From: an uncultured Desulfobacteraceae bacterium
Lineage (GTDB): Bacteria > Desulfobacterota > Desulfobacteria > Desulfobacterales > UBA5616
Reading direction: 5' to 3'
DNA length: 64,000 nt
Assembly: GCA_964386565.1 (NCBI GenBank)
Contig: CAYLRU010000005.1
Span: forward strand, 79,068-143,067
Shown: positions 1 through 64,000 of the stretch, piece after piece
Position numbering within the stretch: the stretch's first letter is position 1
Layout: each line of letters starts with the position of its first letter
Position numbers and translations under genes: made by a program
The notes under the pieces: model-generated
Told to the model about the DNA's origin: nothing
Seen by the model: the letters and a program-made list of their open reading frames with translations, nothing else
Databases searched by the model: none

Positions 1-209
1 GCATTGCCTTCCATCGGAAAAACGGTTTTTTTCAATGCGGGTGCTTTAAATCCGTCGGGAAAAAGTTTAACCGGAATTTTGATATGGTGTGGATGCAGAA
101 AATGATTTAGGTACAGCAGATTAGATGATTTTACAAACAACGGAAAAATCCCCGTGCTGATCGAACATTTTCAAAAAATCCCGGTTTCATCTTTCCGGTC
201 TATCCGTTG

Positions 210-237
210 TTGACATTTTTTGCATCAAAGATACAAT
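210..237 (+). promoter_or_regulatory. sigma-70 type promoter upstream of glnS (TTGACA-N16-TACAAT)
   Basis: TTGACA at 210-215 and TACAAT at 232-237 with a 16-nt spacer, about 55 nt upstream of the ATG at 294. It lies inside the TTG-start extension of the ORF track, which favours the 294 start. Confidence 0.5.
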
Positions 238-293
238 CAGGATATTCACAATATTACAAATTTAAATTATTTATTCAGGAAGCGATTACTGCC

Positions 294-1997
294 ATGAACG
301 ATATGGATTCAAGTTCCCATTCGGACTTTATTCGAAATATCATTAACGAAGATATAAAAAACAACAAAAACAACGGCCGGGTGGCCACCCGGTTTCCACC
401 GGAGCCCAACGGATATCTTCATATCGGCCATGCCAAGTCCATTTGCCTGAATTTCGGCATCGCCCGGGATTATGCGGGTGGAACATGCAACTTGAGATTT
501 GACGACACCAATCCGACCCGGGAAGAAACAGAATATGTGGAGGCCATTAAGGAAGATGTGAAATGGCTGGGGTTTGACTGGGGGGACCGGCTTTTTTTTA
601 CATCGGATTATTTTGAAAAGCTTTATGATTATGCGGAGCAGTTAATCATCAGGGGCAAGGCCTATGTCTGCAGCCTCAACGCCGACGAGATCCGGGCATA
701 CCGGGGAACCCTGACGGAGCCGGGAAAAGAGAGCCCTTACAGAAACCGATCGAAAGAAGAAAACCTGGACCTGTTCAGGCGGATGCGAAACGGGGAATTT
801 GAGGACGGTGCCCATGTGCTCCGGGCAAAGATCGACATGGCCTCTCCCAATCTCAACATGCGGGATCCGACCTTATATCGCATCAGGCGGGCGCATCATC
901 ACCGGACAAAAGACAAATGGTGCATCTATCCCATGTATGACTATGCCCATTGCCTTTCCGATTCCATCGAAGGGATCACCCATTCCATCTGCACCCTGGA
1001 ATTTGAAAATAACCGGCCCCTGTATGACTGGATTTTAGATGCACTGGAAATGGAATGCCATCCCCAGCAGATCGAGTTCGCCCGATTGAATCTGACGTAT
1101 ACGGTGTTAAGCAAACGGAAATTGATTTCCCTGGTGTCCGACAAGCACGTGGACGGATGGGACGATCCCCGGATGCCCACCATTTCAGGTATGCGAAGGA
1201 GGGGATTCACCCCTTCCGCCATTCGGAATTTTTGTGATAAAATCGGCGTTGCAAAACGGGATTCCATGGTGGATATGGCCCTGCTCGAATTCTGCGTCCG
1301 CGAGGACCTCAACAAAAAAGCCCGCCGGGTCATGGGCGTGCTCCGACCCCTGAAGGTGGTGATTACGAATTATCCCGAAGACCAGGTGGAAGAACTGGAC
1401 GCCGTGAACAATCCGGAAGATCCGTCCATGGGAACCCGGAAAGTCCCGTTTTCACGTGAACTTTTCATCGAGCAGGATGATTTCATGGAAGATCCGCCCA
1501 AAAAGTTTTTCAGGCTGAGTCCGGGCCGGGAAGTCCGGCTCCGGTATGCCTATTTCATAAAATGCAACAACGTGATCAGGGATGAAAAAACAGGTGAAAT
1601 AACCGAACTCCACTGTACGTATGATCCCGAGACCCGTGGTGGCAACGCGCCGGACGGACGAAAGGTTAAAGCAACCCTGCACTGGGTGTCCGCCTCCCGA
1701 TCCGTTCCGGCAACGGTAAACCTTTACAACCATCTGTTTCTCGAAGAGGCACCCGGCGCAAAAAAAGACGGCAGGGATTTTACCGACTGCATTAACCCCA
1801 AATCCCGGGAAGTCTTGACCGAATGCCGGCTGGAGCCGGGTCTGGCAGATGCAGCGGCAGGGGAAATATTTCAGTTCGAAAGACTGGGATACTTCTGTGT
1901 GGATTCCGTTCTTTCAAAACCAGGAACCCCGGTCTTCAACCGGACCGTCACCCTGCGGGACGAATGGGCGAAAATTAAAAAGAAATCGGGAAAATAA
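294..1997 (+). CDS. glnS: glutaminyl-tRNA synthetase
   Basis: Class I HIGH motif ([14 protein letters not shown]) and GlnRS-like body and C-terminal anticodon-binding region. Start moved from the ORF-track TTG at 207 to the in-frame ATG at 294 (MNDMDSS...). Confidence 0.93.
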
Positions 1998-2047
1998 TCC
2001 TTATACCGCATGAAATGGCGACACCGGCAATGAAATTGCCCGGGGCG

Positions 2048-3514
2048 TCATTCCCCCTCATGCTGGGGCAAAACACACAATTGATCGTCACGGCTATCAA
2101 TTAATTTTCCCCTTTTTTTCTTTATTGACGGGATCTTCCTTGTTTTTTTCAAAAGAAAATCAGTAATATTGAATTTACTGTTATCGAGACGGGGTATTTC
2201 AATTTCTTCCGGAGGCTCTATTTGAGGAACCCACTCATAGGGTGTTCTATAGGCCCGATAAACCATGTTATGATTTTTATTTTTACCAAAATACGGGCTG
2301 ATATATTCCCATACGATCTCATGATCCGGAGTTACCTCAAAGAGTCGTCCGTCGGTTCCCTCGGTAATCAGCGTATTGCCATTGGGTAAACGCTGGGCCG
2401 AACTGATGAATCCGCTGTAAAATTTGTAATCTTCTACAACCGGAACATATCCCGATTCACGGGCGGTATACCGCCATACCACCTCTAAGGTTACCGGGTT
2501 AAATTCCAATATCCTTGAATAATCTCGTAATGCATTATTCAGGCCTCTGAAAGAACCTGGATTCGGGGCACCGTAACCGGCCCATCCGCCATTATCAAAA
2601 ACCAGAATGTTCCCTTCCCCTGGAAGTCCCTTGGGGATCATGTGCGCGTGATGTTGGCCGATTATCCAGCGTAATCTTCTCAGAGCAGGTGTGGCATAAT
2701 AGTCCGGTCCAACCTGCCATACTATTTTACCCGTCTTTTTGTCTGTTATGGCAATAATATTGGTCTGGCGACCGTCCCAGATAATATTATCCGGATGAAA
2801 TCGCTTGTCACCGTCATCATACCATTTGTTAGGTCCCAATGTGGAGATGGAATTGATGTGCATCCAGTCCCCCATGTCTAATCCTGCCCCGCCAAGTGTA
2901 CCGCGATTCAGCATATTCGGATTTCTGGCAAGAATGTTTTTTGCCTCTTCACTAAACCCCATCTGGTCAAAATGATCACTGCATATCCATTCCCATACGA
3001 TTTCACCATCCCAGGTTACTTCGATAATTGTATCGTCCAATAAAGGCCTTTCACTGATTTTTGAATTCTTTACATTTTTATGGCAAAGAATAAGAGTATT
3101 CCCGCTATCCGTCTTGGGGTCCATTCCAGGCACGTAATAACCAACAGGGTTACCCTCCCTTTGGTAGTCATGGTGTTGTCTGGCAATCCATTTGCGTTTT
3201 TTTCGCCCATCCTTTACCAATTCATACTTGTTAAACCTCCAAAATATTTTTTCGTCAAAATCCATTTGTACAAGATCCAACATATCCTGATACCCATATT
3301 TGGGATCTCGTTCACCGGTACTCCCCATGAAATATCCACCAGGGAGAACTTTCACGGGAAAACCATGCAATGTTTTGATATGCTTCAGAGTATTTCCGTT
3401 CATATCGATAAGAACAGAGCCTTCGTCTTTGGCGGGAAAAACCGTATAACCATTAAAACACTTATCAGGGTAGTAGATAGTAGTACCGGTTGGATAAACA
3501 CTTGGATACGCCAC
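2048..3514 (-). CDS. arylsulfotransferase (ASST)-like beta-propeller protein, apparently cytoplasmic
   Basis: N-terminus PTGTTIYYPDKCFNGYTVF plus His-rich motifs (QHHDYQ, GQHHAHMIP) recalled from the aryl-sulfate sulfotransferase family. No N-terminal hydrophobic signal. AAGGAGG SD upstream. Confidence 0.55.
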   Translation of the reverse strand: MAYPSVYPTGTTIYYPDKCFNGYTVFPAKDEGSVLIDMNGNTLKHIKTLHGFPVKVLPGGYFMGSTGERDPKYGYQDMLDLVQMDFDEKIFWRFNKYELVKDGRKKRKWIARQHHDYQREGNPVGYYVPGMDPKTDSGNTLILCHKNVKNSKISERPLLDDTIIEVTWDGEIVWEWICSDHFDQMGFSEEAKNILARNPNMLNRGTLGGAGLDMGDWMHINSISTLGPNKWYDDGDKRFHPDNIIWDGRQTNIIAITDKKTGKIVWQVGPDYYATPALRRLRWIIGQHHAHMIPKGLPGEGNILVFDNGGWAGYGAPNPGSFRGLNNALRDYSRILEFNPVTLEVVWRYTARESGYVPVVEDYKFYSGFISSAQRLPNGNTLITEGTDGRLFEVTPDHEIVWEYISPYFGKNKNHNMVYRAYRTPYEWVPQIEPPEEIEIPRLDNSKFNITDFLLKKTRKIPSIKKKRGKLIDSRDDQLCVLPQHEGE

Positions 3515-3615
3515 TTTAATACCTCCTTGTTTGGTTTTAAAATCAGCAGAAAGATCACCTTTTCATAAAAATGTAACCTTTCAGGGTTTCAGCAGTAATA
3601 CCTGATCATCATCTT

Positions 3616-4425
3616 TTATCTGCAAACCGTCAGAATTTTTTTGCTTAAAAGAACCTTCGCCAGATTTACACCGGCCTGCACCGGGGAGTCTCCGTCAACG
3701 AATCTGCAATCCGTCATTTTTAATTCGGGATAATACAGTCGTTTTAATTCCAATTTACCGGAAAACCCTGGATTCAGGTTGATATCCTTTCCGGACCATG
3801 AATGAACAGGCTTTTTTTTGGCCACTCTTCTTTCTTTCATGGCGGGATATCGAAGTTCTCCCAACTCGTTGGTTACCATGACGACCGCCGGGAGATTCGA
3901 TTTTATGATTTCATATCCATTGTCGGTCACCCGGTTGACGATGAGCGACCCGGATTGAATCTCCACCTTTTGCGCAAAGGTAATGCAGGGGATGTTCAAT
4001 TCTTTTCCCAGCCTGATTCCCATATACCCGTTATTCCAGTCCGATGCCTGGCGGCCGGCTAATATCAAATCATAATCGTCGATTCGTTTTATCGTTTCCG
4101 CCAGAACCAGGGCTGTGGCCCCGCTGTCGAACCGGTGGGACTCAAAACGCTCATCCTCCATTTTTATCAACTCGTCGGCACCGGCCGCCAATGCTCTTAC
4201 CATCACGGCATTGGATATTCTTTTCCCGATACTGACAAGCGTGATCTTCACGTCATCTCTTTTGTCCTTAATCCTCAGGGCCGCCTCCAGTGCATTTTCA
4301 TCAAACAGGCTTAAAACCGGCGGGATTCCCCTGGGCTCCACACTGTTCAGCTCATGGTTTATTTCATAAGATTCCCTGGGGCCTTCATGATCCGGCGTCT
4401 GCTTCATACAAACAACAATGTGCAT
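3616..4425 (-). CDS. etfB: electron transfer flavoprotein, beta subunit
   Basis: MHIVVCMKQTPD N-terminus and overall EtfB layout. Lies directly downstream of etfA. Confidence 0.9.
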   Translation of the reverse strand: MHIVVCMKQTPDHEGPRESYEINHELNSVEPRGIPPVLSLFDENALEAALRIKDKRDDVKITLVSIGKRISNAVMVRALAAGADELIKMEDERFESHRFDSGATALVLAETIKRIDDYDLILAGRQASDWNNGYMGIRLGKELNIPCITFAQKVEIQSGSLIVNRVTDNGYEIIKSNLPAVVMVTNELGELRYPAMKERRVAKKKPVHSWSGKDINLNPGFSGKLELKRLYYPELKMTDCRFVDGDSPVQAGVNLAKVLLSKKILTVCR

Positions 4426-4446
4426 TCTTTGTTTCCCCCGAATAAA

Positions 4447-5457
4447 TCATTTTGAGCTTTGAACGATTTCCCCGATAAGACCGGAAAGCACCGGCTCATA
4501 CTCCCCGACGACACCGTAGTCCGATATTTTGAAAATATTGGCATTGGGATCTGAATTAATGGCAATAATCCTTTTTGAACCGCTCATACCGGCCATATGC
4601 TGAAATGATCCGGACAACCCCACGGCGAAATACACGGCCGGAGAGACAATGGCACCTGTAATACCGATCTGTGCATCGGCGGAAACCCAACCCAGATCAC
4701 ACGGCGGCCGGGTTGAACCGACTTGTCCGCCCAACAGGTCTGCAAGTTTTTGAAGCGCCGAGAATCCTTCCTGCCCGCCGATTCCCCTGCCCCCGGCAAT
4801 AATAATATCCGCATCCGTCAGTTTTTTCTCTCCTTCTTCAGGAATGTACTTTCCCACGATCTCATATTCATCCGAAGCGGGTTCATCGACTTCGCCAAGA
4901 TCGATGATTTCTCCCTGTTGATTTTCCGATCTTTCCGAAGGCGTTGTTGATTTTGACCGCAGGGTGACGATGCAGGGAAAAGAGCCGCTGGAATAAACCG
5001 CCATGACATTGTTGCTGTAAACGGGCTTTGTAAAAAGGAGCTCTCCTTTATCCCATTCAATATTGACGCAATCCGTAACCAGGGCGATATTTACGTAAGT
5101 GGCAGCCCTGGCAGCAAAATCCAGGGAATTCTTCGAATTGCCGAATACCGTCAATTCCGGTTCCAGCAAGCAGTATATCTTCTCAAAGACCGACAGAAAC
5201 ATCCGGGGCCGGTAGTACTTCAGGCCGGCGTCCTCTTTTATGAATATCTTATCGATGTGATGAAACCGCAACTCCTCGACGGCCCGGGCCACATTTCCTC
5301 CCATTACCAGTACCGAGACCGCGGCACCTTGAATAACGGCAACCTGTTTTGCCGCATTCAACGCTTCCAAAGACAGCGGCGTGACAATGCCGTTGTCATC
5401 CGTCTCTACGTATACAAGAAAATTATGTGGTTTTGTCATGGATTCCCTTTTAACCAC
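4447..5457 (-). CDS. etfA: electron transfer flavoprotein, alpha subunit
   Basis: C-terminal FAD-binding signature (IIAGGRGIG...STRPPCDLGW...QIGITG). An alternative ATG start at 5439 is possible. No N-terminal ferredoxin domain. Confidence 0.9.
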   Translation of the reverse strand: MVKRESMTKPHNFLVYVETDDNGIVTPLSLEALNAAKQVAVIQGAAVSVLVMGGNVARAVEELRFHHIDKIFIKEDAGLKYYRPRMFLSVFEKIYCLLEPELTVFGNSKNSLDFAARAATYVNIALVTDCVNIEWDKGELLFTKPVYSNNVMAVYSSGSFPCIVTLRSKSTTPSERSENQQGEIIDLGEVDEPASDEYEIVGKYIPEEGEKKLTDADIIIAGGRGIGGQEGFSALQKLADLLGGQVGSTRPPCDLGWVSADAQIGITGAIVSPAVYFAVGLSGSFQHMAGMSGSKRIIAINSDPNANIFKISDYGVVGEYEPVLSGLIGEIVQSSK

Positions 5458-5460
5458 CTT

Positions 5461-7053
5461 CTACTCGGGGGGATGCCCGTCCACCCACTTGTATTTTTCG
5501 CATAACGTTTTCAGCCTGTCGACTTTTTCGCCGGGCATGGCGGATAAATCAAAATCTTCCTCTTTCAGATAACGACCTGTGTCCGCGGATTTATTGGGGT
5601 CCAGTTGTTCGGATATCATTTTCTGCCAGTACCCGAAATCCCCGCTTACGGGAGACGTTATTTTTTTGAAAGCCGGTTCGTAGCTGAACATGGGTTCGCT
5701 GCATTTTTCAAACGCGGCGATCAGATTATCCAGGGCGATATTTTTCATATTCTCGATTTGTACCCGGTTTCTCGGATCGTATTGAAAAATGACTTCCACA
5801 TGGGCCCACGTGCCGTTTTCATAGGATACATAATACGGATTATCCGCAATGGGATCCAGAATAAGACCTTTTTCCATATATTCCGTCTTTATATCCGCCA
5901 ATATTTCGGCAAAATCGGTCTGGAGATCGATGGCTTCGTTCCGACCGATCATGGTATGAAAACTCCCTCCCCTCTTGAACGCCAATGCCCACAGCGTCGA
6001 TCTGAAAATATTCATGTACATCATGGCCAGGGCATCCGGTTGATCCTCAAAATCAACCAACGTACCTTTGCAGCGGTCTGTAATCGTTCTCAGTGCCTTT
6101 ACCTGGTAGTCAAGATCTCCCCTTGAATTCCCGTGAAGCATGATCAAGTAATGGTACTTGTTGTCTCTTTGGAGCAGTTCGCCCGGAATACCGACGGGAT
6201 TAATTCTCACCGCATTGTAACCGATCTCGGCATCACTGATCTGATATACGGCATTACTGAATTCTTCCTTGTCCGGGAAAAAACATGAAAAGATCTTTGT
6301 GTTCTCGGGAATTTTCGACCGGGCGGTGAGCAGCACGCCGGATGTCTCGATGATGGGGGGACCTGACCAGTCGTAGAGCTTGAGTGCACATTTCGTGATG
6401 ATGCCCAGACCGCTCAGAGCACCGGCAGTACCCCTTAATATGCCTCTTAGGGAGGGTCCGGGGCCGTCCCCGATAAACCAGCCGAGGCCCGATCCCAAAG
6501 AGCCGAGCTTCAGTAATTCTCCATTGGGGAGGACCCATTCCACGGCAAGAACGTTTCGCGGGCTGTAGGCCATGTAAATACTGTCATTCCCCACGCCGAA
6601 CGCTGACGTGGCACTGGCCAGGGGTGAACAATTGGGCCCGCTGCCGTGAATATGGCAATTGAGTCCGACCTTCATGGCTTCGGCCTGAAGCTGGGCGTTG
6701 CAGACATTCGGCTCGATGACGGCATACATGTTTTTTTCATCGATTTCCAGGATGCGGTCCATCCGCCGCAAATCAACCTGGACGACATTATCCTCCGAAG
6801 GCCCGCCCCAGGCTCCCCAGCCCGTTGAAAACGCCTTGAATTTAAGACCGTGCTTATTACAGGCCCTAACCACGCCCCGGACCTCTTCAGTGGAAGCCGG
6901 AAGAACGACGGCCACGGGCCGCGTCACCCATTTCGAGGGATCCTCATTGGCATACGGTTGCCAGGCATAGGTATCCAGAATCGCCGGTTCACGGGAAACA
7001 TTTTCACGACCCACACAGTCTTCCAAATCTTTATATGCTGAATCATTTATCAT
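5461..7053 (-). CDS. FAD-binding oxidoreductase (FAD_binding_4 / GlcD-GlcE-like)
   Basis: N-terminal FAD-binding fold (PVAVVLPASTEEVRGVVRACNKHGLKF). GGAGGG SD. Follows the Fe-S subunit after a 15-nt gap. Confidence 0.8.
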   Translation of the reverse strand: MINDSAYKDLEDCVGRENVSREPAILDTYAWQPYANEDPSKWVTRPVAVVLPASTEEVRGVVRACNKHGLKFKAFSTGWGAWGGPSEDNVVQVDLRRMDRILEIDEKNMYAVIEPNVCNAQLQAEAMKVGLNCHIHGSGPNCSPLASATSAFGVGNDSIYMAYSPRNVLAVEWVLPNGELLKLGSLGSGLGWFIGDGPGPSLRGILRGTAGALSGLGIITKCALKLYDWSGPPIIETSGVLLTARSKIPENTKIFSCFFPDKEEFSNAVYQISDAEIGYNAVRINPVGIPGELLQRDNKYHYLIMLHGNSRGDLDYQVKALRTITDRCKGTLVDFEDQPDALAMMYMNIFRSTLWALAFKRGGSFHTMIGRNEAIDLQTDFAEILADIKTEYMEKGLILDPIADNPYYVSYENGTWAHVEVIFQYDPRNRVQIENMKNIALDNLIAAFEKCSEPMFSYEPAFKKITSPVSGDFGYWQKMISEQLDPNKSADTGRYLKEEDFDLSAMPGEKVDRLKTLCEKYKWVDGHPPE

Positions 7054-7068
7054 GGATGCTGTCCCTCC

Positions 7069-8334
7069 TTATAAACCCATTGAAAACCGAACCAGATCGT
7101 TGACATCATAAATTTTAATATCGATCCCTGTTTCCGCTGCAGCCTCCTTGAAGATATTTTCACACCAGGGGCAGCTTGTGACCAGTGCTTCGGCACCGGT
7201 GGACAGGGCCTCTTCCAGCCTTTCCCGGGCTGTTTCCATGGAAAACCCCGGAAAGGCTTCGAGCACACCGCCGCCTGATCCGCAGCACCATGAATACTCC
7301 CGGATACGTTCCATTTCAACCAACTCAATACCCTTTATGGATCTCAGTACGTTTCTCGGCGGATCATAGATACCAAACCATCCCTGGCGCTTGTCGAACT
7401 CCGGGCGTTTTAATTTGTTCTTCCCGGTCCAGTCTCCTGTGTAGGGCTCGCCTTTTCTCCCCAAGTGACAGGGGTCATGATAGGTGACCCGCATGGGTAT
7501 CTCATGTTTCAATTCGAGTTTTCCCTCTTTGATCAAGTTTTCCATGAATTGGGAAACATGGAGTACCTTCACCGGCATTTCCATGCCCATTCGGGAGTAA
7601 AGATAAATAAAGGCGGCATAGCAGTCCGAACATGGTGTTACCAATACGGTTGCGCCGGATGCAATGACCCGTCGGACCATATCCTCGGCAAACGTTTTTC
7701 CATCTCCCTGGTACCCGTTTTCATACGCCTTTCCGCCGCAGCAGGACTCTTCCCGGCCGGCGATGCCCAGGTCTGCACCAGCCTCAATCAGAATTTGCAC
7801 TGTTCCCCGGATGGTGTCTCTCAGACCCGGGTCATAGGAAAAACGGCAGCCGGCATGAAACATGATATCGGCCTTTTCGTTGTTTATATTTTTCAGCGGC
7901 AGACCTTCAGCCCACTGCCCCCTGTCCTTTTTAAGCTCTCCGAGAGTATTGCCTTCCCGCTTCATGCTTTCAATAACTTCCAGGTGCTCCGGCAATACAT
8001 AACCGTTTTCAACACAGTACGCCCGCAGTTCAAGAAGTACTTCGTTGATATCGATATCATCCCGGTAGGCCTTGCATGCCGCGTCGCAGGCACCGCAAAG
8101 CTGGCAATGGTATACGATATCGGCAATTTGATCATTCAGCTCGGATCGGTTCTGAAGGATGGAATTTGCCATTATCATTTTCCCCGATCCGGAATAGGCG
8201 TGAAAATTGTATCGTGTCACGGACGGACAATTTTTCGCATAGCGCCAGCTTTTTACCTGGTTAAAGGGCACCCATTTACAGGATGAGCAACGGGAACATC
8301 CTTCCATGTCGTTTTGAAGTTCTTTTAATCTCAT
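7069..8334 (-). CDS. (Fe-S)-binding protein with two CCG domains (GlcF / HdrD-like)
   Basis: Two ferredoxin-type Cys clusters (CSRCSSCKW, CQLCGACDAAC) and two CCG motifs (SCCGGKAY, WCCGSGGG). Confidence 0.85.
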   Translation of the reverse strand: MRLKELQNDMEGCSRCSSCKWVPFNQVKSWRYAKNCPSVTRYNFHAYSGSGKMIMANSILQNRSELNDQIADIVYHCQLCGACDAACKAYRDDIDINEVLLELRAYCVENGYVLPEHLEVIESMKREGNTLGELKKDRGQWAEGLPLKNINNEKADIMFHAGCRFSYDPGLRDTIRGTVQILIEAGADLGIAGREESCCGGKAYENGYQGDGKTFAEDMVRRVIASGATVLVTPCSDCYAAFIYLYSRMGMEMPVKVLHVSQFMENLIKEGKLELKHEIPMRVTYHDPCHLGRKGEPYTGDWTGKNKLKRPEFDKRQGWFGIYDPPRNVLRSIKGIELVEMERIREYSWCCGSGGGVLEAFPGFSMETARERLEEALSTGAEALVTSCPWCENIFKEAAAETGIDIKIYDVNDLVRFSMGL

Positions 8335-8336
8335 TT

Positions 8337-9830
8337 TTACACGGCCTCCTTAAATACGAGTTTCCCCTGATTCAATACATGCTCGGGATCGAAGATATGC
8401 TTTACCTTCTTTAACGCCGCGGCCGTATCGGTGCACCGGGCATAGGCAAGATCCGACCAGCAGCCATAAGGCCTTGAATAAAACGCACCGGCTTTTGCCA
8501 TTTCTTCGCTTGCCGCCGGATACAGCCGTTCCATGTCAGCCGTCGATTTTCCATCTTTCGGATTATAGTAAAGGGAAAATTCAATGTGGCACGCCCGGCC
8601 GAAAAGGATGGGCTGAATATACATGGAAAGTTCCGATCCAGGATACCCGTTTCCGGCGATAAAATCGGACATCACCCGGATGAACCGGCCGGCTTTATCC
8701 ATGGTTGACAGAAAGTGAATATCCGCAAATCCGCCTTTTATATTGTTTTTATAGTAGGGATCGGCGCACGGGCCGGCTATGATCCGGGCAAATTTTGACC
8801 CTGTAGTGCCCATATACACATTGGCTGTTTTAACGCCGACCTGCTGGGCGATCTTTGAAATATCATGTTCCTGAAACGCAATGCGGTCTTCAGGACATAC
8901 ATCGTAACCGGAGACGCCGTATACAACGACATATGCCTTTTCCTTTTCCGTCATCGCCGGAATATCATCAGGATTTTTCGCAACGATTGCGGCAAATGCA
9001 TGCTTGTTTAATATGAAAAACTCATCTGCAAGCTTCGGTCTCAATACGCGATAGGAAAAATCGACCAGCCTTTCCAGCTTGTCATCCGCGACAAAGTACA
9101 GTCGATGGATCTTTGGTTTTACTTCCAGTTTCACCGATGCCCATGTCACAATGCCCATGGTTCCCTGGGATCCCTGAACGATTTTCATCAGATCGGTCTG
9201 CCCGGGCCCCAGTGGGTTTTTGAACATGGATTTGGCCGCTATTTTTTGCTTGATACTCCCCGGTCCTCCGGCCGAACCCGTTCGGTAAAGACGCCCGTTT
9301 CCGAAAATAATTTCCGTGCACAAAAGCGGGTCTGTCATGTCCCAATGGTACTTGGGGATGAGAATGGGATCACGTTCCAAGTAGCTGGCAAGCACCGATT
9401 TGCCTGCCTTCGGAAGCAGCGGGGACAACACTTTCAAGTTGTTTTTGTCCGCCTCTTCCCGTAATTGAGCGTACGTAACACCCGGTTCAATCAATGCAAC
9501 CTTGTTGCGCCGGTCCATTAACATGATGTTGTTCATTTCGGACAAATCGACGATGACCCCCTTATTGTTCAACAGGGTACCGCCTTTCATATGGGGCGGT
9601 CCGGATGAGGCAGGCACCAGATTTAGCCGGGAATCCTTTGCCAGCCCTATTAACCGCTCAACCTGCCCGGCGGTTTGGGGTTTTACGATAAACATCGGTT
9701 TCTCACCGGATCCGATATTTGCCCGGGTATAACCCACCAGATGTTCTTCCCGGGAAATCACTTTCGGTTCCCCGACAACATCAACCAGTTTTTCCTTCAG
9801 GCTTTCCGTACTGATTTCACCCATGCTCAA
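8337..9830 (-). CDS. FAD-linked oxidase (GlcD / D-lactate dehydrogenase-like)
   Basis: FAD_binding_4-type N-terminal half, C-terminal FAD-oxidase domain, typical C-terminus (HIFDPEHVLNQGKL). GGAGG SD. Confidence 0.85.
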   Translation of the reverse strand: MSMGEISTESLKEKLVDVVGEPKVISREEHLVGYTRANIGSGEKPMFIVKPQTAGQVERLIGLAKDSRLNLVPASSGPPHMKGGTLLNNKGVIVDLSEMNNIMLMDRRNKVALIEPGVTYAQLREEADKNNLKVLSPLLPKAGKSVLASYLERDPILIPKYHWDMTDPLLCTEIIFGNGRLYRTGSAGGPGSIKQKIAAKSMFKNPLGPGQTDLMKIVQGSQGTMGIVTWASVKLEVKPKIHRLYFVADDKLERLVDFSYRVLRPKLADEFFILNKHAFAAIVAKNPDDIPAMTEKEKAYVVVYGVSGYDVCPEDRIAFQEHDISKIAQQVGVKTANVYMGTTGSKFARIIAGPCADPYYKNNIKGGFADIHFLSTMDKAGRFIRVMSDFIAGNGYPGSELSMYIQPILFGRACHIEFSLYYNPKDGKSTADMERLYPAASEEMAKAGAFYSRPYGCWSDLAYARCTDTAAALKKVKHIFDPEHVLNQGKLVFKEAV

Positions 9831-9842
9831 GCCTCCGTACTG

Positions 9843-10508
9843 TTATTTTTTGATTAATTGCAAAATAAGCCATTCGATCTCCCCGGCCACATCGATGGAA
9901 AGATGCTTACTGTATTTTTTCAAGAACGCATCAGATACCAGGTTGCTTTTAGGTGCATTCAGCGCTCCCCACAGAACCAGGGCCCCGGCAATCATCATAT
10001 GCAGCATGAACGGGTTAACCGGTTTAAAATCACCTGTTTTCACACCCTCCTCAATAATATCCAGGAAAATTTCGATAAATTTTGAAAAATTTTCCTTATA
10101 CCCTTCCGTGATATTTTCTCCGCCCGAAGCAAATTCCCAAAAAAATATCATGTTGTCCTTCAGGCTCTTACCCCCCTCCGGCACCCATGACTTTATATAT
10201 CGTCTGAGTTTTTCCTCGGGTGATTTCCCGGCTGTGCCGACCTGGATCAATTCCTCGATATGTTTATTTAAGGATCTGGCAATCACCTCTGAATAAATTT
10301 CCTTTTTATCGCCGATGTAATAATATACCGAGGCTCTGTCCACTTTCGCTCTTCTGGCGATTTCTTCGATGTTTGCATTTTTAAATCCGGTTTCCGCAAA
10401 AACCGCCCTTGCCGCGCGGAGGATTTTTTCGATGGTTTCCTCCCGTTTTTTTACAATACTTTCTGAATTCCTCATTTTTGGTCCTGCATGAATTGTATTT
10501 ATATCCAT
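9843..10508 (-). CDS. TetR/AcrR family transcriptional regulator
   Basis: N-terminal HTH (ILRAARAVFAETGFKNANIEEIARRAKVDRASVYYYIGDKKEIY). The more likely start is the ATG at 10475 (MRNSES). Confidence 0.85.
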   Translation of the reverse strand: MDINTIHAGPKMRNSESIVKKREETIEKILRAARAVFAETGFKNANIEEIARRAKVDRASVYYYIGDKKEIYSEVIARSLNKHIEELIQVGTAGKSPEEKLRRYIKSWVPEGGKSLKDNMIFFWEFASGGENITEGYKENFSKFIEIFLDIIEEGVKTGDFKPVNPFMLHMMIAGALVLWGALNAPKSNLVSDAFLKKYSKHLSIDVAGEIEWLILQLIKK

Positions 10509-10538
10509 CTATTTTTATTCAATATTATATTTCACATT

Positions 10539-10564
10539 ATTGTTTAACATTCATGTTAAACAAT
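10539..10564. promoter_or_regulatory. 26-bp palindrome, candidate TetR operator
   Basis: ATTGTTTAACAT-TC-ATGTTAAACAAT with perfect 12-bp arms, 30-65 nt upstream of the tetR start. A second inverted repeat, TGACA-N4-TGTCA, lies at 10568-10581. Confidence 0.55.
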
Positions 10565-10698
10565 TCATGACAAGGCTGTCAAGTATAATTCAGCGATGTT
10601 TCGGAAAATCTTTTCATCAAGCAGCCGCTGCTGGTTGAAAAAGGACCGTGCGGGAATCGCCGTGGGATGTTTTGATGTCTTGATTTTGTTGTTGGAAT

Positions 10699-11643
10699 GT
10701 GTCAAAAGAAGCCATTTTCAATGTTATGCAGGTGTTGATTGATTTTATGACACAACCCTTGAATAAGAAACCGTCGGCCTTAAAACAAAGGACATTGGCA
10801 AAACCCGTGACATGCACCGGTGTGGGGCTGCATTCGGGCAAAAGTGTTCATATGTCCATCAAGCCCGCTCCTGAAAATCACGGGATAAAATTCAGGCGAA
10901 TCGACTTGCCGTCCAGTCCCGATATAAAGGCACTGTTCAAAATGGTGGTGGACACAAGCATGGCAACGGTCATCGGATCGGACGGTGCCATCGTCTCCAC
11001 CATTGAGCATCTCATGGCAAGCTTCGCCGGAATCGGCATCGATAATGCTTTAGTTGAACTGGATGCCCACGAAGTGCCGGTCATGGACGGCAGTGCAGGG
11101 CCTTTCACCCATCTGATTCGTCAAGCCGGTATCTGTACGCAAAAAGCCCCCCGCTACGGGTTTATCATCAAAAAACCCATTGAAATCGCAAAAGACGGAA
11201 AATTTGTGGGCGTATACCCGTCCGATAAATTCAAAATCACCTGCACCATCGATTTTTCGCATCCGGTCATACAAAGACAGTCATATTCCATTGATGTATG
11301 CGAAGAATCCTTTTCCAGGGAGATCAGTACGGCAAGGACGTTCGGGTTTTTGCACGAACTTGAATTGATGAAAATGCACGGATTGGCCCGGGGTGGCTCC
11401 CTGGATAACGCCATCGTACTGGACGAAGAAAAGGTTATTAATGAAAAAGGCCTGCGTTTTACGGATGAATTTGTTCGCCATAAAATACTCGACTGCATCG
11501 GCGATTTTTCCCTGCTGGGAATGCCTCTTTCGGGACATGTGGTTGTTGAAAAGTCCGGACATGCCTTTAATCACGAATTTTTAACGAGATTTTTTGAGGC
11601 CAAACAATCATGGGAAACCGGCATTTTATTCAATGCCCGATAG
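10699..11643 (+). CDS. lpxC: UDP-3-O-acyl-N-acetylglucosamine deacetylase
   Basis: RTLAKPVTCTGVGLHSGK...IKFRR N-terminus and HKxLD motif (FVRHKILDCIGD). The start may be the ATG at 10747. Confidence 0.92.
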   Translation: MSKEAIFNVMQVLIDFMTQPLNKKPSALKQRTLAKPVTCTGVGLHSGKSVHMSIKPAPENHGIKFRRIDLPSSPDIKALFKMVVDTSMATVIGSDGAIVSTIEHLMASFAGIGIDNALVELDAHEVPVMDGSAGPFTHLIRQAGICTQKAPRYGFIIKKPIEIAKDGKFVGVYPSDKFKITCTIDFSHPVIQRQSYSIDVCEESFSREISTARTFGFLHELELMKMHGLARGGSLDNAIVLDEEKVINEKGLRFTDEFVRHKILDCIGDFSLLGMPLSGHVVVEKSGHAFNHEFLTRFFEAKQSWETGILFNAR

Positions 11644-11899
11644 CTCACTGAAACCCGGTGAAATTATTCAATCCCTTCGAAATCACTTGCCATTTCAGAT
11701 ATTATCCGTTAAAAATTAAATATTTATCAACCCTTCGGGCGGGCGCAAACCGTCAAACGAACGACAGGTGGCGTTATTTCAATCGTAAATCGGAAAAAAT
11801 TGACAGGGATGTACACGACCTGATGCCTTACGTTTACCCTGTTGAGCACCGGGGTTTGAAAAATTCGATTTTTCAAAGGATATCGTTTAAGTGGTCTAA

Positions 11900-12472
11900 A
11901 TGAAATTGAAACGAAAAAACAACGTTGCCATAACAAGTCTCTGTTGTCTGTTGCTCTTTTGGCCTCATGTTTCAAAAGGGCAGGAAGCGAGATTGGAAAA
12001 TATCATCGTTACCAACACGAGGGATGATCTTCTTATTTATTTGAATGTCGAAGGCGCCTTCAGGGAAAAAATGAACAAAGCCGTTTCAAGCGGGGTGCAC
12101 ATAACATTTTCCTTTTTTATCGATCTTTATCAGGTAAGGAGTCTTTGGTTAGATAAAAAAATAGAAGAATTAAAAATCACTCATACACTGAAATTCAACA
12201 GTCTTAAAAAAGAGTATGTCATAGACCGCTCCTGGGACAACAGTAAACCCATTGTTACCGAATCATTTGAAGAAGCCCGTAAAATCATGGTAACGATCGA
12301 CAGTTTAAAAATCACCCGGCTGAAAAAACTAAAAAAAGGAGAGCAATACCAGATCCGGGCGAAAGCCGAACTGAGTAAAAAAACCCTTCCGTTTTATTTG
12401 CACTACATCTTTTTTTTCGTTTCCCTGTGGGATTTTGAAACAGACTGGTATACCATTGATTTTGTTTATTAA
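11900..12472 (+). CDS. DUF4390-like secreted protein preceding the NtrY-type kinase
   Basis: Signal peptide followed by ENIIVTNTRDDLLIYLNVEGAF. Family and its position upstream of NtrY-like kinases are recalled from other Desulfobacterota, not searched. Confidence 0.55.
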   Translation: MKLKRKNNVAITSLCCLLLFWPHVSKGQEARLENIIVTNTRDDLLIYLNVEGAFREKMNKAVSSGVHITFSFFIDLYQVRSLWLDKKIEELKITHTLKFNSLKKEYVIDRSWDNSKPIVTESFEEARKIMVTIDSLKITRLKKLKKGEQYQIRAKAELSKKTLPFYLHYIFFFVSLWDFETDWYTIDFVY

Positions 12473-12595
12473 TATTCTTCCAAACAAAAAGGGCCTTTCG
12501 AATAACGGATATGGTTATAAACAGCCTTCGCCCCATTATGGCGGGGTTAAAAAAACATGAATCGATAACGGGTATGTGTTTTTCAAATATCTATC

Positions 12596-14842
12596 ATGAC
12601 AAGTAATCGGTTGACCACATTATCATCACAACACCACGAACAGGAAAAAGCCAAGCGCAAGCGTGAACGCATTATTATCCTTGTCATTATTATCTTTGTC
12701 ATCCTCTTAACCATTGCTGAAAATCAAATCATTTATTTCGGTGCGGACTTTCCGGTTTCCAATACGATCCTGATGTTCACACTGATCAATATCAACCTTC
12801 TTTTGCTGATATTGCTGATTTTTCTTGTATTCAGAAATCTGGTCAAACTGTTTTACGACCGGAAAAGGAATATCATCGGCGCCAAACTCAAAACAAAACT
12901 GGTGGTTTCATTTATCTCGCTGACACTGTTGCCCACCATTATTCTCTTTTTCTTTTCTATAAACTTCATCACGAACAGCATCGCTTTCTGGTTTAACGTG
13001 CCGGTTGAGCAGGCCCTGGAAAACTCGCTCTCAGTGGGACGGAATGTATACCAGCACATGGAAGACAACAGCCGTTTTTTTCTGGAAAGAATCTCATATC
13101 AGATTACCAGCAAAAAGCTGCTGGCGCCGGGACAATACAACGCCCTCACTAATTATATCCAGGTGGTCCAGCGGGAATTCAACATCCCCGGCGTGGAAGT
13201 CTACGACATCAATGCGAACCGTATCACCTATGCCGTGGCCGAAAATATCGCGGACAAACCGTTGACCATCATTGCAGCGGATGATCTTCAAAAAGCCGCT
13301 GCATCAAAAAAAGTCAGAACCGTTTCCCAGAGCGTCCCCAACGGCGAACTTGTCCGCACCATCGGCACGGTCCCTTTTCACGGTTCCGGTGATACGGTGG
13401 AAGCGCTGGTGGTGCTGTCCTTTCTGATTTCACCGGAACTGTCTGAAAAGATGACATCTATCTCCAGGGGATTCGAGGCTTATCAACAGATCAAATTGTT
13501 AAAAAAACCGATCCAGAGCAGTTACTATATCGCCCTTTCCATCGTTGCCCTGCTGGTGGTGTTTTGTGCCATATGGTTCGGATTTTCTCTGGCAAAATCC
13601 ATTAGTATCCCGATAATGGACCTGGCCAACGGGACAAGACGGGTGGCGGAAGGAGATTTAAGTTTCAGCATTGATATCAGTGCGGATGATGAAATCGGAA
13701 CGCTGGTGGATTCATTTAATAAAATGACGAGAGACCTGAGAACCAGCCGGGAACAAATCGAACGCAGCAACCAAATGCTGAAAGAACAAAATGCCGAAAT
13801 CGAAGGTCGGAAAAATTACATTGAAATCGTTTTAAAAAACGTGTCCGCAGGTGTCATCACCCTTGAAGCGGACGGACGCATTTCCACCATCAACAAATCG
13901 GCTGAAAAAATGTTGCGGTTAAATCCCGACAGGCTTTTAAATAAAAATTACCAGATGCTTTCCGATGAAGATGAACCGGGTTTTATTCACCCCATCATGG
14001 ATCAGTTTAACCGGCAAAACAGCGACGACGTGGAGCTTCCCTTGAAATTGATCATCGAAGGCAGGCCCCGCAGCTTCTGGGTACACATCAACGCGTTAAA
14101 GGACGAATCAAGCCGCCAGATGGGCATTGTTATGGTCTTCAATGATTTAACGGACCTGGAAAAAGCCCAGCGCATGCTGGCATGGCGGGAGGTGGCCAAA
14201 CGGATCGCCCATGAAGTGAAAAATCCGTTAACCCCGATCACGCTGTCCGCCCAACGGTTAAGACGAAAATTCGCCGACCGGATTAACGACAGTGTTTTTG
14301 ACGAATGCACGCAAATGATCATCAACCATGTGGAACTCATCCGTAATCTGGTTAATGAATTTGCGATATTCGCCAGATTCCCCTTTGCAGACCCGAAGCC
14401 TTCCGACCTGGTATCCATTATCGAAGAAAGCACGGCTCTTTTCAGAGAAGGGCACCAGGGGATTGAATTTACGATAAACCGGGAAAATAAGATTCCCCTG
14501 CTGAACCTTGACCGACAGCAAATCAAGCAGGCCATGATCAATCTGATCGACAATGCCGTCTACGCCGTAAAAAATGAAGGCCATATATCCATTACCATCA
14601 CCCATGATCCCATATTAAAAATGGTCCGGATAGAAGTAGCAGATGACGGTGTCGGAATCACGAATGTGGAAAAAACCCGACTGTTCGAACCTGATTTTTC
14701 AACCAGGAAAACCGGCATGGGGCTGGGATTAACCATCGTGCACAATATCATACTGGATCATAACGGCATGATCAGTGTCCATGACAATCAACCCAAAGGA
14801 GCAAAATTTGTAATTGAGCTGCCGGTACAGGATAATATTTAA
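12596..14842 (+). CDS. sensor histidine kinase, NtrY-like (multi-TM, HAMP, PAS, HisKA, HATPase)
   Basis: N-terminal TM helices, HAMP region (IPIMDLANGTRRVAEGDL), H-box AHEVKNPLTPI, N and G boxes (DNAVYA, DDGVGI, GMGLGL). Confidence 0.85.
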   Translation: MTSNRLTTLSSQHHEQEKAKRKRERIIILVIIIFVILLTIAENQIIYFGADFPVSNTILMFTLININLLLLILLIFLVFRNLVKLFYDRKRNIIGAKLKTKLVVSFISLTLLPTIILFFFSINFITNSIAFWFNVPVEQALENSLSVGRNVYQHMEDNSRFFLERISYQITSKKLLAPGQYNALTNYIQVVQREFNIPGVEVYDINANRITYAVAENIADKPLTIIAADDLQKAAASKKVRTVSQSVPNGELVRTIGTVPFHGSGDTVEALVVLSFLISPELSEKMTSISRGFEAYQQIKLLKKPIQSSYYIALSIVALLVVFCAIWFGFSLAKSISIPIMDLANGTRRVAEGDLSFSIDISADDEIGTLVDSFNKMTRDLRTSREQIERSNQMLKEQNAEIEGRKNYIEIVLKNVSAGVITLEADGRISTINKSAEKMLRLNPDRLLNKNYQMLSDEDEPGFIHPIMDQFNRQNSDDVELPLKLIIEGRPRSFWVHINALKDESSRQMGIVMVFNDLTDLEKAQRMLAWREVAKRIAHEVKNPLTPITLSAQRLRRKFADRINDSVFDECTQMIINHVELIRNLVNEFAIFARFPFADPKPSDLVSIIEESTALFREGHQGIEFTINRENKIPLLNLDRQQIKQAMINLIDNAVYAVKNEGHISITITHDPILKMVRIEVADDGVGITNVEKTRLFEPDFSTRKTGMGLGLTIVHNIILDHNGMISVHDNQPKGAKFVIELPVQDNI

Positions 14843-14894
14843 AAAAACTATATTTTCGTTTATACATCCAATATGAAAGCGAGGATTCACCCAT

Positions 14895-16241
14895 ATGTTT
14901 CCTTCCATACTGATCGTTGATGATGAACCGTCAATTCTTCAATCTTTAAGCGGTATACTCTCGGATGAAGGTTTTGAAGCCCATACGGCTTCCAACGGGT
15001 ATGAGGCCTTAAAAAGAATTGAAGAAGAATCGCCGGACCTGGTGCTTTTGGATATCTGGATGCCCGGACTTGACGGTATTGAAACCTTAAAGGAAATCAA
15101 GAAAATCAACCCGCATATACAGGTGGTCATCATTACCGGACACGGCACCATTGAAACAGCTGTAAAAGCCACTAAAATGGGGGCTTTCGATCTGATCGAA
15201 AAGCCATTATCCATCGATAAAATTATTGTGACCATCAATAATGCATTGAATTTCCGTCGTCTCGAAGAAGAAAATCGTTATCTCCGTCGGAAAACACTGG
15301 AAAAGCACTCGCTGACGGGGAACAGCCCCGAAATCCTGTCCCTTAAAAACCAGATCGCGGCGTCAGCCCCAACCGATAAATGGATCTTTATCACCGGAGA
15401 AAACGGGACCGGCAAGGAGCTCGTGGCCAAAACGATTCACCAGTTAAGTCCGCGAGCGGATTTTCCCCTGGTTGATATCAACTGTGCGGCAATCTCGGAA
15501 GAACTCATGACCCTGGAGCTTTTCGGTACTGAAAAGGGAGCACCTGTCAATGGCACCAGAAAAAAAATCGGAAAATTCGAACTGGCCGATATGGGAACCC
15601 TTTTTTTTGATGAAATCTGCGATATGAGTCTCGGCATTCAAGGCAAGCTGTTACGGGTTCTCCAGGAAAAAAAATTTGAGCGGACCGGCGGGAGTCGCCC
15701 CATTGATATGAAGGCCAGAATTATCGCTTCGACCAACAAAAACATCGAACACGAAATTCAAAAAGGACGGTTCAGAAAAGATCTGTATTATCGTTTAAAT
15801 GTTATTCCGATCCATGTCCCGCCTTTGAGAAAAAGAGCTGAAGATATTCCGCTCCTGGTTGATACATTTTTAGCGGAATCCGAAAAAAACAGCCAGAAAA
15901 GAAAATCCATCACAGAAAAAGCCGTAAAATTGCTCTGTGAATATGCCTGGCCGGGAAATGTGCGTGAGTTAAAAAATTTTATCGAACGGCTGGTTATCCT
16001 GGTTGAAAAAGATGTTATTGACGAAAAGGATGTTTTATCCCTATATAAACCTGAAATGGAAAATTGCCATTGCGATGAACCGGATCGATATTTTTCCATA
16101 AAAGACTTCAAAATCGCCAGGGAGACATTCGAGAAGGACTATATCCAAAGAAAAATGATCCAGTTCAACAATGACATCAAAAAGACAGCCAGGGCCATTG
16201 GTGTTGAACCGGATTATCTCAATAAATTATTAAAACCATAA
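14895..16241 (+). CDS. NtrC-family response regulator (REC-AAA+-HTH), NtrX-like with degenerate GAFTGA loop
   Basis: Receiver (LIVDDEP...LLDIWMPGLDG), Walker A GENGTGKE, C-terminal HTH. The GAFTGA position reads GAPVNG. Confidence 0.88.
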   Translation: MFPSILIVDDEPSILQSLSGILSDEGFEAHTASNGYEALKRIEEESPDLVLLDIWMPGLDGIETLKEIKKINPHIQVVIITGHGTIETAVKATKMGAFDLIEKPLSIDKIIVTINNALNFRRLEEENRYLRRKTLEKHSLTGNSPEILSLKNQIAASAPTDKWIFITGENGTGKELVAKTIHQLSPRADFPLVDINCAAISEELMTLELFGTEKGAPVNGTRKKIGKFELADMGTLFFDEICDMSLGIQGKLLRVLQEKKFERTGGSRPIDMKARIIASTNKNIEHEIQKGRFRKDLYYRLNVIPIHVPPLRKRAEDIPLLVDTFLAESEKNSQKRKSITEKAVKLLCEYAWPGNVRELKNFIERLVILVEKDVIDEKDVLSLYKPEMENCHCDEPDRYFSIKDFKIARETFEKDYIQRKMIQFNNDIKKTARAIGVEPDYLNKLLKP

Positions 16242-16259
16242 TGCGCTGATCCGAACCAC

Positions 16260-16817
16260 ATGGGCTTAAGAATCATCAGCGGTCGCTTAAAGGGAAAAAG
16301 AATCCATACGTTGCCCGGGACAGAGACCCGGCCGACATCCGATCGGTTGAGAGAATCCATATTCAATATCCTCGGCACCCGCGTAAAAAACGCTCTCGTG
16401 CTGGACTTGTATGCCGGCTCAGGAGCTCTTGGTATCGAAGCGCTGAGCCGGGAAGCCCGGTTTGCCGTGTTTATCGACAACAATAAAAAAGCAATGGATA
16501 TAATAAAGCGCAATATACGATCCTGCACCCTTGATGCGCAATCCACAACAATTTTGTGGGATATCCGCAAAAACTTAAACTGTATTACGGCAATTCCGGG
16601 AATGTTTGATATGATATTCATGGATCCGCCTTATCTCAAAGGCATGATTCCTGATACTTTAAAAAATCTCGGCAAAACCAAAAAACTGGCCAGGCATTCA
16701 TCCCTTATCGTGGAACATGCATCAACAGAACCTGTTTCAGTTGATGCAACAGAATTTACGATCACCGGCCAAAGAACATATGGGAAAACGTCTCTGACAT
16801 TTTTACGTTATGGATAA
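16260..16817 (+). CDS. rsmD: 16S rRNA (guanine966-N2)-methyltransferase
   Basis: RPTSDRLRESIFNIL, SAM motif DLYAGSGALGIEALS, and DPPY motif (FMDPPY). Confidence 0.85.
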   Translation: MGLRIISGRLKGKRIHTLPGTETRPTSDRLRESIFNILGTRVKNALVLDLYAGSGALGIEALSREARFAVFIDNNKKAMDIIKRNIRSCTLDAQSTTILWDIRKNLNCITAIPGMFDMIFMDPPYLKGMIPDTLKNLGKTKKLARHSSLIVEHASTEPVSVDATEFTITGQRTYGKTSLTFLRYG

Positions 16818-16823
16818 AGCGAT

Positions 16824-16862
16824 CCGGGTGAATTCTTTAAAACCCGAATTCACCCGGTTTTT
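16824..16862 (+). terminator. rho-independent terminator after rsmD
   Basis: Perfect 12-bp stem CCGGGTGAATTC / GAATTCACCCGG (16824-16835 / 16846-16857), 10-nt loop, then TTTTT. Starts 7 nt after the rsmD stop. Confidence 0.7.
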
Positions 16863-16995
16863 AAGTGTTAAGATTAAAAAAATGATAAAATTTCAGATGA
16901 TTAAAACTTAAACCGAAAACTCGAAACCATCTCGTAAAAAGTTGTTTTACGACTTTTTACGAGGCCGCCATCTTAAGAAAGGACAATGTTTTTAC

Positions 16996-17487
16996 ATGAA
17001 AAGACTGGCCATATACCCCGGATCATTTGACCCGCTTACCAATGGTCATGTAGATATCGTTGAAAGGGGCCTTACCTTGTTTGATGAAATTATCATCGCC
17101 ATATTGATTAACCCGAAAAAACAGTCTCTTTTTTCCGTTGAAGAACGCATTGATTTGCTGGAAAAGGCCTTTAAAAAATACCCCAATGTTTATGCTGATT
17201 CCTTCAACGGCCTGCTTGTGGAATACGCACGTAAAAAGCAGGCCACTGCCATATTAAGGGGGATGCGGGCCGTATCTGATTTTGAATACGAATTCCAGAT
17301 GGCCATCATGAATCGCCGCTTGAACAGGGATATCCAGACAATATTCCTGATGACCGGATTCAGGTGGATTTTTACCAGTTCTTCGATCATAAAAGAAGTG
17401 GCCCGATTCGGTGGAGATGTTTCGGATTTGGTTCCTGACCCGGTGAATTTAAAATTAAGGGAAAAATACGGTCCTGTTAAATCATAA
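16996..17487 (+). CDS. coaD: phosphopantetheine adenylyltransferase
   Basis: [21 protein letters not shown] (HxGH-type motif). Start set at the ATG at 16996 rather than the ORF-track 16942. Confidence 0.92.
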
Positions 17488-17516
17488 ACGATCCATTCAG
17501 GTCGCTTTTAAATGCC

Positions 17517-19685
17517 ATGGCCATATCACTTTCACAAAACGCAAAAATTATTTTGGAAAAACGGTATCTGAAAAAGGATGAAAGCGGGAAAATCGTTGAA
17601 AATCCCGAAGATCTTTTTACACGGGTCGCCCGCACCATCGCCGGTGCCGACCTTTTGTTTGACCCTGAAGCGGATGTGAAAAAAACAGAAAAAAAATTTT
17701 TCCGCATGCTGGCCAATTTTTTATTTCTTCCCAATTCCCCCACTTTGATGAATGCCGGCAGGCGGCTCGGTCAGCTTGCCGCCTGTTTTGTACTCCCCAT
17801 TGAAGACTCCATGGAAAGCATTTTCGAAACATTGAAGCATACGGCGATGATCCATAAAAGCGGCGGCGGGACAGGATTTTCATTCTCCAGAATCCGCCCG
17901 GAAAACGATGTGGTACTTTCCACCGCAGGGGTGTCCAGCGGCCCCCTGTCATTCATGAGCGTATTTGATATGGCAACAGAAACCGTCAAACAGGGCGGCA
18001 CAAGACGAGGGGCCAATATGGGGGTTTTACGGGTGGATCATCCTGACATCGAAAAATTCATCAGCGCCAAAATGCATTCTGATCGACTCAACAACTTCAA
18101 TATTTCGGTTGCGTTAACCGATACGTTTATGAAAGCCTTTGAAGAAGAAACGGATTATGCCCTGATTAATCCGAGAACAGGTAACGTATCAGACCGGGTA
18201 TCCGCATCAAAAATATTCAATATGATCATCAATTCTTCTTGGGATTCCGGCGAACCAGGTGTCATTTTTATTGATCGGATCAATCAGCATAATCCCACAC
18301 CGCAAGTCGGTGAAATCGAATCAACAAACCCCTGCGGTGAACAGCCCCTGCTGCCTTATGAATCCTGTACGCTGGGTTCCGTTAACCTGTCCAAAATGAC
18401 ATCCAACGGCAATATCAATTTTAAACGGCTCAAAAAAACCGTTCACGATGCCGTTCATTTCCTGGATAATGTCGTTGAAATAAATAAATATCCCCTTCCG
18501 CAGATCGAAAAAATGAGCAAGGGGAATCGTAAAATCGGACTCGGCGTTATGGGCTTTGCCGATATGCTGATACAGTTAAAAATCCCGTACAATTCGGAAG
18601 AAGCCGTACAAACGGCTGAAACCGTAATGGAATTTATTCAAAAAGAGTCCAAAGCAGCATCCGTGAACCTGGCAAAAAAACGGGGCAACTTTTCCTTTTA
18701 CAAGGGCAGCATTTATGACACGCCGCAAACGCCGTTTATGAGAAATGCGACCACCACGACCATTGCCCCAACCGGCACCATCAGCCTGATCTGTGGTACA
18801 TCCAGCGGCATTGAACCGATTTTCGCCATCGCCCACGTCAGGCACGTGCTGGATGGAAAGAAACTTTCTCATATCCACCCGCTGTTTCTTAAAGCAGCCA
18901 AAAAAGAGGGATTTTATTCGAAAGACCTGTACTCGGAAATCACCCGGCTCGGATCGGTCCAATCCCTTGCCCGGGTACCTGATCATATCAGACGCCTGTT
19001 TGTCACATCCCATGAAATATCGGCCCACTGGCATATCAGAATCCAGGCTGCATTTCAGAAATTCACCGACAACGCAGTTTCAAAAACCATAAATTTCCCC
19101 AACAATTCCTCACCGGAAGAGGTGAAATCCGCCTATATTCAAGCCTATAAAACCGGGTGCAAAGGACTTACCATATACCGATACGGAAGCCGGGATAAAC
19201 AGGTTCTCTCCCTGGGGGATGAAAAAAAAGAGTCTTTAAAAATCGCGCCCCGGCCGAGGCCGGAACGCACACAGGGGATCACCCAACGAATCAGTACGGG
19301 TTGCGGGAATCTTTACGTAACGGTTAATTATGACGAAAAAGGCACCTGTGAGGTTTTTGCCCAGATGGGAAAAACCGGCGGATGTGCATCATCTCAAATT
19401 GAAGCAGCAGGTCGGCTGACCTCCCTGGCCCTGCGGTCCGGCGTAAAAGTGGATGCCATTATCAAGCAGCTCATCGGCATCAGATGCCCCTCACCGTCAT
19501 GGCAAAATGGAAAAATGGTATTATCCTGTCCGGATGCCATCGCCCAGGTGTTAAAAGACCTCACAGCTTCAAGTTTTACGGAAAGCCAGTCCATGATGGG
19601 CGTCTGCCCGGAGTGCGGAGATGTTCTCTCCCATGAAGAAGGTTGCCTGGTCTGCCATTCCTGCGGATTTTCCAAGTGCAGCTAA
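17517..19685 (+). CDS. nrdJ: class II (adenosylcobalamin-dependent) ribonucleotide reductase
   Basis: [11 protein letters not shown], active-site [14 protein letters not shown], and a C-terminal Cys-rich tail (CPECG...CLVCHSCG). Confidence 0.9.
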
Positions 19686-19702
19686 AATGCGGCCAATCCA
19701 GG

Positions 19703-20281
19703 TTAAAATATAAACTTGAACAGCATAAATCCGCCGATCAGAAGAACAGTGAATACAACGGTGATCAGGTTGAAATGTTTATCGATTACGGTTTGAATGG
19801 CCCCTCCGAAGCGATAAATCAGCCCGGCCACCAGAAAAAACCGCGCCGAACGTGAAAACGCTGACGCCAGCACAAATACGCCGAAATTTATACGAAATGC
19901 ACCGGCCGTTATGGTAAATAATTTATACGGCAGGGGCGTAAAACCCGCTATGCTGACGGCCCAGGCATCATAAGCAACATAGAGGTTTCGGATATAGTCA
20001 TATTTCGATGACAGGCCGTAAAATTCAATGATCTTATCGCCGATCCCCGCCATGAACTGCCAACCGATCACATACCCCAGGCATCCGCCGATGACCGATC
20101 CGAAGGAACATACCAGGGCATACCGAATCGATTGTTTCGGAGCAGCCACGGAAAGGGCGATGAGCAGAACATCCGGGGGAATGGGGAAAAACGACGATTC
20201 ACAAAATGCGAGAATAAACAGTGCCCATAAACCGTATGGTGTTTCAGCCCAGCGAACAATCCAGTCGTATAGTTTTCGCAT
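19703..20281 (-). CDS. YqaA/DedA-superfamily membrane protein
   Basis: ETPYGLWALFILAFCESSFFPIPPDVLL motif and four to five TM helices. Confidence 0.7.
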   Translation of the reverse strand: MRKLYDWIVRWAETPYGLWALFILAFCESSFFPIPPDVLLIALSVAAPKQSIRYALVCSFGSVIGGCLGYVIGWQFMAGIGDKIIEFYGLSSKYDYIRNLYVAYDAWAVSIAGFTPLPYKLFTITAGAFRINFGVFVLASAFSRSARFFLVAGLIYRFGGAIQTVIDKHFNLITVVFTVLLIGGFMLFKFIF

Positions 20282-20284
20282 CTA

Positions 20285-20953
20285 TTACAGCTCCCGCCAG
20301 CCGTACTCTCCCACAAGCTTTACAAATCTGCAACCGCCCAGGTCGGTCTTATGAATCCCGTCTTCATCTTTGACAATTTTGATCAATTCCTGTGAATATT
20401 GATCTCCGACCGGTATCACCATGCGGCCGCCGACAGCCAGTTGGTTTACCAGCACATGGGGAATTTCCGGTGCCCCTGCCGTAACGATAATTGCATCAAA
20501 CGGACTTTCATCAGGCCATCCGGAAGTACCGTCCGAATACCTGGTAACGATATTATAATATCGAAGCGCATCAAAGCATTTCCGCGCCTTTACGAAAAGG
20601 GAATATATCCGCTCTATCGTATATACGCGAAAAACAATTTGAGAAAGAACGGCTGCCTGGTATCCCGAACCAGTGCCGATTTCCAGTACACGATCGTCTT
20701 TTCCCAAGGCAAGCGCCTGGGTCATTTCCGCTACGATATACGGCTGGGAGATGGTCTGTTGTTCTCCGATGGGAAGCGGATGATCGCCATATGCCTGATC
20801 CATCAACGCTTCACTGACAAAAAGATGCCTGGGTACCTTCCGCATGGCAAAAAGAACCCGGGTATCTGTTATCCCCCGGGCTTCAATCTGCCGTCTGACC
20901 ATCTCATCGCGCTGTTTTTCAAATTTCAAGGCGTTTTTGTTCATACCTGGCAT
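20285..20953 (-). CDS. pcm: protein-L-isoaspartate O-methyltransferase
   Basis: [15 protein letters not shown] and SAM motif [15 protein letters not shown]. Confidence 0.92.
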
Positions 20954-21114
20954 ATTCCCACAAATTTAACGCGTTTCCGACCGTTTATTTTCATTACTAA
21001 AAAGCCCTTGATTTTTCAATAAAAAATTATGATAATGGGTTAATTTATAAAACGGCCTTTCCGGTGTTGACAAAAGCCCTTCAGGTCTTCTCATATTTCT
21101 GATATTCGTACGAT

Positions 21115-22119
21115 ATGGAAAGTACAAAGCACTTAAAAGTATCCGTCATTCTGGCACTGATCGTTCTTGCCATAGGTACCGCAGGCTACATGGTGATCGA
21201 AGGCTGGAGCTTTATTGATGCCTTTTATATGGCCGTTATCACCCTTTCTACCGTAGGGTATAGGGAAGTTCATGATATCAGCACCGCCGGAAGACTTTTC
21301 ACGGTATTTTTTGTTTTTTCAGGCGTAGGGTTTACCTTGTATGTGGCCGGCGCCATTGTTCAGTTTATGGTGGAAGGCCGAGTGCGGGTAATCATGGGGA
21401 GGAGAAGGTTGGATAAACAGATCAGTCATTTAAAAGGTCATTATATTGTTTGCGGATACGGCCGAATCGGCCGGGTTTTATGTCAAAACCTGACCAGGCA
21501 GAAGCCCATCGGTGTGGTGGTCATTGAAAATAATCCCGATCTGGTTCCTGTCATGGAACAGGATCAAATCCTTTATATCGTCGGAAACGCCTCGGAAGAG
21601 AACATTTTATTAAGAGCCGGTATAAAAAAAGCCAAGGGGCTGGTCGCAGCCCTGGCAACGGATGTGGATAACGTTTTTCTTGTTCTGACGGCAAGGCAAC
21701 TGGCACCGGAACTGATTATTATGGCAAGGGCCGGTACTGGTGAAGCAGAAGCAAAGCTCAGGGCCGCAGGCGCCAATCACGTGGAATCCCCCTATGAACT
21801 GGGAGCGAGAAGCATGGCCCAACGGATACTGCGGCCCACGGTTACCAACTTCATTGACCTGGCATTTGCCCATAAACGAAAAGATATTCAAATGGAAGAA
21901 ATTCCGGTTGACGCATCATCGGAATTGGCAAATGTCATGCTGAAGGATTCCGGGATTCGCCAAAAATTCAACCTCATCATTATCGCCATAAAAAAAGCCG
22001 ACGGCACAATGATGTTCAATCCTTCCTTTGAAGCAGTGATGACCCCGGGCGATACATTGATAGCAGTGGGAGAGGACAAAAATCTTCAGAAACTTGAGAA
22101 AATTTTAAATCCCGGGTAA
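21115..22119 (+). CDS. 2-TM potassium-channel-like protein with RCK (TrkA-N/TrkA-C) domain; filter reads TVGYR
   Basis: Pore helix and filter TLSTVGYREV (21250-21264), Rossmann motif VCGYGRIGR, C-terminal TrkA-C-like domain. Confidence 0.8.
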   Translation: MESTKHLKVSVILALIVLAIGTAGYMVIEGWSFIDAFYMAVITLSTVGYREVHDISTAGRLFTVFFVFSGVGFTLYVAGAIVQFMVEGRVRVIMGRRRLDKQISHLKGHYIVCGYGRIGRVLCQNLTRQKPIGVVVIENNPDLVPVMEQDQILYIVGNASEENILLRAGIKKAKGLVAALATDVDNVFLVLTARQLAPELIIMARAGTGEAEAKLRAAGANHVESPYELGARSMAQRILRPTVTNFIDLAFAHKRKDIQMEEIPVDASSELANVMLKDSGIRQKFNLIIIAIKKADGTMMFNPSFEAVMTPGDTLIAVGEDKNLQKLEKILNPG

Positions 22120-22138
22120 TTTTCCGCTTACGAATTCA

Positions 22139-22726
22139 TCATATTTTATATATGATCCGTTCTTCCGTGATAATGATGTCCACATACTTGTCGTGGGAGG
22201 CCATGGGCACCTGGGAAATGATCTGGCTCTCAAAGGCCAGGGCCACTTTTCGGGTGGTAGCCGGAAGTTTCGGAATAAGCCTGTCATAATATCCCTCGCC
22301 GGTACCGATCCGCCCGCCTTTTTCATCAAAAGCAACGCCCGGAATAATCGCAATATCGATAAAGTCTATGGGCACAATCTTGCAGATTCCTGAGTCCGGC
22401 TCCAATATACCGCGCGGGCCTGGAATAAGATCGGATTCCGGGTTGTCCACCTTCATCAATTTCATACGGTGCTTTTCAGCATTAAAAGACGGCAATACAA
22501 CGACCTTGTTAATGGCGTAACACTGCTTGATAATTCCTTCAGTGGGGACCTCGTTTTCTTTTTGAATATACAACAACGCGATGCCGGCTTCGAGAAAATT
22601 AGCAAACGCAAACAGCCTGTTGGCAACCCGCATGGTTTTTTCCGATCGTACCGCCTCTGAAAATTCGCTTATTTTTTTAGAAATCTCTTTTCTGATTTCA
22701 TTCTTTGTTTCCCGTATATCGTCCAT
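22139..22726 (-). CDS. 5-formyltetrahydrofolate cyclo-ligase
   Basis: Size and layout fit (KNEIRKEI...; IIPGVAFDEKGGRIGTGEGYYDR). Confidence 0.8.
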   Translation of the reverse strand: MDDIRETKNEIRKEISKKISEFSEAVRSEKTMRVANRLFAFANFLEAGIALLYIQKENEVPTEGIIKQCYAINKVVVLPSFNAEKHRMKLMKVDNPESDLIPGPRGILEPDSGICKIVPIDFIDIAIIPGVAFDEKGGRIGTGEGYYDRLIPKLPATTRKVALAFESQIISQVPMASHDKYVDIIITEERIIYKI

Positions 22727-22877
22727 TATCCTCTCCGGTATTTGTATGAGATTAAAGCTGCTAATATACCGATTTTACCATAAAAGTCAACTTATAATAA
22801 TGATTGACTAAAACAGGGCAACATAATATATTTATAATTTTAAGAAAATCGCCATATAAAACACAACAGGGATAACA

Positions 22878-24152
22878 ATGCTTGATATCAAGTTCATCAA
22901 TCAAAACTTTTCACTGGTTCATCAATCCATGGTAAACAGGGGCATGGAATTCGATCTTGACGTATTTGAAAAAATCGATGCCGCCAGAAAAGCCGCGCTC
23001 CTTGAAATCGAGGATCTCCGGCATAACCGGAATAAAGTTTCCGAGGAAATCGCGGAATTAAAAAAACAAAAAAAAGACGCAGAATCACTCATTCTTGAAA
23101 TGAGAGAGGTCTCAAACAAAATAAAAGAACTGGAAAAGTCCCTGGCTGAAAACGAAGAAAAGATGCGTCACATTCTTTTTCAGATCCCCAACATCCCCCA
23201 TGAATCCGTGCCTGTGGGAAAAACGGAGAATGAAAATCTTCCGGTTAGAACCTATGGCGATCCGCCGGTATTTGAATATGATCCAAGGCCCCACTGGGAT
23301 ATCGGCCTTGATTTGGGAATTCTTGATTTTGAAAGGGCCTCAAAAATTGCCGGGGCAAGGTTTCCTTTATATTTCGGCGCCGGTGCAAGACTCGAACGCG
23401 CCCTGATCAACTTTATGCTCGATGTTCACACCAATATCAACGGGTACAAAGAAGCGCTGCCCCCGTTTATCGTCAATCGTCAAAGCATGACCAACACGGG
23501 CCAGCTCCCTAAGTTTGAAGAAGATCTCTTTAAACTGGAGGGATGGGACTATTTTCTGATCCCCACAGCGGAAGTACCGGTCACCAATATTCACCAGGGT
23601 GAAATTCTTGATGAAGACCTTCTGCCGGTATATTATGTGTCTTACACGCCCTGTTTTCGATCCGAGGCCGGATCTTATGGGAAAGATACCAGGGGACTGA
23701 TCCGTCAGCACCAGTTTAACAAGGTTGAACTGGTCAAGTTGACAAAACCTGAAACATCGTATGAAGAACTCGAAAAATTGCTCAACAATGCAGAGGATAT
23801 TTTACGGAAACTGAACCTCCCCTACCGGGTGATAACGCTGTGCACGGGTGATCTGGGGTTTTCCGCTGCAAAAACCTATGACATCGAGGTTTGGATGCCG
23901 TCCCAAAATGTGTACAGGGAAATCTCTTCCTGCAGCAATTTTGAATCCTTCCAGGCCAGGAGGGCAAATATCCGGTTTAAAAGAAAAGGGAAAAGGGGGA
24001 CCGAATTCGTTCACACCTTAAACGGTTCAGGTCTTGCCGTGGGCCGGACCACAGCCGCTATTCTGGAGAATAACCAGCAAAAAGACGGTACGGTTGTTAT
24101 ACCCGAAGTCCTGAGGCCTTATATGGGCGGAATGGAAAGAATCGAAAAATGA
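22878..24152 (+). CDS. serS: seryl-tRNA synthetase
   Basis: N-terminal coiled-coil arm and class II motifs ([25 protein letters not shown]; [12 protein letters not shown]). Confidence 0.95.
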
Positions 24153-25651
24153 AATTCAATGATTTTCCTGAAAATATCAAGCCCTATCTTGTTCCAAAAG
24201 AACAGGGGGAATTGATATACCGATGCCTGGGATGCGGCGAGGAATTTGCAATCGATAATCTATTGTATATCTGCCCGCACTGCGGTCAGGTGTTGTTGAT
24301 TTATGATAAACATTTTGACCGGTTTAAGGAAATCGCCCCTGAAACCTGGCACAGGATTTTTGACTATCGAAAAATGCTTTCCATGCCTGCGTTAAAGGGA
24401 ATCTACCGGTATCATGAATTCATCGGGCCTGTTATTCCGCTGGATGCCGTCTTATACCTGGGTGAAGGGCATACACCGGTTATTGAAGCAAATACCGTTT
24501 TAAAAGAAGCCGTCGGGATAAAGTTCTATTATAAAAACGACGGCCAAAACCCCAGTGCCTCGTTTAAAGACCGCGGAATGGCTTCTGCTTTGAGCTACAT
24601 TTCATTTTTAATTCGAACGGGAAAAGTCTCCGAGGTTTTGGCGGTCTGCGCTTCAACAGGGGACACCAGTGCATCCGCAGCCCTGTATGCGTCTTATCTG
24701 AATCCGCATATCAAATCCGCGGTACTGCTTCCGCATAAAAAAGTGACCCCCCAGCAGTTGTCCCAGCCTTTGGGCAGCGGTGCCACGGTATTTGAAATTC
24801 CCGGTGTTTTTGACGACTGCATGAAAATCGTTGAATCTTTGTCGGAAAATTATCCTGTTGCCCTGCTCAATTCCAAAAATGCCTGGCGTATCCTTGGACA
24901 GGAATCCTACTCCTATGAAATTGCCCAGGATTTTGAATACCGGATGGACGACAAGGTGATTGTTGTTCCCATTGGGAATGCAGGAAATCTTTCAGCGGTC
25001 ATGAACGGTTTTCTGAAGTTTTTTGACACCGGCATCATTACATCCCTGCCGAAAATTATCGGTGTCCAGTCCGATCATGCAGACCCGGTGTATCGGTATT
25101 ACCGGGAAAACGACGCTGCTAAAAGAAAATTCGTTCCCATTACCGTTAAGCCCAGTGTGGCCCAGGCTGCAATGATCGGCAATCCCGTATCCATGCCGAG
25201 AATTATTCACATCGTCGACCAGTATAACCGAAAGTCGAAAAAGCAGAATGTCTTTTTTGTCCGGGTAAAAGAGCAATCCATCATGGATTGGGAGTTGACG
25301 GCAAACAGGAACGGCCACATCGCCTGTACCCATGGTGGGGAATCATTGGCAGGTCTGGTCGAAGCCCTGCGTCTCGGGATTGTTGATCCAAAGGAAACAG
25401 CCATTCTGGATTCAACAGCCCATGCGATTAAATTTTCCGGTTTTCAGGATATGTATTTTGAAAATCGTTTTCCCGAGGAGTTTGAAGTCTCCTCAAAGGT
25501 TGAACTGATCAATTCACCGATCTATATCCATCCCGGGGATTTGAAACAAGTGCCACAACCGGGAAAACCATTGCAGCCGGAAGAAATGGCGGTTTTCATC
25601 CGGCGTGTTTCCGAGGATATTGCGTCTTACCTGAAATTACGGAAAAATTAA
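24149..25651 (+). CDS. thrC: threonine synthase with N-terminal zinc-ribbon
   Basis: PLP lysine motif [15 protein letters not shown] loop, N-terminal CLGCG...CPHCG. The start overlaps the serS stop (ATGA at 24149-24152). Confidence 0.8.
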
Positions 25652-25697
25652 CAGGGTGCCATGTTAAGGCGCCTGTTTCCCATTTCAGGGAAACACG

Positions 25698-27569
25698 GTG
25701 TTTTTAATGATGAAAATTTTATACCATACTGTTGGACTATTATTTGTTTTCATTATCCTGGCCTGTTCAGCATCTGGCGCATTTTTATATAAAAACTACG
25801 TTATTCAGCATGATCAGGGATGGGACATCCTCTGTGATCCTTATATTGTCCAGAAAAATGACTGGGTTATTAAACTTTTTCAACGGCGGGGCCAGATATC
25901 GGAACAGGATTTTCCCGAATTTTTAAGGATTTTTCAGCGCTTGAATCCGCATATCCATGATGTTAACAAAATCCTGCCCGGCCAGAACATTCTGATCCCC
26001 TTAAAAAAATTGGGGAAAGACACCCTGCCCGGTCAATCTTCCGGGATTGTCACCATCCCTTTTGTCACCATCTCCAAGTTACCGGACATTATTAAAGGAA
26101 ACTCAACACCCCATACCGTAAAACCGGGGGAGTATGTCTCCGGAATCATTTCGTCCGAATTCGGCAGATATGGTTCAAAATCCTATAATGAGGGCATACA
26201 GCTTTTCAAGCTGATCAATCCCGGCATTGTCGATTTAAACCGCATTTATCCCGGACAGGTCCTCCATATTCCCAATGCCGCCCTTAAAAGAAAGGCCTGG
26301 TATGCATCCCTTTTCACTGAGTCCGGTAAAATCAACAAGGACCTTGATATCAGCGGCATTATCGCATCCACGGAAAAACTGATGCAAGCCCCGGCTGAAA
26401 CAAACCCTCCTGATTCATCAAAGCCCACCTCTGTCTTAACAGGTCTGCGAACGCCTTTGTTTGAAGCGGCAAATGCCCTGCATGCCAAAATATTTACCCG
26501 GGGAACGTATTACTTCCCCAGAAAAAGACAAAAAGATTTAGAGCTCGACCTGACCCGATATCCCGTAATGGAACTTGCGACCGGTCAAAAATTTCTTTTC
26601 AGCGAAAATGATGATTTCCCCGAAGCGGACAGAGCCATACTGCGATCCCATTGGCCGGGATTAAAAATCATCCCCATATCGTTTCAGTCTTCTTTTGAAG
26701 AAATTTTAGACGCCATATTCAGGTCTGACAAGCGTTTTAACGTGAAAAACAGGCTGACCCTTGAACACCAGGGAATACACATCGATATCAACGCCAAATG
26801 GATTGTTCGATCAAATCTCTTGTCAGTACCTGTTGATAAAAATCCGAAAACGTCCTGTATTTTTATTGTGGGACTGAACGACGGCATTATGCCCGATCCG
26901 ATAAAGCAGTACCTGGCGGATCTTGACATTCTGGTCAAGGAGATCGGAAAAGACGGGAATCTGATTGAAAATTCGGGGAAAAGCATATGGAACGAAAAAC
27001 CAGGCAAAAGCATGATATTACCCGGATTTTACGAAAATCAAAGAAATTTTATACACCAGTTGGTGTCAATGATGAAATATCAATACGCCGAAAATATCGA
27101 TATTTCATTTCCCTATGCCGGTATCCAGGTCCACGCCCTTTCAAATCTTATATCCACGCCCAAGGGGGAACAACTGCTTGTGGATTATGGCGATCTATAC
27201 GGAGATGCCGTATCGTCCATTAAAAATTCAGGGCTTCGCATCATTCAGCTCTCCAGCGAAGATCACTGGACGGATATTGTCAGGAAAATCACGACCGGCC
27301 TGAACCTTACCCTTACCGAACGACCATCCTTTAAAGCGGCCAACAGGAGTGATGATTATAATATCTATTTGAATGTACCCGGATTCAGGATTGAAACGCC
27401 TGAGAAAAAACGTTATCTTATCACACGATCCCACCTGCACCCTGAATTAAAAAAATTTTTCACTGCAATCGGAATCGAGGTAATGATGATACCTGACGCC
27501 GCAGGATTTCAGCCGGCATCAACCCCTGTCATGCATGATCTCCTGTATACCGGCGGCAATACGGGATAA
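25698..27569 (+). CDS. secreted or lipoprotein with two LysM-like peptidoglycan-binding modules and a ~400-aa unknown C-terminal region
   Basis: Signal peptide ending ILAC. LysM-like segments YIVQKNDWVIKL...ILPGQNILIP and HTVKPGEYVSGI...IYPGQVLHIP. The start could be the ATG at 25707 or 25710. Confidence 0.6.
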   Translation: MFLMMKILYHTVGLLFVFIILACSASGAFLYKNYVIQHDQGWDILCDPYIVQKNDWVIKLFQRRGQISEQDFPEFLRIFQRLNPHIHDVNKILPGQNILIPLKKLGKDTLPGQSSGIVTIPFVTISKLPDIIKGNSTPHTVKPGEYVSGIISSEFGRYGSKSYNEGIQLFKLINPGIVDLNRIYPGQVLHIPNAALKRKAWYASLFTESGKINKDLDISGIIASTEKLMQAPAETNPPDSSKPTSVLTGLRTPLFEAANALHAKIFTRGTYYFPRKRQKDLELDLTRYPVMELATGQKFLFSENDDFPEADRAILRSHWPGLKIIPISFQSSFEEILDAIFRSDKRFNVKNRLTLEHQGIHIDINAKWIVRSNLLSVPVDKNPKTSCIFIVGLNDGIMPDPIKQYLADLDILVKEIGKDGNLIENSGKSIWNEKPGKSMILPGFYENQRNFIHQLVSMMKYQYAENIDISFPYAGIQVHALSNLISTPKGEQLLVDYGDLYGDAVSSIKNSGLRIIQLSSEDHWTDIVRKITTGLNLTLTERPSFKAANRSDDYNIYLNVPGFRIETPEKKRYLITRSHLHPELKKFFTAIGIEVMMIPDAAGFQPASTPVMHDLLYTGGNTG

Positions 27570-27591
27570 TGAGAATTCAGAGAGGTTTTTT

Positions 27592-28410
27592 ATGAATCAA
27601 CTGACAAAAAATACGTTCCGGATGATAAATCTGAAAATAACGCCTTATTTTTCTATCCGCTGTTTTTTCCGGTTGATCATTATTCTGCCGTTTTTTTTCA
27701 CTGCCTGCAAAACCACGCCTGATCGTGCCAGCAATAATCCGGCCATAAACAAGCGCAACATGGGTGAAGCCAATATGCTGCAGGGAAATTATACCGCGGC
27801 ATTGAAAGAGTTGCTTGATGCGGAAAAACTCAACCCCCGGGACCCTGTTATTCAGAATTACCTGGGAATCACATATAAAAATAAAAACATGCCGGATAAA
27901 GCCATCGAGCATTTTAACAAGGCGTTAAGTTTAAAGCCGAATTACTCGGTTGCCCGGAACAACCTGGGAACCGTCTACCTGGATAAAGAAGAATGGGATA
28001 TTGCCATCGGCTATTTCAAATCGGTTCTGGATGATGTCCTTTATATGACGCCCCATTTCCCTTTGTCCAATATCGGCTGGGCTTATTTTAATAAAGGTGA
28101 TTTTTCAACTGCAAAATCCTATTATCTGAAAGCCCTTGAAATCCAGCCTGATTTTATAATCGCCTTAAACGGGCTCGGGCAAATCCACATGGCCCTTAAA
28201 GACTATGAGCAGGCTGTTTTGATTTATGAAAAAATTGTCAGCAAAGTCCCCTCTATACCCGGCTTTCAATTGAAACTCGCCGAGGCGTACGAGTTTAGCG
28301 GCAACCGGCAAAAAGCTGTTTATCATTATTCGCGCTTTCTCCAATTAGCGCCGCACAATCCCAAAAAGGCTGAAATCCAGGCAAAGATAAAATCCTTACG
28401 CGCTCAATAA
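27592..28410 (+). CDS. pilW: TPR lipoprotein, type IV pilus biogenesis/stability protein PilW (PilF)-like
   Basis: Lipobox FFTAC and six TPR-like repeats with the PilF/PilW pattern (...VLDDVLYMTPHFPLSNIGWAYFNKGDFSTAKSYYLKALEIQPDF). AGAGG SD before the ATG at 27592. Confidence 0.65.
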   Translation: MNQLTKNTFRMINLKITPYFSIRCFFRLIIILPFFFTACKTTPDRASNNPAINKRNMGEANMLQGNYTAALKELLDAEKLNPRDPVIQNYLGITYKNKNMPDKAIEHFNKALSLKPNYSVARNNLGTVYLDKEEWDIAIGYFKSVLDDVLYMTPHFPLSNIGWAYFNKGDFSTAKSYYLKALEIQPDFIIALNGLGQIHMALKDYEQAVLIYEKIVSKVPSIPGFQLKLAEAYEFSGNRQKAVYHYSRFLQLAPHNPKKAEIQAKIKSLRAQ

Positions 28411-28620
28411 ACAATCCTTGTCATGAAGCCACCCGCCCTTTCGGGAAACGGTTCGTGACCATCTCACCCTGGGGGCGGGTTTAAAACCCGTTCCTGCATT
28501 TTTTGCAAAAGAAAAACAGATAAACCCGTACCAAAGGTAAAGGAGTATGATACCCATTGCCTGGGACAGGCCGGCACCAGGAAAATACGACGACCATAAC
28601 CTGTTATTTTTGTGGACTCA

Positions 28621-28662
28621 TAAAAAAGGCGGCTTACCGTTTACCGGGTAAACCGCCTTTGT
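28621..28662. terminator. bidirectional rho-independent terminator between the pilW-side and giant-gene transcripts
   Basis: Stem AAGGCGG (28626-28632) / CCGCCTT (28653-28659) with further inner pairing. Flanked by an A-run on the left and TTT-rich sequence on the right. On the minus strand it is followed by TTTTTT, 30 nt after the giant-gene stop. Confidence 0.6.
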
Positions 28663-28689
28663 ATTTCTTCTGCTGCAACTCCAGCTTTA

Positions 28690-31600
28690 CTAATAGGTCA
28701 ACTCCTGAATGGAACCGGAACATCCCGGCGCCGTAGTCGTATCGCATGTGGGGGTATAGGTAAAGATAAAGTCTCCCATATTAAGCATCGGCCCGATGAT
28801 AAAAGGATTATTGGTCGCCGGGTTGGTGATATCCCGCCATGTTCCCGGAGCAGTATAGCCGTCGGCATAAGTATAATGAAAAATAACTTCCTCATCATCG
28901 CCGATTTTTTGCACAACGGTGAGATCAGATCCCGCAATGGGGGGATTGCCGTTTTCATCCTGAATATAGACTTTAAAAGTGATAAATTGTCCATTAATTT
29001 CATCAAATATGTCCATATCGCATTCACCGGAAAACAACACGGGCATCCGGGTCATGATGCGGTTGAACATGCCCTCCTTACTTTCAATCCATACGGGCGT
29101 TCCTGTATCCACGCCTGTTCCGGCCTGGTAGAAATTGATGCCTTCACCGCCGATGAAGAGCGTGCCGTTGTCATAGGCCAGGGAATGCTGGGCAAACAAG
29201 GTGGTATCATCCGGCGGTTCAAACTGGGGCAGGCCGGTATTGGCCTCGATCCAGTCTTCGTCTTTTAATTCACCGGTTGTCTCATCTATGCCGATGGAAT
29301 ACACATTGCTCACCGCATGGGGTTCCAGGGCACCTTCAAAATAGGTTACCGCATAAAGGCGGTCATTGTCGTTTGCGACCCCGTCGCTCGCCACCACCAG
29401 GTCTTTGATATGCTGTTCCCTGTCCCGGGTGGTGCTGAAGGTAAAGAAATCCCCTTCCGCGAAATCGAGGTATCCATCGGCGATGTTAAACGTCAACACA
29501 TCGGCAATGACGTAATCGCCCGTTGTGATGTCGTAAAGGTCCACGCCGGTAACGTCCCCTGAAATACTTCCCTTCACGCTGAAACGGCCGCCGTTTTCAA
29601 CTTCTTCTTCACAGGTAACGGTCCAGGTCTCGGAAAGCGCATCCCGTCCCACTTCCACAATGGTCATGATGCCGGTCCCGGTATTGTAAACATCCGGTTC
29701 GGGGCTTGTCGCGTTCAGCCCTTTTCCGAATCCGTCATTTTTCGGTATCCATGTAACGCCATTGTCGGAACTGTACCAGACGCCGGCCGACTCCGTCCCG
29801 ACATAAATCACATTTTGGGTGGGATGACAGGCTATGGCCATAATGTTGTCCCCCCCAAATCCCTCAGTGGGAATCCATTGCAGCCCGCCGTTGGTACTGC
29901 GATACACGCCTTTTCCGGTTGCCGCGTATAATTCGGCGTTTACGCCGGAAGCCCCGGGTTTTTTGACGATATCCCGCACGGTTCTGTTCTCGCCCAACCC
30001 GCTGTCGTTCAAGGTAAACGTAAACTCATCTCCCGGCGCAAAAGGCGTTGATCCTTCTTCGATGAGGAAGTAAAGTTCGTAGCCGTCGGTCACGTACGGG
30101 ATTCCGGTTTCCGCACGATTTTCCTGGACCCCGGATTCGCTGCCTCTAACCTCCCAGTTGGCGGTGGCAATGGTTTCGAATTGCCAGAAATCCCCGGTTC
30201 CGTAAAAATTCGTATCCCAAGATATGGTAAAGGACACATCACCGTTGTCAGAAGTGTAGGCCACGTCAGTTCTGGCGATATTGGCCTGATCGCCCGAAGC
30301 ACTGCCGTTAACCTGCCAGCCGTCGGCAACGGTATGGAACGTGAAGACATCTCCGTTTACGAAAACATCGGTTTCAGAGATAAAAAAGGTCACTTCCCCA
30401 CCCGAGGATGTAAACGACACACCCGGATCAGCCTTATATAAACCATGGTTTTCGGTCTGACTTCCCCATTTGGATATCACTTCAAATTGATTTTCCGCTG
30501 CATTCACGCAGGTCACTGTCCAGTCTTCCGTTTTGGTGCTGGGGGAAAGGGAGGTGACAAACAACTCGCCGTTGGTATTCTCGATACGGCTCTTTCCGTC
30601 ATAGGTGGTTCTGAAAACAAACGTGTCACCGATGGTGAACAGGCCGGTTTCCACGATTCTGAACGTGACTTCACCTGAATCCGTCGTATAGGGCTGGGAT
30701 ATATCATCATAATTCGAATTTCCAAGGGAGATGGATCCTGTTACCGTAAACTTGGGATCCACCCCGACGCCACCATCGTAACAGGTTACGGTCCAGGTTT
30801 CGTTCCGGCCTCCGGTTACCGCGTCCACATAGAGAATGCCGGCTTCTTCACCCACCGTATCCCCATTCGGAATAACTTTGGCACCATACCCGCCGAGGTA
30901 AGTCGCCGTCCACGTCTCGGTGCCGGCGTTCTCATCCACCGCGTCCACGGTCATGGTGCCGCCGGCCTGGCTGCCGGAAACATCGGTTAAAACCGGGGTT
31001 GTTGATGTGATACCGATACGCTCGTAGCTTAATGTCCAGTTTTCGGTCACCGAAGCGGCGGACAGCGTTAAATCCGAAACAGTTCCGTCACCGGTATTGG
31101 CCGGGTTTGTCAAAATAGTTTCATCCGGATCCTGCCAATCCGTTGGCCCGATTGGATCAACCCATCCTCCCCAATGAAAATTTATGACATCATCATCACC
31201 GTTTTCGACAAAAACAACTCCCCTGCCGGCGGTTCCGGCCCACACATAATCGCTTCCGTCATCGCATAAAATGGATAAAACCGCATTATTATCCGAAAAA
31301 ACGCCGTACCACTCTTCGGGGTTTTCATTGCTGTTCCACGTATACCCGCCGTTTACACTGCGGTAGATGTTTCCCCGTCCCAAATAGCCGGTGGCTGCAA
31401 ATATCGTATTCGGGTCATCCGGGTCAATACTGATATCATTGACATACGGATCGATGATATTCTGACCCACATTGTCACCGGTGGACCAGCTGACGTTTGT
31501 CCATGTCCTTCCGCCATCCTCTGATTTATAAACCCCGCCGCCGTCCGTTCCGGCATAAACAAGCTCACTCTGGGCATCAAAATAACTGTCAATGGACGTG

Positions 31601-33891
31601 ACATGGGTGGAACGGCCGCTGTTGTTGGCCTCCGCCGTCACAAAGGCGAATCCGTCCAGGGGAGCGGTATTGGAACCGGGCGTCCGAAGAATATTTACGG
31701 CACTGCCGTCCACGGTACCCACATCCGCGGAATTGCTGAAAATCCCGCCTGTATTGTACGTCTTGAAAGAAACAGCCGTTCCGTCAGGAACCGGATTTCC
31801 GTAGATGTCGCCCACATTGACGGTTATGGCATCTTCCAGCCCTGCGTCTTCAAGGCCGGAAACATTCAGGTACTGGGCGGCGATGCCGAAGGCCTCTCCC
31901 ACGGGTGGTCCGTTGGCGATAATGATATTGTTCAAATCATAATTGATCTTGCTGTCAAAGAGATACGTGATCTTGATACCGATGGGACCGGATTTGGTTC
32001 CGCTCCTCAGGATCACGCTGACCTGTCCATCCTTTGTCGTGGCAAATGTGGGGGTGATCTCTTCTCCCCCGCCCAAACCGGAAGAAATGCTCAGGACAAA
32101 CGGGTACCCGTCGGCCACGGTCGTGCCTTCAATGTCTGAAATATCAAAGGTGATCTGCGAGGTGGACACGCCGCCGGTCCCCCGGATATTGATCACCGCC
32201 GGATCCGGAAAGCCTTCTGCAAGACTGATTTGGACTGGCGGTGGTAAAACCGTTATGGTACCGGAACCGCTTACCGGTGTTCCGCCGCTGTCCCATGTGG
32301 CGATCACCGTTACGGTCCCGCCTTTCTGGGCACCGGTAAACGGCACGACAACCTCGCCGTTCCCATCGGTAAGACCTGTTGCCGTAATGGTCCCCAAGCT
32401 CTGGTCGCTCAACGTGAACGCGACTTGTATGTTCTCACCTGCAGGCTCTCCAAACACGTTGGTCAACGCAGCCGTTACGTTGGCGGTATCCTGGCCCGTG
32501 GCGAGTAAAATATTCGGAACAATGGTCACCGATACGTTTCCCGGCGTGAATTCAATCTGGATCTCCTGATTTATTCCGCCTGCACTGGCCTGAATGGTGA
32601 TCACTTCCGGCGTGTCTCCTGCCGTCAGGGTCGCCGTGGCAATTCCGGTTCCTCCCTGGGTTACGGCCGTCGGAGTAATGCTGCCGCCGCCCGGGGCCTT
32701 GATTGCAAATTCCACCTCTATGCCGTCCGGTACGGTTCCGCCGCCGATCAGCGTCAACTGGGCCTTGACATCCGCCTCACTGGCGCCGTCCGCCGGCAGG
32801 GTGGCCGGATCAACGCTGAGGGTAATGGTGGCAACCTTGGGTCCTTCGATGGTAATCTCATACGTACCCAACAGTTCTTCACCCGTTGAATAGACCTCGA
32901 TGCTATCGGTTGTATTCGTCGCGGCAACCGGTGCCACATATGTGACCTGGGCCTGTCCGTCAGAATCCGTGGTTGCGATGTTGGAAGGTTCGAATGTGCC
33001 GTCCCCGGCAACGAATTTAAGCGTTTCACTGCCGGCGGGATTGTCGTTTTCATCGTACGCCCTGACCGTTATGACGCTCTGGATGGTGCCGAAAGGAATG
33101 CTGGTCGGATTTGCCGTTACCTGGACATGATCAACCGCACCGGCGACAAAATCGATTGAAATGGATTTTTCAAATCTGTTATCCACCGTTATTGTTACCT
33201 CGGTCTGGCCGACATTGGTCGAACTGACCAGATATGCGGATGACACACCATTGACCGTCTCCACTGTTTTCGGGTTCTCCAGAACCCGTACATAATCCTC
33301 GAATGTCCCGTATTGGGTACTGAACTCAACCTCAACACCGTCTGCAACCGGATTGCCGTTCTCATCCCTGACCACCGCCGTAATGAGAACCTTTGATTCT
33401 CCGTCCGCAACAATGGAAGCCGATCCGCTTGTGATGCTTATCCCGCTGTCCACGGGCGGGCCGACAATAGTGATATCGATGGTTTCAATGGCATCGTTAA
33501 CCGTCACGGTAACGGTTTCCGTGGGATCGAAATCCGAGATAACTTCCGCTGCGGTCAGGGTCGCCGTGGCAACACCGCCGGTGATGGTCGTCCTGTACGT
33601 CAACTGGACCCCGTCCTGGGTATCGTCAATATCCATGGTCTGGCTGGTAAACGTAACCTGGGTATTGTTTTGCATGGGATTACCGTCGATATCCGTAACC
33701 GTTGCCGTAATCACGGCCTGTGACTGGCCGTCACCAGCAAGGCGATCCACATCAAGGGTCAGGGTTATATCACCGACTTCAACCGCCGCATCTTCGCCAC
33801 CACCGCCTTTTGAACCGCATCCCGTTATTTGAAATGCAATTAACATCATACAAATAGACACAACAGTCCATATGGCTCGATTGAATTTCAT
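28690..33891 (-). CDS. giant (1733 aa) lipoprotein: at least 7 Ig-like (Big_1/invasin-type) repeats, an Asp-box (BNR) beta-propeller with inserted tandem modules, and a C-terminal Ig-like domain
   Basis: Lipobox LIAFQITGC then a Gly-rich linker. Repeated xVTAxVxDxxGNPVxxGxxVxF units. Asp-boxes SEDGGRTW, SVNGGYTW, STNGGLQW and SSDNGVTW. An uninterrupted 5.2-kb ORF 110 nt downstream of pilQ on the same strand. Confidence 0.85.
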   Translation of the reverse strand: MKFNRAIWTVVSICMMLIAFQITGCGSKGGGGEDAAVEVGDITLTLDVDRLAGDGQSQAVITATVTDIDGNPMQNNTQVTFTSQTMDIDDTQDGVQLTYRTTITGGVATATLTAAEVISDFDPTETVTVTVNDAIETIDITIVGPPVDSGISITSGSASIVADGESKVLITAVVRDENGNPVADGVEVEFSTQYGTFEDYVRVLENPKTVETVNGVSSAYLVSSTNVGQTEVTITVDNRFEKSISIDFVAGAVDHVQVTANPTSIPFGTIQSVITVRAYDENDNPAGSETLKFVAGDGTFEPSNIATTDSDGQAQVTYVAPVAATNTTDSIEVYSTGEELLGTYEITIEGPKVATITLSVDPATLPADGASEADVKAQLTLIGGGTVPDGIEVEFAIKAPGGGSITPTAVTQGGTGIATATLTAGDTPEVITIQASAGGINQEIQIEFTPGNVSVTIVPNILLATGQDTANVTAALTNVFGEPAGENIQVAFTLSDQSLGTITATGLTDGNGEVVVPFTGAQKGGTVTVIATWDSGGTPVSGSGTITVLPPPVQISLAEGFPDPAVINIRGTGGVSTSQITFDISDIEGTTVADGYPFVLSISSGLGGGEEITPTFATTKDGQVSVILRSGTKSGPIGIKITYLFDSKINYDLNNIIIANGPPVGEAFGIAAQYLNVSGLEDAGLEDAITVNVGDIYGNPVPDGTAVSFKTYNTGGIFSNSADVGTVDGSAVNILRTPGSNTAPLDGFAFVTAEANNSGRSTHVTSIDSYFDAQSELVYAGTDGGGVYKSEDGGRTWTNVSWSTGDNVGQNIIDPYVNDISIDPDDPNTIFAATGYLGRGNIYRSVNGGYTWNSNENPEEWYGVFSDNNAVLSILCDDGSDYVWAGTAGRGVVFVENGDDDVINFHWGGWVDPIGPTDWQDPDETILTNPANTGDGTVSDLTLSAASVTENWTLSYERIGITSTTPVLTDVSGSQAGGTMTVDAVDENAGTETWTATYLGGYGAKVIPNGDTVGEEAGILYVDAVTGGRNETWTVTCYDGGVGVDPKFTVTGSISLGNSNYDDISQPYTTDSGEVTFRIVETGLFTIGDTFVFRTTYDGKSRIENTNGELFVTSLSPSTKTEDWTVTCVNAAENQFEVISKWGSQTENHGLYKADPGVSFTSSGGEVTFFISETDVFVNGDVFTFHTVADGWQVNGSASGDQANIARTDVAYTSDNGDVSFTISWDTNFYGTGDFWQFETIATANWEVRGSESGVQENRAETGIPYVTDGYELYFLIEEGSTPFAPGDEFTFTLNDSGLGENRTVRDIVKKPGASGVNAELYAATGKGVYRSTNGGLQWIPTEGFGGDNIMAIACHPTQNVIYVGTESAGVWYSSDNGVTWIPKNDGFGKGLNATSPEPDVYNTGTGIMTIVEVGRDALSETWTVTCEEEVENGGRFSVKGSISGDVTGVDLYDITTGDYVIADVLTFNIADGYLDFAEGDFFTFSTTRDREQHIKDLVVASDGVANDNDRLYAVTYFEGALEPHAVSNVYSIGIDETTGELKDEDWIEANTGLPQFEPPDDTTLFAQHSLAYDNGTLFIGGEGINFYQAGTGVDTGTPVWIESKEGMFNRIMTRMPVLFSGECDMDIFDEINGQFITFKVYIQDENGNPPIAGSDLTVVQKIGDDEEVIFHYTYADGYTAPGTWRDITNPATNNPFIIGPMLNMGDFIFTYTPTCDTTTAPGCSGSIQELTY
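30010..31050 (-). repeat. intragenic tandem array of ~55-70 aa modules (protein-level repeat) inside the giant gene
   Basis: Recurring pattern [E/D]xWTVTC ... FxVxGSxSG ... YxSDxGEVxFxI ... FxxGDxFxFxT, seen about six times here and once more at 29425-29635. Confidence 0.7.
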
Positions 33892-34001
33892 TTATGCACC
33901 CTTCCAATCACTATTGTTTGTTCATATTGAATCTGCTTTTATTTAAATTACGCATGCCGGCACGGTAAATATTATGGTGCATGCCGCGAAAATGGCTGAA
34001 A

Positions 34002-36380
34002 CTACATCGCCCTTTGCTCCAACTGAACGATTCTGGGGGTGATGAAAATCAGCATTTCCTTATTCTCAGTGCTTTTCAGATCGTTTCGGAACAGCCATCC
34101 CAAACCCGGAATCCTGGAAAGTCCCGGGAATTTGGTTTCGCTAAAAGACTGGGTGTTTTTCATGATACCACCGATTACAATGGTATCACCGTCATTGACC
34201 AGAAGTTCGGTCTGTGCTTCGTTGGTGGAGATTTGGGGGATGCCGTCGAAACGTCCGGAGATGTCGTTCTTGGTAATCATGATGCTCATGGATATACGGC
34301 TGTCCGGCGTTACATGAGGGGTCACCTCAAGAAGCAGGTCCACATCCTTGAATTCCACATCCCGGCCTTCATCCGTACCTTCAGACTCGTCAAAATACCC
34401 CACTTCAAAGCCTTGTTTGATCATCGCCTTTTTATTGTCCAGGGTCACGATTTTGGGTGCAGACACGATCTTGACATCACTGGAACTCGCCAGCGCGGTC
34501 AATTGGGCATCCAGAACAAAGGGCGTTCCGGCAATCCGGGTAAAATTGAATCCGATTCCCGAGTTGCTGGCCGATGGAAAATTCATGGCAGTGGTCCATG
34601 CATAAGTTCCCCCGAGTATGTCGAAACCTCTTTGAGGTCCGATACCCGCTCTGGGGTCTGAAGACGTTATCCCTCCTGTCATGCCCCATTGAATACCGAT
34701 ATCTCTGGCCGTCTCCGAGTTCAATTCCACTATTTTCGCCTCGATAATCACCTGGGGCGTCACTTTATCGATATTCTTGACAATCTCCCTGGCCTGGGCG
34801 ATTTTTTCGGCAGTGTCCGTTATGATGATCTGATTGTTCCGTTCATCCACGCTGATGCTGCCGCGTTCCTTGGTGATGATGCTTTCAATATGCGGCAATA
34901 CTTCTTCTTTTGCATTGGAGTAACTGACGGAGATGTATTCGGTAATCAGGGGCGCCAGATCCTTGATTTTTTCCTTTGCCTCTCTCTCCGCTGTAACGCT
35001 CTCCATCAGGGATTCGGATTCCTCCTTAATCGTTTTCAGGGTAGCGATGCGAATGATATCGCCTTCGTAAATCACTCCCAATTGATTCATCTTCAAAACC
35101 AGATCCAGTATCTGGTCCCAGGGAACCGGTTTTTCAAGGGTCATGGTGACCTTTCCCCTGACGTCGTCATCGATAATGAAATTTTTCCTGCTGATTTCCC
35201 TGAGAATACGAAACACGTTCTTGATATCGGTTTCATAAAAATCCAGTGCAATCTTTTCTCCGGTATAAACCTTCTTTTCAAAATACTGATCCGTGGCGCT
35301 GATTGAAACGGTATCTTCCGTTTCAATCATTTCTTCTATTTCAATTTCCGGCTCGGTGACAGCACCGGATATGATTTTTTTCCAGGACGGCAGTTCCGCT
35401 GTTTCAAAAGGCCGGGGCGGAACCGAGGACGCCTCAAAGTGGACCATGATAAGGTTGTCGGACGTTTCGACAAAATACGGGACCGCCTCTCTGAGTTCGA
35501 TTGAAATCAGCGAATTGCCCTTCATGCTATCCGTCTGGACAGGAATTATCCTGTCCACGGCACTCTCAAAACGGGTGGTGATCAACTGCCGTTGACGAAA
35601 ATCCGGTATATTGGTCTGATAAAGATTCAGTTTCAGATGTTTATCCGTCACCTTCAGGATATCGTATTCCACCGGCCTTGATGTGCCGATGATAATGGTT
35701 GACTTTCCCGCTTCCTCGCTGGAAAAATCGATTCTGTTGACCCATGCCGGTTTGGCCGGCATCGTCATAGGCGGTTTTACAGTACCGCTTTCGGCCTGTT
35801 CATCAGCGCCCTGTGACAGGTCCCCCGCTATTCGGACATCGTTTGCCGCCAAAAGCTGCCCGGCACCCGCCTGGGCCGCCTTGTCATCGTCCCGCGCATC
35901 CGCCGTTACACCGGATGCCTTGCCCGGTATTTTTTTGAAAACAATATTAAGGGCATTGCCGTCTTGTGTCACCTGGTAGGGCACATCACGTTTCAACAGT
36001 ATGTTTACTCTTGCAGCGCTCCCGTTTTGACCGGATGCATTTGTTTCAACGGCGCTGATAATTTCATTTTCCGCTACGTCACCGGCAACACCCGCATCAA
36101 TTCCGGTTTCCGGGAAATACAGCACCACGCCCAGGGGGAACGGCTGCTTTACGGACGTATAGGTAAGCTTGTCCGATCCCTTAATGGCAACGGTCGTTGA
36201 CGCTGACGCATCAGATGCCTGAATATCGACAATCCGCCTTGATGGCACCGGAGGAGATTTTTCAACTGCCGTCATCTGGGTTGTGGTTGTTGCACATCCG
36301 GTAAAAAGTGCCATTAAACCCGCCATCATGATAAAGAATGCATCTCTTAAACGTAATGATGTCGTACTATTGTAATTCAT
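34002..36380 (-). CDS. pilQ: type IV pilus secretin
   Basis: N-terminal AMIN-like repeats, secretin N domains, and a C-terminal secretin core (...LVNDGDTIVIGGI...KFPGLSRIPGLGWLF...EMLIFITPRIV). Confidence 0.92.
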   Translation of the reverse strand: MNYNSTTSLRLRDAFFIMMAGLMALFTGCATTTTQMTAVEKSPPVPSRRIVDIQASDASASTTVAIKGSDKLTYTSVKQPFPLGVVLYFPETGIDAGVAGDVAENEIISAVETNASGQNGSAARVNILLKRDVPYQVTQDGNALNIVFKKIPGKASGVTADARDDDKAAQAGAGQLLAANDVRIAGDLSQGADEQAESGTVKPPMTMPAKPAWVNRIDFSSEEAGKSTIIIGTSRPVEYDILKVTDKHLKLNLYQTNIPDFRQRQLITTRFESAVDRIIPVQTDSMKGNSLISIELREAVPYFVETSDNLIMVHFEASSVPPRPFETAELPSWKKIISGAVTEPEIEIEEMIETEDTVSISATDQYFEKKVYTGEKIALDFYETDIKNVFRILREISRKNFIIDDDVRGKVTMTLEKPVPWDQILDLVLKMNQLGVIYEGDIIRIATLKTIKEESESLMESVTAEREAKEKIKDLAPLITEYISVSYSNAKEEVLPHIESIITKERGSISVDERNNQIIITDTAEKIAQAREIVKNIDKVTPQVIIEAKIVELNSETARDIGIQWGMTGGITSSDPRAGIGPQRGFDILGGTYAWTTAMNFPSASNSGIGFNFTRIAGTPFVLDAQLTALASSSDVKIVSAPKIVTLDNKKAMIKQGFEVGYFDESEGTDEGRDVEFKDVDLLLEVTPHVTPDSRISMSIMITKNDISGRFDGIPQISTNEAQTELLVNDGDTIVIGGIMKNTQSFSETKFPGLSRIPGLGWLFRNDLKSTENKEMLIFITPRIVQLEQRAM

Positions 36381-36384
36381 GTCG

Positions 36385-37074
36385 TTATTCTCCAGGAGTC
36401 TTCTGAAGTTTCATTTCCGTCTTTCTTATGGTAAAATTTCCTAAAATATCTTCCACTTCCTCTTCAACCACCACTTTATTTATCATTATGTCGACCACCC
36501 GACCGGAGTTCATTCCAATGTAGGTTCCTTCCTCAATGATATACCCCTTACCCGAAACCTCTTCAACCAGTGCCTTGTTTCCACTGGGAGCCAGCATAAC
36601 GGCAACAAGCTTCAACTGGCTTAAGGAAATCTGCTCCAGGGGCGTTAAAGGAACCCGGCGGGTTTTCTTTTCTTTCTTGGGTTGTATTTCGCCTGATCCG
36701 CCCTGTTCTCTGAATATCGGCGCAAATGGATCCAGCTTTCCGGTTGGATCGTATACATACGTCAGATCATCCGTTCTCTTGGTGATGACAATCGAAGGGA
36801 TGCCGGGTTTGTCTCTTTTGACTTCTTTTTTACCCTGTTGCGTCACATCGGGCCGGCTCACTTCAGCCGACCCCTGCTTCGCTGATTTCGCCGGAATCTC
36901 TTTTTTCTTTTCCGGCTCCGCTTCAGACGCCCCTTTATCGGCCACAACAATCTTTTTACTGATCACCTTTTTACGTTCCTTTACCTCGGGTTGTTTATCG
37001 CAACCCCAGAAAAGGAGCAGAAAACATCCTAAAAAAAGGGCCAGGTACCGCATGGTCACAGAGTAATTATGCAT
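36385..37074 (-). CDS. pilP: type IV pilus assembly lipoprotein PilP
   Basis: Lipobox LFWGC, a low-complexity Lys/Glu linker, and a C-terminal PilP beta-domain (LSQLKLVAVMLAPSGNKALVE...GRVVDI). Position between pilO and pilQ. Likely start at 37053. Confidence 0.8.
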   Translation of the reverse strand: MHNYSVTMRYLALFLGCFLLLFWGCDKQPEVKERKKVISKKIVVADKGASEAEPEKKKEIPAKSAKQGSAEVSRPDVTQQGKKEVKRDKPGIPSIVITKRTDDLTYVYDPTGKLDPFAPIFREQGGSGEIQPKKEKKTRRVPLTPLEQISLSQLKLVAVMLAPSGNKALVEEVSGKGYIIEEGTYIGMNSGRVVDIMINKVVVEEEVEDILGNFTIRKTEMKLQKTPGE

Positions 37075-37083
37075 GACGTTTCG

Positions 37084-37716
37084 CTACTTTTTCTTTTTGT
37101 TGTCTTTTTTTGTTTTCGTTTCGGGTTGTTTCTCAATAAACCTGTAAGTCACCGCCGTACAGGACGCATTGAGCACCGTACCGGTTTTTTGGGGTTTTAA
37201 ACTCAGATTCCTTATATTCACCACCCGTGGAAGGCCGGCCACCTTGCTCAGGAAAAGCCCCAGGTTGTGGTAATTTCCCGATACGATAATCGAGACGGGA
37301 ATTTCCGTATAAAAATCCTTCATGTCCTCTTTCTTCGGTTCAAATAATAAAAATTCCAAACCCGCGTCATGTCCGGACTGTGAGATACTGGTCAACAGAT
37401 CCGGGATCTCCTTCTTTTCCGGAAGCGCTCTCCTGACGATCCTGAAGTCTTCCTCTGCATCCTTCATCATTTTTCGGTATTTCGAAAGTTGGGCAGCTTC
37501 TTTTTTCATATTGGCAAGCTTTTTGTCCAACTTTTTAAGTTCCTTGTCCAGCTTATTGATTTCCTCGTATTTGGGAAGGAAGGAAAAATAAACAAATGCC
37601 CCTATAATAAGGACAACGGTTCCCAGACTGATAAGAAGTCGTTGTGCCTTTGACAGCGTCTCAACTTTTTCAATATAAGGCTCTATCACTTGTAAGGATA
37701 TGTCTAATTTTTTCAT
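37084..37716 (-). CDS. pilO: type IV pilus assembly protein PilO
   Basis: Single TM, coiled coil, and a C-terminal ferredoxin-like domain (IPVSIIVSGNYHNLGLFLSKVAGLPRVVNI). Confidence 0.85.
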   Translation of the reverse strand: MKKLDISLQVIEPYIEKVETLSKAQRLLISLGTVVLIIGAFVYFSFLPKYEEINKLDKELKKLDKKLANMKKEAAQLSKYRKMMKDAEEDFRIVRRALPEKKEIPDLLTSISQSGHDAGLEFLLFEPKKEDMKDFYTEIPVSIIVSGNYHNLGLFLSKVAGLPRVVNIRNLSLKPQKTGTVLNASCTAVTYRFIEKQPETKTKKDNKKKK

Positions 37717-37720
37717 TTTA

Positions 37721-38260
37721 TTATTTTTTGTTACAGGTTATGTGAAAGCTCTTCATATCGATCTGCTGATATTTCACTTGTTTCAGCGTATTGAGATTAA
37801 CGGCATTAAAAAGATCCGAATTTTCCAGCCGGATCATGAAGTCAGCGACGGTCTTGTTGTCAAGGGCGATTCCCGTAATGATCACGTTTGGCCCCTTGAA
37901 TGAAAAATCCGTAAACCACATCCGATTCGGCACAACCAGGCCCGTCATGGCATCAAGAAGCCTCACCGGTTCCGTCCGATTGGCTTCAAGATCCTTGATC
38001 ACCCGTATTTTCTTCTTTAATACCGCTATCTTATCTTTTATGGTCTGAATTTCCTTGTTGATCTTGGCATATTTTTCAATTTCATTTTTTGTGTGACGGA
38101 TCTGTTCATTCAGCGTATCAATTTTTTTTGCCAAGATGCTTTGGACAAAAAACAACGCAAGAACAATCAACACCAGGGAAAGAAAGAAAACGGATATTTG
38201 TCGCCTGATGTTCTCTTTTTTACGCGCTGCACGAAAGGGCAGAAGATTTATTCGTATCAT
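37721..38260 (-). CDS. pilN: type IV pilus assembly protein PilN
   Basis: MIRINLLPFR N-terminus (the PilM-binding motif) and one TM helix. ATGA overlap with the pilM stop. Confidence 0.87.
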   Translation of the reverse strand: MIRINLLPFRAARKKENIRRQISVFFLSLVLIVLALFFVQSILAKKIDTLNEQIRHTKNEIEKYAKINKEIQTIKDKIAVLKKKIRVIKDLEANRTEPVRLLDAMTGLVVPNRMWFTDFSFKGPNVIITGIALDNKTVADFMIRLENSDLFNAVNLNTLKQVKYQQIDMKSFHITCNKK

Positions 38261-39312
38261 TTGTCATCAACTTTTCTGAGTGCAAGGCCCATGCAAATTG
38301 CCGCCTGGGGTGCGATTGCTTTTATGTAAGAGGCTTGAAACTTGTCAATATCGACATCAATACTGGCAAAGGGATTAATCGGCTCCACTTCCGCAAACGT
38401 CTCTTCGGCGAGTAACTGGCGGAACTCCTTAATGTTTGCGCCTCCCCCGCTCAATATGATCTTCTTGATTTGATCATCAGGATACGTTGAATAGAAAAAA
38501 TCAAGGGCCCGCCGGATTTCATTACACCAGTCCGCGACCACGGATGATACAATCCCCTGGAGATGTTCCGGGGTCAGCTTGTCCCCGGGGTTATTGAGTT
38601 TTACCTGTTCGGCCTCTTCAATGGAGCAATTGATCATCGAAGCGATCTCCTGATTAATCTGGCCGCACCCCAGGGATACATCGCGCATGAACACCGAGGT
38701 GTTCTCCTTTAGAATGTTCAGCGATGTCTTGCTGGCGCCGATATCGATGAGGGCGACATTTTCACCGCCCGACCCGTAACTCAGTTCGTAAATGTTCTGG
38801 AGGGCAAAGGCATCGATATCGATAATGCAGGGGTTGAGGTTGGCCAACTGGATCAGGTTGATATAATTGTTAACCATTTCCTTTTTGGCCGCAACAAGAA
38901 TAACATTCATCTGGTTGGGATTTCCTTCCGCCTCACCCAGAATCTGAAAATCGATGTTCACATCGCTGATGTCAAAGGGGATATACTGCTCCGCTTCAAA
39001 ATGAATGGTCTCCTGAAGCTGGTCTTCCGACATGGTCTGAACGTTGATCTTTTTAACAATAACCGAGTACCCGCCGATGGAAACCGCGACATTCTGTTCT
39101 TTGATGTTATATGCCTTAAACAACTGGCGGATTACATTTGCCACCTGTACCGGATCAGTAATATTTCCTTCTTCGATCAGGCCCGGCGAGAGTTCAACCA
39201 TCCCGAATCTGGCCAAGCTCATCCCTTTTTTCGTCTCGAGGATTTCGCCTGCCTTTATCGATTTTGAGCCGATATCAAGTCCGACGAGAGTGTTTTTTTT
39301 ACCAAATAACAT
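38257..39312 (-). CDS. pilM: type IV pilus assembly ATPase-like protein PilM
   Basis: Actin/FtsA-like fold (VGLDIGSKSIK ... LIDIGASKT ... ILSGGGANI). Confidence 0.92.
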   Translation of the reverse strand: MLFGKKNTLVGLDIGSKSIKAGEILETKKGMSLARFGMVELSPGLIEEGNITDPVQVANVIRQLFKAYNIKEQNVAVSIGGYSVIVKKINVQTMSEDQLQETIHFEAEQYIPFDISDVNIDFQILGEAEGNPNQMNVILVAAKKEMVNNYINLIQLANLNPCIIDIDAFALQNIYELSYGSGGENVALIDIGASKTSLNILKENTSVFMRDVSLGCGQINQEIASMINCSIEEAEQVKLNNPGDKLTPEHLQGIVSSVVADWCNEIRRALDFFYSTYPDDQIKKIILSGGGANIKEFRQLLAEETFAEVEPINPFASIDVDIDKFQASYIKAIAPQAAICMGLALRKVDDK

Positions 39313-39321
39313 AATAAGCTC

Positions 39322-39519
39322 TTAATGGTTAAAAATTTTATTTTTGTCAGATAACTTCATTCCAAGAGCCAGAAGAATCTTTCTTTTGGTTTCCATTCGA
39401 CATGGTTTGCCGTCTTCAATCCGTGCTATGGTAAGGGGAGAAATATGTGCCTTTCTGGCGAGTTCCGCCTTACTCAACATAAGGGATTCCCTTATTTCTT
39501 TTAAGGCATTTTTTTTCAT
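39322..39519 (-). CDS. small XRE-family helix-turn-helix protein, first gene of the pilM operon
   Basis: LSKAELARKAHISPLTIARIEDG HTH. Stop lies 9 nt before the pilM start. Confidence 0.75.
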   Translation of the reverse strand: MKKNALKEIRESLMLSKAELARKAHISPLTIARIEDGKPCRMETKRKILLALGMKLSDKNKIFNH

Positions 39520-39542
39520 CGGAGGGAAAAGCTTTCTATTTA

Positions 39543-39568
39543 TTGCATATGATTATCATAAAATGCAA
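39543..39568. promoter_or_regulatory. inverted repeat TTGCAT-N14-ATGCAA enclosing ATGAT-T-ATCAT; candidate operator upstream of the XRE-pilM operon
   Basis: Arms at 39543-39548 and 39563-39568, with an inner palindrome at 39549-39559. Lies 24-49 nt upstream of the XRE start codon. Confidence 0.4.
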
Positions 39569-39634
39569 GAAGAAAAAAAAACAGCCGGAATATTTCGCAG
39601 TATCTTCTTTTGAGAATGAATTGTCAACATTTTT

Positions 39635-39658
39635 TATATAATTATGCATAATTATATA
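39635..39658. promoter_or_regulatory. perfect 24-bp AT-rich palindrome in the divergent pilM / kinase intergenic region
   Basis: TATATAATTATG|CATAATTATATA is its own reverse complement. Confidence 0.4.
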
Positions 39659-39875
39659 TATATTGTATTAACAAAAAGCCATGCGTCCATATGTGGTGTA
39701 AAAAGCCTGAAAAATTCACCATTCCGGCTTTCAGGACCGCCCGAAAAATACCAGAAGAATGAAATCCGGCTGATTTTGTCACCACTCAAAAAATTCCCGG
39801 CTTATAAAGGGGCGCCGGCAAAATCTTTTTGTATTTATTGACTTTAAACCGTCTTTCTTTTAATTATCTGAATTC

Positions 39876-41291
39876 ATGAAACAAGTCGCGATAGAGGAAA
39901 AAACAAAACCTTTCAGGCTGGTAAAGTATTTTACACTGTCCAGTCTTGTCGTTATTTTCTTCGGCATACTCGTGTTGTCCGTCTTGAACACGCATTTGGC
40001 AAGAAAACTGCAGCAGGAAAAAAGCGAGGCATATGCCCGCGTTCTGATTGAAAATTTAAATCACCAGATATTTCTGCAGTTCGTTATCCCCGTGGCCATT
40101 CAATTCGGCAAAATCCAACTCCGGAATCCCGAACAGTTCGAACGAATGGATAAGGTTGTCAGAAGCACATTTCATAGTTTCGACGTGGAGATGGTGAACA
40201 TCTACGACCTGGAAAACACGGTTTCGTACAGTTTTAATAAAGACATCATCGGAAAGGAAAATATCGGCGGAACCGGTTTTCAAAACGCTCTTGACGGCCG
40301 GATGACATCAAAAATCGTACAAAGGGGAAATTTTCTGGAAATATTGTTCGGATTCCCCAAGGAAAGCCGGATGCTGACCTTTGCACCGTTAAGGGCTGAA
40401 AAACCGCTCTCAACACTTTCAGGCCCCATACTGGGCGTCGTGGAGATCGTTCAGGATCTGTCCGAGGATTACCAATCTATTTTCAGATTCCAGATCCTTG
40501 TGTTTTCCACCATTTCATTTGTAATGGTTTCTATTTTCATTGTGATGCTGCTGATCGTCAGAAGAGGGGAAAGCATCATACGGCAAAGGGCCCTGGAGAG
40601 ACTAAAGCTGGAAGAAAAATTAAACCGCGCCAAGCATCTTTCATCCCTGGGCGAAATGACAGCCGGCATTTCCCACGAGATCAGAAACCCCCTCGGCATC
40701 ATTAAAAGTTCCGCGGAACTATTGAAAAAAAAGATGAGCGGTTTTGACGCCGCCAATAAAATACCGGATATCATCATCGAGGAATCCAGCAGGCTGAATA
40801 ATATTATTACGGATTTTTTAAATTACGCCAGGCCCAAATCGCCTTCCCATGCCGACTGCCGGATAGCCGATATTCTTGAAAAAAACATCACATATCTCAA
40901 GCCGCAAATCGAAGAAAAAGGTTATGTTATCAAAACATATATCACAGATGCACTGCCCCCGCTGTCTGCCGACGCAGACATGCTGCACCAGGCGTTTTTA
41001 AATATTCTTCTAAATGCAATGCAGGCCATGCCCGACGGCGGTGAAATCCAGATTGAAGTCAATTCAACAGACCATTCCGTTATCATCGTTTTTGAAGACG
41101 AGGGGCCCGGAATCGCTCCGGAAAACATCGATAAAATCTGGAATCCTTTCTTTACCACAAAAGAAACAGGGACCGGGCTGGGTCTGGGCATTGTAAAAAA
41201 CATCATCGAATCACACGGCGGCACCATCGATATCCGTAACAACACCCCTTTGCGGGGTGTCAGCGTCAGGATTGAATTACCGGTGAATTAA
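39876..41291 (+). CDS. sensor histidine kinase (2 TM, periplasmic sensor domain, HisKA, HATPase), tentatively PilS/AtoS-like
   Basis: H-box ISHEIRNPLGI and N/G boxes (LLNAMQAM, DEGPGI, GTGLGLGI). Divergent from the pil operon. Confidence 0.85.
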   Translation: MKQVAIEEKTKPFRLVKYFTLSSLVVIFFGILVLSVLNTHLARKLQQEKSEAYARVLIENLNHQIFLQFVIPVAIQFGKIQLRNPEQFERMDKVVRSTFHSFDVEMVNIYDLENTVSYSFNKDIIGKENIGGTGFQNALDGRMTSKIVQRGNFLEILFGFPKESRMLTFAPLRAEKPLSTLSGPILGVVEIVQDLSEDYQSIFRFQILVFSTISFVMVSIFIVMLLIVRRGESIIRQRALERLKLEEKLNRAKHLSSLGEMTAGISHEIRNPLGIIKSSAELLKKKMSGFDAANKIPDIIIEESSRLNNIITDFLNYARPKSPSHADCRIADILEKNITYLKPQIEEKGYVIKTYITDALPPLSADADMLHQAFLNILLNAMQAMPDGGEIQIEVNSTDHSVIIVFEDEGPGIAPENIDKIWNPFFTTKETGTGLGLGIVKNIIESHGGTIDIRNNTPLRGVSVRIELPVN

Positions 41292-41302
41292 GGAGTATTC
41301 CC

Positions 41303-42694
41303 ATGGAAACCATCTTAATCGTGGATGATGAAAAAAATTATCCGCCGATCTTAAGCGCCGTTTTAGAAGATGAGGGCTATGAAACGCTGACCGCCAATTC
41401 CGGCCGGGAAGCCCTTCTCATATTAAATGACTCCGACATCGACCTTGTTCTTACCGACATGAAAATGCCCGGCATGGACGGCATCGAGCTGCTTGAAAAA
41501 ATCAAATCCTGTGATCCTGACTTGCCGGTGATCATGATGACGGCGCACGGTACCGTGGACAAGGCGGTCGAGGCAATGCAGAAAGGGGCTTATACCTATA
41601 TTCTTAAACCGTTTGACAATGACCGGCTGGTTCTTTTCGTTGAAAAGGCAATTGCCATGTTCCGTGTGATAAAGGAAAACAGAAGGCTTCGGGATGCTGT
41701 TGAATCCCAGTACAAGTTCGGCAATATCATCGGCAAGACAAAAGTGATGAAAAGCATCTTTGAAACCATTCAAAAAGTTGCTCCCACGCCGGCAACGGTA
41801 TTAATTGAAGGTGAAAGCGGAACGGGAAAAGAGCTTGTTGCCAAATCCATTCATTTTAACAGCCCCCGCCATGACAAGCCGTTTATCCCGGTTAACTGCT
41901 CGGCTTTTGTCGAGACCCTTCTGGAAAGCGAACTTTTCGGCCACGAAAAAGGAGCCTTTACCGGGGCTGTTTCCATGAAAAAGGGACGTTTCGAACTGGC
42001 TGACGGCGGCACCCTCTTTTTGGATGAAATCGGTGAATTGTCCCCGAACCTGCAGGTAAAGCTCCTCCGGGTACTCCAGGAAAAAAGCGTTGAGCGGGTC
42101 GGCGGCATAAAGCCCATATCCGTTAATATCCGCCTGATTTCGGCGACCAACAAAACGCTGGAGGATGAAATCAGCCACGGCAGGTTCAGGGAGGACCTGT
42201 ATTATCGATTAAATGTTGTACGAATCGTCATTCCCCCTTTAAGGGATCGCAAGGAGGATATTCGTCTGCTGGTAAATCATTTTATAAAAAAATATGCAGA
42301 AGAGCGAAAATCCGATATTCCCATAAAAGGAGTGGACCATGAAGTCGAGCGTCTCTTTTACGATTATCCCTGGCCGGGAAACATCCGGGAACTTGAAAAC
42401 ATCATCGAGCGGGCCATGATATTATGTCCCGGAGAGTTAATTACCCCTGCTGATTTGCCCAACGAGTTTAAAAGCAGCATCGACAACACGCTCCGGCTGG
42501 ACGGCATTCCGGTGAATGCAAATCTTTATGAGACAATGGCCAAGGTGGAACAGGAGATGATCATCAGGGCGCTGAAAGTCACCAACAACGTTCAATCCCA
42601 TGCCGCCCGGTTGCTGGGTATCGGAAAAAGCGGCCTCAATCAAAAGATTAAAAAATACAACCTGGATATAACCGCCGAGACGGACAAGCGATAA
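41303..42694 (+). CDS. sigma-54-dependent response regulator (REC-AAA+-Fis HTH), tentatively PilR/AtoC-like
   Basis: Receiver D (LVLTDMKMPGMDG), Walker A GESGTGKE, intact GAFTGA (HEKGAFTGA), C-terminal Fis-type HTH. Confidence 0.9.
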   Translation: METILIVDDEKNYPPILSAVLEDEGYETLTANSGREALLILNDSDIDLVLTDMKMPGMDGIELLEKIKSCDPDLPVIMMTAHGTVDKAVEAMQKGAYTYILKPFDNDRLVLFVEKAIAMFRVIKENRRLRDAVESQYKFGNIIGKTKVMKSIFETIQKVAPTPATVLIEGESGTGKELVAKSIHFNSPRHDKPFIPVNCSAFVETLLESELFGHEKGAFTGAVSMKKGRFELADGGTLFLDEIGELSPNLQVKLLRVLQEKSVERVGGIKPISVNIRLISATNKTLEDEISHGRFREDLYYRLNVVRIVIPPLRDRKEDIRLLVNHFIKKYAEERKSDIPIKGVDHEVERLFYDYPWPGNIRELENIIERAMILCPGELITPADLPNEFKSSIDNTLRLDGIPVNANLYETMAKVEQEMIIRALKVTNNVQSHAARLLGIGKSGLNQKIKKYNLDITAETDKR

Positions 42695-42736
42695 TCCCCG
42701 GAGAGGTTGCCTGTTCATGGAAGCGTTTATAAGATC

Positions 42737-43444
42737 CTATCGCTTCGAGGACCTTGTACCGATTTTCTCCTTAACTATATCAGCATATATCGAATCGGGA
42801 TAAGACTTCAATATTTCTTGATAATATTCGATTTCCCTGTCATGCTGACCGTTTTTCGAAGCCATGCGTCCCAGGCTGTAAAGAACTTCATCCTTAAATC
42901 CCATATCCGGCCCCGCATTGATGGTTTCCATATATTTCTGGGCATTCTCATTGTCTCCGATCTGTTCGTAAGCATACGCCAGCCCTTTTAAAATCAGCGT
43001 TCTGTAAAAGGGATCCCCGTCAAAATCCGTCAACGCCCGGTTATAAAGAGAAATGGCCAAATCATATTCCCTGGTGTCACAGGCGATATCCGCCAGAAGA
43101 ATCCGGGCGAGTTTTCCCGCTTTTTTCCCGGGGTATTTTTCCAAAACCATTTCAAAATCGTTTTTTATGTCTGCCGGTAATTTCTCCGAGCCGGCACCTT
43201 CGCTCAACTTATCAATCTTATCCAACCCGGTCTGCAGCAGCTCAAACGCCTTTTTTTCCGTCTGTATGGAATAATATCGAAAACCGGAAATGACGAGGAT
43301 AAGAACAACAATAACACCGCCGGCACTGATAATCTTTTGCCTGTTTTCAGTTGCCGCCCGTAGTAATTTGCCGGTGAAGGTGATAAATTCATCCGGTGCT
43401 TCGAGTTCTCTTTTCCGGGAGCGCGAAATTCGCTTCTTTGCCAT
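42737..43444 (-). CDS. membrane-anchored TPR protein (YfgM-like architecture)
   Basis: Basic N-terminus, a single TM (IISAGGVIVVLILVISGF), then TPR-like helices. GGAGGG SD before the ATG at 43444. Confidence 0.55.
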   Translation of the reverse strand: MAKKRISRSRKRELEAPDEFITFTGKLLRAATENRQKIISAGGVIVVLILVISGFRYYSIQTEKKAFELLQTGLDKIDKLSEGAGSEKLPADIKNDFEMVLEKYPGKKAGKLARILLADIACDTREYDLAISLYNRALTDFDGDPFYRTLILKGLAYAYEQIGDNENAQKYMETINAGPDMGFKDEVLYSLGRMASKNGQHDREIEYYQEILKSYPDSIYADIVKEKIGTRSSKR

Positions 43445-43495
43445 TTTCCCTCCGATGGACAATCCATTTGTGATCATCCATATGATTTAATGTTG

Positions 43496-43939
43496 TCACC
43501 AAACCAGTGAGGCATGGATCCATCCCCTGTCTCCGTCCGCATGCTCTATATACAGCCATTTGCCCTGTTTTTTAATGACCTTGAACGGGACCCCCCTTTC
43601 CACCACAAACAAAATCGTATTGGCCGAACCCGTACCGGGACCGGACCGGATATTGCATTTCTCCTTTGTTGTTATCACCGAAGGGATATCCTTCACAAGG
43701 GATTTGTGAATCCACCCCTTATCGCCTTCAAAGTCCTTGAAATGATACCATTTCCCTTTTGTTTCAATCACTTCTATGGGGTAATACCGTTCGGCCTTCC
43801 ACAGGATATCATAATTGTTCGTCCCCGGGCCGGACCGGATGTTTGCCACGGATGCCGAAACAGCCAGGCGTTGGGCATGGGCATTGACGGAAAATGAAAA
43901 AAACAGGACCATTACACATAAATATCGATTTATCGTCAT
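43496..43939 (-). CDS. secreted protein with two bacterial SH3 domains
   Basis: Signal peptide ...SVNAHA. Two copies of the NIRSGPGT...KGKWY/QGKWL...GD[K/R]GWIH[K/A]SLV pattern. GGAGGTGG SD. Confidence 0.7.
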   Translation of the reverse strand: MTINRYLCVMVLFFSFSVNAHAQRLAVSASVANIRSGPGTNNYDILWKAERYYPIEVIETKGKWYHFKDFEGDKGWIHKSLVKDIPSVITTKEKCNIRSGPGTGSANTILFVVERGVPFKVIKKQGKWLYIEHADGDRGWIHASLVW

Positions 43940-43973
43940 GGCACGCCACCTCCGCAATCATGCAAGGGATTTT

Positions 43974-44906
43974 TTATTCGACGACAAATACCCTGCGCCG
44001 TTCATCAAGACGCGTTATCCCTTCCGCAATCGCCTCTTTTACGGCCTGTTCATATTCCTTCACGGGCAGGCCTGTTGAAAGTTCCATTATTTCAGATGCT
44101 CTCCCACAGGGTCGGTACTGGGGCATGATATTGACATATGTATTTTTTGAAATTTCACCGGCAATGAACCGCATGATCCGTCGCGTTCCGGCCAGCCCGT
44201 GCGGCAGGACCAGGTGTCTGACCAGCAGTCCCCTGCGGGCAATGCCGTCTTCATCGATATAAAGGTCTCCCGTCTGCCGATGCATTTCCCGCAAGGCGTT
44301 TTGGGCCGTTTCCGAATAGTCGGCTGCATTGCAGGCTTTATCGGCAATGGACGATTCCCAGAATTTAAAATCCGGCATGTAGATATCGATGACCCCTTCA
44401 AGCAACCGCAATGTGGAAACCTTTTCGTAAGCACTTGAATTGTACACCAGGGGTATTGAAAGCCCCTTTCCGACGGCGATTTCAATTGCCGAAAGTATCT
44501 GGGGAACCACGTGGGACGGTGTTACAAAATTAATATTGTGGCACCCTTCGTTCTGCAAGTGGATCATCACATCGGCAAGCTGTTCGGAAGAAACTTTCCG
44601 TCCGTATCCCTGATGACTGATGTCGTAATTCTGACAAAAATTACACAGCAGGTTGCAGTGGGTAAAAAATATGGTTCCGGATCCATTTGTCCCCACCAGC
44701 GGGGCCTCTTCCCCGAAATGTGGATTATAACTGGAAATCCATGCTCTTTTGCCCGTCTTGCAGATCCCGGTTTCACCCACATTCCGATTGACGCCGCATT
44801 CCCGCGGGCAAAGGCGGCAGTTGTCCAACACGTCGTATGCCGTCTTGATCTTTTCCGGAAACAATCCGTTTTGATATGTTTCGATATAAAACGGCTCAAA
44901 GGGCAT
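43974..44906 (-). CDS. radical SAM protein, PflX-like (COG1313-type)
   Basis: N-terminal CRLCPRECGVNR motif, then the radical SAM cluster CNLLCNFC. Confidence 0.78.
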   Translation of the reverse strand: MPFEPFYIETYQNGLFPEKIKTAYDVLDNCRLCPRECGVNRNVGETGICKTGKRAWISSYNPHFGEEAPLVGTNGSGTIFFTHCNLLCNFCQNYDISHQGYGRKVSSEQLADVMIHLQNEGCHNINFVTPSHVVPQILSAIEIAVGKGLSIPLVYNSSAYEKVSTLRLLEGVIDIYMPDFKFWESSIADKACNAADYSETAQNALREMHRQTGDLYIDEDGIARRGLLVRHLVLPHGLAGTRRIMRFIAGEISKNTYVNIMPQYRPCGRASEIMELSTGLPVKEYEQAVKEAIAEGITRLDERRRVFVVE

Positions 44907-44922
44907 GTGTCTCCATCACCTC

Positions 44923-45165
44923 TTAACCCGTGGGTCCGGGAATATCATACGTCGTACACGAACCGCTTGAGCAGTTTCTTGTCCGGCTGCTGATCCCGGT
45001 GCTGTTTGACCCGCCTGCCACATGGTGGGCCGTGGCACTCATAACCCGTTCAAATTCTTCAGAATGACATGCAGGACAGCACATTTCAACCGTGTCCTGG
45101 ATGTTCATTACCAGCAATTCAAAACATTCATTGCAGCGTAAGCACCTGAATTCATATATCGGCAT
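44923..45165 (-). CDS. FmdB-family zinc-ribbon protein
   Basis: MPIYEFRCLRCNECFE ... CPACHSEEFERV (CxxC...CxxC). Confidence 0.75.
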   Translation of the reverse strand: MPIYEFRCLRCNECFELLVMNIQDTVEMCCPACHSEEFERVMSATAHHVAGGSNSTGISSRTRNCSSGSCTTYDIPGPTG

Positions 45166-45189
45166 TCGCTCACCTCTTTTTACAATATT

Positions 45190-47367
45190 TTATGTAACCG
45201 GAAAATTTATCACAAAATTTGCGCCTTTGCCATCATTATCTTTCAGGCTCAGGGTCCCGCCGTGTCTTTCCACGATTTCATGGCAAATATAGAGGCCCAG
45301 CCCGGTCCCCTTTCCAACGGGCTTTGTTGTGAAAAAGGGCTTGAAAATGTCCAACCGGTGCTTCTTTTCGATTCCGGGTCCCGTGTCTTTGCATTCAAAA
45401 ATCACCTGGTTGACTTCTTTTTCGAAACGCGTCGTGATCATGATTTCACCGCCGGTCGGTTTTACCGCCTGAATGGCATTTTTAATGATATTAACGGCCA
45501 CCTGCCCCAGATTGGCAAAATTTCCCCGGATGGCGGGCAAATTCGGTCCATAATTTTCTATAATGGTAAAATCGCCGTTTTTATATTGATTGTACAAGAC
45601 TCTCAATGCATTTTTTACCACCGTGTTGATATTCACATCTTCCGAAAATGTCCTGGTCTGTCTGGACAGCCCCAGAAGGCTTTCCACAATATGTTTGGCC
45701 TTTTCCAATTCTCCCCGGGCGAATTCCAAATCATCGATAAAATTTTCATCCAGAGGGGTCTTCCCGTCCCATTGTTTAAGATCCTCAACAGACGATTGCA
45801 AAAGACTCATAACAGAGGCCAGGGGATTGTTCAACTCATGGGCCGCACCTGCCACCAGTTCCCCGACGGCCGCCAGGCTCTCCGACTTGATCAGCCGTTC
45901 CTGGGATATTTCTTTTTCATACAGGGCCTGCTTCAGTTCCCGGGTCCTCTCCGCCACTGTCTTCTCCAGATTTTCGTTCAGCCGGTTTAACAGGGCATAG
46001 GATCTTGCATTTTCAAATGCCAGTGCGCTCTGATCCGCCAGAATTTCCAGCAAATCGAAGTCCTCGGGCGTAAAGAGTTCTCCCGAGCGCTTTTCTCCCA
46101 TGGTCATAAATCCCGTCAACTCGTCCTTGTAATACATGGGAATAATGATATCGGCGTTTAATTGTTCGAATTCATTGATCAATTCTTTACCATCCCGTTG
46201 CATCTGGTTGGCCATATAGCGTTTTCTGAAAATAATTCCCTGCCCGGCCCTTAATTCACGGATGACGGCCGAGTCCTTGCCCGATACCGTGCTGTTGACG
46301 TCCATGTCCGCCGTATCGGCGATCTGGCAGATAAAATTTCCATCCGGTTTCTCTCTTAAGTAAAGCCGACCGTTTTCAACCTGCATGGTTTGGGAAACGG
46401 CGGTCATAATCATTCGTGCAATCTGATGAACATCCAGAACCGATGTGATTTTTCGACCGACGGATTTAACCGTCTTCTGGTAATCGTATTTTTTCCGAAA
46501 AAAGACGCGATCGACAAAAGCCTGTATTTTTTCCTTCAAGGGCGCCACAAAACAGGCAGCCAGCAGAATAAACCCGAAAGAGAGATAAAACGAATCCGAC
46601 TGATTGAACCCGTTGATCAGTCTTCCGGCTCCCAGGATAATAACCGCATACAAAGCCGTCAGAAAGGAAGTCAACAGCGTATAAATCAATCCCTTGTGAA
46701 TCAACGTACCAGTATCCAGCAGGTCATGCCGAAACAAACCGATTCCGAAAACGGCCAGGGGGATAAAGCTCCAGTTTCCCGGGGGGTATACCGCATAACC
46801 GCTGATGGGAAAAATATTCAACGCGTTTAACAGGCCCAGCAGACCGAAACCGACAAACATGTAGCGGAGCCTGTATTTTCCGAGGCTGCTTTTCTCCCAT
46901 CGGATGGCCCGGTATATCAGGCACAACACGTACACCGACACGCATAACGACATTATACCGAAAAACGGGTACAGGGGACCTCCCAAAGCAAAATATCCGA
47001 AATAATACGGTTGCATGGATCTGATATAAAGGTCGGACTGGGTAAACCACATGAGGAAGAACGCATATGCGTATGCCGTGATAACCAGCCATTTCCGTTC
47101 AACACCCAGATAGACATGAAAAAAATGAAGGTACACGGGCGACAGGTAAACAATAAAGATATGGTCTGCGCGGCTGATCACAAGGGCTGTTTCAGCCGAT
47201 TTCACATTAAACACCAACAGGATGTCAATGAACAGAAACGACCCGAAAAGACAGATGACAAAAAAGAGCACATCCGCCCGGGTCCATCGACCGTGTTTTA
47301 TCGTGATCGCGCCCAACCATAGAAAACTGCACAGTGTGAGAAACGGCGGCAGACTGTAAATCGTCAT
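45190..47367 (-). CDS. sensor histidine kinase with N-terminal 7-TM domain, GAF, HisKA and HATPase
   Basis: About 280 aa of TM helices, a GAF-like segment, H-box AAHELNNPL, and G boxes (DTGPGI, GTGLGL). The ATG overlaps the recN stop (ATGA at 47364-47367). Confidence 0.85.
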   Translation of the reverse strand: MTIYSLPPFLTLCSFLWLGAITIKHGRWTRADVLFFVICLFGSFLFIDILLVFNVKSAETALVISRADHIFIVYLSPVYLHFFHVYLGVERKWLVITAYAYAFFLMWFTQSDLYIRSMQPYYFGYFALGGPLYPFFGIMSLCVSVYVLCLIYRAIRWEKSSLGKYRLRYMFVGFGLLGLLNALNIFPISGYAVYPPGNWSFIPLAVFGIGLFRHDLLDTGTLIHKGLIYTLLTSFLTALYAVIILGAGRLINGFNQSDSFYLSFGFILLAACFVAPLKEKIQAFVDRVFFRKKYDYQKTVKSVGRKITSVLDVHQIARMIMTAVSQTMQVENGRLYLREKPDGNFICQIADTADMDVNSTVSGKDSAVIRELRAGQGIIFRKRYMANQMQRDGKELINEFEQLNADIIIPMYYKDELTGFMTMGEKRSGELFTPEDFDLLEILADQSALAFENARSYALLNRLNENLEKTVAERTRELKQALYEKEISQERLIKSESLAAVGELVAGAAHELNNPLASVMSLLQSSVEDLKQWDGKTPLDENFIDDLEFARGELEKAKHIVESLLGLSRQTRTFSEDVNINTVVKNALRVLYNQYKNGDFTIIENYGPNLPAIRGNFANLGQVAVNIIKNAIQAVKPTGGEIMITTRFEKEVNQVIFECKDTGPGIEKKHRLDIFKPFFTTKPVGKGTGLGLYICHEIVERHGGTLSLKDNDGKGANFVINFPVT

Positions 47368-49067
47368 GTTTTTTGATCCAGCATCTCCGTTGCATGGTCC
47401 AGCGTTTTTCGGGTAATCCGCTCCCCGCCCAGCATTCTGGCGATTTCCCGGACCCGGTCTTTTTTTGGAATGCGGATAATGGCGGTTCTCGTTCTTCCAT
47501 TCTCCACATATTTTGTAATTTTAAAATGATGGTCGGCGAATTTGGCGATTTGAGGCAAATGGGTGATGCAAATGACCTGGTGATATCGGGACAAGGCCAG
47601 CATTTTCTTCCCCACCACTTCCGCAGTCCCACTCCCGATACCGGCATCAACCTCGTCAAATACAACGGTCTCCAGGGATTCCGTATTGGCCAGGATCGAC
47701 TTTAACGCCAGAACGATTCTGGAGAGTTCTCCGCCGGAAGCAATGCCGGCTAAAGGCTTTAACGCCTCCCCGACATTGGGGGATATCATAAACGTTGCCT
47801 GATCCCTGCCGGTATCAAGAATCACCTGGCCGTCACTTACGAGATAGGGATTTGCAGATTCATCCGCCGGCCGGGCCGTGATCGCCACCAAAAATTTTGT
47901 GCCCCCCATTTTCAGGTCGCATAACTCGCGTTCAACCTTTTCAGCCAGCACCATCGCCGCTTCCTGCCGTTTTGCGGACAGTTCCCGCACATCCCTGCAT
48001 AACTGTTCATTCAATTGCGCCAGTTTTGTTTTAACCGACTCGATTTCCCGGCTGATATTCTCAAGGGAAAAGAGATCGTTTTCGATCTGCACCAACCGAT
48101 CAAGAACGGCCGCCAGTGATCCGCCGTACTTCCGTTTCAGTTTGGCCAATGTATCCAACCGGGCTTCAACCTGCTCCAACCGGTCCGGATCGATCTGAAT
48201 GGTCTTCAGATATGACCGCAACGCCGCGGTGAGATCCTCCACATGGTATACAGCCTCTCCGATTCCCTCATGGGTTTTCACCAGCGTCGGGTCGATTTTT
48301 GATGCCTTATCCAGGTACCTTGAGGCTTCGGACAGCAATTCAATGACGGATCCCTGACGATCATAAAGCGCATCGATGCAGGTATTGACGGCTTGATAGA
48401 GAAATTCGCCGTTTTTCAGGCGGTTTTTCTCCGTGTTTAAGTCATCGTCTTCACCGATATGGATTTCAGCCTCGGTGATTTCTTTCTTCTGGAATTCAAG
48501 AAGCGCTGATTGCTGGGCCTGTGTCCGTTCCAGCGCCGACAGGTTGTCCAGTTCCTTAATCAACGGGATTATCCGGTAATAGCACTGGCGGACACGATCC
48601 CGAAGTGTCGTCAATTCTCCGAACTGGTCCAGCACCAGGAGTTGGAAGTCTTCCCGTAAAAGCCCCTGGTGGGCGTGTTGACCGGAAATACCCGCCAGAT
48701 TTTCAGTCAGCGACAACAACTGCGATATGGTGGCCGTTCGTCCGTTAATGTAAATTTTATGGCGGTTATGGCGGGATATGATTCTTCGGATGAACAACCC
48801 GTCCTGGGGATCGAGGTCGTTTTCCTTCATTCTCAGGTAGGTTTTACTTCCGGGCGTTATTTCAAAACAGGCTTCTATTTCCGCTGTTTCACATCCGGTG
48901 CGGATCAGGCCCGAGGACGCCCGTCCCCCTAAAATCAAATTCATCGCATTAATAATGATGGATTTGCCGGCCCCGGTTTCTCCGCTTAGGATGGTCAGTC
49001 CTTTGGAAAATTCGATACGAAGATCATCAATAATCGCGAAATTTTTTATCGACAGCTCACTGAGCAT
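47364..49067 (-). CDS. recN: DNA repair protein RecN
   Basis: MLSELSIKNFAIID...LSGETGAGKSI Walker A, long coiled coil, and C-terminal ASGGELSR signature followed by VFDEVDAGIG. The ATG at 49067 is preferred over the TTG at 49076. Confidence 0.94.
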   Translation of the reverse strand: MLSELSIKNFAIIDDLRIEFSKGLTILSGETGAGKSIIINAMNLILGGRASSGLIRTGCETAEIEACFEITPGSKTYLRMKENDLDPQDGLFIRRIISRHNRHKIYINGRTATISQLLSLTENLAGISGQHAHQGLLREDFQLLVLDQFGELTTLRDRVRQCYYRIIPLIKELDNLSALERTQAQQSALLEFQKKEITEAEIHIGEDDDLNTEKNRLKNGEFLYQAVNTCIDALYDRQGSVIELLSEASRYLDKASKIDPTLVKTHEGIGEAVYHVEDLTAALRSYLKTIQIDPDRLEQVEARLDTLAKLKRKYGGSLAAVLDRLVQIENDLFSLENISREIESVKTKLAQLNEQLCRDVRELSAKRQEAAMVLAEKVERELCDLKMGGTKFLVAITARPADESANPYLVSDGQVILDTGRDQATFMISPNVGEALKPLAGIASGGELSRIVLALKSILANTESLETVVFDEVDAGIGSGTAEVVGKKMLALSRYHQVICITHLPQIAKFADHHFKITKYVENGRTRTAIIRIPKKDRVREIARMLGGERITRKTLDHATEMLDQKT

Positions 49068-49087
49068 GATGGTCAACCCGAGAAAAT

Positions 49088-50107
49088 TTAAAATACGCTT
49101 CTGGCTTTGGCGATCTTGTCCACATCACCCATCACCACCATTTTCATTCCCCGGCGGATAATTTCATCCGGGGACGGGTTGAAGATGATTTCATCCCCCG
49201 GTCGCCTGACGCCCAATACCAGAAGCTGGTATTGTTCATTCAGCCCGCAATCTTTCAATGTTTTTCCAATGGCGATGGAATCATCCGATATCCCGACCTC
49301 GCTTATTCTCATGGTGCCCTTTTGGCTTCTTAACATCATGTCCAGGAAATCAACCGCAGTGGGCCGGATCATTTCAGAAGCCATTCGCAGCGCACCGATG
49401 ACGTTGGGTGAAACAACCCGGTCTGCCCCGGCTTTTTTGAGCTTTTCCTTCAGGATGGGATCGGTCATTCTGCTGACGATTCGCATGTGGGGATTCAGCA
49501 TTCTGGACGTCATCGTGATATACAGGTTGTCCTTATCGGAAGGAAGACAGATAATGATGCCGGCAGCTCTTTCGATGCCGGCTTTCAGCAGATTCTGATC
49601 ATCGGTTGCATCGCCTTCGATATAAAACAGTCCTTCGATCTGTTTGCACCGTTCAAGTTTGTCGGAATCGCGTTCAATCAGAACAACGGTCTCCCGGTTG
49701 CTGACCAGTTCCGCCGCAAGCGGACGGCCGGTTTGTCCGCCGCCGCAAACAACATAATGCCTGCTGAGCTTGTCAATTTGTTTGGCCATCTTGTTTTTCC
49801 TCAAAATACCGGATAATTCACCCTCGATAATGAGTGCGGTGATGGTGCTGATGCCGTACAGGATGATCCCCATCCCCAATGTGATCAGCATCATGGTAAA
49901 GACTTTGGCGATTGTATTGCCGGTGATATCAATGACTTCTCCGTATCCCACGGTTGTCAGTGAAATCACGGTCATGTACACGCAATCCAGGTAACTTTCC
50001 TTCCCGTTGAGAATGATGTAATATCCGCTGCTCCCGAAAGCAACAATCATTATAATGGACAGCAGGATCAGGTATAATCTTCTTTTAATACCCAATTTCA
50101 ACCTCAC
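49088..50107 (-). CDS. 2-TM potassium channel with RCK domain (canonical TVGYG filter)
   Basis: SLTTVGYGEV (49940-49954), Rossmann motif VCGGGQTGR, and a TrkA-C-like C-terminus. Confidence 0.85.
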   Translation of the reverse strand: MRLKLGIKRRLYLILLSIIMIVAFGSSGYYIILNGKESYLDCVYMTVISLTTVGYGEVIDITGNTIAKVFTMMLITLGMGIILYGISTITALIIEGELSGILRKNKMAKQIDKLSRHYVVCGGGQTGRPLAAELVSNRETVVLIERDSDKLERCKQIEGLFYIEGDATDDQNLLKAGIERAAGIIICLPSDKDNLYITMTSRMLNPHMRIVSRMTDPILKEKLKKAGADRVVSPNVIGALRMASEMIRPTAVDFLDMMLRSQKGTMRISEVGISDDSIAIGKTLKDCGLNEQYQLLVLGVRRPGDEIIFNPSPDEIIRRGMKMVVMGDVDKIAKARSVF

Positions 50108-50338
50108 GAATCAAAGCAGCTTCAACATCCTGCCGAAGGCGGAACCCGACAGCGTTGTTGCGGCCCGGCTGAAAATACCGGCATGTCACCCAAATGTGCC
50201 GTTTTTTCGCCGGAGCGCACCTTGCCCTTGAACCTGATTCGATGTTACGAAACCGCTTTCATGCATGTTACACGATCGATATCCGGGTTCAGACCGAATT
50301 TATGGGGTTGCGGAAAGAAAAAACTGCAGAACGGGTTG

Positions 50339-50935
50339 TTATTTTCCTCTGGAAGCGCTTTCAAATCCAAGGTCAAAGGCCTTTAAGTTCGTTTCTACAA
50401 AATTCGATCTGGTTTTCGTCGAAATCACCGTTTTCACATCATCCACGGACAACGGAAGAACACCGGTCTTGATCAGGACGCCGAGCAGGACCATGTTCAC
50501 GGCCATGATATTACCCGCTTTTTCAGCAAGGCCCGCAGCATGCACGGCAATCAATTTTTTTGTTTTTCCGCGGATGATGGTCTGGATTTCATCAATATCC
50601 GGGTACACCCCCTGACCGGTGGTGACGGTAAACGGCGGAATGGGCGCGAGATTGGTGATGACCACGGTCTCCGGGTTGCACTTGTTTAACGCCCTTAGGG
50701 TTTCGCACGGTTCAAATCCCACCAGGACATCGGCCTGGCCGTCGGAAATAATGGTGCTTTGGGCGTCTCCGAAAACCATGGCAGACTCCACCACGCCACC
50801 CCTCTGGGCCATACCGTGAATCTCGCTCATCCGGACCGGAATGCCGGCGGCAAGCGCGACCTCTCCCAAAACCCTGGATGCCAGAAGATTTCCCTGTCCG
50901 CCTACTGCAACTATGATCAATCGGGTCGTTTTCAC
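50339..50935 (-). CDS. iorB: indolepyruvate:ferredoxin oxidoreductase, beta subunit
   Basis: IIVAVGGQGNLLASRVLG...EIHGMAQRGGVV (gamma-type domain of 2-oxoacid oxidoreductases). Downstream of iorA. Confidence 0.82.
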   Translation of the reverse strand: MKTTRLIIVAVGGQGNLLASRVLGEVALAAGIPVRMSEIHGMAQRGGVVESAMVFGDAQSTIISDGQADVLVGFEPCETLRALNKCNPETVVITNLAPIPPFTVTTGQGVYPDIDEIQTIIRGKTKKLIAVHAAGLAEKAGNIMAVNMVLLGVLIKTGVLPLSVDDVKTVISTKTRSNFVETNLKAFDLGFESASRGK

Positions 50936-51097
50936 TATAATTATCCTAATGTATTTTAAATGACGCTGTTTATCCAGACGATTATTTCTTATCCCGGAAC
51001 CTGTGCCGGCATTTGTTATCCAGGTTGGGTGTTGCGAGTGGCAAATTCAATATCCGGCAATGCAGAAAAAACAACTCTCAATGCCCAACCCGGCCGT

Positions 51098-52954
51098 TTA
51101 AGGATTTTTTAACGGCAAAATCGCATTCTCGGGGCAAATTTGCGCGCAGACGGCACATCCCACGCACAGGGTGGGATCGATTTTAACTTTTTCACCATCG
51201 AGAAAAAACGCCGGGCAGGCCAGCTCGTTTATACAATTTCGATGGTTTTTACATTTGTCGCTGACATAAAAAGGCTTAGCCCTGCCTTTTTTGAGGCTTT
51301 TCCCGTACAGCGTGCAGAGTTCCCGGGAAATGACAACGGATACACCTTTATAATGCAATGCCTCTTTTACGGTTTCGATGCTTTTTTTGACGCGGTACGG
51401 TTGAATCACCGATACGTGGGGAACCCCCACGGCCTTCACCACCGACTCTAGGGAAACCTGCTGATATTCATTTAAATTCAACCGGGTCATATCCACACCC
51501 GGATGGGGTTGATGGCCGGTCATCGCGGTGGTGCCGTTGTCTAAAATCACCATGGTCAGGTTATGCCGGTTAAACACCGCATTGATTAACCCGGGTATGC
51601 CGGAATGGAAAAATGTGGAATCGCCGATAAAGGAGATGACTTTCTTGTCGGTGACCTTTGAAAAACCGCAACCGGTTCCAAAAGAAGACCCCATGCAAAT
51701 TAAAAAATCCCCCATGGACAACGGGGGAAAAAAACCCAGCGTATAGCACCCGATATCGGTGGTACACATGTAATCCATATTTTCCGCGGCCTTTTTGACC
51801 ACATAAAATGTGGCCCGATGGGAACACCCCGGGCACAGGCTCGGCGGACGAACGGGAAGCCGGGGCACATCCGACAGATCGAGCTTTGTTTCCGCCGATG
51901 CGGATGAAATCCCGAAATAAGCGGTGATCACGCGTTTTACGGTTTCAGGGTCGAATTCATACAGCCGGGAAAAAAGTCCCTCACCTTTGCCGGCAATGGG
52001 AAGGGTGAGTCCCGCCTCCTGGGCAAAGGCCTTGACCGCCTCCTCCATGAACGGTTCCTGTTCTTCAACGACCAGCACTTTTTTACAGTCTTTTAAAAAT
52101 TCTTTTACGGTATTTTCGGGCATGGGATTTGAAAACCCGATACGGAGAATCTTAACCGCATTTTCAATATTCAACTCTTTTACGGCGTCAGCAACATACA
52201 GGTAACTCACCCCGTTGCAGATAATGCCGAAATCACCCGAACCCGTCACGCTGTTGACCGGTGAACCGTCACTCAGCCGCTCGGCCTTTTCGATGTTTTT
52301 TAACAGCTTGGCATGAAGATTCCGTGAGACGGCCGGTACGGCCACGTAATTGAACGGGTCCCGGGTAAAATCACCGCAGGTCTTTCTCTGCCTCATTTTC
52401 CCCAGCTCCACCACCGCTGTTGAGTGATTGATCCGGGTCGTAGTCCTGAAAATAACCGGTTCGTGCAGTTCTTCGGACAGTTCAAAGGCGTATTGAACCA
52501 TTTCCCTTGCTTCTCCAACCGATGACGGCTCCACCATGGGAAGTCCGGATAATTTTGCGTAATACCGGTTGTCCTGTTCATTCTGACTTGAAAACATGAA
52601 GGGATCATCCGCACAAACGATCACCAAACCGGCTTTTACCCCCAGGTAGGCCAGGGTCATCAGCACATCGGCAGCAACATTCAACCCCACATGCTTCATG
52701 ATACACATGCTCCTGACCCCGCTGTTGGCCGATGCGGCCGCCACCTCCAGCGCAACTTTTTCATTGATACTGTATTCGAAATAAAGATCGGTTTCTTTTG
52801 ATATGTCAAAAAAATTCATCGATATTTCGGATGACGGCGTACCGGGATAGGTGGTGGCCACGGCAACACCCGCCTCAATGGCCCCCCTGGCAATGGCTTC
52901 ATTTCCCAAAAGAAACATCTTTTTTCCGGGATGGTCTTCAAGCAGTTTGTGCAT
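51098..52954 (-). CDS. iorA: indolepyruvate:ferredoxin oxidoreductase, alpha subunit
   Basis: GNEAIARGAIEAGV..TYPGTPSSEI, a TPP-binding region (GDSTFFHSG), and C-terminal 2x[4Fe-4S] (CINELACP...CVGCAVCAQICP). Confidence 0.9.
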   Translation of the reverse strand: MHKLLEDHPGKKMFLLGNEAIARGAIEAGVAVATTYPGTPSSEISMNFFDISKETDLYFEYSINEKVALEVAAASANSGVRSMCIMKHVGLNVAADVLMTLAYLGVKAGLVIVCADDPFMFSSQNEQDNRYYAKLSGLPMVEPSSVGEAREMVQYAFELSEELHEPVIFRTTTRINHSTAVVELGKMRQRKTCGDFTRDPFNYVAVPAVSRNLHAKLLKNIEKAERLSDGSPVNSVTGSGDFGIICNGVSYLYVADAVKELNIENAVKILRIGFSNPMPENTVKEFLKDCKKVLVVEEQEPFMEEAVKAFAQEAGLTLPIAGKGEGLFSRLYEFDPETVKRVITAYFGISSASAETKLDLSDVPRLPVRPPSLCPGCSHRATFYVVKKAAENMDYMCTTDIGCYTLGFFPPLSMGDFLICMGSSFGTGCGFSKVTDKKVISFIGDSTFFHSGIPGLINAVFNRHNLTMVILDNGTTAMTGHQPHPGVDMTRLNLNEYQQVSLESVVKAVGVPHVSVIQPYRVKKSIETVKEALHYKGVSVVISRELCTLYGKSLKKGRAKPFYVSDKCKNHRNCINELACPAFFLDGEKVKIDPTLCVGCAVCAQICPENAILPLKNP

Positions 52955-53190
52955 TTCCGTATCCTTACACTGGCTGAAATGGTTGGCATTGACGCTCGGA
53001 TCCGCTCATTTTGAGCAAATTATTATAACAAGCATGCAGCAGGTGTAAAGCATTTTTTGGAGTGTTGATTTGAAAAGACCTTTACAAAGCCAAATCCATG
53101 ATTTATAACAATAACCCATTCTATTTCTGAAGATATATTTAATAAAAACAGATAATAATGAATGCAATTCATTTGCTGTAAGAGGCTTTT

Positions 53191-53814
53191 GTGCAAAACA
53201 ATACGACCCTTGTTATCGCCACACGCAATAAAGGAAAAATCGCCGAACTTAGGGACCTGCTGAACGGTTTTCCGGTTACCCTCAAAGATCTTAACGAATT
53301 TGGACCCATTCCGTCCGTGGAAGAAGATGGAGATACCTTTGATGAAAATGCTTACAGGAAAGCCGCCTTCACTGCAAAGGTTCTCGGGCTGCCTGCCATG
53401 GCTGATGATTCCGGGCTTCTGGTGGAAGCGCTGAACGGTGCCCCAGGGGTTCATTCCGCCCGGTATGGCGGAGATGAGGCTACGGACGAAGAGCGATGCA
53501 TGAAACTTCTCCGTGAAATGGACGGTTTGGAAAACCGGAACGCCACCTTTGAGTGCGTGGTATCCATTGCCGTGCCGTCGGGTCCGGCATTGACGTATGA
53601 AGGTCGTTGTGAAGGGATAATCACGTTTTCGCCCATGGGTGAAAACGGGTTCGGCTACGACCCGGTTTTTTATTATCCACCGTTGAAAAAAACCTTTGCC
53701 CAGCTTTCCATGGCGGAAAAAAATCAGGTCAGCCACCGGGGGAAAGTGCTGCACGAAATTCGGGACGAGTTTGAAAAAATTTTAAAATGGATCCGGTGGC
53801 ATATGCCGGCCTGA
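53191..53814 (+). CDS. rdgB: non-canonical purine NTP pyrophosphatase (dITP/XTP)
   Basis: LVIATRNKGKIAEL, DDSGL, FGYDPVF and SHRGKV motifs. GTG start. Confidence 0.9.
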   Translation: MQNNTTLVIATRNKGKIAELRDLLNGFPVTLKDLNEFGPIPSVEEDGDTFDENAYRKAAFTAKVLGLPAMADDSGLLVEALNGAPGVHSARYGGDEATDEERCMKLLREMDGLENRNATFECVVSIAVPSGPALTYEGRCEGIITFSPMGENGFGYDPVFYYPPLKKTFAQLSMAEKNQVSHRGKVLHEIRDEFEKILKWIRWHMPA

Positions 53815-53947
53815 GCGGCGATGATATATAGGCAATGAGAAAACAAGCCGGATTGACGTACATCACCCCAGGTGGTTTTTAACGGCAACCAGCATCGGGC
53901 TGACGTCAATATCACTTTAATTGCTCAGGGATAAGGAGTCGAATGAG

Positions 53948-55918
53948 ATGAACGAAAGTAACGATCGGTTTGACATCGTAAGGAAGATCGGCGGTATCAC
54001 ATCCACAGATCAGGCAATCGAGGTCTTCAAGAGCAGGATGTCCCCGAAACACCTGTCGAGAATCCAGGAAATCCGGAATCCGGATGTACTGCTGAAAATC
54101 GCCAATTCGATTGTGATGTGCGAACCCGAAGACGTCTATGTCAATACGGGCTCGGAAGAAGACAGGCAGTTTATCCGGGACCTTGCATTGAAAAAGGGGG
54201 AGGAATCCGCGTTGCCCATGGATAACCACACCATCCATTTTGATTTAAAGGAGGAACAGGGGCGGATTATCGACCGGACATTTTATATTGTCAATGCAGA
54301 CGAAGTGGTCAGTTCCCTTGCCAATAAAATGTTAAGGGATAAGGCATGCCTGGAAATCAAGGAAAAAATGTGCGGCATCATGAAGGGCATGGTCATGATT
54401 GTCGGTTTTTATTCCCGGGGTCCTGTCGGCGCCTTTGCCTCCAACCCGGCTCTGGAAATCACCAGCTCCGCCTATGTCGCTCACAGTGCCGAAATCCTTT
54501 ACCGGAATGCCTACCATGCATTTGACCGTGAAGTGGAGCGCCAGAATCATTTTTTCGCAAACATCCACAGCGAAGGGCTGAACCGGCCCGAGGATTTGCC
54601 CCATGCCCGTGTTTTTATGGACAGGAAATTCCAGACCACTTACAGTTTCAACTGCACCTATGCCGGAAACACCCTGTTACTGAAAAAAGGGAATCATCGT
54701 TTTGCCGTGGATAAAGCGGTATATCAAAACCGGGGAAACGAGCTTTCGGAGCACATGTTCATCACCGGCATAGAAAATGCGAACGGACGGATAACGTGGT
54801 GTGCCGGCGCCGCGCCCAGCGGATGCGGCAAGACAACGACCGCCATGGCCGGCCATCATTTCATCGGTGATGATCTGGCGCAGATGTGGATCGCGGAAGA
54901 CGGCACGATCCGTTCCATCAACCCGGAGTGCGGCATCTTCGGCATTGTTGAGGACGTGAACCAGGAGGGTGACCCCAAGTTAATGGAGGTGTTGAGAAGC
55001 AAGAAGACCGAAGTGATCTGGTCCAATGTGCTGATCGATGAAAATGGTGTGCCCCACTGGACCGGTAACGGCGAACCAGTCCCGGAAAAAGGAATCAACT
55101 TTCAGGGTGAATGGAAAAAGGGCATGACGGATGAAAACGGAAAACCCATTCCCATATCCCATCCCAACGCCCGCTGCACCCTCTCGTCTTCCGCCTTGGC
55201 CAACTACTCCGAACTGGCCGAGGATCCGGCCGGCGTGGAAACACGGGTCATCACGTACAGCGGCCGGGACAGCGACACCATGCCGCCCATATGGGCCGCC
55301 AAAAATCCGGACCACGGCGTTGTCATCGGTGCCTGCATCGTGTCGGCGGCAACCGCAACGGAAGTGGGTGCCACGGGCGTCAAGCGTGCACCCTGGGCCA
55401 ATGCCCCCTTCATCCCGGGATCATTGGGCGATTACATGGACGCACAATTCCGGTTCTTCAACAATCCGAAAATCAGAAAGGACAGGCAGCCGGTGATGGC
55501 CGGGTTAAACTATTTCCTGACCCATGAAGCCAGGGGCGGAACCGGTAAGAAGCTGCTGGGGGAAAAACGGGATGTCAAGGTCTGGCTGGCATGGCTCGAA
55601 CGCCTGGTGAACAATGAGGTTTCATTTATTTTAACCCCCATCGGGAAAATACCCAGGTATGAAGATTTAAAAAGCATGTTTGCGTCGATCATCGACAAGG
55701 ACTACCCGGAAGACCTTTATAACAAGCAGTTTTCCCTGTACGTGGACAATATTCTGGCGCGAATCGATCTTCAGATGGAAGCCTATGCCAGGGAACCCGA
55801 TATCCCGAAAAAGCTTTTTGAAATCTTGAACGAACAGCGTACCGGACTTACCGATCTGAAAGAAAAATACGGTCCGATTGTACCGCCTTCAGATCTCATT
55901 CAATACAACAACCGGTAA
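53948..55918 (+). CDS. pckG: phosphoenolpyruvate carboxykinase (GTP)
   Basis: P-loop APSGCGKTTTAM followed by GDDLAQMW...IRSINPECGIFGI, matching the GTP-PEPCK core pattern. AAGGAG SD 9 nt before the ATG at 53948. Confidence 0.82.
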   Translation: MNESNDRFDIVRKIGGITSTDQAIEVFKSRMSPKHLSRIQEIRNPDVLLKIANSIVMCEPEDVYVNTGSEEDRQFIRDLALKKGEESALPMDNHTIHFDLKEEQGRIIDRTFYIVNADEVVSSLANKMLRDKACLEIKEKMCGIMKGMVMIVGFYSRGPVGAFASNPALEITSSAYVAHSAEILYRNAYHAFDREVERQNHFFANIHSEGLNRPEDLPHARVFMDRKFQTTYSFNCTYAGNTLLLKKGNHRFAVDKAVYQNRGNELSEHMFITGIENANGRITWCAGAAPSGCGKTTTAMAGHHFIGDDLAQMWIAEDGTIRSINPECGIFGIVEDVNQEGDPKLMEVLRSKKTEVIWSNVLIDENGVPHWTGNGEPVPEKGINFQGEWKKGMTDENGKPIPISHPNARCTLSSSALANYSELAEDPAGVETRVITYSGRDSDTMPPIWAAKNPDHGVVIGACIVSAATATEVGATGVKRAPWANAPFIPGSLGDYMDAQFRFFNNPKIRKDRQPVMAGLNYFLTHEARGGTGKKLLGEKRDVKVWLAWLERLVNNEVSFILTPIGKIPRYEDLKSMFASIIDKDYPEDLYNKQFSLYVDNILARIDLQMEAYAREPDIPKKLFEILNEQRTGLTDLKEKYGPIVPPSDLIQYNNR

Positions 55919-55991
55919 GGTCCGTTTTCATCAACCGACAGGTGACGGGCGGCGGTCTGAATACCGCTGCCCATATTTTTTTTTGGTCGTT

Positions 55992-57245
55992 ATGGCGCAT
56001 CCTGAACAATCCATCCTGAACGACATTTTCAACCGCCGCATGCTGGTCGCCTTACTAATGGGGTTTTCCTCCGGCCTGCCGTTGCTGTTGACCCTGTCGG
56101 TCCTGCAGGCCTGGATGACGGACGAAGGGGTGAATCTGACCGTAATCGGTTTTATGAACCTTGTGGGACTGCCTTACGTGTTGAAGTTTCTTTGGGCGCC
56201 GTTGGTTGACCGGTTCACCCTGCCCGTTTTCGGCCGGCGCAGGGGGTGGCTGCTCATTTTCCAAATCGCCCTGATGATGGCCATCTACGCACTGGGATCA
56301 ACCGATCCGGTTAAAAGCCCCCTGCTTCTCACCATTGCCGCTTTCCTGGTGACATTTTTCAGCGCATCCCAGGATATCGTTGTGGATGCCTATCGAAGAG
56401 AAGACTTGCCCGATGAAGAACTGGGTCTGGGTGCGTCTCTTTATATCAACGGATACAGGACGGGAATGCTCTTGGCCTCAGGCGGCGGGTTGATCCTGGC
56501 GGACCATATTCCGTTTTCCATGGTCTATTTTATCATGGCGGCCTGCATGCTGCCGGGCATTATCACCACCGTGTTGACCCCGGAGCCGGATATCGCCGCC
56601 GGTGTTCCGAAAACCATGAAAGAAGCCGTTATCGATCCCTTGACCGAATACTTCAACCGAAAGAATGCCTTATGGATATTGGCGTTTATATTGTTTTATA
56701 AAATCGGTGACGCCATGGCCGGCGCCATCACAACGCCTTTTTATCTGAATATCGGTTTTTCAAAATCGGAAATCGGCACCGTTGTTAAAATTTTCGGATT
56801 CTGGGCCACCGTTGCCGGCGGCCTGGCCGGAGGAATCATGATGCTCCGGCTGGGAATTTACCGCAGTCTGTGGTTTTTCGGAATCCTGCAGGCCATTTCC
56901 ACGGCCGGATTTGCCGTCCTTGCACGGATCGGTCATCATACGGCTGCATTGTCCGGCATCATCGCTTTCGAGAATTTAAGCAGCGGCATGGGGACCGCCG
57001 CCTTTGTCGCGTTTATGGCCAGCATCACCAACAAAAAATTCACGGCCACGCAATACGCACTCTTAAGCAGCCTCATGGGAGTTCCCCGGGTGATAGCATC
57101 GGCTTTTACCGGACTCATGGCCGAGCACATGGGCTGGGAAAGTTTTTTTATCTTCTGCACCATCATCGCCATCCCCGGTTTACTCCTCCTGCTCAAATTT
57201 GTCCCATTTGCCCACGCAACCCGACAAAACAAAGATATGGAGTAA
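55992..57245 (+). CDS. ampG: AmpG-family MFS muropeptide permease
   Basis: LLMGFSSGLPLLLTLSVLQAWM...LKFLWAPLVDR motif and about 12 or more TM helices. Start set at the ATG at 55992. Confidence 0.82.
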   Translation: MAHPEQSILNDIFNRRMLVALLMGFSSGLPLLLTLSVLQAWMTDEGVNLTVIGFMNLVGLPYVLKFLWAPLVDRFTLPVFGRRRGWLLIFQIALMMAIYALGSTDPVKSPLLLTIAAFLVTFFSASQDIVVDAYRREDLPDEELGLGASLYINGYRTGMLLASGGGLILADHIPFSMVYFIMAACMLPGIITTVLTPEPDIAAGVPKTMKEAVIDPLTEYFNRKNALWILAFILFYKIGDAMAGAITTPFYLNIGFSKSEIGTVVKIFGFWATVAGGLAGGIMMLRLGIYRSLWFFGILQAISTAGFAVLARIGHHTAALSGIIAFENLSSGMGTAAFVAFMASITNKKFTATQYALLSSLMGVPRVIASAFTGLMAEHMGWESFFIFCTIIAIPGLLLLLKFVPFAHATRQNKDME

Positions 57246-57246
57246 C

Positions 57247-58998
57247 ATGATCATGGCAGGAACTGACCGCCGTCAAAACGAAATCCGGCGAATTAAAGCT
57301 CTCGATAAAGAAAGAACCGAAATTTTATCCATGGCGCCGGAAAAGGCCTTAAACCGTATTCTGGATCATCCCCAACCCGCGGCCCTGGTTCATTCATTTC
57401 CTGAAGAAGACCTCTATTTTTTGATCCACGACATCGGTCCGGAAGATGCCTTGCCCCTTTTGGCCCTGGCTTCCGGCAGACAACTGGATTTTATCCTGGA
57501 CCAGGAAATCTGGGAAAAAGACCGGATCGATCCCCTGGCGCTGACGAACTGGTTTGACCTGATGCTGAAGACAGAACCTGCCCGATTTATCAAATGGCTG
57601 ACACAGGAGCGAATCAACCTGCTGGAATTTTACCTGTATAAAAACATCGAACTCAGGATCCGGGAACATGATCAGGATCCGTCTGAATTTGGAGAGGATT
57701 TCATTACCTTTGATAATGTGTTTTATATCAGGATATTGCCCCTTGACCAGGATGAAATTCAGGCCGCTGCAGTGGTGGATCAGGACCTTGTTGATGATGA
57801 CAAAAGAATGCACCTTTTAAAAACCATCCTTGAATGCATGGCGTCCATGGATTTTACGACCTACCGGAATATTATCCTTGAGTCCGTCCATGTATTGCCC
57901 GCGGAAACGGAAGAGGAGGAATTTCGCCTCAGAAACATCAGGCTTTCGGAAAAAGGGTTCCTGCCTTTTGACGAGGCAGTCGGAATTTATCAACCCATCA
58001 CGCCTGAAAGGATTTACGAAAAAAGATCAAGCATTGATAAGAAAAAATTTTTTTCAGGCCGGATGATTGCAACGCCCATGACCCCGTTGAAGCTTCTTGA
58101 CGCGGATAACATCTTTTCCCGGGCACTGGCGCATATCTCCACTGATGAACGAATAGAGGCGCTTCAGACGGAATTTGCCGCACTCTGCAACCAACTGGCC
58201 GTAGCCGATCAAAAAAAAATCAAAGACAGGAAAATGCTGGAGGGAATCGTCAAAAAAGCATGCGGATACATTGCCATGGGTCTTGAAATGCTTACCAGCA
58301 AAGGCGAAAAACCGGGTACGGCTGTAAATTTGATTTTAAAATATCCGGTTGCCGATATTTTCAGGGTGGGTTACGGCCGGGTCATGGCCCTTAAACGGCA
58401 GGCTGAAAAGTGGATCGCCGACAGTTGGTTTTCACACCAGGGACTTTCCTTGAATTTCTGGGGAGAAGAATGGCTCGGCGTATTGGGGGGATTGCTGATT
58501 AAAAGACCGCTTTTTTTCGATAATTACAAAACCGGCGTTTTATACAGAGAATTTGAATCCTCAACGGAATTGGAACAAACCCGAAAAATCCTGAACGACA
58601 TTATTGCATTCGACCGTCTTTTGTCTCTTACGGACATCCGCATTCATCCGTCCACCACCAGGGTGGGGGTTTTATTTTACAAAAACCTGGTGTTGACTTT
58701 ATGGGCACGACATTATCTCGGACTTCCCGGTGAAGCAGCCCACCTCACCATGAGTCAATTCCGTCAGTTCTATGGACGTCTCTGGCGGGAAAAAACCAGG
58801 CCGAAAAAAATCGCCGATACCATGAAATCCTCGTTTTTATCCTTTTTGGCCCAAAAAACCGGGCTTGAAGCGCTTGACATCACCCATCAGGTCGGTCCGA
58901 TACTGGAAAATCTTTTTCTGGAGATTGAACGCGAGTACGGTGAAGTGTCTGCTGACGATCTTGATGCAAGATATGTCCAGCTTTTTCTAATCAAATAA
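57247..58998 (+). CDS. conserved hypothetical soluble protein (possibly a DUF6178-type family; helical N-terminus)
   Basis: Long uninterrupted ORF. ATG lies 1 nt after the ampG stop, with GGAG 6 nt upstream. I recognise no catalytic motif. Confidence 0.6.
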   Translation: MIMAGTDRRQNEIRRIKALDKERTEILSMAPEKALNRILDHPQPAALVHSFPEEDLYFLIHDIGPEDALPLLALASGRQLDFILDQEIWEKDRIDPLALTNWFDLMLKTEPARFIKWLTQERINLLEFYLYKNIELRIREHDQDPSEFGEDFITFDNVFYIRILPLDQDEIQAAAVVDQDLVDDDKRMHLLKTILECMASMDFTTYRNIILESVHVLPAETEEEEFRLRNIRLSEKGFLPFDEAVGIYQPITPERIYEKRSSIDKKKFFSGRMIATPMTPLKLLDADNIFSRALAHISTDERIEALQTEFAALCNQLAVADQKKIKDRKMLEGIVKKACGYIAMGLEMLTSKGEKPGTAVNLILKYPVADIFRVGYGRVMALKRQAEKWIADSWFSHQGLSLNFWGEEWLGVLGGLLIKRPLFFDNYKTGVLYREFESSTELEQTRKILNDIIAFDRLLSLTDIRIHPSTTRVGVLFYKNLVLTLWARHYLGLPGEAAHLTMSQFRQFYGRLWREKTRPKKIADTMKSSFLSFLAQKTGLEALDITHQVGPILENLFLEIEREYGEVSADDLDARYVQLFLIK

Positions 58999-59015
58999 CG
59001 CATTCAGCAAAAGAA

Positions 59016-59447
59016 TCATAAAATCTCGATTCCGTCACCGACCCGGATGACGCCGCCCTTAACGACCCGTGCAAACACCCCTTTGCGGGGCATGATGCAG
59101 TCTCCGGCCTGATGGTAGACAGCGCACTTGTTATGGCAGGTCTTGCCGATCTGTGTAATCTCCATAACCGCTGAATCACCGAGTCTCACCCGTGTACCCA
59201 CCGGCAATCGTTCCCAGGTGATCCCCGAAGTAGCGATGTTTTCCGCAAAATCGCCATAACTGACGTCAAGTCCCTGAACACGACGCACATGGTCGATGTT
59301 TTCAGCCGACAGAAAACTGACCTGGCGGTGCCACGGCCCGGCATGGGCGTCATTTTCCAGCCCATGGTCTTTCTTTGCACGGGCTTTGCTGATTTGAAAT
59401 TTCCGCGTTCCTTTTTTTTTGCTGATACTGATGGATACGATTTTCAT
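59016..59447 (-). CDS. MOSC domain protein
   Basis: Small MOSC beta-barrel pattern (GLENDAHAG..HRQVSFL...GDFAENI...CHNKCAVYHQAGDCIMP). ATGA overlap with the upstream gene. Confidence 0.78.
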   Translation of the reverse strand: MKIVSISISKKKGTRKFQISKARAKKDHGLENDAHAGPWHRQVSFLSAENIDHVRRVQGLDVSYGDFAENIATSGITWERLPVGTRVRLGDSAVMEITQIGKTCHNKCAVYHQAGDCIMPRKGVFARVVKGGVIRVGDGIEIL

Positions 59448-59836
59448 GGTGCCTTTATTTGTTTCAGGATATCCCGAAAGACGTCACATGACTTGCAAAT
59501 TTCGATTTTCTCCTGCCAGTTCCGGCGAGGCGATCCGTCACAAATGGTCCCGTTAATGAACCAGCAATATTTTCCGGCTTTAAATTCCCATGCCGGACAT
59601 TTCTCTTTTTTTGCTGAATCGCAACCCAACAGGTTCCAGCAATATTCCTGTTTTTCCATGTCCACCAATGCCATTGCCATCAAAAAATAAACCTGCCGTT
59701 CCACATCCATTGGAATGACCCGCCAGCCCTGCTCGTAACTGTGAATCGCCTTGATGGACTTGCCCAGAAGCTGGGCCATTTCCTTTTGTGTTTTGCCCAG
59801 TTTTTTCCGAAAATATGAAAATTCCTGTTTTTTCAT
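59444..59836 (-). CDS. XRE-type HTH regulator fused to a Cys-rich domain with two CW motifs
   Basis: HTH (KTQKEMAQLLGKSIKAIHSYEQG), then YCWNLLGCDSAKKEKCPAWEFKAGKYCWFINGTICDG...ICKSCDVF with 7 Cys. Confidence 0.7.
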   Translation of the reverse strand: MKKQEFSYFRKKLGKTQKEMAQLLGKSIKAIHSYEQGWRVIPMDVERQVYFLMAMALVDMEKQEYCWNLLGCDSAKKEKCPAWEFKAGKYCWFINGTICDGSPRRNWQEKIEICKSCDVFRDILKQIKAP

Positions 59837-59925
59837 TGTTTGTCCTTAATCGCGAAATGTTGATGCAAGCATACATCCCACATTGTAGTAATATCGTCAA
59901 GTTTTTTATGTACGGTCAATTAATT

Positions 59926-60315
59926 TCAGGGCTTTTTACAACTGGCCAGGGCAAGATAAAATGCACCAACGGCCAATTCCGCGCAATGGGTTTCATGGGC
60001 AGGCAGGGTTTGAAGGTATTCGACCACGGTCTCCGGCGTGATTTCCCATGCCGCGTCAACGGCCTTTCCCTCACATAAAAAGGCGACGGTGTTTGCGCAG
60101 GCATTGGTGCTCAGACAGCCGTCCGTTGTAAATGAAACCGATTTGATACGATTCTCGTCAATGGTCAAAAAAAATTCGACAGAGTCCCCGCACTCGCCGG
60201 TTTTTTTGCCATAACCATTCGGATTTTCAATGCTTTCATGGTAATCCGATCTGAGGGCCATTTCAAGATACGACAATGCGTGGTCCTGCCAAAAGTTAAA
60301 CGGTTCATCTGTCAT
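59926..60315 (-). CDS. NifU/IscU N-terminal-domain-like Fe-S cluster scaffold protein
   Basis: GECGDSVEFFL...TDGCLSTNAC...THCAELA carries the three conserved scaffold cysteines. Confidence 0.82.
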   Translation of the reverse strand: MTDEPFNFWQDHALSYLEMALRSDYHESIENPNGYGKKTGECGDSVEFFLTIDENRIKSVSFTTDGCLSTNACANTVAFLCEGKAVDAAWEITPETVVEYLQTLPAHETHCAELAVGAFYLALASCKKP

Positions 60316-60415
60316 GCCAGGTTCTCCATTCCGACAATTAAATGGTTCTTTATTTTAAAAATCGGTGCCTACTGAATAATTTCATAAAATTCAACGAGAA
60401 AAACAGGCCTCCCCC

Positions 60416-60453
60416 AAAAAAAAACGGTTAACCGGCCAAAGGCCGGTTAACCG
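60416..60453 (-). terminator. strong orphan rho-independent terminator
   Basis: Perfect 13-bp stem CGGTTAACCGGCC / GGCCGGTTAACCG (60425-60437 / 60441-60453) with a 3-nt loop. On the minus strand it is followed by nine T (60416-60424). No annotated CDS ends within 540 nt upstream. Confidence 0.8.
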
Positions 60454-60493
60454 TGGAGAGGAGAAAAAAGATGAAGAAATATTTTGGTTTCGC
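60416..60493 (-). ncRNA. candidate ~78-nt sigma-54-dependent small RNA with a CU-rich anti-Shine-Dalgarno region
   Basis: Predicted start about 12 nt downstream of the -12 GC. About 40 nt are unstructured (...CUUCAUCUUUUUUCUCCUCUCCA), then the 13-bp terminator hairpin and U9. There is no plausible ORF. Confidence 0.4.
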
Positions 60494-60500
60494 TTTTTTA

Positions 60501-60520
60501 TAATGCAAGTTCGTTGCCAA
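60501..60520 (-). promoter_or_regulatory. sigma-54 (-24/-12) promoter candidate
   Basis: The minus strand reads TTGGCAACGAACTTGCATTA. GG (60518-60517) and GC (60506-60505) are separated by exactly 10 nt. Matches TGGCAC-N5-TTGCW at 10 of 11 positions. Confidence 0.55.
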
Positions 60521-60994
60521 CTGAAAAATTATTTCCAAAAAAACTCATGGTCATTATTATTTATTTATTATTCAATAGGTTATAATTTCACCAATCATAA
60601 ACCAAGTCTGTTTTAAAGGGTATGGTGATATTTAAAAATGCATCTTTTGTTTAATATTTTGAACCGAAAAATCCCGGAGTTACAGGAACCTGCTGTATTT
60701 ATTCATTTTATTTGCCATTATAAAAAGTTCAAGATTTTGAACCCAATCAGAATGATCTGATGTGACAAGCTGCCTGTCAATAAAAAAACATCTGTCAATT
60801 CTGTTTGCCTGTCGATAAAAATAAACATGGGCATCAGCCAGACTAAGCTATTTTACGTATAATTCAAAATACTTATAACATAAATAATCCAAAGAAACGT
60901 CCGGGAAACAATCCGATGCCGGCTGTATGGGCAATGCCGGACAGACGGTTTAAAAAAATAAACCCGGCATATCCCCTGCGCTGTTCCGTGGTGG

Positions 60995-62620
60995 TCAAAC
61001 CCTGCACCCCTTCATCCGGATGGTCCCCAGGCCGCGAAGAAAGCCTCTGGTCAATTTCTGCGATATCCGGTGCTCATAAATCTCCCCCTCCGGGGTCACC
61101 CCGCGTATTTTTCCATCTTCCAAAAACCATGCGAGCAGCCTCAACCCCGTATCTTCACGGCCTTTCCGGACGAACTCCTCCTTTTTAAACACCGCCGGGC
61201 CCGGTATTTCTTTCCCTTCATCGATCAACCGTTTCATGAAATTTAAAATCCGCGTCAACCGCAACAGGGTAACGGCTTCGATCCGCCGTGTCGTATGGGA
61301 TATGGGCAGGGCGCAGGACCGCATTAAAGAAAAGTCTCCGGGCAGAATGCCCCGTTTCCGGCAGTCTTCAAAATCCCTGCTGCCGGGAGCGGGATAGTAG
61401 ATGGAAAGGCCTGCCAAAACCCTTTGCCCCGAGAGAAATAACAGGTCCTGCAGAGATTCGCCGGCTGTCTGGTGCGGAGCGCCGGCAATAATATAGCCCA
61501 CCGCATCCAGCCCGTATTCTTGTGCCCACGCCAGGGCTTTCTGAAAATCCCGTGTGACATCGGGCCTGGTAAATCGTTCCAGTTGTTTTTTCCGTGTGGA
61601 GCATAAAGAAAGATTAAGCGCGGAAAACCCGGCATCTTTCATTGCAGCGACCACGGTTTCATCAAGTGATGGCGGGAACAGGCCGTTCATGGCCCGGAGT
61701 TCCATATTCAGCGATTTAAACTGAATCGTTATCTCCTTTAAAAGAGAGAGGAACCAGGCCTTATCCATGGACAGGTTTTCATCTTCAAAGTCCACGAATC
61801 CGACGTCTCCCCGCATCGTCGCATTTCCGATTTCCCGTATCACGGCGTCAACGGACTTTTTCCGGTATGGAAATACGGATGATGCACCCACACAGCAGTA
61901 AGAACACCGCATGGGACATCCCCGTCCCGTAATAACCACAATGCTCCGCCTGTTTTTTCGATTATAAAAGGAGTGGTTTATAAGATGATCGGCAGGCAGG
62001 GGGAAATCATCCAATCGATCCATAAAAACCGGGCGGCCGATATGAAATTGACCGGGTCCGGTTTTATATCCGAGCCCCGGAAGACCTCTCACGGAAGCAT
62101 GGTTTTTTATCGCTTCTGCCAGAAGCGGCATGGTGACCTCCCCTTCGCCCCGGATGATATAATCCACGGCGTCACACTTCAACACATCTTCCGGGCAATA
62201 CGTGGGATGATGGCCGCCTATGACCACACGGCAACCGGGATTTGCCTTTTTTGCAATCCCGGCCGTTTCAAGCGCTTCATTGCTATAGGCCGTAAACAGG
62301 GATGAAATCCCCACCAGGAATGCCCCGGACGCCTTCACCCGGTTCCCGATGTATTCATAGCTGTATCCGTAATGGCGAAAGTGGTGAAACAGGGCAAAAG
62401 GTGAGATGTCCTCCTTTCCATAGAACGGATCCAGATAGGCCATTTTCATGGGCTTTTGAAGGATACGCGATTTTGAGGTGGCCAGGGCGTCAAGGATCTC
62501 CACGTCAAATCCCCGTTCAATCAGGGCCCCGGCAATGCAGGCCAGTCCGTAGGGGATGGTTCGCTTCGCGGTAAGATAAAAATCCCTGATGGGGGGTTGT
62601 ATCAGGAGAATATCGGCCAC
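60995..62620 (-). CDS. B12-binding-domain radical SAM protein (class B)
   Basis: N-terminal cobalamin-binding-like Rossmann domain (ILLIQPP...GLACIAGAL...GFDVEILD), then GRGCPMRCSYCC (CxxxCxxC). Confidence 0.82.
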   Translation of the reverse strand: MADILLIQPPIRDFYLTAKRTIPYGLACIAGALIERGFDVEILDALATSKSRILQKPMKMAYLDPFYGKEDISPFALFHHFRHYGYSYEYIGNRVKASGAFLVGISSLFTAYSNEALETAGIAKKANPGCRVVIGGHHPTYCPEDVLKCDAVDYIIRGEGEVTMPLLAEAIKNHASVRGLPGLGYKTGPGQFHIGRPVFMDRLDDFPLPADHLINHSFYNRKNRRSIVVITGRGCPMRCSYCCVGASSVFPYRKKSVDAVIREIGNATMRGDVGFVDFEDENLSMDKAWFLSLLKEITIQFKSLNMELRAMNGLFPPSLDETVVAAMKDAGFSALNLSLCSTRKKQLERFTRPDVTRDFQKALAWAQEYGLDAVGYIIAGAPHQTAGESLQDLLFLSGQRVLAGLSIYYPAPGSRDFEDCRKRGILPGDFSLMRSCALPISHTTRRIEAVTLLRLTRILNFMKRLIDEGKEIPGPAVFKKEEFVRKGREDTGLRLLAWFLEDGKIRGVTPEGEIYEHRISQKLTRGFLRGLGTIRMKGCRV

Positions 62621-62638
62621 GGCGGGTTTAGATTGAAA

Positions 62639-63037
62639 CTAATATTTTGCTTTTGAAAGGAATTTTATACCGATGCCGTCAGGTTCCATCCTGATGATTT
62701 CCCCTGCCAGGCGAACGTAGCCATCATCGGTTGAGTCCGGGATGTTGACCATGATCATCTGTCCGATTTTAAAGGACTCTCCGGTCTCGATAAACATTCC
62801 GCTGGTACTGATATCCCTTATGAGACCCGTGTAGGTAAAGTTTTCAAAATCAAAATATACTGTTTTATGATACGATTTTCTGATATCCCCCCGTTTGGCC
62901 TCCGGATCTTCTTCAACAAACGGCGAGGTGAGCCGGTCCAACAAAGACGACCGTTTTTCCGGCGGCATATCAAGAATCAGTCTGATCAATTCCTCGAGAA
63001 CCTTGCTGTCGCCCGATTCGGTATCTGAAAAATTCAT
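62639..63037 (-). CDS. PilZ domain protein (putative c-di-GMP receptor)
   Basis: RxxxR (RGDIR) and DxSxxG (DISTSG) motifs at PilZ spacing. Stop lies 18 nt before the radical SAM start. Confidence 0.72.
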   Translation of the reverse strand: MNFSDTESGDSKVLEELIRLILDMPPEKRSSLLDRLTSPFVEEDPEAKRGDIRKSYHKTVYFDFENFTYTGLIRDISTSGMFIETGESFKIGQMIMVNIPDSTDDGYVRLAGEIIRMEPDGIGIKFLSKAKY

Positions 63038-63353
63038 ACCCCCGCCCTCTCTTCAAGAACAACCCTGTTTGTTGATGTGTAAGGAAACTTCAGGAAAACC
63101 ATAAACGAGAAACAGCGTAAAGTCAATAGCGTCGACATTACATGACCGGCCCGTCGCACCCGGCGGCCTTTCTCATTATGCGATGATGCCTGACCGGTTT
63201 TTCCATACATTCGGAAATTTCGAAAAAACACCCGCTTTTTTAATTTTTCCCTTTACCTTCGGTAAACAATTTTATTATAGGACAGATTTTATATTTTACA
63301 GACACCACGGAACACCAACTGGAATAAATACAAAAATAATAAGGAGGGTTCTC

Positions 63354-63929
63354 GTGAATTCAAAAATCGTTAAGGACCTGATGGTTCCCCTTTCCGAGTA
63401 CGCCACGGTTTCAGAGGATGCAACACTCTATGAAGCCGTGATGGCGCTTCGAAAGGCCCAGGAAGCATTTGACCAGACCCGGGACCGTCACCGGGCGATC
63501 CTTGTCTACAACAAATTCAATAAAATCGTCGGCAAGATCAGTCAACTCGACGTACTTCATGCCCTGGAACCCAAATACGGGGAACTGGGCGATTCCCATC
63601 TCTTATCCAGATTCGGATTGTCCAGATACGGGTTCAGCCCGAAATTTATGAAGGCCATGATGACCCAGTTCAACCTGTGGGACAAATCACTGGAGGAAAG
63701 CTGCAGAATCGCGGGCAGGCTGAAAGTCAAAGACATCATGTACACCCCCACTTTGGGAGAATTCGTTGAAGACACCGCCACACTGTCCGTTGCCATTCAT
63801 CAGTTGTTTATAGGACACCATCAGTCATTGCTGGTGACTCACGGTAAAGACATCGTCGGCATTTTACGGCTTACCGATGTCTTTCGGGAGATCAGCCGGA
63901 CATTTGAAGCTATCGGACAAACCGGTTGA
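63354..63929 (+). CDS. CBS-pair domain protein
   Basis: Two CBS-like modules (VKDLMVPL...; VKDIMYTP...LLVTHGKDIVGILRLTDV). AAGGAGG SD 6 nt before the GTG at 63354; the ORF-track start at 63183 lacks an SD. Confidence 0.78.
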   Translation: MNSKIVKDLMVPLSEYATVSEDATLYEAVMALRKAQEAFDQTRDRHRAILVYNKFNKIVGKISQLDVLHALEPKYGELGDSHLLSRFGLSRYGFSPKFMKAMMTQFNLWDKSLEESCRIAGRLKVKDIMYTPTLGEFVEDTATLSVAIHQLFIGHHQSLLVTHGKDIVGILRLTDVFREISRTFEAIGQTG

Positions 63930-64000
63930 TCAAAATTTAATCCCCCGCAGGCCGGACAGGACAGGACTTCGACAGTAAGGATTTTTTAACGATTTTTCAG

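Follow-up and report, generated by a model that had tools for sequence, protein, structure and literature searches.

A 1733-residue predicted lipoprotein with an Ig-repeat stalk and an Asp-box propeller head encoded directly after pilQ

In sulfate-reducing Desulfobacterales, type IV pili play a central part in attachment and aggregation and in proposed syntrophic contacts, and to our knowledge there has been next to no work on the accessory components of these pili in this order. Within a 64,000-nucleotide stretch of an uncultured Desulfobacteraceae genome (the window), the pilMNOPQ genes for the type IVa pilus alignment complex and secretin are followed by one very large ORF. What does this ORF encode, and does its product belong to the pilus machine? 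The answer that we favour, with about even confidence and partly by inference, is a surface-displayed, outer-membrane-tethered stalk-and-head adhesin coupled to the pilus operon.

Domain architecture of the ORF product

The ORF (Table 1) is preceded by a Shine-Dalgarno-like motif, GGAAGGG. Its product matches one database cluster at 100% identity, and over 30 homologues have E values below 1e-180, which excludes a chance ORF and establishes a genuine gene. The GC3 of 0.59 lies inside the range of the neighbour genes, so a recent foreign origin by composition was rejected; a surplus of GC was seen at codon position 2. No tandem or direct DNA repeats of note were found within the gene, and the protein repeats that it encodes are old and diverged. 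Antisense ORFs within the gene (31603-32139, 31943-32569 and 33353-33832, + strand) were taken as spurious.

Table 1 Features of the ORF and of the surrounding pil locus, in window coordinates.
Feature	Coordinates	Strand	Basis or remark
LysM-domain protein gene	25698..27569	+	
Convergent TPR lipoprotein, lipobox FTAC, Tgl/PilW-like	27535..28410	+	
Separate hairpin of the convergent TPR gene	28470-28496	+	terminator scan
Intrinsic terminator of the ORF, 14-bp stem and U6	28619..28660 (about)	-	folding: dG -28.7 kcal/mol, z -4.2
Whole ORF: lipoprotein, Ig stalk, propeller head, terminal Ig domain	28690..33891	-	1733 aa, ATG start
C-terminal Big_1-like Ig domain, aa 1625-1733, NGNPP motif and Cys pair (TPTC...APGCSG)	28693..29019	-	HMM, AF2, homologue comparison
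Propeller blades 6-7 and highly conserved non-regular linker, aa 1489-1624	29020..29427	-	alignments, AF2
Insert 2, aa 1403-1488, between blades 5 and 6	29428..29685	-	alignments
Propeller blades 4-5, aa 1297-1402, Asp-boxes STNGGLQW (aa 1332-1339) and SSDNGVTW (aa 1374-1381)	29686..30003	-	AF2, motif search
Insert 1, aa 916-1296, loop between blades 3 and 4	30004..31146	-	repeat comparison, AF2
Propeller blades 1-3, aa 761-915, Asp-boxes SEDGGRTW (aa 790-797) and SVNGGYTW (aa 845-852)	31147..31611	-	AF2, motif search
Stalk: seven Big_1/Invasin_D3 Ig-like domains, aa 43-760	31612..33765	-	Pfam and self-built HMM
Gly-rich flexible tether GSKGGGGEDA, aa 26-35	33787..33816	-	sequence and homologues
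Signal peptide, lipobox ITGC (aa 22-25, Cys25)	33817..33891; lipobox 33817-33828	-	sequence
pilQ-to-ORF spacer, exactly 110 nt	33892..34001	-	folding, promoter scans
pilMNOPQ, type IVa pilus alignment complex and secretin, upstream of the ORF	34002..39312	-	profile matches
pilQ	34002-36380	-	
pilP	36385-37074	-	
pilO	37084-37716	-	
pilN	37721-38260	-	
pilM	38257-39312	-	
Histidine kinase and sigma-54 response regulator	39876..42694	+	divergent from pilM
Histidine kinase	39876-41291	+	
Sigma-54 response regulator	41303-42694	+	

An earlier note on this DNA had described a lipobox with a Gly linker, at least seven invasin/intimin-like Ig repeats, a propeller with four Asp-boxes split by inserted repeat modules, and a final Ig-like domain with a Cys-containing tail; all of these were recovered. 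The signal peptide MKFNRAIWTVVSICMMLIAFQITG, with predicted cleavage before the Cys, matches the pattern [LVI][ASTVI][GAS]C, and by this lipobox criterion the product is a lipoprotein of the SPII-processed type. The lipobox is followed by GSKGGGGED, and a lipobox with a Gly/Ser-rich linker behind it is found in nearly all full-length homologues. Straight after lipobox and tether, at aa ~43, the first Ig domain begins. The Pfam families Big_1 (PF02369, 1.9e-30) and Invasin_D3 (PF09134, 2e-35) each matched in six stretches above threshold, and a self-built HMM resolved the seven stalk domains and a further one at the C-terminus (aa ~1628-1733). Estimated from typical Ig-domain length, the stalk would measure roughly 25-30 nm. 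The C-terminal tail TPTCDTTTAPGCSG is present in the product, and the motif C..APGCSG recurs in most homologues; both Cys are often substituted jointly, and the pair is a probable disulfide. Together with the conserved lipobox and tether, this joint replacement points to an extracytoplasmic location. In agreement with the earlier note, no model for an autotransporter barrel, LPXTG or PEP-CTERM matched the product in the Pfam/NCBIfam profile search.

The AF2 model of aa 760-1733 (pLDDT 82) showed a propeller broken up by inserted beta modules. With the inserts spliced out, AF2 gave seven blades (pLDDT 87, pTM 0.89), and the head is thus modelled as a single seven-bladed Asp-box propeller. The best PDB fold matches to the spliced model, found with Foldseek, were the GH74 single propellers 6mgl, 2ebs, 1sqj and 2cn3, at a TM of 0.62 by query length and about 0.35 by target length. 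The whole 974-aa model reached a TM of only ~0.1-0.15 because of the inserts; splicing them out raised the TM. Searched against PDB sequences, the head and the profiles of the module and of the family gave only Asp-box-level matches or none; the family profile matched 3b7f ('glycosyl hydrolase, BNR repeat') at 1e-7.

In insert 1 a small beta module that carries no annotation is repeated in tandem, as full and as half copies, and this insert is present in only a subset of homologues. Insert 2, a single copy of the same module, aligns in 5/5 sequences of alignment A1 and also appears in the A2/A3 family consensus. The module, which can be inserted into propeller loops, is an unannotated domain of 643 clusters at 50% identity. 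Conserved motifs of the linker near blades 6-7 are EPHAV.NVY, GGEGIN and M.RMP.LFSG.

Linkage to pilQ, transcription signals and distribution of the gene

The family comprises ~90 homologue clusters at 90% identity, essentially all from Desulfobacterales and allied groups. Homologues differ in Ig number and hence in length: the shortest have about 800 aa, the longest exceed 3000 aa, and open frames reach about 3700 codons, while head identity stays at 40-60%. This combination suggests exposure at the surface rather than in the periplasm; short family members may face the periplasm. Database names in the family are all generic ('hypothetical', 'invasin domain 3-containing'), and it is therefore not an already characterised family.

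The earlier note had placed the ORF 110 nt after pilQ on the same strand, as the coordinates in Table 1 confirm, and had allowed that homologues in other Desulfobacterota might be scattered without pil linkage. They are not: in 31 of 37 assessable homologue loci the gene lies on the same strand directly after pilQ or after pilQ and a TPR gene, and the linkage is no one-off. The linked loci span PilQ lineages 28-58% identical to the PilQ of the window and have rearranged surroundings. The genes downstream of the homologues differ, being VanZ/Dus in Desulfonema, LysM in locus L003, and minor pilins and PilY1 in L054. Among the carriers are the cultivable Desulfonema limicola (CP061799, gene at 10001-16948 of L001) and Desulfatibacillum alkenivorans DSM 16219. 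Eight loci have pilQ-TPR, not pilQ alone, ahead of the gene, so the neighbourhood was rebuilt and the linkage kept nonetheless. Six pil-unlinked paralogues also exist.

In the window, pilQ matches TIGR02515 with 362 bits against a cutoff of 284 bits. The convergent TPR lipoprotein, a candidate secretin pilotin, is encoded beside pilQ in relatives' loci with or without the large gene. Its conserved partner beside pilQ across Desulfobacterales is the LysM gene, for which searches against the PDB gave generic LysM matches only. The histidine kinase and response regulator pair, PilS/PilR-like by position, also adjoins pilM in L001 and L002.

The gene most likely owes its transcription to read-through from pilMNOPQ. 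In the 110-nt spacer no terminator-like hairpin was found by folding (z 0.43), and neither a sigma-70-like nor a sigma-54 match lies inside it. A sigma-70-like 9/12 match at 34189-34162, within the pilQ 3' end, may mark an internal promoter of the gene. Match numbers in the sigma-70 and terminator scan were at chance level. The sigma-54 search (TGGCAC-N5-TTGCW, up to 2 mismatches) gave 24 matches against 27 expected, with none upstream of pilM either. The real terminator of the gene was missed by the scan because of its loop limit and was recovered by folding. This hairpin and that of the TPR gene are separate (Table 1), which corrects the shared terminator of the earlier note. In relatives without the gene, a terminator-like GC-rich hairpin and T run, read by eye and unscored, stand straight after pilQ. 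An Rfam scan of the window found no RNA family at the gathering threshold.

Gene presence was surveyed in 30 loci fetched with the PilQ of the window, among which only L154 carries the gene. In 17 of these loci (for example L136, L137 and L139-L146) a convergent TPR gene lies no more than about 0.5 kb from the pilQ match, with no Ig/propeller match. The gene is missing from the majority of the closest PilQ relatives, where pilQ leads straight to a terminator and then to the same convergent TPR-LysM-thrC-serS set; the pilus therefore does not need the gene. Elsewhere the post-pilQ site holds a 665-aa Big_1-only (Ig-only) lipoprotein (L138) or an unrelated FAD-oxidase-like ORF (L150), so the position may be partly a permissive insertion spot. 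L002 and L140 have flanks 99-100% identical, and only one of the two contigs carries the gene; the difference falls within a recombination tract that runs over the pilQ 3' end and takes in the gene together with the TPR gene. Parts of the core type IVa outer-membrane subcomplex (PilQ, the pilotin PilF/Tgl and TsaP) are to be expected wherever the pilMNOPQ of the clade is present, and the gene is not so distributed. It is an accessory, recombining cassette and no fixed part of the pilus machine. Of the pilus association proposed earlier, the linkage and the lack of a terminator between pilQ and the gene stand; its absence from most of the closest PilQ relatives, its variation between strains and the pil-unlinked paralogues count against a strict association.

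The same absences, the strain-level difference between L002 and L140, the unlinked paralogues, the other occupants in L138 and L150, and PilQ C-termini unsorted by gene presence would all fit a generic surface adhesin without a functional pilus tie. The post-pilQ site would then be a permissive, well-expressed, recombination-prone slot that gathers large surface-protein genes. Such a slot sits poorly with linkage in 31 of 37 loci over divergent PilQ lineages with rearranged surroundings, with the eight pilQ-TPR loci in which linkage outlived a rebuilt neighbourhood, and with L054, where the homologue lies between pilQ and the minor-pilin/PilY1 genes. We consider this reading unlikely.

A tighter tie is also conceivable, in which the product would serve the type IVa pilus machine as a substrate or docking partner. 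It would be carried through the PilQ secretin as T2SS-like, tethered cargo, or sit on the outer face of PilQ and engage the emerging pilus. If so, the recombination block that joins the gene to the pilQ 3' end and the TPR gene would have moved as a co-adapted outer-membrane module. A neighbour-joining tree of PilQ C-terminal sequences showed neither clustering by gene presence nor a carrier-specific type, and so gave no sign of secretin co-adaptation. We view a substrate or docking role as doubtful.

Lipoproteins are by default sorted by the Lol system to the inner leaflet of the outer membrane. A periplasmic, secretin-associated structural part, scaffolding or protecting PilQ with the TPR pilotin and the LysM protein, would be in keeping with this default, with the pilotin-like TPR lipoprotein and LysM protein encoded next door, and with strong conservation of the head and linker motifs, as expected of a fixed protein partner. 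Stalk size, however, ranges from none in homologue P0132, which has no Big_1/Invasin_D3 match, to proteins of more than 3000 aa that by size estimate would reach far beyond the width of the periplasm. In addition, the closest relatives mostly keep pilMNOPQ-TPR-LysM without the gene, so it is no core structural part. We judge a periplasmic role improbable.

Comparison with known systems and the favoured model

The literature search, PMC6060248 included, found no description of this gene, and its sole yield was InvL of Acinetobacter baumannii. InvL is a barrel-less invasin-like lipoprotein, 492 aa long, that combines three Ig domains with a lectin-like cap, and its surface localisation needs the T2SS secretin GspD (PMC9245377). 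By analogy, InvL is the closest characterised counterpart of the ORF product. Both have an N-terminal lipoprotein signal instead of a beta-barrel, an invasin-type Ig stalk and a distinct distal C-terminal head, following an adhesin logic; the likeness is one of design, with no sequence relationship established. The ORF product differs in its seven Ig domains, seven-bladed Asp-box propeller with inserted modules and terminal Ig domain. InvL relies on a T2SS, whereas the neighbour here is a type IVa pilus secretin gene. Because InvL is displayed only with GspD, it offers a mechanistic precedent for a gene sited behind a secretin gene. Further T2SS-dependent surface lipoproteins are PulA, SslE and MtrC/OmcA (PMC9245377). 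They resemble the ORF product as lipoproteins, shown outside through machinery that is built on a secretin and related to type IV pili, and differ in having unrelated folds and functions (enzymes, cytochromes). The novelty claimed in the earlier note holds for the family, with its generic names only; the surface-lipoprotein principle is less novel than assumed there, since InvL (PMC9245377) shares the general design.

As in intimin and invasin (type Ve), Big_1/Invasin_D3 repeats would serve as a rigid stalk presenting a C-terminal binding domain. Unlike those proteins, the ORF product has a lipid anchor, lacks Pfam matches to an N-terminal beta-barrel or LysM/periplasmic domain, and ends in a propeller and Ig-like domain, not a C-type-lectin-like head. 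No barrel family, as for a 12-stranded translocator, was among the Pfam matches at E<=1. An intimin/invasin autotransporter was accordingly rejected on the barrel, the anchor and the head.

PilY1 is a large pilus-locus protein with a seven-bladed propeller that is thought to mediate adhesion; it is a pilus-tip protein encoded with minor pilins in operons of the fimU-pilVWX-pilY1-pilE type. The ORF product is likewise large, encoded at a pilus locus and equipped with seven blades. It differs as a lipoprotein, and no pilin-like genes were found among the window ORFs scanned. No Pfam match to PF05567 was obtained and no PilY1 structure was among the top 50 Foldseek matches, in line with the unlike architecture noted earlier. 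PilY1 was rejected on these grounds, and a true PilY1 homologue and minor pilins coexist downstream of the homologue in L054.

GH74 enzymes provide the closest solved fold for the head, which shares Asp-box motifs in four blades. Catalysis in GH74 enzymes involves a pair of Asp residues and requires a cleft that two propellers in tandem form between them. A GH74-like or sialidase-like cell-surface glycoside hydrolase remodelling exopolysaccharide would agree with the xyloglucanase fold matches, the 3b7f match and a weak NCBIfam match to 'F510_1955 family glycosylhydrolase' (55 bits versus a cutoff of 175), but is very improbable given one propeller with two domain insertions and Ig flanks, matched GH74 chains about twice the model length, 14-19% identity limited to Asp-box blades, and family scores all under cutoffs. 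Sialidase/BNR_2 was rejected for seven blades instead of six and no PF13088 match. Sortilin/Vps10 was rejected for no PF15902 match in the ORF product and seven blades versus a ten-bladed propeller with 10CC; in homologues listed with genes, PF15902 matches were weak or faint only.

In the adhesin model that we favour, the lipid anchor and Gly tether would hold the stalk, the stalk would present the propeller head with beta modules in two loops, and a disulfide-pinned Ig-like domain would close the protein. The gene is optional cargo of the Desulfobacterales type IVa pilus outer-membrane locus, carried between pilQ and the convergent pilotin-like TPR gene, and homologous recombination swaps it between strains along with this TPR gene and the 3' end of pilQ. 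The product, if it is displayed on the outside of the cell, could bind a polysaccharide, matrix or partner-cell ligand through its head and work alongside attachment or aggregation by pili. A secretin may be needed to bring it to the surface, as with InvL and PulA.

The analysis defines an uncharacterised family of very large predicted lipoproteins, whose gene is kept by the secretin gene across many lineages yet swapped between near-identical strains, a pattern typical of surface structures under diversifying selection. It also reveals an unannotated beta-module domain of propeller loops. If surface display proves PilQ-dependent, the principle of the secretin-exported surface lipoprotein (PulA, InvL, MtrC) would reach from type II secretion to the type IVa pilus.

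Architecture of the gene behind pilQ

The large ORF that the earlier note had placed 110 nt downstream of pilQ opens with ATG and comprises 1733 codons. PilQ, encoded after pilM, pilN, pilO and pilP, scored 362 bits against the type IV pilus secretin model TIGR02515 (cutoff 284). As previously proposed, the translated product begins with a lipobox and Gly tether (MKFNRAIWTVVSICMMLIAFQITGC-GSKGGGGED), contains four Asp-boxes (aa 790, 845, 1332 and 1374) and ends in the tail TPTCDTTTAPGCSG. Pfam recognized only Big_1 and Invasin_D3, in six stretches each, while a self-derived HMM resolved seven Ig units (aa 43–760), which make up the stalk, and an eighth at the C terminus, in agreement with the at least seven invasin-like repeats claimed previously.

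The terminator is not shared, contrary to the initial reading, because this propeller gene and the convergent gene end at different hairpins about 130 nt apart. Folding of the former gave a 14-bp stem followed by U6 (−28.7 kcal/mol, z −4.2). Neither a terminator-like hairpin (z 0.43) nor a sigma-54 motif was found in the 110-nt spacer behind pilQ, and given the strong terminator behind the propeller gene, its transcription is most simply explained by read-through from pilMNOPQ. An internal promoter is possible; the closest sigma-70-like match (9/12) lies within the pilQ 3′ end. A histidine kinase and a sigma-54-dependent response regulator are encoded divergently from pilM, likewise in loci L001 and L002, and the sequences upstream of pilM and of the propeller gene showed no sigma-54 promoter consensus. 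Codon-position composition in the window (GC3 0.59, inside the range of the neighbors, with a GC excess at position 2) gave no sign of recent foreign origin. Three further ORFs of the window (488, 599 and 248 aa) matched no NCBIfam family at E ≤ 1e-10.

Coordinates of features in the window and in fetched loci
Feature	Source	Position	Strand
Propeller gene	Window	28690-33891	-
Beta-module inserts in propeller loops	Window	29428-29685 and 30004-31146	-
SKEGMFNRIMTRMPVLFSGEC segment (aa 1604-1624)	Window	about 29020-29082	
LysM and TPR genes of the convergent serS–thrC-like–LysM–TPR unit	Window	25698-28410	+
Histidine kinase and response regulator	Window	39876-42694	+
ORF, 488 aa	Window	2048-3514	-
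ORF, 599 aa	Window	57199-58998	+
ORF, 248 aa	Window	63183-63929	+
Two-propeller homologue	L003	10001-18604	
Region of the homologue between pilMNOPQ and minor pilins	L054	8001-19672	
Big_1 lipoprotein after pilQ	L138	5953-7950	+
Segment with propeller gene	L002	9705-17566	
Corresponding segment without it	L140	12268-12519	

The propeller head and its inserted module

AlphaFold2 modeling of aa 760–1733 from a 53-sequence family alignment (mean pLDDT 82) gave a strand order of three blades, an insert (aa ~916–1296), two blades, an insert (aa 1403–1488) and two blades, followed by a conserved irregular linker and a final beta-sandwich. Re-modeling with both inserts and the terminal domain spliced out yielded a compact seven-bladed propeller (pLDDT 87, pTM 0.89), so that segmental structure prediction bore out the suspected fold. 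The nearest PDB fold found by Foldseek was one propeller of the GH74 xyloglucanases (TM 0.62, 14–19% identity), followed by the Streptomyces protease-binding propeller DAIP (5fzp/6fhp) and generic WD40 propellers. The GH74 cleft is formed by a tandem propeller pair, whereas the product has one propeller, and no Pfam or NCBIfam glycosidase model reached its cutoff; on these grounds the head is read as a putative binding module, not an enzyme. Assignment to GH74 or the sialidases was rejected, given the single seven-bladed propeller and scores below threshold. The segment SKEGMFNRIMTRMPVLFSGEC, which links blade 7 to the final Ig domain, ranks with the best-conserved segments of the family (consensus SK.GLTNLIMARMP.LFSG.C). 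It was modeled without regular secondary structure (pLDDT <50 over a short stretch) and might serve in partner binding or as a plug.

Both inserts consist of a single type of ~80-residue beta module, in whole or half copies (consensus ..E.WTVTC....F.V.GS.SG....Y..D.GEV.F.I.....F..GD.F.F.T). Insert 2 aligned in all five sequences of the family alignment A1 and belongs to the family consensus; insert 1 occurs only in some homologues. A five-copy profile searched against a 1.8-billion-protein library, clustered at 50% identity, matched 643 clusters, 140 of them at E ≤ 1e-10, and many of the matches (among P0234–P0375) are unrelated proteins of ~600 aa, very small proteins or proteins of 3000–5000 aa. 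Ten module-bearing proteins, all uninformatively named, contained only Asp-box, FG-GAP or Big_5 among Pfam families, outside the module, and the module had no match in the PDB or Pfam. It is an unannotated domain.

Homologues and the pilus locus

Two database searches delineated a family of about 90 clusters at 90% identity, sharing the propeller and C-terminal domain (30–60% identity) and with lengths from about 800 to >3000 aa that reflect differing numbers of Ig domains. These are lipid-anchored proteins whose head is conserved and whose stalk varies in length; P0005 and P0006 (~2900 aa) bear two complete propellers per polypeptide with further Ig repeats between them. A lipobox with a Gly/Ser tether opens nearly all complete members and C..APGCSG ends most; in several both Cys are replaced together, which fits a disulfide and an extracytoplasmic location. 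Named carriers belong to the Desulfobacterales and allied groups (Desulfonema limicola, Desulfatibacillum, Desulfococcaceae, Desulfamplus, Desulfatirhabdium, Desulfatiglandales and Candidatus Magnetomoraceae), and the proteins bear the database names ‘hypothetical’, ‘invasin domain 3-containing’ or ‘adhesin/invasin’. Beyond the family, matches to generic BNR propellers were confined to Asp-box blades, and topical literature searches together with PMC6060248 yielded no description of the gene.

The window Pil proteins were mapped onto 55 homologue-bearing loci. In 31 of the 37 with a visible upstream region, the gene immediately upstream in the same orientation is pilQ, usually with the whole of pilMNOPQ, and the homologues are therefore not scattered without pil linkage. 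A Tgl/PilW-like TPR gene directly precedes the homologue in eight loci, with pilQ visible just ahead of it in seven (the L044 contig ends there). Remaining neighbors vary, including VanZ/Dus in Desulfonema and a same-strand LysM gene in L003. In L054, a 1223-aa homologue stands between pilMNOPQ and genes for a set of minor pilins (GspH-like, three N_methyl proteins and PilX_N), behind which a PilY1 homologue of >2000 aa with F5/8 type C and DUF1349 domains is encoded. With a true PilY1 coexisting there and PF05567 lacking from the product, identity with PilY1 was rejected, and the architectural difference remarked on earlier stands. Six homologues are pil-unlinked (L012, L014, L030, L031, L053 and L055); those of clear extent have about 900–1450 residues, and no Ig-domain match was found in unlinked P0132 and P0123.

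Thirty loci were also fetched with the window PilQ as query. In 17, nothing matches the propeller gene and a convergent TPR gene lies no more than about 0.5 kb from the pilQ match, in most backed by LysM, thrC-like and serS genes. Among these 17 are loci of Desulfobacter species, a Desulfobacterium MAG, a Desulfosarcinaceae MAG and MAG BLK5-2.bin.101, whose genome was the closest of those found (PilQ 77%, SerS 80%); in two such intergenic regions (L137 and L140), a terminator-like hairpin with a T run follows pilQ. In L138, from a Desulfosarcinaceae MAG, the gene right after pilQ encodes a lipoprotein of 665 aa that has three Big_1 domains and whose C-terminal part is different and lacks a propeller; in L150 an unrelated oxidase-like ORF takes this place. 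Ig-stalk lipoproteins of more than one kind are thus encoded at the slot. Because PilQ relatives lack the propeller gene and other ORFs stand at the slot, the gene is an accessory occupant, not a core pilus component; absence from close relatives likewise excludes a part of the core pilus outer-membrane subcomplex. The serS–thrC-like–LysM–TPR unit, common to the window and L002 and found in L136–L146, L151, L155 and L159, converges on pilQ in many Desulfobacterales whether or not the propeller gene is present. Its Tgl/PilW-like TPR lipoprotein (lipobox FTAC) and 623-aa LysM protein, neither at a curated family cutoff, are candidates for the secretin pilotin and for a TsaP-like, peptidoglycan-anchoring partner, respectively.

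Strain-level exchange and proposed role

L002 carries the propeller gene and L140 does not, with outer flanks 99–100% identical; they differ by a 7.9-kb segment that contains the gene. Identity falls stepwise toward the indel, from 90–96% in mid pilQ to 62–78% over its last ~700 nt, and recovers beyond it through the TPR gene (67–71%) and the LysM gene (91–97%) to 99–100%. Such a profile is the mark of an allele replaced through homologous recombination, in a tract spanning the pilQ 3′ end, the propeller gene and the TPR gene. It shows a recent gain or loss within a species and that the gene had the same neighbors in the donor lineage; the gene is kept behind, and exchanged with, the pilus secretin gene. 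The divergence halo may be likened to that at surface-antigen loci. A PilQ C-terminal tree did not separate carriers from non-carriers and so offered no evidence of secretin co-adaptation.

The product would be displayed on the cell surface, since stalks of >3000-aa members would exceed the periplasm by our estimate of Ig-domain length and since a stalk of varying length under a conserved head is typical of stalked adhesins. Its propeller would bind a ligand, and the protein would cooperate functionally with pili. Intimin/invasin autotransporters have a barrel and a lectin head, whereas the product has neither, and this identity was rejected. InvL of Acinetobacter baumannii, a barrel-less lipoprotein that carries a lectin-like head on an invasin-like Ig stalk, depends on the T2SS secretin GspD to localize to the surface, and PulA, SslE and MtrC/OmcA are cited as further secretin-dependent cases (PMC9245377). 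InvL is the best precedent for how a barrel-less lipoprotein would reach the surface; a PilQ-dependent route for the present protein is possible, though improbable.

We class the family as uncharacterized, clade-restricted stalked lipoproteins that are linked to the pilus locus and whose head architecture is new. The parts of the product are familiar, and the linkage and strain-level cassette behavior are real. By analogy, we infer that it would work like an invasin-type or InvL-type stalked adhesin.

Follow-up and report, generated by a model that had tools for sequence, protein, structure and literature searches.

An intergenic region upstream of a nifU-like gene in the window, by which we mean the whole 64-kb stretch of DNA analysed here, probably holds a self-contained regulatory RNA gene of ~78 nt (60493-60416, minus strand), which would be driven by sigma-54 together with an enhancer-binding protein (EBP) and would act in trans through a CU-rich core. 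As a gene, this small RNA (sRNA) is well supported by sequence comparison; we found the unit in seven distinct genomes or contigs of Desulfobacterales, none of them from a cultured organism. The family itself is new, while the type of regulator, a sigma-54-driven small RNA, is known. The Desulfobacterales are abundant marine and sediment sulfate reducers that are largely uncultured and, to our knowledge, very few regulatory RNAs are known in them. The family is an incremental advance and changes no concept. Its use lies in a complete module (enhancer sites, sigma-54 promoter, sRNA and terminator) that can be read from sequence alone, in a covariance model with which the family can be annotated, in a 16-bp operator that could lead to the cognate EBP and its signal, and in a defined seed for target searches.

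Anatomy and relatives of the RNA gene

Read on the minus strand, an A/T-rich intergenic gap of 680 bp separates the CDS of a B12-binding radical-SAM protein from the nifU-like CDS. The stop of the former at 60995 lies ~540 nt away on the upstream side, and the nifU-like CDS starts at 60315, ~100 nt downstream of the sRNA terminator, which are the distances given in the original prediction. The features of the region are listed in Table 1. The promoter matches TGGCAC-N5-TTGCW at 10 of 11 positions with a GG-to-GC spacing of 10 nt, as first described. The G at 60493, 12 nt past the C of the -12 element, is the predicted +1; this fits the start proposed near 60493, and conservation among the relatives begins about there. 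The expected ~40 nt of unstructured, pyrimidine-rich RNA correspond to the 5' region, which is predicted to be unpaired and in which the CU-rich tract runs on to 60455 as CUCCUCUCC. The hairpin at 60454-60424, which had been described as a 13-bp GC-rich stem followed by U9, has these 13 G/C-rich pairs and reaches 14 when A60454-U60424 is included. From its predicted ends the transcript measures 77-78 nt, in agreement with the ~78 nt claimed. The minus strand of the window contains no start codon between +1 and the hairpin, in line with the earlier statement that no credible ORF lies between promoter and terminator. There is one copy of the sRNA in the 64-kb window.

Table 1. Features of the sRNA locus, in window coordinates
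Feature	Positions	Strand	Remarks
Distal candidate upstream activator site (UAS) GTTCAAGATTTTGAAC	60727..60742		1 mismatch to GTTCAAAATTTTGAAC; centre -216
Proximal candidate UAS GTTTAATATTTTGAAC	60649..60664		2 mismatches to GTTCAAAATTTTGAAC; centre -138; 78 bp from distal site
IHF-like site ATTCAATAGGTTA	60570..60582	+	1 mismatch to WATCAA-N4-TTR; between UAS and promoter
Sigma-54-type promoter TTGGCAACGAACTTGCA	60504..60520	-	-24 GG at 60518-60517; -12 GC at 60506-60505
Predicted sRNA, ~77-78 nt	60416..60493	-	+1 to end of U-run; scores 95 bits with model R1
Single-stranded 5' region GCGAAACCAAAAUAUUUCUUCAUCUUUUUUCUCCUCUCC	60455..60493	-	Pyrimidine-rich; predicted unpaired
Rho-independent terminator	60416..60454	-	14-bp stem, 60454-60441 with 60437-60424; UUU loop; U9 at 60424-60416
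nifU-like (NifU_N) gene	59926..60315	-	Conserved downstream neighbour in 6/7 loci; context, not part of the RNA

We collected 80 genomic loci that encode relatives of the nifU-like protein (57-69% identity) and searched 700 nt of upstream sequence at every one. The promoter, a pyrimidine stretch, a hairpin and a U-rich run were present 60-110 nt upstream of the nifU-like gene in five loci (L006, L072, L018, L044 and L048). In these five loci the pyrimidine-rich stretch begins ~11 nt past TTGGCA-N6-TTGC, and the sequence of the hairpin differs from locus to locus. The window, L006 and L072 form group A, and L018, L044 and L048 form group B. A covariance model, R1, was built from these six sequences; in the window and all 80 loci it matches these six copies only, and among the metagenome matches listed it finds a seventh, L087. 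The six copies outside the window score 52-99 bits. Thus the promoter and hairpin, whose conservation in relatives had been left as a check, are found in seven genomes or contigs.

We reached six of the seven loci by way of the nifU-like gene and L087 by DNA pattern. When metagenome contigs were scanned with a 22-nt core, the listed matches were mostly unrelated contigs, the real ones being L087 and L183, which is identical to L044. The scan returned mostly unrelated gene starts because the reverse complement of the core is a generic ribosome-binding site (RBS) followed by an MKK start. The window locus itself recurs, identical, in the three Logan assemblies SRR15988951, SRR15988952 and SRR15988955; these copies are uninformative because they come from the same strain. 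The sRNA is absent at the further NifU-like homologues P0008, P0011, P0039, P0048 and P0056, while P0007 is L006 itself; P0002 and P0006 were left out of this extension of the family.

The conservation is concentrated in the RNA. The 5' region is identical at 39 of 39 nt in the window, L006 and L072, even though the NifU-like proteins of the latter two are 66-67% identical to that of the window, and the spacer from the sRNA to nifU, ~61% identical in group A, is far less conserved than the 5' region. Across all seven sequences UUCAUCUUUUUUYUCCUC is invariant; the 5' end of group B otherwise differs from that of group A. This invariant core holds a start-codon complement, CAU (60473-60471), and a Shine-Dalgarno complement, CUCCUC (60463-60458). 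The covariation analysis proposed at the outset shows that the hairpin covaries: over the seven sequences, 7 of the 14 pairs of the terminator stem have compensatory changes, and 91.6% of cells are paired. None of 500 shuffles reached its covariation score and, when the 3' partner was slid by 1-3 columns, pairing fell to 20-48%. All seven members are predicted to fold into an unstructured 5' region and one terminator hairpin.

The Rfam scan, also among the proposed checks, gave no family match. Rfam 15 yielded none at gathering thresholds over the whole window, and the best match in a permissive scan of 60250-61050 (E up to 10) was ylbH, on the opposite strand and at 24 bits against a threshold of 50. 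The surroundings of the unit differ between the groups, with PilZ and B12/radical-SAM genes upstream in group A, and NUDIX and DUF3783 genes upstream and a convergent aconitase gene downstream in group B. In one subgroup we also observed aconitase, rubrerythrin-like, HSP20 and Lon genes near the sRNA/nifU-like locus.

The promoter and its upstream palindromes

The original prediction put chance promoter matches at about 0.1 per 64 kb, an estimate that proved roughly tenfold too optimistic, with about one to two matches expected. Shuffles gave 1.99 expected matches with at most one mismatch in the window. A Markov simulation that required an intact GG/GC and no fewer than 10 matching positions of 11 gave 0.97 expected matches, and 63% of the simulated random windows held at least one such match. 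A promoter match in this single sequence is therefore at chance level and is not significant alone. What makes it significant is its conservation in other genomes: all six sequences of alignment A3 have unchanged TTGGCA and TTGC motifs whose distance to the transcript is constant, and L087 has them as well, so that TTGGCA-N6-TTGC is the same in 7/7 loci, with conservation starting about at the predicted +1.

The sigma-54 assignment becomes convincing because of an independent conserved layer of palindromes. Each of the seven promoters is preceded by copies of GTTCAAAATTTTGAAC, a perfect palindrome of 16 bp; measured from the -24 GG, their centres lie at -138 and -216 and, in group B only, also at -292. 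Their positions are fixed within ±2 bp and neighbouring palindromes are 76-78 bp apart. The -216 site is present in 7/7 loci, and five of the seven also have a proximal site (at most four mismatches) whose centre falls between -137 and -140. The two sites of the window are the only palindrome matches with at most three mismatches in the 64 kb; in the 1.09 Mb of collected loci, all ten matches with at most two mismatches (10/10) lie upstream of a copy of the sRNA. EBP sites are classically laid out as tandem inverted repeats, 140-300 bp upstream of a -24/-12 promoter. The palindromes are thus candidate enhancer-binding-protein sites, to which an EBP would bind. The palindrome sequence was not matched in the searchable literature.

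Between the palindromes and the promoter, group A has an IHF-like site at about -80, for which the evidence is weak. It has counterparts at the same position and on the same strand in L006 (AATCAAATAGTTA) and L072 (AATCAATAGGTTG); none was found in group B.

The window encodes one EBP, a REC-Sigma54_activat-HTH_8 protein with GAFTGA (41303-42694). Since it encodes a sigma-54 activator bearing this motif, the organism very probably uses sigma-54. This gene is 19 kb from the sRNA and adjoins a histidine kinase gene and pilM; because of this neighbourhood and its resemblance to PilR, the protein is probably not the cognate activator of the sRNA. No Sigma54_activat gene was found within ±3 kb of any of the seven sRNA copies and L211, an extended L018 contig that covers ~10 kb before and 5.6 kb after the nifU-like gene, holds no EBP gene. 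A motif search of the 64-kb window found neither rpoN nor hfq.

Leader, coding sequence or self-contained RNA gene

In 6/7 loci and in two synteny contexts, the unit precedes the nifU-like gene by 60-110 nt and shares its strand. This position would also fit an attenuator or leader acting in cis on the nifU-like operon, in which the promoter is the operon's own, the terminator is a regulated premature one and the short RNA is a by-product. The strength of this linkage is biased because it was the nifU-like gene that led us to six of the seven loci; its recurrence in two synteny contexts suggests that it is real. In addition, we saw no convincing conserved promoter between the terminator and nifU, other nifU-like genes of the Desulfobacterales have a sigma-54 promoter directly at -60, and the U-tracts of group B are interrupted, so that termination there may be leaky.

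We nevertheless consider it unlikely that the element is such a leader. In L087, the palindromes, promoter, RNA and terminator are all kept while the nifU-like gene is absent, and the next gene is a convergent aconitase gene. This locus is syntenic with L211, with which it shares the order DUF3783, sRNA and convergent aconitase. The retention of the RNA without the nifU-like gene indicates a stand-alone sRNA and not only a leader, as had been favoured from the start. No conserved alternative (antiterminator) pairing was found, and GGGGGAGG, which follows the U-run in the window, is not conserved. Taken together, the lack of a conserved antiterminator and the L087 locus lead us to read the element as a self-contained sRNA gene. 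The 14 pairs and U9 of the window's terminator predict efficient termination, the 5' region is conserved far above the spacer to nifU, and the RNA does not pair consistently with the nifU start region from one locus to the next. Rfam scans of the window gave no match to a riboswitch family, and the 5' region is predicted to lack structure in every member. A degree of read-through into the nifU-like operon may occur, notably in group B, but the function of the element does not require it.

The reverse complement of the invariant core, GAGGAGAAAAAAGATGAAGAAA, reads as a Shine-Dalgarno sequence, a spacer and ATG AAR AAA, that is, as a generic strong RBS. It could accordingly be asked whether the plus strand encodes a tiny ORF (GGAGAGGAGAAAAAAG-ATG-AAG-AAA, MKKYFGFAFL*, 60470-60502), with the minus-strand features being incidental or antisense to it, as in a type I toxin-antitoxin-like arrangement. 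The textbook Shine-Dalgarno sequence with its 7-nt spacer before ATG AAR AAA, the use of the 22-mer as a gene start in many unrelated contigs among the metagenome matches listed, and the 3-nt length of the single indel between L087 and group B would all agree with a coding function. The peptides, however, share only MKK when translated by eye (MKKYFGFAFL*, MKKYFGFAVSL*, MKKLSGAIK* and MKKLGYP*); they are 7-11 aa long in most loci and longer in L006, where the frame runs into the promoter region. The 39 identical nucleotides show no synonymous variation despite a neighbouring protein that is 66% identical. On the plus strand, the hairpin would precede the RBS with no T-run after it, and the GG-N10-GC element, the positioned palindromes and, on the other strand, the covarying hairpin followed by a U-run would be left unexplained. 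Consequently, we judge the plus-strand ORF very improbable.

An ORF on the sRNA strand was considered as well and rejected: the group A transcript lacks a start codon, and the AUG of group B lies at or before +1 or overlaps it, in a frame that is not kept in L087. There is no conserved ORF on either strand of the sRNA unit.

Mode of action and known systems

For the self-contained sRNA gene, we propose that an EBP encoded elsewhere would activate transcription on a signal, and that UUCAUCUUUUUUYUCCUC would then pair in trans with the Shine-Dalgarno sequence, spacer and AUG of target mRNAs, so that ribosome binding would be blocked. The U-rich tract beside the terminator and the 3' U-tail are present in the sRNA, and this internal U-stretch and tail may double as a binding module for an Hfq-type chaperone. 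Such an anti-ribosome-binding-site mode is plausible. The complementarity would favour mRNAs that start with AUG-AAR-AAA, preceded by an A-rich spacer and a strong GGAGG.

The CU-rich stretch that had been proposed to act against Shine-Dalgarno sequences is indeed exposed and conserved, whereas a pairing target was not found in the searched sequence. For target prediction, one of the suggested checks, the window and every locus with a copy of the sRNA were scanned for duplexes, and no target rose above the shuffled queries used as controls. The best non-self duplex match, at 10121-10180, lies within the CDS of a 221-aa protein, TetR-like as judged by eye. The window holds no exact complement of at least 12 nt beyond the sRNA locus, and when pairing with the nifU-like start regions was tested specifically, the results were inconsistent between loci. 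These negative results are weak because only ~64 kb of the genome was searched.

The conserved stretch, 18 nt family-wide and 39 nt in group A, exceeds the usual length of a seed, the complement of the core is generic and not gene-specific, and a specific target was not found in the searched sequence. These observations would be compatible with a protein-binding or decoy RNA, whose pyrimidine-rich tract, similar to the anti-Shine-Dalgarno sequence of 16S rRNA (CCUCCUU in group B), would titrate a pyrimidine/U-binding protein such as S1, Hfq or another, or would compete globally with ribosomes. Known protein-sponge RNAs, however, have many repeated motifs while this RNA has one tract, and its single-stranded 5' end followed by a terminator is the architecture of a base-pairing sRNA; the missing target weighs little against pairing, with ~64 kb of the genome searched. 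A decoy function thus seems quite improbable to us.

A more specific form of the base-pairing sRNA would be a stress- or Fe-S-linked riboregulator, an analogue of the RyhB type working through sigma-54 and an EBP, which would be coupled to the nifU-like scaffold and would silence mRNAs as an anti-Shine-Dalgarno and anti-start mimic. We hold this to be rather unlikely. If it were true, the targets might be, for example, mRNAs of MKK-initiated exported or Fe-S proteins, and one sigma-54 promoter might serve the sRNA and, if transcription reads through, the scaffold protein too.

Among the sigma-54-dependent sRNAs known from other bacteria, the Qrr sRNAs of Vibrio are trans-acting and work by pairing at ribosome-binding sites. 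The sRNA described here resembles them in its sigma-54 promoter and proposed dedicated EBP, in a long, perfectly conserved single-stranded region and in its Rho-independent terminator. The Qrr sRNAs (RF00378) are under EBP control by LuxO with sigma-54 (PMC10162802). In contrast, our sRNA has no Rfam match even at E up to 10, has one hairpin where Qrr has four stem-loops, has a UAS unrelated to the LuxO site, occurs as one copy in the 64-kb window and belongs to another phylum.

With regard to the seed, the sRNA resembles RsaE/RoxS of Firmicutes and, in Rhizobiales, AbcR1/2 and NfeR1 (PMC10746234 for NfeR1), which have an exposed pyrimidine-rich motif complementary to the Shine-Dalgarno sequence and occlude the RBS of several mRNAs, the mechanism that we propose here. 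Their seeds lie in hairpin loops or are multicopy, whereas ours would be one linear tract that also covers the spacer and the start codon. They also differ in promoter type, and we found no sequence or Rfam relationship to them.

Other sigma-54-dependent sRNAs share the logic by which an EBP and sigma-54 control a small RNA that in turn exerts post-transcriptional control. These are GlmY/GlmZ (GlrR; PMC3045617), CrcZ/CrcY (CbrB; PMC5113210), Pxr of Myxococcus (PMC5568312) and an RpoN-dependent sRNA of Campylobacter (PMC11187230). All of them are unrelated to our sRNA in sequence and structure, and none was detected by Rfam. GlmY and CrcZ, unlike the sRNA here, are protein decoys with repeated motifs.

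A precedent comes from Desulfovibrio vulgaris Hildenborough, in which four EBP/sigma-54-dependent ncRNAs have been predicted or shown, with the EBPs DVU0653, DVU0679, DVU1419 and DVU2359 (PMC4641369, PMC3333781). Because these were already reported, the kind of regulator described here is not new. The original prediction knew of no such sRNA at this kind of locus; the family and the locus do appear undescribed, and its novelty is limited to these, given the sigma-54-dependent ncRNAs already reported in sulfate reducers. As in our case, the D. vulgaris host is a sulfate reducer of the former Deltaproteobacteria and the ncRNAs have a -24/-12 promoter with upstream palindromic activator sites. 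Apparently they are also the main or only target of their activator, which we count as a shared trait. Several features set the two apart. The ncRNAs of DVU0653 and DVU0679, at least, adjoin the activator gene, whereas our sRNA has no adjacent EBP gene. In the supplementary text on the D. vulgaris regulons, neither TTCAAAAT nor its complement occurs at any ncRNA-linked site (that of DVU0653 is TGTCCGC-N-ATCGCGGACA), and ATTTTGAA occurs twice, both times at DVU1949 sites. The sRNA here belongs to the order Desulfobacterales and stands in a nifU-like gene context, and it is by operators and context, not by RNA sequence, that we distinguish it from the D. vulgaris ncRNAs. The new family adds to the indication, first obtained in Desulfovibrio, that sulfate reducers often route sigma-54 signalling via small RNAs.

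Gene neighbourhood of the sRNA

The region at 2333-2940 of L087, a metagenome contig with a copy of the predicted sRNA, is syntenic with 9400-10480 of L211, the extended contig of the group B locus L018, and the flanking genes are 70-77% identical at the DNA level. The nifU-like gene lies between the sRNA and aconitase in L211 and is missing from L087.

We also observed that the group B neighbourhood (L211 80-8500, and L087) contains many genes for stress and redox functions, namely Lon, two HSP20, rubrerythrin/ferritin-like, NUDIX, PilZ, aconitase and RsbRD_N. The sRNA copy in the window is likewise flanked by PilZ and MFS genes.

The gene directly 3' of the window's nifU-like gene overlaps the 5' end of a MOSC-domain gene and is kept at the same position in the group A locus L006 and in L213. 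Its 130-aa product has an HTH_3 domain at the N-terminus and a cysteine-rich C-terminus (CWNLLGC...CPAW...C...C...CKSC), and may be an Fe-S-sensing regulator.

Features in the window and at the nifU-like locus L023
Feature	Position	Strand or remark
pilM, then histidine kinase, then response regulator	window 38257-42694	pilM on minus strand
Histidine kinase	window 39876-41291	after pilM
REC/Sigma54_activat/HTH_8 response regulator	window 41303-42694	carries GAFTGA
HTH_3 protein, 130 aa	window 59444-59836	minus
Sigma-70-like match, TTGACA - 17 nt - GATCAT	window 60752-60800	minus
Promoter and A/T palindrome, L023	about 2822-2859 and 2943-2958	at nifU-like gene

Other matches around the sRNA

On the strand opposite the sRNA, a ylbH leader match (60419-60498, plus strand; E = 0.007) scored 24 bits, below the Rfam gathering score of 50. 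We dismissed this identity as spurious, the match being driven by the hairpin.

The sigma-70-like match overlaps the palindrome TTGACAGGCAGCTTGTCA. Immediately upstream of the distal enhancer site, an enhancer-like palindrome at 60727-60742, are two more copies of TTGACAG/TCGACAGG. Compared by eye, neither the match nor these copies were conserved in L006 or L072 (both group A).

Sigma-54-type promoters and an enhancer-binding protein

Six other Desulfobacterales nifU-like genes (L023, L039, L042, L061, L063 and L065) have a sigma-54-type promoter, TGGCA(T/C)GTWATATGCT, ~60 nt before the start codon, and a different long A/T palindrome, TTAGAATTTTTTCGAA...TTCGAAAAATTCTAA-like, 120-180 nt upstream. 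Judged from these motifs, nifU-like genes in Desulfobacterales appear to be commonly under sigma-54 control, via another activator.

Within the window, the REC/Sigma54_activat/HTH_8 protein is the sole enhancer-binding protein. Together with the histidine kinase, it looks like a PilS/PilR-like pair.
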